A stretch of DNA of 38,724 bases from Gemmatimonadota bacterium (GTDB lineage Bacteria > Gemmatimonadota > Gemmatimonadetes > Gemmatimonadales > GWC2-71-9): the NCBI GenBank assembly GCA_016180765.1, contig JACPAP010000232.1:1-38724 (forward strand). Direction: 5' to 3'. Position numbers and translations under genes: made by a program. Positions 1 through 38,724 of this stretch are shown here, one piece after another. The stretch's first letter is position 1. Every line of letters starts with the position of its first letter. Below the pieces are notes generated by a model that made no database searches, was not told the DNA's origin, and was given only the letters and a program-made list of their open reading frames with translations.

Positions 1-2
1 AC

Positions 3-767
3 TACGCGCCGGGCCTCGAGCCTTCGGGATCCGTCCAATGGCACGTCAACTTCGCCGACCCCAACCTGTTCGTGGCCTACGGATCGCGCCTCTTCGCGCA
101 GGATGAGATGCAGGTGGCCGAGCATCCGGCCTTGGGCTCGCTGCGGGAGGCCCTGCTTGCCACCGGCCACCAGGCCCTCACCGTCGAACGCGGGCGACCC
201 ACGCCGGTGCTGGTCATGGGCGTGGAGCGTCGCTGCTTGATCGAGACCAACCCGGACTCGGCGGCCGGCCGCCCCGACGGCCTCTACGGCAATGCCTTCG
301 CACGCGCCACGCCGGACGCCATCCGGCGCGCCACCATCCCCGTCACGCCGCCCACCATCACCAACCTGATCGCCATGGCGGCGCCCTCAGGGGGAAGCGG
401 GCCCTACACCGCCGCCGACATCGAGTACGTCCTGGCCACGGCGTTTACCGGTTTCCGCGCCGCGGTCCTGGAGTCCCGCCGGCTGGCCGCGGATGCCCCG
501 GTCACGGTCCACAGCGGGTTCTGGGGCTGCGGGGCGTTTGGCGGCAACCGCGTGCTCATGTCGGCGCTCCAGGTCCTGGCGGCGGAGATGGCCGGCCTGG
601 ACCGGCTGGTGCTGCACACAGCGGACGATGCGGGGGCTAAGGCGGTCGCGGCCGCGCGCGAGTTCGTGGCGCATAAGCTCACGGACGGCGGAACGATCGG
701 AACGCAGAACCTGAGTGAGCGGCTCGCCACGGCGGGCTTTGAGTGGGGCGTGAGCGACGGGAACTGA
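3..767 (+). CDS. PARG-like macrodomain protein (poly(ADP-ribose) glycohydrolase catalytic-domain homolog), 5' partial
   Basis: The frame is open from the window edge, so GTG 72 is probably not the real start. [23 protein letters not shown] aligns with PARG [48 protein letters not shown] aligns with PARG [24 protein letters not shown]. Confidence 0.6.
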   Translation, partial: [254 protein letters not shown]

Positions 768-921
768 CGCTTGGCCGTTGAGCGACTGATTTCCGCCAAG
801 CCACGGGCTGCCTTGCCGTTGGCCGTCGCACCAACTCCTTTGGCGGACGAAGGCACAGACCGGCGCCGGCCGGCGTAAAAATGGTACTCGTACACGACTT
901 GGCTCCCGTTACATTCGCACC

Positions 922-1665
922 ATGGCACTCGAGGCCGTTCTAGTTCTGGTCTTTGTACTGCTGCCGGGCGTGGTGGCAGACGCCGCCTACCGGTTCCTGA
1001 CCTGGCGACCGGAGCCTACGGACCAGGGCGTATTGGTCCGCGCCACGGCCATCAGCTTCGCCGCCCTTTTCGGCCTGATTATTCTCGAAACCACCTTCCC
1101 GTACCTTTTCAGCGTACCGGTCTACCTTCGCCCCGACTGGTGGCGGCGCGCCGCCGAGCTCCCGGACCTGCCATGGCCGGTGGTGTTGAAGTCGTGGCTT
1201 CAGCACGCCGTGGTTGCCGTCAGTGGAGCGGTCGCGCTCGGGATGCTCGTCAGGTGGCGTCCCCTGACCGGTGTACTCCGGCGTGTGCTGGGGCGATCCC
1301 TCTACAGCTCGGCGTGGGACGAATTCGCCGTCCAGCACATCGGCCGGTGGGTGCTCGTTACCCTGACTGATGGACGGGTGTTCTACGGCGCGCTGGCCAT
1401 TGCGTCGGGGGATCGCCGGAAAGACGTGGTATTGTACCGCCCCATGCCATTCAATCCGGACACCGGCAGCTATCAATTCACTGGGAATAAGGCGATATTC
1501 GTACGTGAGGATCAGGTTCAGAGCGTGCTGGTTCCGCTCGACTCCTCCGAGCTGGCAGCCGTTCAGGATCGCCTCGGCGTGTATCGTCTGAGTACGGGAG
1601 AGCGCGTAGATGTCCAGACAACTGAAGCCTCAGGAGCAGGTGGTCCGGAAGCCCCAGTCCAGTAA
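922..1665 (+). CDS. hypothetical membrane protein (N-terminal TM segments, soluble C-terminal domain)
   Basis: ATG at 922. Hydrophobic stretches are LVLVFVLLPGVVA, AISFAALFGLIILE and AVVAVSGAVALGML. GC3 is high over most of the ORF. The last ~20 codons have low GC3 and overlap the next ORF, so the 3' end is uncertain. Confidence 0.5.
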   Translation: MALEAVLVLVFVLLPGVVADAAYRFLTWRPEPTDQGVLVRATAISFAALFGLIILETTFPYLFSVPVYLRPDWWRRAAELPDLPWPVVLKSWLQHAVVAVSGAVALGMLVRWRPLTGVLRRVLGRSLYSSAWDEFAVQHIGRWVLVTLTDGRVFYGALAIASGDRRKDVVLYRPMPFNPDTGSYQFTGNKAIFVREDQVQSVLVPLDSSELAAVQDRLGVYRLSTGERVDVQTTEASGAGGPEAPVQ

Positions 1666-1822
1666 CGTCTCGATCGCCGATATCCTTCGCAAAGGGAATC
1701 TCAGCGTGAGCGACCCGGGGCCGGTCACGCCACCTACGGCGCAGATCTCCACGACGCCGCCCAAGACCCCTTCCAGCAGTCCATCCGGTGGTGCGGCCGA
1801 GGGGGACGGAAAGAAGCCGTAG
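1610..1822 (+). CDS. small hypothetical protein, Pro/Ser/Thr-rich C-terminus
   Basis: The ATG directly follows an in-frame TAG. GGGAGAG lies ~9 nt upstream. GC3 is clearly higher than in the overlapping tail of the 922-1665 ORF. No family was recognised. Confidence 0.3.
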   Translation: MSRQLKPQEQVVRKPQSSNVSIADILRKGNLSVSDPGPVTPPTAQISTTPPKTPSSSPSGGAAEGDGKKP

Positions 1823-1832
1823 CGTCGCCCGG

Positions 1833-2030
1833 ATGAAATACAAGATCGCCCTGCACCGGACCGACGAGGGTTACAGCGCCTCCGTTCCCGGCCTACCTGG
1901 ATGCTGGTCCCAGGGTGCCACGGAGCAAGAGGCGCTCGAGAACATCGGGGACGCCATTCGGGAATACCTCGCCGCGCGCGATGACCTCCTGAAAGGCGCC
2001 ACCGTCCGCGAAGTCGAAGTCGCTTCCTGA
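1833..2030 (+). CDS. hicB: HicB-family antitoxin (UPF0150 fold)
   Basis: MKYKIALHRTDEGYSASVPGLPGCWSQGATEQEALENIGDAIREYL is the typical HicB N-terminal domain pattern. The internal ATG at 1833 was chosen over the ORF-track start. It sits 2 nt upstream of hicA. Confidence 0.8.
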   Translation: MKYKIALHRTDEGYSASVPGLPGCWSQGATEQEALENIGDAIREYLAARDDLLKGATVREVEVAS

Positions 2031-2032
2031 GG

Positions 2033-2350
2033 GTGCCCAAGATCCCAGGCGTCAATCACCGCGACGCCGTCCGGGCCCTTGAGAAGGCCGGGTTCCGCGT
2101 CGTCCGTCAGGCGAAGCACATCGTGATGACGGACGGCGTCCGGATCCTCACGATTCCGCGCCACAATCCCGTCAACGCCCTCACGATGGGCGGGATCGTG
2201 CGGGATGCCGTCCACCGGTATGCTCCGGGTGGCTACGAGGTCGGATTCGTTGCTGGCGGGGGCGATACCGTCGCCGTGCTCACGCTGTCGGATGCCGACG
2301 TCAGGCCCTTGGCAGCCGGCGAAATCCTCCACGCACGACCGCTGGCCTAG
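2033..2350 (+). CDS. hicA: HicA-family mRNA-interferase toxin with atypical ~40-aa C-terminal extension
   Basis: PKIPGVNHRDAVRALEKAGFRVVRQAKHIVMTDGVRILTIPRHNPVNALTMGGIVRDA matches the HicA/YcfA pattern, including the conserved His. Residues after RDA (VHRYAPGGYEVGFVAGGGDTVAVLTLSDADV...) are not HicA-like. Confidence 0.7.
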   Translation: MPKIPGVNHRDAVRALEKAGFRVVRQAKHIVMTDGVRILTIPRHNPVNALTMGGIVRDAVHRYAPGGYEVGFVAGGGDTVAVLTLSDADVRPLAAGEILHARPLA

Positions 2351-2381
2351 CCGCTGCCGCTGGCGGCCGTCGGAGGCACCC

Positions 2382-2510
2382 ATGAGTGAGAAGCTGAAGG
2401 AATCCACCGGCCCGGCACGACGGGAGGAGATCAAGAGGGGCGCCGTTGAACCCGAGAAGCCGACCGGCGATGAAAGACGGCAAGTGCCACTTGAAGGAGG
2501 ACATGTCTGA
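2382..2510 (+). CDS. possible 42-aa small ORF
   Basis: GGAGG at 2372-2376 lies 5 nt before ATG 2382. The peptide is MSEKLKESTGPARREEIKRGAVEPEKPTGDERRQVPLEGGHV. No homolog was recognised. Confidence 0.25.
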   Translation: MSEKLKESTGPARREEIKRGAVEPEKPTGDERRQVPLEGGHV

Positions 2511-2598
2511 GGGGCTTCTGCGGCGCGTGCGGAAGGGACGGCTCGACTCCCCCTTCACGGTGAATGCGCTGCGGGATCAATGCCGGGGCCTGTTCTAG
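2503..2598 (+). CDS. possible 31-aa small ORF overlapping the previous one (ATGTCTGA)
   Basis: AAGGAGG at 2493-2499 lies 3 nt before ATG 2503. The peptide is MSEGLLRRVRKGRLDSPFTVNALRDQCRGLF. The spacing is short and no homolog was recognised. Confidence 0.2.
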   Translation: MSEGLLRRVRKGRLDSPFTVNALRDQCRGLF

Positions 2599-2643
2599 GG
2601 TGTCCCTCCAGCGCGCGAACCACTACGTCAGGTACGATCCAGC

Positions 2644-2967
2644 ATGGGCCGGAAACGACGTCTCGCACAGGTGACGGGCCACGAAGCGCCACAAACCCTA
2701 CTCGGCAAGACGCCGGCGCGGGAGCTCGACCTGCACGGGGTCCAAAGTGATCAGGCCGAGCACCTGGTCCGCGACTTCGTGATGACGGGCACCAGGAACG
2801 GTTCTGGACAGGTGTTTCGGATCGTCACGGGTAAGGGCAACCGTTCAGCCGGCAGGCCGGTGCTCATGCCGCTCGTACGGAGACTACTCGAAACGAGCCT
2901 GGCGCCGTTCGTGGCGGAGTTTGCCCTTGATCGCGATGGCGGAAGCTTCTTGGTGCGACTGAAATGA
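2644..2967 (+). CDS. Smr (small MutS-related) domain protein
   Basis: ELDLHGVQSDQAEHLVRDFV ... FRIVTGKGNRSAGRPVLMPLVRRLL matches the Smr LDLHG ... TGKG ... S pattern. Confidence 0.75.
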   Translation: MGRKRRLAQVTGHEAPQTLLGKTPARELDLHGVQSDQAEHLVRDFVMTGTRNGSGQVFRIVTGKGNRSAGRPVLMPLVRRLLETSLAPFVAEFALDRDGGSFLVRLK

Positions 2968-2984
2968 GGTGGGTGTGAGCGCCT

Positions 2985-3001
2985 GCGTTTTTCTGCCTAT
3001 G
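2985..3001. repeat. 17-nt direct repeat copy 1 (GCGTTTTTCTGCCTATG)
   Basis: It is identical to 17446-17462. Both copies are AT-rich relative to the window and lie upstream of plus-strand genes. Weaker similarity continues for ~30 nt downstream. Confidence 0.85.
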
Positions 3002-3135
3002 TCCTTCTCCTTCAAGGCGTTATCGCTGGAGGTGGTTGTCGCCATCCCGAGAAGCGTTGGCGCTAACCGCTTAATAAGCCACACCGTTGTTATCCGAAGC
3101 TGAATAGTCTCCTTCACTTGCATTTCCTCAAAGTT

Positions 3136-3153
3136 CTGAGTAAAAATACTCAG
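3136..3153. promoter_or_regulatory. perfect 7-bp inverted repeat CTGAGTA-AAAA-TACTCAG, 4 nt before the ATPase start codon
   Basis: Read directly from the sequence. It lies in a 190-nt AT-richer intergenic region with no obvious SD. It could be an operator or an RNA hairpin. Confidence 0.4.
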
Positions 3154-3157
3154 CACG

Positions 3158-4375
3158 ATGAGCAAATCGTCAGACGCTTTATTCACCCGGCCCATGGCTT
3201 CCACGCTGGCCGCCCGCCTCACCCAGCGCCGCCGCTTCATCCAGGTGGTGGCCGGGCCCCGACAGGTGGGTAAGACCACGCTGGTGCGGCAGGTGCTGGC
3301 CCAGCTCGATCGGCCGTACGCATACGCCTCGGCCGACGAGCCCCCCCTCCGCGACCGCGCCTGGCTCGCCGCGCAGTGGGACGCCGCGGGCCTCCAAGCC
3401 GGCGATGCGGGGCCCCGCGGCGCCGTGCTCGCCCTCGACGAGATCCACAAAATCTCCGGCTGGTCCGAGCCGGTGAAACGCCCCTGCGACGAGGACACCG
3501 CCCACCGCACCCCGCTCCACGTCGTGCTCCTCGGCTCGGCGCCGCTCCTGGTCCAACGCGGGCTGTCGGAATCCCTCGCCGGGCGGTTCGAGATGCTCCG
3601 CCTGCCCCACTGGTCGTTCGCCGAGATGCGGGACGCGTTCGGGTTCTCAGTTGAGCAGTACTGCTACTTCGGCGGCTACCCCGGCGCCGCGCCGCTGGCC
3701 CAGGATCCCGAGCGGTGGCGCCGCTACGTGCTCGACGCCCTGGTGGAAACCACCATCTCGCGGGACGTACTGCTCCTCACCCGGGTGGACAAGCCTGCCC
3801 TGTTGCGCCGGCTGTTCGAGCTCGCGTGCCGCTACTCGGGACAGGTGCTCTCGTACACCAAGATGCTGGGCCAGCTCCAAGACGCCGGCAACGCCACCAC
3901 GCTCGCCCACTACCTGGACCTCCTGACCGGCGCCGGGATGGTCACGGGGCTCCAGAAGTTTGCCGGCCAGACGGCCCGGAGCAGGGGCTCCAGCCCCAAG
4001 CTCCAGGTGCTGAATACCGCGCTGACGACGGCCCAGGGCCGGTCCTTCGATGAGGCGCGGCGAGACCGCGAGTTCTGGGGACGGCTGGTGGAGTCGGCGA
4101 TCGGCGCCCACCTGGCCAACGCCGCCGCAACGGGCGCGTTCGACCTCTGCTACTGGCGGGAGCGCAACCGGGAGGTCGATTTCGTAGTCCGGTCCGGGCG
4201 CCTGATCACCGCCATCGAGGTCAAGAGCGGCCGGACGCGGGACGCCCTGCCGGGGATGGCAGCCTTTGCCGAAGCCTTCAGGCCCAAACGGCAACTCATC
4301 GTGGGAGCCGATGGGATTCCAGTGGAGGAATTCCTCTCCCGCCCCGTGGAGCGCTGGGTGACACCCACGGGGTGA
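3158..4375 (+). CDS. AAA-family ATPase (AAA_14 + DUF4143 architecture)
   Basis: The Walker A motif is GPRQVGKTT. The overall pattern is typical of DUF4143 ATP-binding proteins (LDEIHK..., C-terminal YWRERNREVDFVV, IEVKSG). Confidence 0.8.
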   Translation: MSKSSDALFTRPMASTLAARLTQRRRFIQVVAGPRQVGKTTLVRQVLAQLDRPYAYASADEPPLRDRAWLAAQWDAAGLQAGDAGPRGAVLALDEIHKISGWSEPVKRPCDEDTAHRTPLHVVLLGSAPLLVQRGLSESLAGRFEMLRLPHWSFAEMRDAFGFSVEQYCYFGGYPGAAPLAQDPERWRRYVLDALVETTISRDVLLLTRVDKPALLRRLFELACRYSGQVLSYTKMLGQLQDAGNATTLAHYLDLLTGAGMVTGLQKFAGQTARSRGSSPKLQVLNTALTTAQGRSFDEARRDREFWGRLVESAIGAHLANAAATGAFDLCYWRERNREVDFVVRSGRLITAIEVKSGRTRDALPGMAAFAEAFRPKRQLIVGADGIPVEEFLSRPVERWVTPTG

Positions 4376-4549
4376 TTGCCTTGTCACACCCCCTCCTCAC
4401 ACTTCCGTCCTCCATGGCGCCCGCCGCCGCCGCGACGAATCTTCGAGGCCGGCCGGACCTTCTGATCCGGGCAACGCCCAGCACGTTGCGAACCTGCCGC
4501 GTCTACCGAACGGTCACTTCCGAGCACCAGCTCCGCGTAAGCAGCAGTG

Positions 4550-4889
4550 CTAGATCACGCCACACGCCGCCGGCGTGCCATTCGGCAGATGCGCCATCAC
4601 GAACCGGGCCGCTCTGGTCGCACGTGCCTTGATGAATGTGATTGGGGTAGCTCGTGCTGGGCGAGCCGCCCGCGAGCGTCACGACCACCGTGGTGGAGTC
4701 GCCCTTCTCCTGTAGAGTCGCGGTTCCCGTGATGCCGCTGTTGCTCATAGCAGCAAGCACAACCGTGCGAGGGACGGCTGACTCGCCGGGCGCGTTCTCG
4801 CCCGTGGCCTGACTACCGCCGCCGCAGCCTGCGACCGCGAGAGCGGCGACGAGCCAGATCAGTACAGCGTTTCCGATACGGGGCACCAT
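4550..4889 (-). pseudogene. SodC/CHRD-like small lipoprotein, frame-switched near 4598-4612
   Basis: The internal ATG at 4889 gives a lipoprotein signal, MVPRIGNAVLIWLVAALAVAGC. The body has GITGTATLQEKGDSTTVVVTL and NHIHQGTC. After SGP the called frame drops in GC3. Another frame reads FVMAHLPNGTPAACGVI-stop (TAG at 4550-4552), which is a family-typical ending. Confidence 0.4.
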
Positions 4890-5316
4890 ATGCTGGTCTT
4901 CCGTCGACCCTGAACCTGACCTGCCGGACCAGCCGAGCGCAACCTCGGCGATCGCGATTCGCCTGAACCTGGCGCTGCCGGCGGCGCTGGACGACGAGCG
5001 GAGCTTTGCGAGGCTCAAGGAATCCATTGACAAGGTGGGCGCCTACCTGCTGAACCAGGGGTACTTCAAGCAACACGTCGCGTTTCGGTTCGCCGTTGCA
5101 GCCGAGCATCAGGGACGACGCATCGAACAGCCTGAGTCCGCTTCCTGGATCGCCTGCATAGAGACGGTGTAGCCCACGCGCTGTTCGAGATGAGCTATCC
5201 GGTGATTCTCCCCTCCGCGGTGTATCTGTTCAACACCAAGGCCGCTGCACTCCTGGACGCTTTGAATCAGCCGGCTCCTGATACGAACGGCTGAGCCGGA
5301 GAGGGTGGTGAAGGTG

Positions 5317-6180
5317 CTACGGCTGGAGGTGCCGGTACAGGACCCGGATCAGCCGATAGGCCGCCGGGTAGTCCGGCGTGGTGAATCCCACGGTCGAATA
5401 ACCCTGCCGCCGCACGCCCGGGATTCCCTCTGCCACCTCGGCGTAAATCGCCGTGCAATACTCCAACTCCACCGCGACGGGGCGCGTGACCGTGGGCGGT
5501 CGCGTCAGCGTGCCCCGGAGCGCCCGCTCCACTCCCCGTTGAATGGCGGCCTGGGCCGAGTCGGGCGACATGGTGGTGACCGCCCGATCCCAAATGCCGG
5601 TCTTGACCGCCACACCCACCACGCCCGGCACCAGGGCGCGTAGCTGCGTCATCGCCAACGTGTCTCCACTGATGAACGCCACCGGAACGCCGTACCACGC
5701 GGCGTACAACGCGTTCATGCCCCCTTCGCCCACCGACACACCGTTGATCCTCAAGTCCGCCACGATGCCGGATCCGGTGTGGGCCGCGAATCCGCCCAGG
5801 CTCCGCGCCTTGGCGTGGTAGCCTACGAACAGCACGGCGCCGAACGAGCTATCCAACCCCTCCATCATCCCGTACGGCTTGAGGGAACCCCGGATCAGGG
5901 TGACGCGCGGGTCGAGCTGATCCTGCAACAGGTTGGCGTGCGATCCGTGGGCGTCGTTCACCACCACCCGCGTGGCCCCCGCGTTGAACGCGCCGGCGAT
6001 TGCGGCGTTCACTTCGCGCGTCATGAATCGGGGGCCCATGGGATCGTCGGTGGAGCTTAGAGCCGCAATCCCCTCCATGTCTGCCGAGATGTAGACGGAG
6101 AGGCGCCGTTGCTGGGCGCTCAAGGCGTCGCTCGCCTGGCACGCGAGGCCCAAGGCAAGGGCGAGTATCCCTCGATGCAT
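5317..6180 (-). CDS. M55-family D-aminopeptidase (DppA-like), secreted
   Basis: VYISADMEGIA, VVVNDAHGSH, LKPYGMMEGLD and LFVGYHAKA align with Bacillus DppA. The N-terminal signal peptide ends in ALSAQQ. Confidence 0.8.
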   Translation of the reverse strand: MHRGILALALGLACQASDALSAQQRRLSVYISADMEGIAALSSTDDPMGPRFMTREVNAAIAGAFNAGATRVVVNDAHGSHANLLQDQLDPRVTLIRGSLKPYGMMEGLDSSFGAVLFVGYHAKARSLGGFAAHTGSGIVADLRINGVSVGEGGMNALYAAWYGVPVAFISGDTLAMTQLRALVPGVVGVAVKTGIWDRAVTTMSPDSAQAAIQRGVERALRGTLTRPPTVTRPVAVELEYCTAIYAEVAEGIPGVRRQGYSTVGFTTPDYPAAYRLIRVLYRHLQP

Positions 6181-6272
6181 GGTGTGCTCCTGGTGACTCC
6201 GGATAGGGGCCCTACGGGGTCACGGCGACCGCGGGGCCACGACCAAGGTAGTTCTCGCCTCGCTTCACGGCC

Positions 6273-7715
6273 TCACCGCAGTTTCGGCTTGCCGATCGGA
6301 CCACGGTCCTGGACCTGCTGGGCCAGAGCGAGCACGGCCTCTTCGCCGAACGGACGGCCTACGATCTGGAGGCCCACGGGCAGCCCCGCGCTGTCCAGTC
6401 CGCAGGGGACCGATGCGATGGGAAGGCCGGTGAGACCGAGGACGAAGGTGGGCGCGATCCAGTCCACGTACGTCTCCATGGGTTTGCCGGCCACGGTCCG
6501 CGGATAGTTCTCCTCCACGGGGAACGGCGGCACCGCCATGGTCGGCGTGAGCAGGTGATCGAACCGCTCGAAGAACTGGCGCAACACCTGCCAGATCCGC
6601 CCGCGGGCCTGCTCGGCGGCGCCCAGGTCCCGCACGTCGGTCGCCAGGCCCGCCCGGATGTTTCCGGCGACGTTGGGCCCGAACCGCTCCAGCTGATCCA
6701 AGCGCGGAAACATCTGCGCCACGAACCAGAGTCCGCGCAACGCGAGGAACGCCGGGCGGCCGAAGGCGAGATCCAGCTCGACCACCTCGACGTGGGCGCC
6801 GGCCTCCTCCAGCTCCAGCGCCGCTTTCCGACACACGCGCTCGACGTCCGCGTCCACGCCGATGCCCACCGGATCCGAGCAGTAGGCGAGCCGTAGCCCA
6901 GGCCGGATGCCGGCCGATGCCGCGGCCACGAAGTCGCGTCCCGCGGCGGGCTGGCCCAGGGGCGACCACTCGCTGGGCCCCGCGATCGCCTGGAGCATCA
7001 ACCCGACGTCCGGCGCCGTCCGGGCCACGGGCCCGGTGACCTGAAGCGTGTCCCAGAGAAAGTCCGACGGATAGGTGGGGACCAGGCCCACCGAAGGTCT
7101 GAGCCCCACCACGCCGCAGAACGACGCCGGGATGCGCAGCGACCCGCCCAGGTCGGTCCCCTGCGCCAGGGCGACCATGCCGGTGGCGAGCGCGGCGGCT
7201 CCGCCGCCGGTGGAGCCGCCCGCGCTGCGGCTGGCGTCCCAGGGATTCCGGGTGCGGCCGAACACCTGGTTGAAGGTGTTGCCGCCGGCGGCGAACTCGG
7301 GTGTGTTGGTCTTGCCCAGGATCACGGCACCCGCGTCGCGCAACCGGCGGACCACCACCGCGTCCTCGGGCGGCACGTAATCCTTATACAGCGGCGACCC
7401 GTAGGTGGTGCGGAGCCCCGCGACCTCGGTCACATCCTTGATCCCCACGGGCAGGCCGCACAGCGGGCCCACCGACTCGCCCCGGGAAATCCGGCGCTCC
7501 AGCTCGCGGGCGTCGTCCAGCGCCCGCGGGTTCAGCGTGACGATCGCGTTGATGGTCGGGTTGTAGCGCTCGACGCGATCGAGACAGGCTTGCACCACCT
7601 CGACCGGCGAGATTTCCTTGGCGCCGACCAGGCGCCGCAACTCGGTCGCCGAGAGATCGGCGAGCTCGCCCCCGGAGCGACGTGACGGTGCGGCGCGTCC
7701 CGTTTCCCGTTTCAC
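6273..7715 (-). CDS. amidase (amidase-signature family, GatA-like)
   Basis: The AS signature is GGSTGGGAAALATGMVALAQGTDLGGSLRIPASFCGVVGLRPS. The start is GTG at 7715, inside a heptamer repeat. Confidence 0.85.
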   Translation of the reverse strand: MKRETGRAAPSRRSGGELADLSATELRRLVGAKEISPVEVVQACLDRVERYNPTINAIVTLNPRALDDARELERRISRGESVGPLCGLPVGIKDVTEVAGLRTTYGSPLYKDYVPPEDAVVVRRLRDAGAVILGKTNTPEFAAGGNTFNQVFGRTRNPWDASRSAGGSTGGGAAALATGMVALAQGTDLGGSLRIPASFCGVVGLRPSVGLVPTYPSDFLWDTLQVTGPVARTAPDVGLMLQAIAGPSEWSPLGQPAAGRDFVAAASAGIRPGLRLAYCSDPVGIGVDADVERVCRKAALELEEAGAHVEVVELDLAFGRPAFLALRGLWFVAQMFPRLDQLERFGPNVAGNIRAGLATDVRDLGAAEQARGRIWQVLRQFFERFDHLLTPTMAVPPFPVEENYPRTVAGKPMETYVDWIAPTFVLGLTGLPIASVPCGLDSAGLPVGLQIVGRPFGEEAVLALAQQVQDRGPIGKPKLR

Positions 7716-7728
7716 GTTTCCCGTTTCG
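7701..7728. repeat. 4 x 7-nt tandem repeat (CGTTTCC CGTTTCA CGTTTCC CGTTTCG) spanning the amidase start codon
   Basis: Read directly from the sequence. On the coding strand it reads CGAAACG GGAAACG TGAAACG GGAAACG, and the GTG start (7715-7713) lies inside unit 3. Confidence 0.9.
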
Positions 7729-7734
7729 CGGCCT

Positions 7735-8526
7735 TTACCACTCCCCCACGAACGCCACGACCCGCGCGAACGCCGCCTCGCCGCCCTTGAACTTCCAGGG
7801 GAAGCACCCCACGATCAGCCGCTGGTTCTGAAGCGCGGGCGCGTCGATCTCGCCCCCCAGGTTCTCGATGTGGATGCAGTCCCTGGGGAAGAGCGCGTTG
7901 TGGGTGAGCTGGTACGCGCTGTCCGGGAACAACCGATCCACCGCCGCCTTGCCGCCGAACTTCTGCTCCGCCTTGGCGCGGACCCGGTCGCAGTGGCCGT
8001 GGGCCCCTTTCCCCAGGAACCGGCCGATCGGGAGGTTCATGGGGTGGTCGGTCGAGACGCAGTCCACCCCCCAGATGTGGATCCCTTTCTCGAGCAGCCA
8101 CGGCACCAGGTCCGGATGCGCACCCGGGTGGTAGTGGTAATAGCGCTCTTCGTCCGGTGTCGCGCCGAAGTCCGCGTACCGGTGCCACCCGGTGTGGAGC
8201 ATTAACAGGTCGCCCTTTCGCACTTCGACCCGCTGCTCGATCATCTGCGGCGTGTAGACCGCCAGCTCGTCCATCTGGTCCCTGAGGTCCACGATCACGC
8301 CGGGTCCGCAGAGCCACTCCATCGGGATCTCGTCGATCGTCTTGCCGGCGGTGACGAAATGGCGTGGGGCGTCGAGGTGGGTGCCCATATGGTTGGACGT
8401 CATGATGTACTGCGCGTTGACGCCATGCTCGGCCTTGCGCTTGATGTACTTGACCTCGAACGGCGGATAGTAGGGCCAGAAGGAGCTGCGCTCGTTCAGC
8501 GGCTGGGATAAGTCGTACGTCTTCAT
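7735..8526 (-). CDS. cyclase-family protein (kynurenine formamidase / isatin hydrolase-like fold)
   Basis: The HMGTHLDAPRHF motif (HxGTHxDxPxH) is present. The start was moved to ATG 8526 because GGAGGG lies 7 nt upstream of it. Confidence 0.8.
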   Translation of the reverse strand: MKTYDLSQPLNERSSFWPYYPPFEVKYIKRKAEHGVNAQYIMTSNHMGTHLDAPRHFVTAGKTIDEIPMEWLCGPGVIVDLRDQMDELAVYTPQMIEQRVEVRKGDLLMLHTGWHRYADFGATPDEERYYHYHPGAHPDLVPWLLEKGIHIWGVDCVSTDHPMNLPIGRFLGKGAHGHCDRVRAKAEQKFGGKAAVDRLFPDSAYQLTHNALFPRDCIHIENLGGEIDAPALQNQRLIVGCFPWKFKGGEAAFARVVAFVGEW

Positions 8527-8554
8527 AACCAGTCCCTCCGAATCCGCCATGGCA

Positions 8555-10000
8555 TCATCGTCGCATCAGCAGCCAGTAGACCACGAACGACACCACCGTC
8601 CCCGAGAACCAGGCTCCGTCGAACAGGAATCGGAGCCGAGGATCGAGCGTCCCCGCGAGCGCCACCAGGATGCCCGCGACCAGCGCGATCAGCGCCCGAG
8701 GGTTCACGCCCGCGCGGTAGCCGTATGCGCCACCCTCTCGGTACAGCTCGCTGAGCTGGAGCGTCCCGCGCCGGATCAGGAGATAGTCGCAGATCACCAC
8801 GCCGCCCACCGGGCCCAGCAGGCCGGAGTAGCTGATCAGCCAGGTCTGGTAGCGTCCCAGCAGCTCCCACGGAAAGATCAAGATGCCGAGCGCGCCCGCG
8901 ATCAGCCCGCCCAGCCGGAAGCTGATCCGCCGTGGGGCGAGGTTGGCGATGCTGTTGGCGGGCGCCACCACATTGGCGGCGATGTTGGTGGTGAGCGTGG
9001 CGATGACGACGGCCAACAACGCCAGCAGCCCCAGCGCGGGGCTGTCATACTCGGTGGTGAGCCGGGCCAGCAGGTCCACCGGATTCCAAATGGCCTGGCC
9101 ATAGAGGATGACGGTGGCGCTGGTCACCGCCACGCCGATGAACGCGAAGAGGGGCATGGTGGTGAGGAGGCCCATCGCCTGGCCCACCGCCTGGTCGCGT
9201 TGGCTCTTGGCGTAGCGGGTGAAGTCCGGGATGTTGAGCGACAGCGTCGCCCAATAGCCCACCATCGCCGTGATCCAGGGGAGCAAGGCGCCGCGACCGG
9301 ACGCGGCGGAGCCCAGGCGATCGGCCTGGTTCAGGATCGCGCCCACCCCGCCCACTTTGACGGCCGCCCACGCCAGCAGCGCCAGCCCCATGGCGATCAG
9401 CAGCGGGGCCGCGAGCGTCTCGAGCCACTTGATCCCCTCGGTGCCGGCCCAGACGAAGTAGATGTTGACGACCCAGAACAGGAGAAAGCTCAGGTAGTGA
9501 GGGGCGCCGTAGCCCATGAACCGCCAGTCGCCGCCCAGGGTCAACCAACTGGGCCAGAGAATCCCCAGCAACGCGTGGATCGCGAGGCCGCCGATCCAGG
9601 TTTGAATCCCGAACCAGCCGCACGCCACCACCGCGCGAAGCAGCGCGGGGACGTGGGCGCCGGTGGTCCCGAAGGCGGCGCGCGAGTACACCGGGAACGG
9701 GATTCCGTACTTGGTGCCGGCGTGGGCGTTGATCACCATCGGCACCAGGACGATCGCGTTGCCGAGCACTACGGCGAAGAGGGAGAGCCGCCAGCTTAGC
9801 CCAGCGTCGATCATGCTCGCGGCCAGCATGTAGGTGGGGATGCACACGCTCATGCCCACCCAGAGCGAGGCGATGTGCCACAGGTTCCAGGTGCGGCGAT
9901 CCGGCGGTATCGGGGCGAGGTCCGGATTGAGGAGTCCGCTGGGGGCGAGGCCCTCGCTCAGCGCCACCGGGTCCGCCGCCGTCTGCGCCGGCTGCGTCAT
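8555..10000 (-). CDS. NCS1-family nucleobase/hydantoin/allantoin-type permease
   Basis: MTQPAQT...DLAPIPPDRRTWNLWHIASLWVGMSVCIPTYMLA...GTKYGIPFPVYSRAAFG is the typical NCS1 N-terminus, and the protein has ~12 hydrophobic segments. The start ATG at 10000 overlaps the upstream stop as ATGA. The 937-aa track ORF is a read-through artefact. Confidence 0.85.
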   Translation of the reverse strand: MTQPAQTAADPVALSEGLAPSGLLNPDLAPIPPDRRTWNLWHIASLWVGMSVCIPTYMLAASMIDAGLSWRLSLFAVVLGNAIVLVPMVINAHAGTKYGIPFPVYSRAAFGTTGAHVPALLRAVVACGWFGIQTWIGGLAIHALLGILWPSWLTLGGDWRFMGYGAPHYLSFLLFWVVNIYFVWAGTEGIKWLETLAAPLLIAMGLALLAWAAVKVGGVGAILNQADRLGSAASGRGALLPWITAMVGYWATLSLNIPDFTRYAKSQRDQAVGQAMGLLTTMPLFAFIGVAVTSATVILYGQAIWNPVDLLARLTTEYDSPALGLLALLAVVIATLTTNIAANVVAPANSIANLAPRRISFRLGGLIAGALGILIFPWELLGRYQTWLISYSGLLGPVGGVVICDYLLIRRGTLQLSELYREGGAYGYRAGVNPRALIALVAGILVALAGTLDPRLRFLFDGAWFSGTVVSFVVYWLLMRR

Positions 10001-10792
10001 GCCCGGCTCTCCGGTGCCGCGGCGCGCTCGAAGGCGCGCGCCAGGGCGCGTCTCGCCAGCACGGCGACGAGGTGGCGGCGGTATGCCGCAGTAGCGTGAA
10101 TGTCGCCGGGCGGATCCACGTCGCGCGTGGCCGCCGCGTCCGCGGCCTCGCGGATGAGCGCGGCTGACGGGGCTTGCCCCGGGAGCGCGCGCGCCGCCTC
10201 GACCGCCAGCACCGGTCCGTCGCCCACGCTCAAGAGGGCGATCCGCGCGGCGGCGCACTGCCCGCGCTGGTCCAGCGTCACGTGAACCGCGATCCCCACC
10301 AGGGCGTAGTCCCCATGGCGGCGCGCCAGCTCGGTGAACGCCCAGCCGCTCTGCCGCGGCGGGGGCGGCACTTCCACTTCCACCAGCACCTCGTCCGGAC
10401 TCAGGGCCGTGCTGAACAGGCCGGTGTAGAACTCGCCGGCCCCGATGGTCCGCGTGCCCCGGCGGCTCAGCACTCGGCAGCGCGCATTCAACGCGAGGGC
10501 CACCGCCGGGAGCTCGCGTCCCAGCGGCAGGCCCTGGAGGAGGAATACCGGCAGAAAGAGGCGGAGTCGCGCCAATGCGAAGCCCGCTCCGGTTCCCCGC
10601 TCTTATATAGGAAAGCTCGGCCACGCCGTTGAGATCGATCAGCACCGCGGGCCGGGCCAGCCGGAAGTTCATGGCGGGAATGAGACTCTGCCCGCCCGCC
10701 AGTACCTTCGCCTCGGCACCGTACTGCGCCAGGAGGCCGGTCGCCTCCTCGACGCTCTGGGGGCGGTGGTACGCGAACGGCGCGGGCTTCAC
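9997..10792 (-). pseudogene. FAD-binding medium subunit of Mo-hydroxylase (CoxM-like), split over two frames
   Basis: Frame A starts at GTG 10792 and gives VKPAPFAYHRPQSVEEATGLLAQYGAEAKVLAGGQSLIPAMNFRLARPAVLIDLNGVAELSYIRAGNRSGLRIGA. That is colinear with the first 75 aa of CoxM. Frame B runs 10575-9997 and carries ELPAVALALNA...GAGEFYTGLF...RRHGDYALVG...HATAAYRRHL. No (R)NxGTxGG loop is found in any frame. Confidence 0.6.
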
Positions 10793-11343
10793 CGCCAGGG
10801 TCCTCCGCACAGTGCGATAGTCAGGGCGACCAGCGCCAGGGCCGCCGCGGCCCAGTACCGCGTGCGCGAGCGCGCCGGAGCTGGCGCGGCGCCGGTGAGG
10901 CGCGACTGAAGCTCGCGATTCACCGCCTCGAGCCCCTGCTTGGTCATCGCCCGGGACGCGGAGTCCAGCACCCGCTGCCCCACGCCCGCGATCTTGCCGC
11001 CGATCTGGAGGTCCGCCCGGTACTTCATCAGCGTGTCGCCGCCCTCGGCCGCGCGTAGCTCCACGCTCGCGGTGCCGCGCGTGAAGCCGATCCCGCCTTT
11101 GCCGTCCACCTGCATGGAAAATCGCTCGGGGGCAACCTGGTCCTTGAGCACCACCGTGACCGAGAACGCGCCGGCCGTCACGGGACCCACGCCCACCTGC
11201 ATGGCGCCGTCGAACCGATCCTCCGCAGTCTTGGTAAGCGTCTTGGCGCCGGGGAGGGCCTTCGCCAACACCTCGGGATCCTGGAGCAGGTTCCACACCA
11301 TCTCGCGCGGTCCCTGAAAGGTGAACTCGCCCTCGACGATCAT
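10789..11343 (-). CDS. CoxG-family SRPBCC protein with C-terminal TM anchor
   Basis: The pattern MIVEGEFTFQGPREMVWNLLQDPEVLAKALPG ... GGKIAGVGQRVLDSASRAMTKQ is typical of CO-dehydrogenase subunit G. It has ATGA and GTGA overlaps with its neighbours. Confidence 0.75.
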   Translation of the reverse strand: MIVEGEFTFQGPREMVWNLLQDPEVLAKALPGAKTLTKTAEDRFDGAMQVGVGPVTAGAFSVTVVLKDQVAPERFSMQVDGKGGIGFTRGTASVELRAAEGGDTLMKYRADLQIGGKIAGVGQRVLDSASRAMTKQGLEAVNRELQSRLTGAAPAPARSRTRYWAAAALALVALTIALCGGPWR

Positions 11344-13724
11344 CGTTTTGCCGCCCCCGCCGCTCCACCAGTCTGCCGCGCTGCCGCCCCCGCCGCCCCC
11401 GCCGCTTCTGCCGCCCTGATGAGCTCGAACAACCGATTCGGACTCAGCGGGATGTCACAGATCTCCAGCCCGTACTCCGACAGCGCGTCCTCCACCGCCT
11501 GGGCGAACGCCGCGGCCGTCGGAATGCAGCCTGCTTCTCCCACGCCCTTCACGCCCAGAGGATTGAGCGGCGACGGCGTTTCGATGTGGTGGGTCTCGAC
11601 CTTCGGAACGTCCGTGGCCGTCGGCACCAGGTAGTCCATGAACGACGCGTTCTTGAGCTGCCCGTTGGTGTCCCACACCAGCTGCTCGTAAAAGGCGTTA
11701 CCGATGCCCTGCGCCACGCCGCCCTGGATCTGTCCCTGCACCACCACCGGATTGATCACGCGCCCGCAGTCGTGCACCACCACGTAGCGAAGGATCTTGA
11801 CCATGGCCGTCTCGGGATCGACCTCCACCACGATCGCGTGCACGCCGGAGGCGGTGCTCCCCCGATCGGGGCCGAAGTAGGCGGTCGCCTCGAGACCGGG
11901 CTCGGTCCCCGGCCTCACCGCGCCGCGGAGCGGGTTGGCGCGCACCGCCAGCTCACCGAAGCTCATGGATCGCCCGCGATCGCTCTTCACCTGCACGGCG
12001 CCGCCCGCCAGCTCCAGCTCGGCGGGCAGGGCTTCGAGCAGCAGGCCGGCCAGTTTCAGGATCTTGTCCCGCACCGCCAGCGCCGCGGCGTGACAGGCGC
12101 TGCCCGCCACCACCGCGCTGCGCGAGGCAAAGGTACCGGTGCCCCAGTGGAACTCCCGCGTGTCCCCGGTCACCACGTGCACCCGGGCGGCGTCCACCGC
12201 CAGCACATCCGCCACCACCTGCGCCAGCGTGGTGAAGTGCCCCTGCCCCTGCGTCCCCACGCCGGTGGCGACCCGCACTTCGCCGCTCGGCTCGACCGTG
12301 ACGCGGGCGCCCTCGTAGGGGCCGATCCCAGTGCCCTCCACGTACGACACGATCCCGACGCCTACGCGTCGCCCTTCGGCGCGCGCCCGCGCCCGCTCCG
12401 CCTGAAACCCATCGTAGCCCACGGCCGCGGTCGCCCGCTCCAGCGCCGGCCGGTAGTTGCCGCTGTCGTAGACCAGCGGCGCCGAGTCCTGGAACAGGAT
12501 CACGTGGTCGTGGGGGAACGCGTCCGGCGAGAGATAGTTCCGCCGCCGGATCTCGACCGGATCGAGCTTGAGCTCGCGCGCGGCGATATCGAGCAGGCGT
12601 TCCATCACGAACACGCCATGCTGGCGTCCCGCGCCGCGCACCGGTGTTACGATCGGCTTGTTGGTGAAGACCACCTTGAACTCGCTGTCGTAGTTGGCGA
12701 CCTGATAGGGCCCCAGCAGCGTGCACTGGCTGTTGATCGGAATGGTGAGGCCGTAGGTATCGTATGCCCCGGTGTCGTGCAGAAAGATGTCCCGCACGCC
12801 CAGGATGCGGCCGTCTTTGGTGACCGCGAGCTCGGCGTCGTGGATCTGCTCCCGCTCTTGACTGGTGGCGTAGAAGTTCTCCTGGCGGTCCTCGATCCAC
12901 TTGAGGGGCCGTCTGAGACGCATCGCGGCCCAAGGCAAGAGCACTTCTTCGGGATAGAACATCATGATCTTGGGGCCGAACCCGCCGCCCACGAACGGCG
13001 CGATCACGCGGACCTGGGACTCGAGCAGGCCAAGCATCCGGGCCAGCCCGTTGCGGAGGGGAATCGGTGCCTGGGTCGTGTCCCACACGGTGAGCTCGCC
13101 GGCGCGCGCGTCCCAGTGCGTCACCAGGCCGCGATTCTCGATCGCCGCCGCGGCCCCGCGGTCGTAGCGGAACCGGCGGGCGATCACGCGGTCCGCCTGG
13201 GCGCGGGCCTGCCGGTAGTCGCCTTTGTGCTGCACCACGTGGGCCGCGAGGTTGGAGCCCAGCTGCTGGTGGATCACGGGGGCTCCGGGGGCCAGCGCGG
13301 CTTCGAGGTCCACCACCGCATCCAGCGGCTCCAGGTCCACGACGATGTGCTCCAGCGCGTCCTCGGCCAGGTAGCGATTCTCGGCCACCACCATCGCGAT
13401 AGGCTCGCCCGCATGGCGCGCCTTGTCTTTCACCAGGGGGACCTGGGTGGCGGCGTGGAACGTGAGGCCGGGAATAGGAGGCGGCGGCACCAGCAGCGGC
13501 CCGGGCTGCCAGTAGTCGCCTAGATCCACCGCCGTGTAGACGGCCACGACCCCGGGCCGGCCTCGCGCGGAGCTCGCGTCCACGGCGATGAGCCGCGCGT
13601 GAGCGTGGTCGCTCCGCAAGAAGGCCACGTGGAGCATGCCCTCCAGGTGGACGTCGTCCACGAAGAGCGCCCGCCCGGTGAGCAGGGCGGCGTCTTCGTT
13701 GCGCGGCGGTGAGCGGCCGATCAT
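11340..13724 (-). CDS. molybdopterin-binding large subunit, xanthine dehydrogenase / CoxL-like family (not form I CODH)
   Basis: The start was moved to ATG 13724 (MIGRSPPRNEDAALLTG), which overlaps the upstream stop as ATGA. The active-site loop reads PVRGAGRQHG, which is form II/XDH-like and not VAYRCSFR. GGGFGPK and GVKGVGEAG motifs are present. Confidence 0.85.
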   Translation of the reverse strand: MIGRSPPRNEDAALLTGRALFVDDVHLEGMLHVAFLRSDHAHARLIAVDASSARGRPGVVAVYTAVDLGDYWQPGPLLVPPPPIPGLTFHAATQVPLVKDKARHAGEPIAMVVAENRYLAEDALEHIVVDLEPLDAVVDLEAALAPGAPVIHQQLGSNLAAHVVQHKGDYRQARAQADRVIARRFRYDRGAAAAIENRGLVTHWDARAGELTVWDTTQAPIPLRNGLARMLGLLESQVRVIAPFVGGGFGPKIMMFYPEEVLLPWAAMRLRRPLKWIEDRQENFYATSQEREQIHDAELAVTKDGRILGVRDIFLHDTGAYDTYGLTIPINSQCTLLGPYQVANYDSEFKVVFTNKPIVTPVRGAGRQHGVFVMERLLDIAARELKLDPVEIRRRNYLSPDAFPHDHVILFQDSAPLVYDSGNYRPALERATAAVGYDGFQAERARARAEGRRVGVGIVSYVEGTGIGPYEGARVTVEPSGEVRVATGVGTQGQGHFTTLAQVVADVLAVDAARVHVVTGDTREFHWGTGTFASRSAVVAGSACHAAALAVRDKILKLAGLLLEALPAELELAGGAVQVKSDRGRSMSFGELAVRANPLRGAVRPGTEPGLEATAYFGPDRGSTASGVHAIVVEVDPETAMVKILRYVVVHDCGRVINPVVVQGQIQGGVAQGIGNAFYEQLVWDTNGQLKNASFMDYLVPTATDVPKVETHHIETPSPLNPLGVKGVGEAGCIPTAAAFAQAVEDALSEYGLEICDIPLSPNRLFELIRAAEAAGAAGAAARQTGGAAGAAKR

Positions 13725-14194
13725 GGGCGGGCGGCCGCTTTCACGGCCTCCACGATGTTCTGGTACCCGGTGCAGCGGCAGAGATTGCCGGAGAGCGCCT
13801 CGCGGATCTCGGGATCGCCGGGGTTGGGGTGCTCCCGGAGGAAGGGCACCAGGGTCATGAGCAAGCCCGGGGTGCAGAACCCGCACTGCAGCGCGTGCGC
13901 GTCGCGAAACGCCCGCTGCAGCGGATGCAAATCGTCCCCGTTCCCGGTCGCCAGCCCCTCGACCGTGAGGATCTCGCCGCCGTCGGCCTGCACCGCGAAC
14001 ATGAGGCACGAGCGAACCGCCTCGCCGTCGAGCAGCACGGTGCAGACGCCGCAGACACCGTGCTCGCACCCGACGTGGGTGCCGGTGAGCTGCAGGTCAT
14101 GGCGCAGGAAGTCGCTCAAGAGGAGCCGCGGCTCCACGGAGCGCTGGTGGCGGACGCCGTTCACCGTGACCGCGATCGGGATCTCCGAACCCAC
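13721..14194 (-). CDS. (2Fe-2S)-binding small subunit of Mo-hydroxylase (CoxS-like)
   Basis: Motifs are GCEHGVCGVCTV, CGFCTPG and CRCTGY. GTG 14194 was chosen because GGAGG lies 7 nt upstream. Confidence 0.85.
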   Translation of the reverse strand: MGSEIPIAVTVNGVRHQRSVEPRLLLSDFLRHDLQLTGTHVGCEHGVCGVCTVLLDGEAVRSCLMFAVQADGGEILTVEGLATGNGDDLHPLQRAFRDAHALQCGFCTPGLLMTLVPFLREHPNPGDPEIREALSGNLCRCTGYQNIVEAVKAAARP

Positions 14195-14367
14195 GCGCCA
14201 GCCTCCGCGGGAAGTACCAAAACACGGGCGCCCGCGCCGAAGGACCCGGCCGGGCGCTCGAAGCAACGAGGAAGGGTAACGATACGGCCCGGGGTTGTCG
14301 CCAGCAAGGACGCCGAGTTACGGAGCCATGCGGCCCCGGGAGACTCTGAACGCCGCGACGCCGGCGG

Positions 14368-15912
14368 TCAAGCCCGCGCCGGACCCGTTGCGCTCGCCAG
14401 CTCTCTCAGCCTGTCTACCAACCGCACCATCGCCCAGGTGTCCCGCTCACAATACGCAAGCAGGTCCTGCCGCAGCTGATCGCGATCCTCCACCAAATGC
14501 GCCACGAACAACAGGCGCGCGATCTCCACACTCGCCACCTGCCCGTCCACGATGGTGAGATCGCTGTAGGTCAAGTCCGGCACCAGCGGCGTCAGGATGT
14601 ACTTGAGCGAGAAGCTGCCCTGGAAGTCCGGGTGATACACGTGGTTCCGGACGATGGGCAACAGGTCCACCAGTTTGCCCGCCAAGGCCTTGAGATTGTT
14701 CGCGAACGCCGGCACCTGTTCCGCCAGCTCGTTGATCCGGCTCCGCTCAAACGGCGAATACATCACAATGCGGTCTGCATTAGCCGTGGCCTCCAGCATC
14801 CGCTCCACCAACTCGGGCCGCGGATCATGCGGACCCTCCGCCAGGTACGCCCGGTGGGTGTAGTTCCCGAACCCCGAACCCCGGACCCCGAACCCCGTTT
14901 GTTCGGACCCCGGACCCCGGATCCCGGACCCCGTCTGTTCGTGGTAGGAAAACTGCACCACGGTCTGCTGCCACGGAGCCAGGCCACCCCACACCGGCAC
15001 CGCTCGGTTGATGGTCTCGAAATCCAGAAACCCAAGCCCGCCAGTGCCGAGTGCCTCATTCAGCGCCGCCCTCAAGCCCGGTTCCACGATGATCTTCCCT
15101 ACCTTCAGCGCCTTGAGCTGACGCTTGGCCGCGTCCGGGAGCTTCTCGCTGGGAGGAATGTCCCACACCGAGTGGATGCCCTGTGCCATGAACGCGCAGG
15201 TCCGCTTGGGCCCGTTGTTGTACAGCGTGGAGATGTGATCAGGATCGGCCGGCCAGCAGCGATCGTGAAAGGGACACTCGCGCGGCTCAAAGCAGTGGAG
15301 CCCAATGGCGACCTCGGGCAGCTTCCCGGCGAGCGCCGCGGTCTGCCCGGCGATCATCTTCGGCACCTGAGGCAGCAGCGCCTCCACCAGCTCCGTGACG
15401 TCCTCTCGGTCGAAGAGATCGCCCTGATCCGGGTGCCGGAACTCCGGGTTCAGGTGCATGACCTCGACGCGGCGCACGTCCACGCCACAGCGACGAAGCA
15501 CGTGCGTCTGGATGGCGGCGTCCGGGATGTGATCGTCCTTGAGATGCGAGGACGATTTCACCTCGATCAGCGTGTACCCATCGCCGTCCTTGAGCAGCAC
15601 GTCCGGTGCCACGAAGACGCCGTCCGCGCTGAAGGCGCCCTCCTGAATGCACGGCGCGCCGAAGTCGAGCGCCAACCGCGTGGCCTCGATGCGGCCGCCC
15701 TCCGGCCCAAAGGGAATGAGCGTAGCGCCGGGGAAACGGGTGCGGGCCAGCGTGGTGACCTGGCGGCCCTGGTCGAAGCGGTCCTGGAGCACCTTGTCCG
15801 GCTTGAGCTCGTCCGCGTCCGGCTCGTGCACCGTCCACCACAGGAGCTTGTGGCACTGGCATCCGGCCACGAAGCGGGACTTGGAGAGGCGGGGGAGCGA
15901 GCCGGCCGGCAT
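14368..15912 (-). CDS. DUF2779-like protein (N-terminal PD-(D/E)xK/Cas4-like part, C-terminal RNase H-like exonuclease part)
   Basis: Matching segments are LSKSRFVAGCQCHKLLWW, IEVKSS, the Cys cluster CFEPRECPFHDRCW, then FLDFET...QFSYH...YCERDTWAM. It carries an internal Gly-rich tandem insert. Confidence 0.7.
   Translation of the reverse strand: MPAGSLPRLSKSRFVAGCQCHKLLWWTVHEPDADELKPDKVLQDRFDQGRQVTTLARTRFPGATLIPFGPEGGRIEATRLALDFGAPCIQEGAFSADGVFVAPDVLLKDGDGYTLIEVKSSSHLKDDHIPDAAIQTHVLRRCGVDVRRVEVMHLNPEFRHPDQGDLFDREDVTELVEALLPQVPKMIAGQTAALAGKLPEVAIGLHCFEPRECPFHDRCWPADPDHISTLYNNGPKRTCAFMAQGIHSVWDIPPSEKLPDAAKRQLKALKVGKIIVEPGLRAALNEALGTGGLGFLDFETINRAVPVWGGLAPWQQTVVQFSYHEQTGSGIRGPGSEQTGFGVRGSGFGNYTHRAYLAEGPHDPRPELVERMLEATANADRIVMYSPFERSRINELAEQVPAFANNLKALAGKLVDLLPIVRNHVYHPDFQGSFSLKYILTPLVPDLTYSDLTIVDGQVASVEIARLLFVAHLVEDRDQLRQDLLAYCERDTWAMVRLVDRLRELASATGPARA
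14869..14940. repeat. 2 x 36-nt imperfect tandem repeat (31/36 identical) inside DUF2779 gene; G-tract rich on coding strand
   Basis: The coding strand reads GAACAGACGGGGTCCGGGATCCGGGGTCCGGGGTCC then GAACAAACGGGGTTCGGGGTCCGGGGTTCGGGGTTC. These encode EQTGSGIRGPGS and EQTGFGVRGSGF. Confidence 0.9.
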
Positions 15913-15989
15913 GGGGACAGCTTAGCGCAGCGCCGCCAACGCCGTCAGGTCGGCCCGCCCTCCGTCCTTCAACGATCCGGAGTCGCCGG

Positions 15990-16445
15990 CTACGACTTCC
16001 CGTTCCCGCCCGGCGCCAGCATCTCCGCCAGCGCGTCCAGCCGCTCGGTCCAGTACTGCTTCATCCGGTTGGCCGCCTCCTTGCTTTGCAGCTTCCGGTG
16101 CTGGACCGCCACCTGGGCCTTGGACCGTGCCGTCTTCCCAGGTGATGTGGATGTACTTGTTGGGCGTCGCACTCCGCACCGCGAGCGTCACGTCCGGAAG
16201 CCATTGCGACTGCAGGCGCGGCTGGCTGAACGCCCGGTACAGCTTGGTGAGTGAGACCGGCAACGTGCGGCTCTTGCTGGCCTCGTACTCGCCCGAGCGC
16301 CGCTGGCCCTGCTCCCGTAAGCCCTTGATGCGCTGGTAACCCACCGTCACCGTCTGGGCCCACCAGCCGTCAATGCAGTATACGCCTCGCCCGTCTTCCG
16401 CATGCGGGCGCGAACCAGGCGCTTGAAGTCTTTGTTGGTAGGCAT
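15990..16445 (-). pseudogene. decayed SRPBCC/DUF4287-associated-type gene (two frame switches)
   Basis: ATG 16445 gives MPTNKDFKRLVRARMRKTGEAYTA, and then a stop follows. A second frame gives IDGWWAQTVTVGYQRIKGLREQGQRRSGEYEASKSRTLPVSLTKLYRAFS...ITWEDGT. A third frame gives ARSKAQVAVQHRKLQSKEAANRMKQYWTERLDALAEML-stop at 15990. Confidence 0.5.
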
Positions 16446-16662
16446 CGTTGCGTTCCTTTGCGCTCTGGCCACGGCCAATTGCCCCCCAGCAGCGACTTGA
16501 CCGCGGCGACGCAAAGGTTCCCCGCAGAGCGATCCGGGAGTTTGCCCCCCTTTGCCTCTACCAAGGACCCTCGCTGGGGGAGGGCCGAAAGAGGTTGGGC
16601 GTGGATCACCGCCCGCGCTACTACGATGCGGCGGCCGGCCGGGCGGCGCAAGAGGGGTCTGG

Positions 16663-16971
16663 CTAGCGAGACTTCCGATGGGCCTGCACGTAGGCCCGGA
16701 GCACGGCGTTCATCCGGGTCTGGTAGCCGGGGCCCAGCCGCTTAAACCAGTCCAAGACTTCGCGGTCCAGGCGGATGGACACGGCGACCTTGGGCTCCGG
16801 CAGCACGATGCGGGCCTGCTTGAACCACTCCGCGTCCAACAACGGCGCCGCGTCCGGATCTTCGGCCACGGCCTTGGCGATGTCTTCGTCGGTGAGCGCG
16901 TCAACCCGGGCCCAATCGGTCTTCCCCTTGCGATCCCGGCGGGAACGCCTGACGATACGTCGCTCGTTCAC
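16663..16971 (-). CDS. brnA: BrnA-family antitoxin
   Basis: TDWARVDALTDEDIAKAVAEDPDAAP...VSIRLDREVLDWFKRLGPGYQTRMNAVLRAYV is the BrnA signature. Confidence 0.8.
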   Translation of the reverse strand: MNERRIVRRSRRDRKGKTDWARVDALTDEDIAKAVAEDPDAAPLLDAEWFKQARIVLPEPKVAVSIRLDREVLDWFKRLGPGYQTRMNAVLRAYVQAHRKSR

Positions 16972-17215
16972 GTCTGCTCGCCCTCCGCGCTGAAATGATT
17001 CGCCGGTTCCGGCCTCGCGGCGGGTAAACTACAGCGGTCACTCTCTCATCCGCGATTCCGATCGCGAGGAACCGGACCTCCCCGGACGGCTTCTGTGGGA
17101 CCGCCGGTTCCAGAACGGGACCGTCGAACACGCCAATGGCGTCGTCGAAGTCGATCCCGTGCTTAGCGAGATTCGCCGCGTTCTTCTGTGGGTCCCACTC
17201 GAAACCACGGAACAT
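16901..17215 (-). CDS. brnT: BrnT-family (DUF497) toxin
   Basis: The internal ATG at 17215 gives MFRGFEWDPQKNAANLAKHGIDFDDAIGVF...RIISARRASRRERATY. The 3' tail overlaps brnA by 71 nt, which is longer than usual. Confidence 0.8.
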   Translation of the reverse strand: MFRGFEWDPQKNAANLAKHGIDFDDAIGVFDGPVLEPAVPQKPSGEVRFLAIGIADERVTAVVYPPRGRNRRIISARRASRRERATYRQAFPPGSQGEDRLGPG

Positions 17216-17219
17216 GAAT

Positions 17220-17232
17220 ATACGATTCGTAT
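17220..17232. promoter_or_regulatory. palindrome ATACGA-T-TCGTAT immediately upstream of brnT start
   Basis: Read directly from the sequence. It lies 5-17 nt upstream of ATG 17215 on the minus strand. It is a plausible BrnA operator. Confidence 0.35.
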
Positions 17233-17445
17233 GTACAGAACGCCAGTGCCAGCCCGGGTGCGGCCTACGATCGCGCCTCCACGTTTCACCGGTATCACCG
17301 AAGTGATGCGCGACGGTTCCGGATATTGCGGGACTCCTATCACTAGTCGTCGTCCTCCCACGGCCGCCGGTCTGCCTCCTCCTTCTGGCGACGGGCCCGG
17401 CGGAACGCGCCGGCCGCCCCACCGCCGGGTCAAGAGGCGCGGCTC

Positions 17446-17462
17446 GCGTTTTTCTGCCTATG
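17446..17462. repeat. 17-nt direct repeat copy 2 (GCGTTTTTCTGCCTATG)
   Basis: It is identical to 2985-3001 and lies 51 nt upstream of ATG 17513. Confidence 0.85.
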
Positions 17463-17512
17463 CACTTCCAGCGGTCTCCCTTACGTTCGCTCGTTTCCTG
17501 GTGGAGCCACCA

Positions 17513-17962
17513 ATGAACACCCTCCGTTGGGACATCGGGCGCGCGGGCCGGGCCTGGACCGGGACGGAATCTCATGAGCGCGCCAATCGCCGCCCGGAGA
17601 AGCTGGAGATGTTCGAGGGGAAGCTGCTGTTGACCGACGAGGACCGGCTCAATCTGCTGGGGATGCTGCTGGAGAATGTCGGCGCCGATCAGGCGGTCCG
17701 CTTGGGCGATCCCAAAGTGTGGATCGATGCGGCGGAGACACTCAGGCCCGCCTGGGCTCGGCGCTCGTTCTTGGGCGACCGGTTCAACCGCTGGATGCTG
17801 ATGCTATGGTGCGTGAATCTTGTCGTCATCGCGGGCGTGGTGTTCATCGCCGTGCGCCGCCCCGAATTGCCACCACTGTCTCCTTCCGGGGAAGCCCTGC
17901 TCTTGTGCGCTCTCGTGGCCCTATGGACCTCGCTCGCGGTGAACGCGTTCCTCAAGCTGTGA
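17513..17962 (+). CDS. hypothetical protein with two C-terminal TM helices
   Basis: GGTGGAG lies 6 nt upstream of ATG 17513. The part of the track ORF upstream of this ATG looks non-coding. The C-terminus has WMLMLWCVNLVVIAGVVFIAV and ALLLCALVALWTSLAVNAFL. Confidence 0.5.
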   Translation: MNTLRWDIGRAGRAWTGTESHERANRRPEKLEMFEGKLLLTDEDRLNLLGMLLENVGADQAVRLGDPKVWIDAAETLRPAWARRSFLGDRFNRWMLMLWCVNLVVIAGVVFIAVRRPELPPLSPSGEALLLCALVALWTSLAVNAFLKL

Positions 17963-18005
17963 CCGAGTCGGAGCTGGTCCCACCGTCTAGAACTGTGTAG
18001 CTTAT

Positions 18006-18023
18006 TGTGTGATAGTACACACA
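18006..18023. promoter_or_regulatory. inverted repeat TGTGTG-ATAGTA-CACACA upstream of vapB
   Basis: Read directly from the sequence. It lies 16 nt upstream of ATG 18039 and is a plausible VapB operator. Confidence 0.3.
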
Positions 18024-18038
18024 TCCGGAGCATCCTCG

Positions 18039-18239
18039 ATGGCCACCAACCTCGCGATCGATCCCGCGTTGATTGACCGGGCCCTGGCGGTGAGCGGTGA
18101 GAAGTCCAAGAAGGCGGCGGTGACCAAGGCCTTGGAGGAGTTCATCGCCCGCCGAGAGCAGCGGCGGCTGCTCGAGCTATTCGGCAGGGTGGATTGGAAC
18201 CCGGACTACGATTACAAGGCCCAGCGGTCCCGCCGGTGA
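18039..18239 (+). CDS. vapB: VapB-type antitoxin (DUF2191-like)
   Basis: MATNLAIDPALIDRALAVSGEKSKKAAVTKALEEFIARREQRRLLELFG is the characteristic pattern. The internal ATG has CCGGAG 8 nt upstream. Confidence 0.75.
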   Translation: MATNLAIDPALIDRALAVSGEKSKKAAVTKALEEFIARREQRRLLELFGRVDWNPDYDYKAQRSRR

Positions 18240-18640
18240 ATCTGTTCGTGGACACCAGCGTCTGGTCGCTTGCTCTGCGACGCGACTCGCCGCCCTTGGC
18301 GCCCCACGTCGCGTTCGTCCGGAACGCGCTGGGGGCGGGTGACGCGGTGTTCACCACCGGTCTCGTCCTGCAAGAGCTGCTTCAAGGCGTCTCGGGACCC
18401 AAATTCCGTGAGGCCATCGTGCAGCGGTTCGCGGCCCTCCCGTTCCTGGTGCCTGAACGCGAGGATCACGTCAGGGCTGCCACCGTCCACACGGCGTGCA
18501 GACACAAGGGGATCCAGGTCACGACCATAGATACATTGCTGGCGGCGCTCTGCATCCGGCATGGTCTGACTATGTTGTCCACGGACCAGGACTTGGCGCA
18601 CATCGCCCGCATCGAGCCACTCAAGGTCTGGAAGCCGTGA
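18236..18640 (+). CDS. vapC: VapC PIN-domain ribonuclease toxin
   Basis: The GTG start overlaps the vapB stop as GTGA. The acidic PIN residues are in FVDTSVW, LQELLQG, TTIDTLLAA and STDQDL. Confidence 0.8.
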   Translation: MNLFVDTSVWSLALRRDSPPLAPHVAFVRNALGAGDAVFTTGLVLQELLQGVSGPKFREAIVQRFAALPFLVPEREDHVRAATVHTACRHKGIQVTTIDTLLAALCIRHGLTMLSTDQDLAHIARIEPLKVWKP

Positions 18641-18712
18641 GATCTGGATGCGTGAAGCGCGGCAGCCACTGGCTGCCGCGCTTCGTGATGCGGGGAGGAG
18701 CGAGCCCGGAAC

Positions 18713-21505
18713 CTACTGTGCCGCCACGCCCCGAATCTGCGTGGTACCCGCCAGGTAGATCCCGTTGAACAAGAACTTGAACGTCCCGTGCGGCTGGCCG
18801 CGGTTGGTGACCTCCGGGCCCAACAGATACAGCTGGCCCCGGCCCACCTTCGCCTCGGCCATCGCCACGCCACCTGCCAGATACTGCTGGCCCCAGGCCC
18901 AGCCGCTCCGGAGCGGCGCGTCACTGTCGAACCACGCTACCTGGTTCACGCCCTGCGCCATGGCGTCCGGCGACAGCTTCATTACCGGACTCTGGTCGAA
19001 GAACACGTCCACCCGCTCCGGCATCCCGTACGCGATGGGCCGAGTGTTATCCACCCGCACCTCCAGCACCGAGCCCGGCACGTAGAACTTGTCCTCCGGG
19101 AGCGGCTTTCCCGAGGCGTCCACCAGCTGGTTTCCGATGGGGAGGCCGGCATGTGCGCCCATGGCGATGGAGCTGCCGATGGCGATGATGGTGCCGCCGT
19201 CGGCCAGGAACTGCTTGAGTTGCGGCACCGTCTTGGCCACGGTCACGTGGCCCAGCCACCCGCGGAACTCCGGTGGAATGCTGGCGGCGTCAGGCTGCTG
19301 GCTCTCGCCACCACCGCCGGCGCGATCGGCCTCCGGAATCGCCTCGGTAGGGAAGATGAGCACGTCGTATTTCTTGGCGAGCTGACCAGCGTCGAGTGCC
19401 TGCGGCCAGAGGCGCTCGAAGGGGAACTCGTAGCGCTCCAGCAGCCAGCGGATCCAGCCCGACGGCATGGAGCCGCCATAGCGATCCCACAACGCCACCC
19501 GCACCGGTCGTATTCGCAGCGCGCCCACCTCCGGCCCCTTGGCCACGCCATCGAACCAAATCCCTAGCTCGGTGGCGAGCTGGTGGAGCACGGGCACCAG
19601 GCCCGACTTGGCCGGGATATAGACCGTGCCGGCCGGATAGGTCGTCCCGTTGGCCTGGAACGGCTCAGTGAGCCACTGCACCTCGTACTTCCTGGCCATC
19701 AGGCGATTGGTGGCCACGAAGCCGTCGTTGTACCCGTGGCTGAGCAGGAAGCCCTGGGCGCCCTGCACGCCGGCCACCATTCCCGCCGGCGGCTTCTGCA
19801 ACCCGGTGGTCTTGACGAACGGGCCGTCGAACCCGTCCAGGATGCGGTCGAACCTGACACCCATCTGATACGCCAGCGTGTAGCCCGCGTTGTCGTACGG
19901 CGGAATGGGCGGGCCGCCCTCGTAGGTGAAGTCGTTGGGATAATCCTGCGGCTCGAACATGTCCACCACGTGCGGCCGGAAGGCCTGCGCCGTCTTCACC
20001 ACGTACGAGTTCTCCGGGTACTGCTTGCCGCCCACCGTGAACGAGCTGGTGGCCTGGAGAATGGTGACGCCGTTCTTGACCAGCGTGTTCACGAACTTGA
20101 CCGCGGTGGGGAAGTCCGGTTGGTCCGACCGAATGATGTAGCCCCTGGGATCCCGGTTGGCGGGATCGCGCAGCATCTGGAAATACTTGGCCGGCACCTC
20201 GCGGCCGAAGCCGGGGAAACGCTCCGCGCCCAACCGCACCGCGGGATCCTTCGCCACCGCCGCCTTGACCGCGTCGATCAGCCGGGGGTGAACCGTCCAG
20301 GTGTCCCGGCTGCCGCGCTCGATGGAGCGCTTGCCCATGAGATACACGTTGTAGAGCAGCTTCGCCCGGTTGCGGGAGGCGTAGTCCAGCACCGCGCGGT
20401 TGGCGGTGATGGAGTAGTCAATGGACTGCCGGAAATGCCAGTTCTGCGTGGGCTCCACCGGCCACAGCAGGTCGCCGCTGGGTAGTTGGCGCTCGGGATA
20501 GAAGGGGATGGTCATGGGCGTGGGGCTCCCCTTGGTCTCCGTGAGCAGGCCGATCATGTTGTGGAAGTACGCGGTGGTCCTCAAGCCCCCGTTCCACCAG
20601 GTCTGGTAGCTGGCCCCTTTGCGCATGGTGGCGCCGGGCTTCGCTTCCGCGATGAAGCGCTCGTGCATCGCGGCGCCCACCCCGTCAATCTCCGCCATCA
20701 GGAGCGGGTCCAGATTGTAGTTGAACGGATCGCGGAACGGCGGCGCGAACAGGATCACGCCTTGCGGTCCGGTCTGATGGTGGTTGTAGAGGATCTGGGG
20801 CGACCACTCCAGGTAGAGCACCCGCGCCATGTTCTCGGTCTCGGGCTGGTTGACCATGTAGAAGTCGCGGTTGTTGTCGTGCCCGATGTACTTCTGGTAG
20901 AGGCGCGGAAGGCCTTCCATGGATCGCTTGAGCGGGTCGGCCTCGCGCATGTACCAGCCGGAGACCAGCTCCATGCCGTCCGGGTTGGCCTGCACCGCCA
21001 GCAAGACCACGTCGTTCAGGAAGCGCAGGGTCTCGGGGTCGGTGCGGCTCGCCATCTGATAGACCGTTTCCATCAGCTGGTGGGCGCCGAGCACTTCGGT
21101 GCCGTGGAGGCCGCCGTCAATCCAGACCACGGCTTTGCCCTCGTGCGCGAGTGCCGTGGCCTGGTCGTCCGTCAGTCCCTCGGCCAGCGCCAGGCGGCGG
21201 GAGATGTCCCGGTAGCGCGCCAGCCCGGCGTGGTTCTCGGGCGACGTGATGATGGCCATGAGCTGCGGCCGCCCCTCGGCGCTCTTCCCGATCTCCTGCA
21301 CCACCAGACGGTCCGACTCGGCGTCGAGCTTGCGCCAGTAGTCCGCCAGCTGGGTGTAGCTGGCGAGGAAATAGTCGTCGCCGATGTTGGAGCCGAACTG
21401 CTCTTTGGGGGTGGTGATGCGGGTCTGGGCCGCGGCGGGAACCGCGATGCCAACCGCCGCCATGAGGGCCAGCCCCATGACGCGGCCGCGACTGATGAGA
21501 ACCAT
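18713..21505 (-). CDS. large secreted M14-family zinc carboxypeptidase-like protein (paralog 1)
   Basis: ATG 21505 has AAAGGAGG 8 nt upstream, and the signal peptide ends AAAQT. Motifs are GGLHGTEVLG (HxxE), NPDG, YIGHDNNRD and NHHQTGP. Confidence 0.8.
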   Translation of the reverse strand: MVLISRGRVMGLALMAAVGIAVPAAAQTRITTPKEQFGSNIGDDYFLASYTQLADYWRKLDAESDRLVVQEIGKSAEGRPQLMAIITSPENHAGLARYRDISRRLALAEGLTDDQATALAHEGKAVVWIDGGLHGTEVLGAHQLMETVYQMASRTDPETLRFLNDVVLLAVQANPDGMELVSGWYMREADPLKRSMEGLPRLYQKYIGHDNNRDFYMVNQPETENMARVLYLEWSPQILYNHHQTGPQGVILFAPPFRDPFNYNLDPLLMAEIDGVGAAMHERFIAEAKPGATMRKGASYQTWWNGGLRTTAYFHNMIGLLTETKGSPTPMTIPFYPERQLPSGDLLWPVEPTQNWHFRQSIDYSITANRAVLDYASRNRAKLLYNVYLMGKRSIERGSRDTWTVHPRLIDAVKAAVAKDPAVRLGAERFPGFGREVPAKYFQMLRDPANRDPRGYIIRSDQPDFPTAVKFVNTLVKNGVTILQATSSFTVGGKQYPENSYVVKTAQAFRPHVVDMFEPQDYPNDFTYEGGPPIPPYDNAGYTLAYQMGVRFDRILDGFDGPFVKTTGLQKPPAGMVAGVQGAQGFLLSHGYNDGFVATNRLMARKYEVQWLTEPFQANGTTYPAGTVYIPAKSGLVPVLHQLATELGIWFDGVAKGPEVGALRIRPVRVALWDRYGGSMPSGWIRWLLERYEFPFERLWPQALDAGQLAKKYDVLIFPTEAIPEADRAGGGGESQQPDAASIPPEFRGWLGHVTVAKTVPQLKQFLADGGTIIAIGSSIAMGAHAGLPIGNQLVDASGKPLPEDKFYVPGSVLEVRVDNTRPIAYGMPERVDVFFDQSPVMKLSPDAMAQGVNQVAWFDSDAPLRSGWAWGQQYLAGGVAMAEAKVGRGQLYLLGPEVTNRGQPHGTFKFLFNGIYLAGTTQIRGVAAQ

Positions 21506-21648
21506 CGGTACCCCTCCTTTCAAAGAAGGTCCGGTTCGGGGAGGGGTTCACTAGGATAGGCCCCGGTACGGGGGAACGCCAGAAGCGCGCGTTGCGCCGG
21601 CGCTGGTGGGCGTGCATAATCGCCCGCGTCCGTCTTCCAGGCAGCGCC

Positions 21649-22818
21649 ATGCGTTGGACGCTCTGGGCCGTTCTCGTCACGCAAGTCGCCACGCCGGCTC
21701 TGGCGCAGCAATCCCAGACCGGCCTTGGCTGGTCCGCTCTTCCGGCGCTGAACTATGACTCCGACCAGGGGTTCGGCTACGGTGTCACCGGCGGGCTGTA
21801 CCAGTACGGCGACGGGAGCCAGCCGCCGTATCTCTGGGCCTTCGAGCCCATCGTCTTCTTCACCACGCGCGGCCGGCGCTCGGTCACGGTGTTCTACGAC
21901 GCCCCGCGACAATTCGGTGAGGCGGTGCGGCTCACGGTGCGGGCCTACGTGGACCGCGACTGCTGCCAGCCGTACTTCGGCCTGGGGAACGCGTCGGCCT
22001 ACGACGCGGCCCTGACCACGCGCCCGTCGCTGCCCGACTATTACACCTACCGAAGGAACCGCGCGGTGGCGGTGGTGGATCTTCAGTGGCGGGTGCTGCC
22101 ACGGGTGCGCCTGCTCACCGGCGTGGCGGTGAACCGCAACGCCACCGCCGCCCGGGATCCCAGCACCCAGTTCGCGGTGGACCTCGGCAACGGCACCATC
22201 CCTTCCGGCGAGGACGCGTCCACGTCACTCGGCCCCAAGGTCGGACTGGTGTATGACACCCGCGACCTGGAGCGTGACCCGCGGCGCGGCATGTGGCTCG
22301 AGGGCATCGCCTGGCAGGGCGTGGTGCTGCCCGGCGGCGACGACTTCACCCGCTGGACCGGCACGCTCCGCGGCTACCTGAGTCTGGATCCGTCGCTCAC
22401 CGTCGCGGCCCGCGTGTTCGGCGAGCACATCGAGGGCGCGATGCCCGTCGCGATGCTGTCGGACCTGGGCTCGTCGTTCCAGGACTTCGGCGGGCTGGGC
22501 GGCGCGGAGTCGGTGCGCGGGGTGTTGTGGCAGCGGTTCCTGGGGCGGACCAGGGCGTTGAGCAACCTGGAGGTCCGCTGGCGGGGTCCGGGCTTCCGCT
22601 TCCTGGGCGCGCCGTGGCAGCTCGGTGCGGTGGGCTTCGTGGACGCCGGGCGCGTGTGGGACGATCGTGGGGCGGGCGACGGTGCGGCCGGGCTGCACTG
22701 GGGGAAGGGCGGGGGGCTTCGCGTGGCGTGGGGTCAGTCGTTCATCATCGCGGCCGATTTTGGCCACGGCCGCGAAGCCGGGCTCCAGACCTACCTCAAG
22801 CTCGGCCACATGTTCTAG
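21649..22818 (+). CDS. Omp85/surface-antigen (D15)-type outer-membrane beta-barrel, no obvious POTRA
   Basis: The signal peptide is MRWTLWAVLVTQVATPALAQQ. The body has alternating beta-strand-like patterns and aromatic girdle residues. The C-terminus ends YLKLGHMF, the terminal-Phe beta-signal. Confidence 0.65.
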   Translation: MRWTLWAVLVTQVATPALAQQSQTGLGWSALPALNYDSDQGFGYGVTGGLYQYGDGSQPPYLWAFEPIVFFTTRGRRSVTVFYDAPRQFGEAVRLTVRAYVDRDCCQPYFGLGNASAYDAALTTRPSLPDYYTYRRNRAVAVVDLQWRVLPRVRLLTGVAVNRNATAARDPSTQFAVDLGNGTIPSGEDASTSLGPKVGLVYDTRDLERDPRRGMWLEGIAWQGVVLPGGDDFTRWTGTLRGYLSLDPSLTVAARVFGEHIEGAMPVAMLSDLGSSFQDFGGLGGAESVRGVLWQRFLGRTRALSNLEVRWRGPGFRFLGAPWQLGAVGFVDAGRVWDDRGAGDGAAGLHWGKGGGLRVAWGQSFIIAADFGHGREAGLQTYLKLGHMF

Positions 22819-23105
22819 GCGGCCAGCCCCGCCGACCCGCGGCTCTGAATCGCTAGACGCTCCTCCACCTTTCTTCGCCCTCTGCGGTGATCTGTTGCTC
22901 GCGGGCGCTCGAATGGGTAATGAAGGGAGGCCCCTGGGATCTGGCCCCGGCTTCCGCCCAGAACCTGAGTTGCCGCGAGCGGATTCAGCGAGAATTGCGG
23001 GTTGGACCCCAGCGTCGCGCCGCAGGCCTGTTTGGCCATGGCGGGGTACAGGGAGGGGTCAAGCGGGCATCCAAGAGGCGCCCGTGGCCCCTTCTCCAGA
23101 CCAAA

Positions 23106-23143
23106 TGTCCCCAAAACGCAGGTCGGGTGTCCCAAGAACGCAG
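23106..23143. promoter_or_regulatory. two 16-nt direct repeats (TGTCCCCAAAACGCAG / TGTCCCAAGAACGCAG), 22 nt centre to centre
   Basis: Read directly from the sequence. They lie 53-90 nt upstream of the first gene of the patatin/CHAT cluster, inside a 377-nt intergenic region. Confidence 0.3.
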
Positions 23144-23195
23144 TAGCGGGCGCGGGCGGATTCGCCAGATTAGAAGCACCCCTACCGGAGCCCTC

Positions 23196-23729
23196 ATGCA
23201 GGCGGGGAGCAGCCCCTCCGGCTCGCACCGCATTGGCCGGGTCGTCGCGTACACCACCATCGTGGTGCTCGCGGCGGCGGTGGCTTTCGTCTGGCTGTTG
23301 CTCTCCCTTCCCGCGGCGCACCCCGCCGCCGGCGAGGTCAGTCCTGACGATCTCGCCCTGCGCGCCCTGTTCGCCCGCACCACGGCCGTGATGTTCGTGG
23401 CCGGGGTGATGGGCGCGTGCCTCTACAACTTCCGGGGTCTCTCCAAACACTCCGCTTCGGGCGACTACCACGTGAACTACGATCTGTCGTACTTCCTGCG
23501 CCCCCTGGCCGGCGGGATCAGCGGGCTGATCGTGTTCTTCCTGCTGTTGGGCGGCGCGATGACGCTGAACGTCGGCACGCAGGAGGGGAACCTGGCGTGG
23601 GCCACGCTGCTGGGCCGGATGCCGTACATCGCGTTCTCGTTGCTGGCCGGGTACGGGTCGCACGAGTTCATGCTCAAGCTCAAGGACCTGGCGGACTCGT
23701 TGTTTGCGTTGAAAGACAAGGAGGAGTGA
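23196..23729 (+). CDS. small 4-TM membrane protein
   Basis: The internal ATG 23196 has CCGGAG 5 nt upstream. There are four hydrophobic helices: VVAYTTIVVLAAAVAFVWLLL, TAVMFVAGVMGACLY, LAGGISGLIVFFLLLGGAM and MPYIAFSLLAGYG. It ends in a charged tail, LKDLADSLFALKDKEE. Confidence 0.55.
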   Translation: MQAGSSPSGSHRIGRVVAYTTIVVLAAAVAFVWLLLSLPAAHPAAGEVSPDDLALRALFARTTAVMFVAGVMGACLYNFRGLSKHSASGDYHVNYDLSYFLRPLAGGISGLIVFFLLLGGAMTLNVGTQEGNLAWATLLGRMPYIAFSLLAGYGSHEFMLKLKDLADSLFALKDKEE

Positions 23730-23801
23730 GTCACGTCTGATCCCTCCATCCGCCAGCTCACGCCCGTCGAGGACGCCGAGAATCCCGAGTATCCGGCGGC
23801 C

Positions 23802-26274
23802 TTGAGGGAACGGGAGCGGTCCCTGGCTAAGCCGGAGCGCCGCTGGAAGGTAGGCTTGGCCTGTTCCGGCGGCGGCATCCGGAGCGCCACCTTCTGCCTG
23901 GGCTTCTTCCAGGGCCTGGCGCAGCACGGCCTGCTGCGCTATGTGGATTATCTCTCCACCGTCTCCGGCGGCGGCTACTTCGGCTCGTTCCTGGGCAGGC
24001 TCTTCTGCCGCGACAACCCGAGCCAGCGCCCGGAGGAGGTGCTTAAGGACTCCCAGTCTTCGCCCATCCGGTTCCTCCGCGAGAACGGGCGCTATCTGGC
24101 GCCCACCGGCACCGGCGACTTGCTCAAAGGAGCCGCGGTCGCCGCGCGGAACTGGGTCTCGGTGCACGTGGTGATGATCGTCTCGTGCCTCTTCGTGCTC
24201 TGCGTCTTCGAACTGATGGCGTACCTCGCGCTGCGGCCTCTGCCGGGCGAGGTGTTGCGCGTATTCGCGTTCCAGGGCGTGTGGGTGAGCCCGTTCCTGG
24301 CCGCGTTGTGCGCCGGCGCCTTGGTGGCGGTGATAGCCCTGGGCTGGGCGTACTGGCTGGTCCCCGACGCCGACCCGGGGAGCGGACGGATTCGCGGTGT
24401 GTTGCGCGTCGGGGTGGTCGCGCTGGCGGTCCTGGTCGCCGGCTGGTTCATCCGCCAGGGAATGGTCCTGGCGATCGCGTGGCCCGTGGCGATCACGGCC
24501 GGCGCCACGCTGGTAGCCTACGTCCTTGGCTGGGCGTGGGTCGCCCTGCGGCAACCGCGCGCGGGAGAGGCCGGGGCCGGCGGGGACGTGCAGGCGCTGC
24601 GGGCCGGCTTCACCCAGTGGCTCACACAGGCGCTGGTGGTGTTCGGCGTGTTCGTGGCGTTGGGCGCGGTAGACATGGTCGGGATGCTCTTGCTGCTCGG
24701 GCCGCCGGTCCGGATCCCCACGGTATACGCCGCGGTCGCCGCTATCGCGGGCGCCGTCCGGCCGCTGCTCCAGCGGTTCCTGCAGCAGAACGGGAAACCG
24801 GTGCGCTTGCCCTACGCGCTGGTGGCCGGCGCCGTGGCGTTCCTGTTGCTCTTCGCAATCCTCGGCGTGCTGGCCACGGTGCCGCATTACCTGGCCTGGG
24901 CCGGGCGCCTGGACGACGTGCGGACCTGGGATCCGCCCTGGCCGGTGGTGCTCGCGCGCCAGCTCGACCTGACTCGGCTGGTGTGGGTCACTGCCGGCCT
25001 CGGGCTCCTGGCGTGGGCGATGGGCCGGATGTTGATCTTCGTGAACCGCTCGTCGCTCTACGCGGTCTACGAGGCGCGGCTCAGGCGGGCGTACCTCGGC
25101 GCGTCGAACCCCAAACGGTTGGGCGACGAGCGGGGACCCATTCCGCTCGCCGAGAGCCATCCGGATGATGGTATCGCGCTGGCGCAGTACCACCCCGAGG
25201 AGTTGGGCGGGCCGGTGCACCTCATCAACGTCACCGTGAACGAGACGATTGACGGGCGCTCGCAGGTGGAGCAGCGAGATCGGAAAGGGGTCTCGCTCGC
25301 GATCGGGCCGGGCGGGGTGAGCGTGGGGCTTCGGCATCATGCCGTCTGGGACGCGGCGGCGAAGGCCGGGCTCTGGACCCGCGCGGTCCACTGGATGATG
25401 GCTCCGGTGGCACGGTCCCGCCCCGGGCGCTTCCGGGTGTTTCCGACCGCGGCGGTACCCGAGCAGCTCGGCGTCAGCGAATGGGTGGCGATATCGGGTG
25501 CCGCGTTCAGCACCGGCTTGGGCGCGCGCACCTCGTTTGGGCTGAGTGTCCTCGCGGGGTTGGCCAACGTGAGGTTGGGTTACTGGTGGAACAGCGGGAT
25601 TGCGCCGCAGGACCGGGCCGGGCGATCCCGGCGCAGCATCACCACGTGGCTGGGGTTCACGCTGCGCCACGTGCTGCCGGTGCAGGGGTTCCTGCTGGAC
25701 GAGTGGCTGGCGCGGTTCCACGGCGTGGCCCTGGAGCAGTGGTATCTCACCGACGGCGGCCATTTCGAGAACACGGCGGTCTACGAGCTGATCCGGCGGC
25801 GGTTGCCGTTCATGGTGGTGTGCGATTGCGGGGCGGACCCGGAGTACGGCTTCGAGGATCTGGGCAACCTGGTGCGGAAGGCGCGGGTGGATTACGGGGC
25901 GGAGATCCGGTTCCTGGATCGCGCGGGGCTCGACGACCTGAAGCTTGCCGCTGAGCTGCGCCCAACGATCGGCCCGCTCGAGGGCGTGAGCCCTCGCAGC
26001 GCCGCCGGCGGCGCCAGCCCGCGGTCTTCGGCTCACGCGGCGCTGGCGGAGGTGCAGTATGCCGGAGGCGGCCGCGGGTGGTTGCTGCTGGTCAAGCCGA
26101 GTCTCACGGGCGACGAGCCGGTGGACGTGGCGCAATACCAGGCGGATCATCCCAGGTTTGTGGGAGAGCTACCGCTGCCTGGGCGAGCACATCGGGTCGC
26201 AGGTGTTCCAGCGGGGTGGGGCGGGGACCTGGAGTCCGGCGGGGGAGATGGTGGGGGAGGTGGGGCAGGCGTGA
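23802..26274 (+). pseudogene. polytopic patatin-like phospholipase (about 8 TM helices inserted between catalytic Ser and Asp); C-terminal frame switch at 26160
   Basis: The oxyanion motif is CSGGGIRS, the nucleophile motif is TVSGG, and the Asp motif is YLTDGGHFEN. The start is TTG 23802. After ...QADHPRF (ends 26159) GC3 collapses in this frame. The next frame, from 26161, reads WESYRCLGEHIGSQVF... with high GC3 and stops at 26272-26274. Confidence 0.7.
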
Positions 26275-26482
26275 GCTGGCCGGTGGCGATCGTGTTGGTG
26301 ACGCGGCGTTCCGCGGAAAACGCCCTATCGGCGGCTTCAGGGATAATCAGTAGAATAGCCCACGAAACCCCGGGTTGCCCGGCCCCTCGCCGCCGGCACA
26401 CTTGCCACATGACGAAGGTTGGTATCGGCTCTGCCCTTCCGTCCTTCGGGGGCGCTGCCAGCCGACCAGCCAGGAGGGGAAA

Positions 26483-27019
26483 ATGTCGCTGCGGGTCTGC
26501 TTGAGTCGCGTAATCGGGAGCTGGCTTTTCCTTCTTCCGGCGGGAGCCTGGGGTCAGGCTCCGCCTCCACCCCAGTTGCGCGCCGACATTACGTCGCTCG
26601 TTCAATCCGGTCCCTCGCTCCTGGGAACCGCCACACCGGATGAGCGCCGCCGGTTTGTCCTCAAAGCCGCCGGGCTGCTGCAGCAGCTGCCTGATTCCAC
26701 CCGCGGTGGCACGGTGGTGGGTTCGGTGGAGGACGCGGTTCGCGAGTTGGAGAACGCGCTGGCGGCCTTTGGGCAGGCCTCGGCCGAGGTGCGGTCCGAG
26801 CCACCGGGGATGACGGTGCGGTACTGGCGGGCTTTCGATACGCGTGAGGCGGCCGCGAGCGTTACGACCAACGCGACGCTCCGCGTCCGCCCAGCGTGGT
26901 ACCTATTCGTGTGCCGCGACCCCGCCACCGGTCGGGAATCGGAGCCCGAACGGGTGGACTGCACGTCTCGATGTACCCACGTGTGCAGCCCCTTGAGGCA
27001 GCCGGGAGCCATGAATTGA
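26483..27019 (+). CDS. secreted hypothetical protein (signal peptide, Cys-rich C-terminus)
   Basis: AGGAGGGG lies 4 nt upstream of ATG 26483. The signal peptide is MSLRVCLSRVIGSWLFLLPAGAWGQA. The C-terminus has VDCTSRCTHVC. No family was recognised. Confidence 0.6.
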   Translation: MSLRVCLSRVIGSWLFLLPAGAWGQAPPPPQLRADITSLVQSGPSLLGTATPDERRRFVLKAAGLLQQLPDSTRGGTVVGSVEDAVRELENALAAFGQASAEVRSEPPGMTVRYWRAFDTREAAASVTTNATLRVRPAWYLFVCRDPATGRESEPERVDCTSRCTHVCSPLRQPGAMN

Positions 27020-27591
27020 TGGCCGACCCGACCACCCCACTCTCCGAGATCGCCAAGGGGATTCCCAAGTCCCAGGCGGCGGTCGGGGCTGCCGCGGCCA
27101 TCTCGATGCTGTTCCTTCCGGACCGGCTCATTCCGGAACAGCTCTCCATCCTGCGCCCTGCCTCCTCGATCATCGTCGTCCTATCCGTGATCCTGGCGTG
27201 GGTCTTCCAGCGCTGGTTGAGCCGCAGGCTCGGAGTCGTCGCGCTGGTTGCCGTGGTGATGTTGGTTCTCTTGATCCTCGGTCAGGTCGCGTTCGTGGTG
27301 GAGCTGTCGGCGGTCGGCGATCCCCCGGAGACCCACTACTACCTCGTCGGGACCAGCCTGACGGATAACGGCCGGGCGTGGGCTGGACAACTCGGCGTCG
27401 CCAGCGCCCCGCGCGAGGTTCAGGTGCTGCGCGTGGGCCCGGACGCGATCCCCGGCATGTACGGTGCCAGCTACTTCGCGGTGGCCGCCGCATACACCTT
27501 GAGTACGGTCACCTTTCTCTTGGCCAGCGTGCTCGCGATTGCGGCGGCGCAGCTCAAGCGTCGCGCCCTCGCCAAGCCCGGCGGACCATGA
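27019..27591 (+). CDS. membrane protein, 3-4 TM helices
   Basis: The ATG overlaps the previous stop (TGATG). Hydrophobic segments are SIIVVLSVILAWVF, VVALVAVVMLVLLILGQVAFVV and YFAVAAAYTLSTVTFLLASVLAIAAA. Confidence 0.6.
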   Translation: MADPTTPLSEIAKGIPKSQAAVGAAAAISMLFLPDRLIPEQLSILRPASSIIVVLSVILAWVFQRWLSRRLGVVALVAVVMLVLLILGQVAFVVELSAVGDPPETHYYLVGTSLTDNGRAWAGQLGVASAPREVQVLRVGPDAIPGMYGASYFAVAAAYTLSTVTFLLASVLAIAAAQLKRRALAKPGGP

Positions 27592-30329
27592 GGGAGGCCG
27601 TCCTTTGGTTGGCTTTGATCGCCGCAGACGCTCCTCGGCTCGCGGCTCAGGAGGTCGCGTCGGTCGCGCGGGACAGCGCGCGCCACTACGATCTCGAAGC
27701 GCAGGCGGTGCGACGTTCTGCGCTGCCCGGGTCCAGCGAGAAGGCTCTGGCGCTCACTCAGCGGGCGTTGGCGCTGTATCGAGGCGCCGGTGATGCCGTC
27801 GGGGAGGGGCGGATGCTCAGTCGCATCGGGGCGCTGTATTGGGATCTTGAGGACGGGCCACTCGCCCTGGCGCACCTGGATAGCGGCCTGACCCTGCTTC
27901 GCGCCGCGGGGGACCGCGCCAACGTGGGACGCACGTTGCTCAACCTCGGGAACATCCACCTCGCTAACCAGGAGTTAGGGCCAGCGTTGGCGGCGTACAG
28001 CGAGGCGCTCCAGGCCGCGCGCGAGGTGCGCGATACGGAAGACGAGGCGCTCGCGCTCTTCAACCTGGGGTGGCTGTTCCAGGTACGCGCCCGTCGGGAG
28101 TTCTCCGGTGAGCTCTATGACTCCTCTGCTGGCTTCTACCGCCAAGCAGCCCAACGCGCCGGCATAGCGGACACCGCCATGCAGGGCCTCGTGCTGTATG
28201 GGCTCGGGAGTATCCATGAAGATCGGTCTCAACTCGATTCGGCGCTGGCCCTCTACGCGGCTGCACTCCTGGTGCAAGACGCGGCGCGTGCTCGATCCCG
28301 CGTCGCCAGGACGCTCTATGCTCTGGGGAGCGTGTACGCGTCGCTCGGTCGTGCGGAGGTAGCCTTGCGGTATCTGCGTCGCGCCTCTGCGACCTACCAC
28401 GACCTGGGCGACGCCTCGGGCCAGGTGATGGCGGATACGAAGATCCAGGCGGTGCAGTACGGCATGGTCGGAGATCTGCTTGGCCGGGGTCTGGCCGACT
28501 CGGCGCTGGCGGTGCTCCAGCGGGCCACGGCGGAGGACACGGCTGCGCCGGCCGCGGAGCGGGCCATAGACCTCATCCTGGAATCGGACATCATCCGCGA
28601 AGCGATACGCAGGATGCCGGATGCCGAAGCGTTTCTGAGGTACGTGTCGCAACCCGACACCGCGGAGCCTTCCCGCTCTTCTGCGAGGGCTTTGCTGTTG
28701 CTGGCGCGTGCGCAAAACGATCGGCGGACGGAGGCCGATGCGCTCTTCGCACTGGGAGACCGTTGGCTGGAAGACGGCGCGGTGGACTCAGCGGCGGTTT
28801 GTTATGACTCCGCGTTGGCGCTGTACCGGGGAACTCGCGATCGGTTTGGCGAGGCGAAGACGCTGTACCGCCGGGGGTGGATGCGACATCGGACTGGGGC
28901 TGGGCCTGACCTCGCGGTCGCCGTTGCCCTCTACGATTCGGCTTCGCGAGTTCGCGCGCGGTTGGCGGGTGTGGCCGGGGATGATCCTAACCGCGTGAGC
29001 CTGCGCGAGCAGGACTTCGAGCTTTACGGGACCTGGGCCCTTGCCTGGTTGGCCAGGGCGGGCGAAGTAGGAGAGCGTCGCGCCAGGCTCGCGGCGCTCG
29101 CGGCCGCCGAACGGGGGCGGGCTCAGGCGCTCTTGACTCTCCGGAACGCGTCTGACACGGCCGGTGGTAGCGGGCTCGCGGATGAGGGTGCGCGCCTCAT
29201 GGAAACGCTCGCTTACAGCGAGGCGGTTTGGCTCTCGTACCTTCTCGCCGAAGACACGCTGGTGATCTGGGTGGCCCGGCCCGGCTCGCAGGTTCTCGTG
29301 GTCAGGGTCCCGGTGCTGCGGGCATCGACGGTTCAGAGCTTCGATACCGTCCCCCCCGTACTCAGCGCCCGAGGCCGATGGATGTCCGCACGTGACTCCC
29401 TCTCGCGCCTGGTTCAAGCCCTGCGCGCAGCGCTTGAGTCGCCCGGTGGGGAAGACGTGGCGCCCCGGGCCGCCGCGGTGGCCGCAGTGGTGATGCCGCC
29501 GGAGGTGCGCGCAGCGTTGGCGAGCGCGCGGGAGCTAGTCGTCGTCCCGTTCGGTCCGCTCGGCCTGGTTCCGTTTGCGGCGCTCCCCCTCGGTGATGAC
29601 GGACCGCTCAGTGCGAGATACGCGGTCCGGTATGCGCCGTCACTCTCCACCGCGGCGGCGCTCAAACACCCCGTGGCATCGTCGAGGTCGCGGCAGAGCT
29701 TGGTCCTGGGCAATCCGACGACCGGCCTGGTGCTCGAGGTGGTGACGGGTGGGGTCATCGTGCTGAAACGACTTCCCGGCGCCGAGCGGACCGCGACGTG
29801 GCTCGGAGAACTGCTCCACTCGCCGCCGCTGGTCGCAGCCGCTGCGACCGAGTCCGCGGTTCGCTCGCGGATCGGAACGGCCGACCTCGTGCACTTTGGG
29901 ACCCACGGATACAGCTACGCCACGGCGGAGCTCGCCCGCGAGTCGTTCCTCGCCCTGGCCCCAGATAGCGTGAACGAGGGAGTGCTCACGGCGGCTGAGA
30001 TTCTGGACTCCCTGCCTCCACTCCGGGCCGAGCTGGTAGTGATGAGCGGCTGCGTTACGGCGCTCGGCGACGTGCGGGAGGCGGAGGGGGTTGTGGGCCT
30101 GGCTCGGGCCTTCCTGGCCAAGGGGGCCAGGGCCGTGCTGGTAAGTCTCTGGGACGTCAACGATGCGGTGACCGCGGAGCTCGAGCAGGCGTTCTACCGT
30201 GAGTGGCTGGGCGTAGAGTCAGGGGCCGCTCCGGGGAGAGGCGAGGCACTTCGGCGTGCGCAGGAGTCGATCCGTGGGCGCCACCCGCACCCGTACTACT
30301 GGGCGGGGTTTCAGCTCGTCGGACAGTAA
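27588..30329 (+). CDS. secreted TPR-repeat protein with C-terminal CHAT (caspase-fold) protease domain
   Basis: The ATG overlaps the previous stop (ATGA), and the signal-like N-terminus ends LAAQE. There are many TPR-like units (ALALTQRALALYRGAGD, GRTLLNLGNIHL, ...). The CHAT dyad context is LVHFGTHG and LVVMSGCVT. The family-typical end is HPYYWAGFQLVGQ. Confidence 0.85.
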   Translation: MREAVLWLALIAADAPRLAAQEVASVARDSARHYDLEAQAVRRSALPGSSEKALALTQRALALYRGAGDAVGEGRMLSRIGALYWDLEDGPLALAHLDSGLTLLRAAGDRANVGRTLLNLGNIHLANQELGPALAAYSEALQAAREVRDTEDEALALFNLGWLFQVRARREFSGELYDSSAGFYRQAAQRAGIADTAMQGLVLYGLGSIHEDRSQLDSALALYAAALLVQDAARARSRVARTLYALGSVYASLGRAEVALRYLRRASATYHDLGDASGQVMADTKIQAVQYGMVGDLLGRGLADSALAVLQRATAEDTAAPAAERAIDLILESDIIREAIRRMPDAEAFLRYVSQPDTAEPSRSSARALLLLARAQNDRRTEADALFALGDRWLEDGAVDSAAVCYDSALALYRGTRDRFGEAKTLYRRGWMRHRTGAGPDLAVAVALYDSASRVRARLAGVAGDDPNRVSLREQDFELYGTWALAWLARAGEVGERRARLAALAAAERGRAQALLTLRNASDTAGGSGLADEGARLMETLAYSEAVWLSYLLAEDTLVIWVARPGSQVLVVRVPVLRASTVQSFDTVPPVLSARGRWMSARDSLSRLVQALRAALESPGGEDVAPRAAAVAAVVMPPEVRAALASARELVVVPFGPLGLVPFAALPLGDDGPLSARYAVRYAPSLSTAAALKHPVASSRSRQSLVLGNPTTGLVLEVVTGGVIVLKRLPGAERTATWLGELLHSPPLVAAAATESAVRSRIGTADLVHFGTHGYSYATAELARESFLALAPDSVNEGVLTAAEILDSLPPLRAELVVMSGCVTALGDVREAEGVVGLARAFLAKGARAVLVSLWDVNDAVTAELEQAFYREWLGVESGAAPGRGEALRRAQESIRGRHPHPYYWAGFQLVGQ

Positions 30330-30501
30330 GGTGGGGAGCCGACGGGGTCTCTTCAGGACGCACGGGGAGCCGTGACCTGCGTTGGTTCGTCGTCCCTCGT
30401 TCGCCGTTGACACACTGACCCCCCCGCGTCACCTTCGCCCGGTCACCTGGTTTTTCAGTCTGACGCCACGCCCCGCATACTGCCGTCCCAGGGAGTGCCG
30501 T

Positions 30502-33177
30502 ATGAAAAGGAATAGCCACCCGCTCCGCTCTGTGTTCATCCTGTTGGCGATCGCGTCGGTCCATTCAGCCGTCGTCCAGGCCCAGCAGCTGACCAGCCCC
30601 GAGCAGTTCTTCGGTTTCCCCATGGGCGCCGATCGCAAGCTCGCCCGCTGGGACAAGCTGGTGGAGTACTACCACCTGCTGGATCGTCAGAGCGACCGCA
30701 TGCAGGTGGTGAACCTGGGCCCCACCACCATGGGCAACCCGTTCCTGGTCCTGTTCATCTCCTCGCCTCAGAACCTCGCGCGGCTGGATGAATTCCGGCA
30801 GATGAACGCCAAGCTCAGTGATCCGCGCGGCGTATCCGAGGACGAGATCCGGCGCATCGTGGCCAACGGGAAAGCCGTCGTGGTTCAGTCCTTTGGACTC
30901 CACTCGTCCGAGGTGGCCGCCAGCCAGACGGCCGCCGAGCTGATGTACGACCTGCTCCGCCGCACGGACGACGAGACCCAGCGCATCATGGATCACGTGA
31001 TCGCCATCATGATCCCGTGCTTCAACCCGGACGGCGAGATCCTGGTCACCGACTGGTACAACAAGTACGTGGGCACCGAGTACGAGGGCGTGGGCTTGAA
31101 CGTGCTCTACCACAAGTACGTGGGCCACGACAACAACCGCGACGCGTTCATGACCAACATGGTGGAGTCCCAGTACGCGGCCAAGATCCTGTTCCGCGAC
31201 TGGATTCCCCAGGCCTACATCGACCACCACCAGATGGGGCCTTACGGCGCCCGCATCTACGTGCCCCCTTATGCCGAGCCCATTCGGCCCGAGAGCGATC
31301 CCCTGGTGTGGCGCGAGATGAGCTGGTGGGGTGCGCACATCGCCTATAAAGAGGAAGAGGCCGGACTGAACGGCGTGGTGAACGCCGCCATCTACTCCGG
31401 CTGGGGCCACTTCGGGTTCCACTGGATCACGCCGTTTCACAACATCGCCGGCATGCTGACCGAGTCGGCCAGCGCGCGACTTGCGTCGCCGCTCTATCTG
31501 CATCCCGATCAGGTCCGCGGCGGAGCGCGCGGCCTGCCCGAGTACGAGGCACAGACCACCTTCCCCAACCCCTGGCCCGGCGGCTGGTGGCGGGTACGCG
31601 ACATCGTGGAGCGGCAGAAGGTCGCCGCCTGGGCCGCGGTGGATCTCGCGGCGCGGAATCGCGAGACGGTTCTGTGGAACGCCTATCTCAAGGCCAGGCG
31701 GCAGACCGAGCGGGGCGCGGCCGGGACCATCGCCGGGACCGTGGCGTACCTCATTTCCGCCGAGCAGCACGACCCGCTCACGGCCACCAAGCTGGTCAAT
31801 AAGCTGCTGGTGCAGGGCATCGAGGTACAGCGTGCCTCGGCCGAGTTTACCCACGAGGGCAAGGTGTACGGCGCGGGCTCGTTCGTGGTCTCTATGGCGC
31901 AGCCCAAGGCCGGCGTGATCCGTTATCTCCTGGGCCGCACCTTCTATCCCGACAACAGCTACACCCGCGACAGCCAGGGCAATCCCATTCGCCCCTATGA
32001 CATGTCGGCCGACGTGATGGCCGAGTTCATGGGCCTGCGGGTGGACGCGGCAGCAGCGGCAGTGGCCGCGGAAGCGGCAGGGCTAGCGACGGTCGCGGCG
32101 GCGATCGAGCCCGCGGGCAAAGTCACCAAGGGGGCCAACGGCTACATGATTGACGGCTGGTTGAACGACGCCTTCCGCGCGGTGAACCTGTTGTGGGACA
32201 GGAATGTCAGAGTCCGTCGCGTGAGCCGGGCGGCCGCGGGTGTTCGGCCGGGCGATTTCGTCGTGACCGCCGCGCCCGACGCAACCGTCCAGGATATCGC
32301 GCGGCAGACCGGCGTGGACTTCGGCGCACTGGCCAGCGACGTCACCCAATCCAGCTACGACGTGCGGCGCCTCCGCATCGGTATGTACCAGCGTTACTAC
32401 GGCGGCAACATGGACGAAGGGTGGACCCGCTGGCTGCTGGAGCAATGGGGCTTCCCGTACAAGTCCCTGTTCGACGCCGAGATCAAGGCCGGGAACCTGG
32501 CGGCCAAGTACGACGTGATCATCCTGCCGGACGACAACGTGCGGATGATCACGGGAGACCGCGCACCTCCAGGCGCCGCCGCTGGTGGAGGTGGCTTCGG
32601 CGGACAGCAACCCGAGCCGCCGCCGGAATTCCGGAGCGGTATCGGCGCCGAGGGCGTCACGGCACTCAAGCAATTCGTCCAGAGCGGCGGGACGGTGGTG
32701 ACGTTCGGCGAAGCGGGCGAGTTTGCCATCGAGAAGCTTGAGGTGCCGATTCGCGACGTGGTGGCCAACCTGCCCACCAAGGAGTTCTGGTCTCCCGGCT
32801 CCACGCTCCGGATCCACGTGGACACCGCCCACCCGCTCGCCTTCGGCATGCCGGAGCAGGCGCTGGCCACGTTCCTCCAGGGCAACCACGCGTACGAGGT
32901 CGTCCCCACGGCCACGAATGAGAAGGTGGAACGGATCGCCACGTTCGTGGACCGGGACCTTCTCCAAAGCGGGTGGCTGCTGGGAGAAGACCGGATCGCC
33001 AAGAAGGCGGCCGTGGTCGCCGTGCAGCAGGGGCAGGGCAAGGTGGTGATGATCGGCTTCCGGGCTCAGCACCGCGCCCAGACGCACGGCACCTTCAAGC
33101 TGGTGTTCAACACGCTGGTGAGCGGGCCGGAGGGGCGCGCGGCCGCAGCGGCGGGTCTGAGCCAGGCAGGGCGGTAG
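30502..33177 (+). CDS. large secreted M14-family zinc carboxypeptidase-like protein (paralog 2)
   Basis: GGGAG lies 6 nt upstream of ATG 30502, and the signal peptide ends VQAQQ. Motifs are FGLHSSEVAA (HxxE), NPDG, YVGHDNNRD and DHHQMGP. It is colinear with 18713-21505. Confidence 0.8.
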   Translation: MKRNSHPLRSVFILLAIASVHSAVVQAQQLTSPEQFFGFPMGADRKLARWDKLVEYYHLLDRQSDRMQVVNLGPTTMGNPFLVLFISSPQNLARLDEFRQMNAKLSDPRGVSEDEIRRIVANGKAVVVQSFGLHSSEVAASQTAAELMYDLLRRTDDETQRIMDHVIAIMIPCFNPDGEILVTDWYNKYVGTEYEGVGLNVLYHKYVGHDNNRDAFMTNMVESQYAAKILFRDWIPQAYIDHHQMGPYGARIYVPPYAEPIRPESDPLVWREMSWWGAHIAYKEEEAGLNGVVNAAIYSGWGHFGFHWITPFHNIAGMLTESASARLASPLYLHPDQVRGGARGLPEYEAQTTFPNPWPGGWWRVRDIVERQKVAAWAAVDLAARNRETVLWNAYLKARRQTERGAAGTIAGTVAYLISAEQHDPLTATKLVNKLLVQGIEVQRASAEFTHEGKVYGAGSFVVSMAQPKAGVIRYLLGRTFYPDNSYTRDSQGNPIRPYDMSADVMAEFMGLRVDAAAAAVAAEAAGLATVAAAIEPAGKVTKGANGYMIDGWLNDAFRAVNLLWDRNVRVRRVSRAAAGVRPGDFVVTAAPDATVQDIARQTGVDFGALASDVTQSSYDVRRLRIGMYQRYYGGNMDEGWTRWLLEQWGFPYKSLFDAEIKAGNLAAKYDVIILPDDNVRMITGDRAPPGAAAGGGGFGGQQPEPPPEFRSGIGAEGVTALKQFVQSGGTVVTFGEAGEFAIEKLEVPIRDVVANLPTKEFWSPGSTLRIHVDTAHPLAFGMPEQALATFLQGNHAYEVVPTATNEKVERIATFVDRDLLQSGWLLGEDRIAKKAAVVAVQQGQGKVVMIGFRAQHRAQTHGTFKLVFNTLVSGPEGRAAAAAGLSQAGR

Positions 33178-33187
33178 CGAGCAGCCC

Positions 33188-38724: not shown

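Follow-up and report, generated by a model that had tools for sequence, protein, structure and literature searches.

Csx29, the TPR-CHAT protein of the type III-E CRISPR system (Craspase), resides in the cytoplasm; its binding partner is Cas7-11/gRAMP, and its cleavage target is Csx30. More generally, patatin and CHAT proteins both occur in known defense systems. The Myxococcus xanthus anti-sigma factor DdvA is a membrane-tethered periplasmic TPR-CHAT protein that controls a defense island (PMC11506125). It combines, within one polypeptide chain, a cytoplasmic anti-sigma domain that binds zinc with a single TM helix, and its cognate ECF sigma factor is DdvS. In the proposed mechanism, DdvA senses a protein cue in the periplasm and responds with proteolysis at the membrane (PMC11506125). 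DdvA is the closest characterized analog of a three-gene module (g3-g4-g5) found in the window, i.e., the whole 38,724-nucleotide stretch of contig JACPAP010000232.1 from a Gemmatimonadota bacterium. We judge it rather likely that the region around this module consists of three independent units placed side by side: a solitary gene (g1), a stand-alone patatin gene belonging to the local backbone, and an accessory g3-g4-g5 operon with an exported TPR-CHAT protease.

Gene content of the region and of its close relatives

An earlier note on this DNA had described five codirectional genes with long gaps on either side. The five plus-strand open reading frames (ORFs) are present, namely, g1 (23196 to 23729), the patatin gene (23802 to 26504), g3 (26483 to 27019), g4 (27019 to 27591), and g5 (27588 to 30329), with an upstream intergenic gap of 377 nt after the Omp85 stop (22818) and a downstream one of 172 nt before the M14 ATG (30502). 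The neighbors had also been correctly recognized, as an Omp85-family gene (NF047779, 258 bits) lies upstream and the block is flanked by two M14 paralogs with a mutual identity of ~30%. Likewise, the start/stop coupling of the last three genes was borne out, with TGATG at 27017 to 27021 (g3/g4) and ATGA at 27588 to 27591 (g4/g5); an AGGAGG is located 5′ of g3.

The 177-aa small membrane protein g1 belongs to a large uncharacterized family whose members occur alone, its relatives being solitary genes in unrelated neighborhoods (L090, L092, and L094); the linkage of g1 to the module suggested earlier is thus not upheld. An hhalign comparison of g1 and g4 as candidate related 4TM families gave a probability of 0.6%, and this relationship was rejected.

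The second gene codes for a polytopic patatin-like phospholipase that is frameshifted in the window. As noted earlier, it carries the motifs SGGGIRS (residue 22), TVSGG (residue 53, with Thr for the first Gly), and TDGG (residue 650), all of which fall in invariant columns of the family and supply the GGGxR, GxSxG-type nucleophile, and DG[AG] elements of PF01734. The catalytic domain is divided by some 300 inserted residues that include 8 to 9 TM segments. The stop at 26274 used in the earlier note is where an intact gene would end; relative to the contig GCA_016182745.1 (99.5% identical at the DNA level), 41 nt are missing at 26159/26160, and the frame opened at 23802 continues to 26504. These 41 nt encode PQETTLDQFFDEAQ, a near-invariant C-terminal motif of the family. 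The window ORF, which is not intact, scores 24.3 bits against Pfam patatin PF01734 (gathering threshold, 27.7) and matches in its N-terminal part only. The gene is intact in the sister contig, and dN/dS between intact orthologs is 0.24. PDB sequence searches with the patatin or the CHAT domain returned nothing useful, and our literature searches retrieved no description of a TM-inserted bacterial patatin.

This patatin family is widespread and stand-alone: clustering at 90% identity gives more than 2,000 clusters, and a scan of species-representative genomes yielded at least 593 stretches. Among 80 of its loci from many phyla, none has a homolog of g1, g3, g4, g5, Omp85, or M14 within 10 kb. 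Outside this lineage, the only one in which it is a neighbor, Omp85 was accordingly rejected as a patatin partner. An apparent universal neighbor of the family, a cluster seen at 64 loci, proved to be an artifact of partial patatin ORFs, and a GMC oxidoreductase is found near the patatin in only 12 of the 80 loci (directly upstream in 11 of these).

In the window, the patatin gene is part of a local backbone with the order M14–Omp85–patatin–M14. This backbone is retained without g1, g3, g4, and g5 in the closest relative with a different gene content (L002/L003; 79% identity in the patatin and 86 to 88% in the M14 proteins). A blastn synteny map revealed that g1 and g3-g5 are absent from L002 as separate indels, corresponding to window positions 23180 to 23749 and 26260 to 30571. 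The g3-g4-g5 block is therefore an accessory element, present or absent as an indel between close genomes. The left margin of the second indel coincides with a spacer of 208 nt (26275 to 26482) that separates the true stop of the patatin gene from g3; scans detected no promoter or terminator consensus in it, but such scans are uninformative in DNA of 68% G+C. Neither hallmarks of mobile elements or phages beside g3-g4-g5 nor matches to g4 in viral and plasmid collections were found.

Components and conservation of g3-g4-g5

On sequence grounds, g3-g4-g5 is a genuine conserved, so far undescribed module. The evidence comes from a handful of genomic contexts, those of P0268 and P0280 being known without DNA. 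Relatives of g1, g3, and g4 were collected by an exhaustive search of representatives with concatenated g1+g3+g4. Two independent contigs have a g3-like gene immediately ahead of a g4-like one. In one (L091), the g3-like gene is followed by a single 1,099-aa g4-TPR-CHAT protein, whose TPR-CHAT part is 40% identical to g5 over 897 residues; in the other (L096), the g4-like gene is followed by a gene truncated at 144 aa, in which a signal peptide and then a helical region resembling repeats were recognized by eye. The fusion of g4 and TPR-CHAT into one 1,099-aa protein occurs in two relatives. Genes of 161 and 179 aa, comparable to g3 in size, lie directly upstream of P0268 and P0280, the latter being a g4-like gene that has no adjacent CHAT gene. 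Hence, of the neighborhood conservation that the earlier note proposed to examine, the order g3-like then g4-like recurs, whereas the patatin gene and g1 are unlinked.

The first module gene, g3, codes for a predicted secreted protein of 178 aa with a predicted signal peptide ending in AWG ahead of QA. It is predicted to combine a helical N-terminal half with a C-terminal β-sandwich and has conserved cysteines (C160 and C164). Searches against Pfam, NCBIfam, and PADLOC gave zero matches, and its family has at least 10 representatives at 50% clustering. The AlphaFold model (pLDDT, 86.5) retrieved only generic Ig/FN3-like β-sandwich matches in a fold search.

The 190-aa protein g4 is predicted to be an inner membrane protein with four helices (model pLDDT, 89.2; pTM, 0.79), and fold searches of PDB and BFVD with this model gave no match. 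The positively charged stretches QRWLSRR and KRRALAK suggest that both termini are cytoplasmic, and a structured loop of about 55 residues, comprising a β-hairpin and short helices, would accordingly lie on the periplasmic side. This exposed loop carries the conserved motif G-x-PP-x-T-x-Y-x-L-x-G. The protein matches no curated family (Pfam, NCBIfam) and no PADLOC model, and literature searches found no description of its domain. Its family has at least 49 representatives, the number found among the best 150 matches, and a metagenome scan with a 7-member g4 alignment recovered one locus only. The g4-type domain is further found fused to TPR-CHAT (P0267 and P0268), to a short CHAT domain (P0272, P0380, P0385, and P0386), and to a TIR domain (P0287), with the TIR and short CHAT parts matching the PADLOC SAVED_TIR, SAVED_CHAT, and ThsB models.

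The third protein, g5 (913 aa), had been described earlier as a secreted TPR-CHAT protease with a His/Cys dyad; the TPR-CHAT architecture and the dyad are confirmed. At its N terminus is a short predicted signal peptide of the Sec type (…RLAA ahead of QEV), followed by a TPR array that also matches Pfam TPR_12 and a C-terminal CHAT domain. Residues 628 to 913 match positions 4 to 289 of the 289-position Pfam CHAT profile PF12770 (E = 6.7e-61; 206.7 bits; cutoff, 24). The dyad is intact, His773 (FGTHG) and Cys822 (MSGCVT) falling in the alignment columns where 15 relatives have their conserved His and Cys; the full-length profile match and these contexts place g5 among the CHAT caspase-fold peptidases. 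When PADLOC was run as the earlier note had proposed, only a generic TPR model matched g5, with nothing for g3, g4, or the patatin. The closest relatives of g5 all start with signal peptides. Since the closest stand-alone TPR-CHAT relatives adjoin Ser/Thr kinases, not g3 or g4, the protease clade is not tied to the g4 membrane partner.

Signal peptides predicted for g5 as well as for its relatives, along with the fusions, suggest that the TPR-CHAT protease may be periplasmic and membrane tethered. The fused proteins keep a signal peptide-like helix between the 4TM part and the TPR array, which, together with the predicted cytoplasmic C terminus of g4, would place TPR-CHAT on the outside.

Proposed function and alternatives

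Our best guess is that g3-g4-g5 would provide a protease anchored at the inner membrane that serves in envelope surveillance or conflict. We infer that the TPR-CHAT protease may be held at, or controlled by, g4 via its periplasmic loop and that binding of a periplasmic protein cue to the TPR array or to g3 would activate it. The protease could then cut g4, g3, or another envelope protein, by which a signal or damage would cross the inner membrane. The outcome would be an envelope surveillance or conflict output resembling the mechanism proposed for DdvA, in which a signal triggers CHAT cleavage in the periplasm. A conflict or cell death function is suggested by the fusion of the g4-type domain to TIR and short CHAT and by the occurrence of the module as an indel between close genomes. 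In a stronger and rather unlikely version, the g4-type 4TM domain, with its conserved periplasmic loop, would be an unnamed immune membrane sensor/transducer coupling envelope events to CHAT proteases (TPR-CHAT in the periplasm or short CHAT in the cytoplasm) or to TIR NADases, and g3-g4-g5 would be a new periplasm-facing caspase-like defense system.

The earlier note had offered a wider proposal, namely, that all five genes may form one regulated system of envelope conflict or cell death; in this model, the TPR-CHAT protein would control a patatin effector, with the three small proteins assisting. The genes are close together on one strand both in the window and in L001, and the presence of patatins and CHAT proteins in defense systems speaks for it. 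Nevertheless, it is largely refuted by the neighborhood data and strikes us as highly improbable: the patatin occurs without the other four genes in the closest relative of different gene content and at all 80 family loci, and tblastn of the two g3-g4-CHAT contigs (L091 and L096) found no match to the patatin gene. Moreover, no PADLOC model, CapV-type models included, matches this patatin, and its catalytic halves are predicted to be cytoplasmic, whereas the protease is predicted to be exported. The part of the proposal that stands, through recurrent order and fusions, is g3-g4-g5. The attractive "lipase plus caspase" pair arises by accident from the order of the genes and should stay out of defense system catalogs.

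Narrower alternatives concern the module itself. It might be a housekeeping or signaling set without a conflict role, concerned with periplasmic processing, quality control, or regulatory input. Genomes of the Acidobacteria and Gemmatimonadetes types are rich in secreted TPR-CHAT proteins, close relatives lie beside Ser/Thr kinases (one with CHASE2), an ECF sigma gene is found near one g4-like gene, and there is no match in the defense database. We nonetheless consider this somewhat unlikely, because the module is missing from a close relative and hence dispensable and the g4-type domain occurs in fusions with TIR and SAVED-type CHAT, which are typical of immune effectors. Alternatively, g4 might be the executioner, a membrane disruptor activated when CHAT cuts its periplasmic loop, comparable to protease-activated gasdermins. 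Such a role would be in keeping with the conserved motif in the exposed loop of g4 and with the way in which g4 is tightly coupled, or even fused, to CHAT proteases, but its structure resembles neither gasdermin nor any pore former, and in the TIR and short CHAT fusions, its domain takes the place of the sensor domain SAVED. This position favors a role in sensing or anchoring. We consider an executioner improbable.

Comparison with known systems

Like the PF01734 patatins ExoU, PlpD, and CapV, the second gene of the block carries the GGGxR, xxSxG, and DGG motifs; unlike them, it has the TM segment insert, and its family has no link to cyclases. The earlier view that the region does not match CBASS holds, with no cyclase among the window ORFs scanned and no PADLOC match that would make the patatin a CapV effector. 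Type VD secretion, as in PlpD (patatin-POTRA-Omp85), does not fit either, given that the window patatin has 8 to 9 internal TM segments and no signal peptide. Bacterial gasdermin with a caspase-like protease is likewise a poor match: g3 and g4 have no PADLOC match, and their models, a helix bundle plus β-sandwich and a helical 4TM protein, respectively, show no gasdermin matches.

Closer to the module, Csx29 shares with g5 a TPR array joined to a CHAT protease and cleaves a specific partner under regulation. It differs in that g5 is predicted to be exported, there are no Cas genes in the window, and the NCBIfam Csx29 model NF041237 gives 15.3 bits against a cutoff of 300. The SAVED-CHAT and SAVED-TIR effectors of CBASS and type III CRISPR resemble g4 relatives in joining a regulatory domain to CHAT or TIR. 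However, the 4TM g4-type domain replaces the SAVED nucleotide sensor, and the window protease is a long secreted TPR-CHAT protein from a separate gene with no cyclase nearby.

The closest likeness is to DdvA: like DdvA, the module has a TPR-CHAT protease with a His-Cys dyad, which is predicted to lie on the periplasmic side and to be tied to an inner membrane element. In the window module, this element is a separate (elsewhere fused) 4TM protein without an anti-sigma domain or Pfam/NCBIfam match, g5 has a predicted signal peptide at its start, there is an additional secreted protein (g3), and no sigma-70/ECF gene occurs among the window ORFs scanned. To our knowledge, bacterial detection of attack at the envelope is largely unknown, and g3-g4-g5 would therefore provide a testable entry point. 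Should our proposal be correct, a new membrane domain recurring with TIR and CHAT effectors would be defined. If the module senses periplasmic events and answers them by caspase-like proteolysis, it would represent a second, architecturally different case of extracytoplasmic CHAT signaling after DdvA.

Five co-directional genes and their separation

The window has a G+C content of ~68%, and near-identical named proteins come solely from Gemmatimonadetes metagenome-assembled genomes. The earlier note had read five co-directional genes at 23196-30329, and all are present on the same strand: g1 (23196-23729), coding for a small membrane protein (177 aa) with three to four hydrophobic segments; a patatin-like open reading frame that starts at a TTG (23802) and runs to 26504; g3 (26483-27019; 178 aa), whose product bears a signal peptide; g4 (27019-27591; 190 aa), encoding four hydrophobic helices; and g5 (27588-30329; 913 aa), the TPR-CHAT protease gene. 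The start/stop overlaps noted at 27017-27021 (TGATG) and 27588-27591 (ATGA) and the strong SD preceding g3 (AGGAGG) were likewise found. Profile searches bore out the CHAT identity of g5, which matched the whole Pfam CHAT profile (E=6.7e-61) as well as TPR_12, and its proposed dyad, His773 and Cys822, aligns with the catalytic dyad of 15 relatives. The upstream barrel is indeed of the Omp85 family (NF047779, 258 bits), and the flanking M14 peptidase genes are paralogues with a mutual identity of ~30%. Neither g1, g3, nor g4 has a match in Pfam, NCBIfam, or PADLOC, and the sole PADLOC match in the region is a generic TPR model, in g5.

These genes had been proposed to constitute a single envelope conflict or cell death system combining a lipase with a caspase-like protease. 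We find that g1, the patatin gene, and g3-g4-g5 do not form one system; they are separated by the closest relative that differs in gene content, an indel map, the neighborhoods of 80 patatin genes, and the solitary occurrence of g1 relatives. In that relative (contigs L002 and L003), the gene order is M14(-)–Omp85–patatin–M14(+), with identities to the window of 79% for patatin and Omp85 and 86 to 88% for the two M14 genes, and tblastn searches found no trace of g1, g3, g4, or g5. A blastn synteny map against L002 reveals three separate indels, which encompass g1 (23180-23749), g3 to g5 (26260-30571), and a YdjM-like gene (33238-34258). Relatives of g1, with at least 96 representatives among the best 150 matches, are solitary, with long intergenic flanks in unrelated contexts, and the longer members of the family contain no informative extra domain. 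A relationship between the g1 and g4 families is ruled out by an hhalign probability of 0.6%. The five-gene system as proposed is not real, and the three-gene module g3-g4-g5 is a modest but genuine lead.

Several other features of the region were observed. An imperfect 16-nt direct repeat lies at both edges of the g3-g5 indel (26284-26299, TGGCGATCGTGTTGGT; 30545-30560, TGGCGATCGCGTCGGT) and could have arisen by chance or be a scar left by recombination. The gene for the YdjM-like membrane protein (33188-33850) and one for a tRNA (33999-34082) occupy a stretch to which blastn aligned nothing in L002. The toxin-antitoxin pairs BrnT/BrnA and VapB/PIN are found at ~16660-18640, upstream of the M14 gene by a few kilobases, and this stretch is not common to L002, which suggests a variable region. 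On the minus strand, a single 937-aa frame (8555-11368), adjoining a xanthine dehydrogenase-like gene (11340-14069), encodes both an FAD-binding molybdopterin-dehydrogenase domain and a cytosine/purine permease and probably represents two genes read through in high-G+C DNA.

The polytopic patatin gene and its family

The TGA (26272-26274) taken in the earlier note as the patatin stop codon is bypassed by the frame opening at 23802, which ends at 26504 in another frame. A near-identical contig, L001 (GCA_016182745.1; 99.5% identity to window positions 13834-32025), carries an intact 837-aa version ending in …ADHPRF-PQETTLDQFFDEAQ-WESYRCLGEHIG…GQA. Relative to it, exactly 41 nt are absent from the window at 26159/26160, so PQETTLDQFFDEAQ is removed and the frame is shifted. 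Few motifs in the patatin family are as conserved as this one: F786 and P787 are invariant, and T791, D793, Q794, F796, D797, A799, Q800, W801, and E802 in the same region are kept at ≥90%. A second loss relative to L001, of ~31 nt at ~16126 in an AHSA1-like gene, is also frameshifting, and no obvious direct repeats were found at the junctions of the two deletions, which could reflect assembly error or strain-level gene decay. The L001 and L002 patatin genes have a dN/dS of 0.24, and sequence comparison indicates that purifying selection acts on the patatin gene of this lineage. At the 5' end, the stop codon of g1 (TGA, 23727-23729) is in frame with the patatin open reading frame, and the conserved patatin N-terminal peptide RQLTPVEDAENPEYPAAL sits between it and the first canonical start, the TTG at 23802. 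The ATG start of the L002 orthologue is missing from the window, so the g1 indel ends ~12 nt past the position of that ATG.

The polytopic patatin family comprises more than 2,000 clusters at 90% identity, and a genome scan recovered at least 593 relatives. We retained 80 loci, each with flanks of up to 10 kb, from Verrucomicrobiota, Acidobacteriota, Planctomycetota, Gemmatimonadota, and Proteobacteria, including cultured members such as Variovorax, Luteibacter, Rhodanobacter, and Pseudomonas huaxiensis. Within these flanks, homologues of g1, g3, g4, g5, Omp85, and M14 were found near none of the 80 patatin genes. A GMC family oxidoreductase gene was observed near the patatin homologue in 12 of the 80 genomes (L009, L036, L042, L048, L050, L051, L052, L057, L058, L066, L072, and L077), directly upstream on the same strand in 11 and ~3 kb upstream on the opposite strand in L051; in L048, a single open frame covers both genes. 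In part of the family, the oxidoreductase and the patatin may be functionally paired.

The g3-g4-g5 module

That g3, g4, and g5 constitute a real module is supported by gene fusion, gene order, and other fusions of the g4-type domain; the linkage suggested in the earlier note holds for these three genes but not for patatin and g1, which were not associated with them in the other loci compared. TPR-CHAT proteases, including a described periplasmic one, are already known. What is new is that g3 and g4 are partners and that the g4-type domain is repeatedly fused to CHAT and TIR; neither Pfam, NCBIfam, nor PADLOC contains this domain, and we found no description of it in the literature searched.

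An exhaustive HMMER search, which yielded roughly 440 matches to g1, g3, and g4, showed that g3 and g4 each belong to a family. In P0267 (1,099 aa) and P0268 (1,098 aa), a g4-type four-transmembrane (4TM) domain is followed by a further hydrophobic helix, a TPR array, and a CHAT domain, with the TPR-CHAT part of P0267 sharing 40% identity with g5 over 897 residues. On contig L091, a g3-like gene (1676-2425) abuts the fused gene (2425-5724). On L096, a g3-like gene (846-1379) and a g4-like gene (1406-2005) precede a third gene, which is truncated at 144 aa and has a signal peptide and a helical region judged by eye to be repeat-like. Directly upstream of P0268 and the g4-like P0280 are genes for proteins of 161 and 179 aa, known by size and position. 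The g4-type domain is also fused to a short CHAT domain, located C terminally in P0272, P0385, and P0386 and N terminally in P0380, and to a TIR domain in P0287; the CHAT and TIR parts of such fusions match the PADLOC models SAVED_CHAT, chat, SAVED_TIR, and ThsB.

Elsewhere on L091 (7528-13724), two more CHAT domain genes (773 aa and at least 696 aa) occur on the other strand amid small unannotated genes in what looks like a cluster of CHAT modules. On contigs L005 and L006, which carry the nearest relatives of g5, the genes for secreted TPR-CHAT proteins adjoin genes for Ser/Thr kinases (one with CHASE2, one with BTAD) and small unannotated genes; on L005, two TPR-CHAT paralogues are arranged in tandem.

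In g4, positively charged segments lie between helices 2 and 3 (QRWLSRR) and at the C terminus (KRRALAK), which predicts that both termini are cytoplasmic and that the loop at residues 95-150 is periplasmic. In the AlphaFold model (pLDDT 89.2, pTM 0.79), this loop forms a β-hairpin and three short helices, and a fold search retrieved no structural relative in the PDB or BFVD. The g3 protein is likely to be exported; its model (pLDDT 86.5) has a small helical bundle and a β-sandwich with two invariant cysteines, and fold searches returned only generic Ig/FN3-like matches. The signal peptide-like N terminus earlier ascribed to g5 comprises a short run of hydrophobic residues before RLAA|QEV, an A-x-A|Q pattern that also ends the signal peptides of the neighboring M14, Omp85, and g3 proteins, and signal peptides are clearly recognizable in the relatives closest to g5. 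In the fused P0267 (residues ~186-215) and P0268 (~190-225), a signal peptide-like helix with a G/A|Q site is retained between the 4TM module and the TPR array, suggesting that TPR-CHAT lies outside the cytoplasm, either anchored or released. Signal peptidase might release the protease from the membrane module in these proteins.

Proposed function and comparison with DdvA

As read from their sequences, the data show g3-g4-g5 to be an accessory operon that encodes a predicted exported protease of the caspase fold, a dedicated partner for it in the inner membrane, and an accompanying periplasmic protein. With moderate-to-low confidence, we propose that it is an envelope surveillance or conflict device. 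A housekeeping or signaling role is a serious rival, as the closest stand-alone secreted TPR-CHAT relatives of g5 adjoin Ser/Thr kinases, one with a CHASE2 sensor domain, and one g4-like gene is near an ECF sigma gene with no adjacent CHAT gene. Were g3-g4-g5 an envelope surveillance or conflict device, g3 or the TPR array would bind a periplasmic protein cue, activation of the CHAT protease would take place at g4, and the event would be transmitted via cleavage of g4, g3, or another envelope protein.

The nearest characterized analogue of the module is DdvA of Myxococcus xanthus, a membrane-tethered periplasmic TPR-CHAT protein proposed to cleave itself on a phage-related cue, thereby freeing an ECF sigma factor to activate a CBASS–CRISPR island (PMC11506125). 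Unlike DdvA, g3-g4-g5 lacks an anti-sigma domain, and none of the window open reading frames scanned was identified as an ECF sigma gene; instead, the module has a 4TM partner, g4, and a third, secreted protein, g3.
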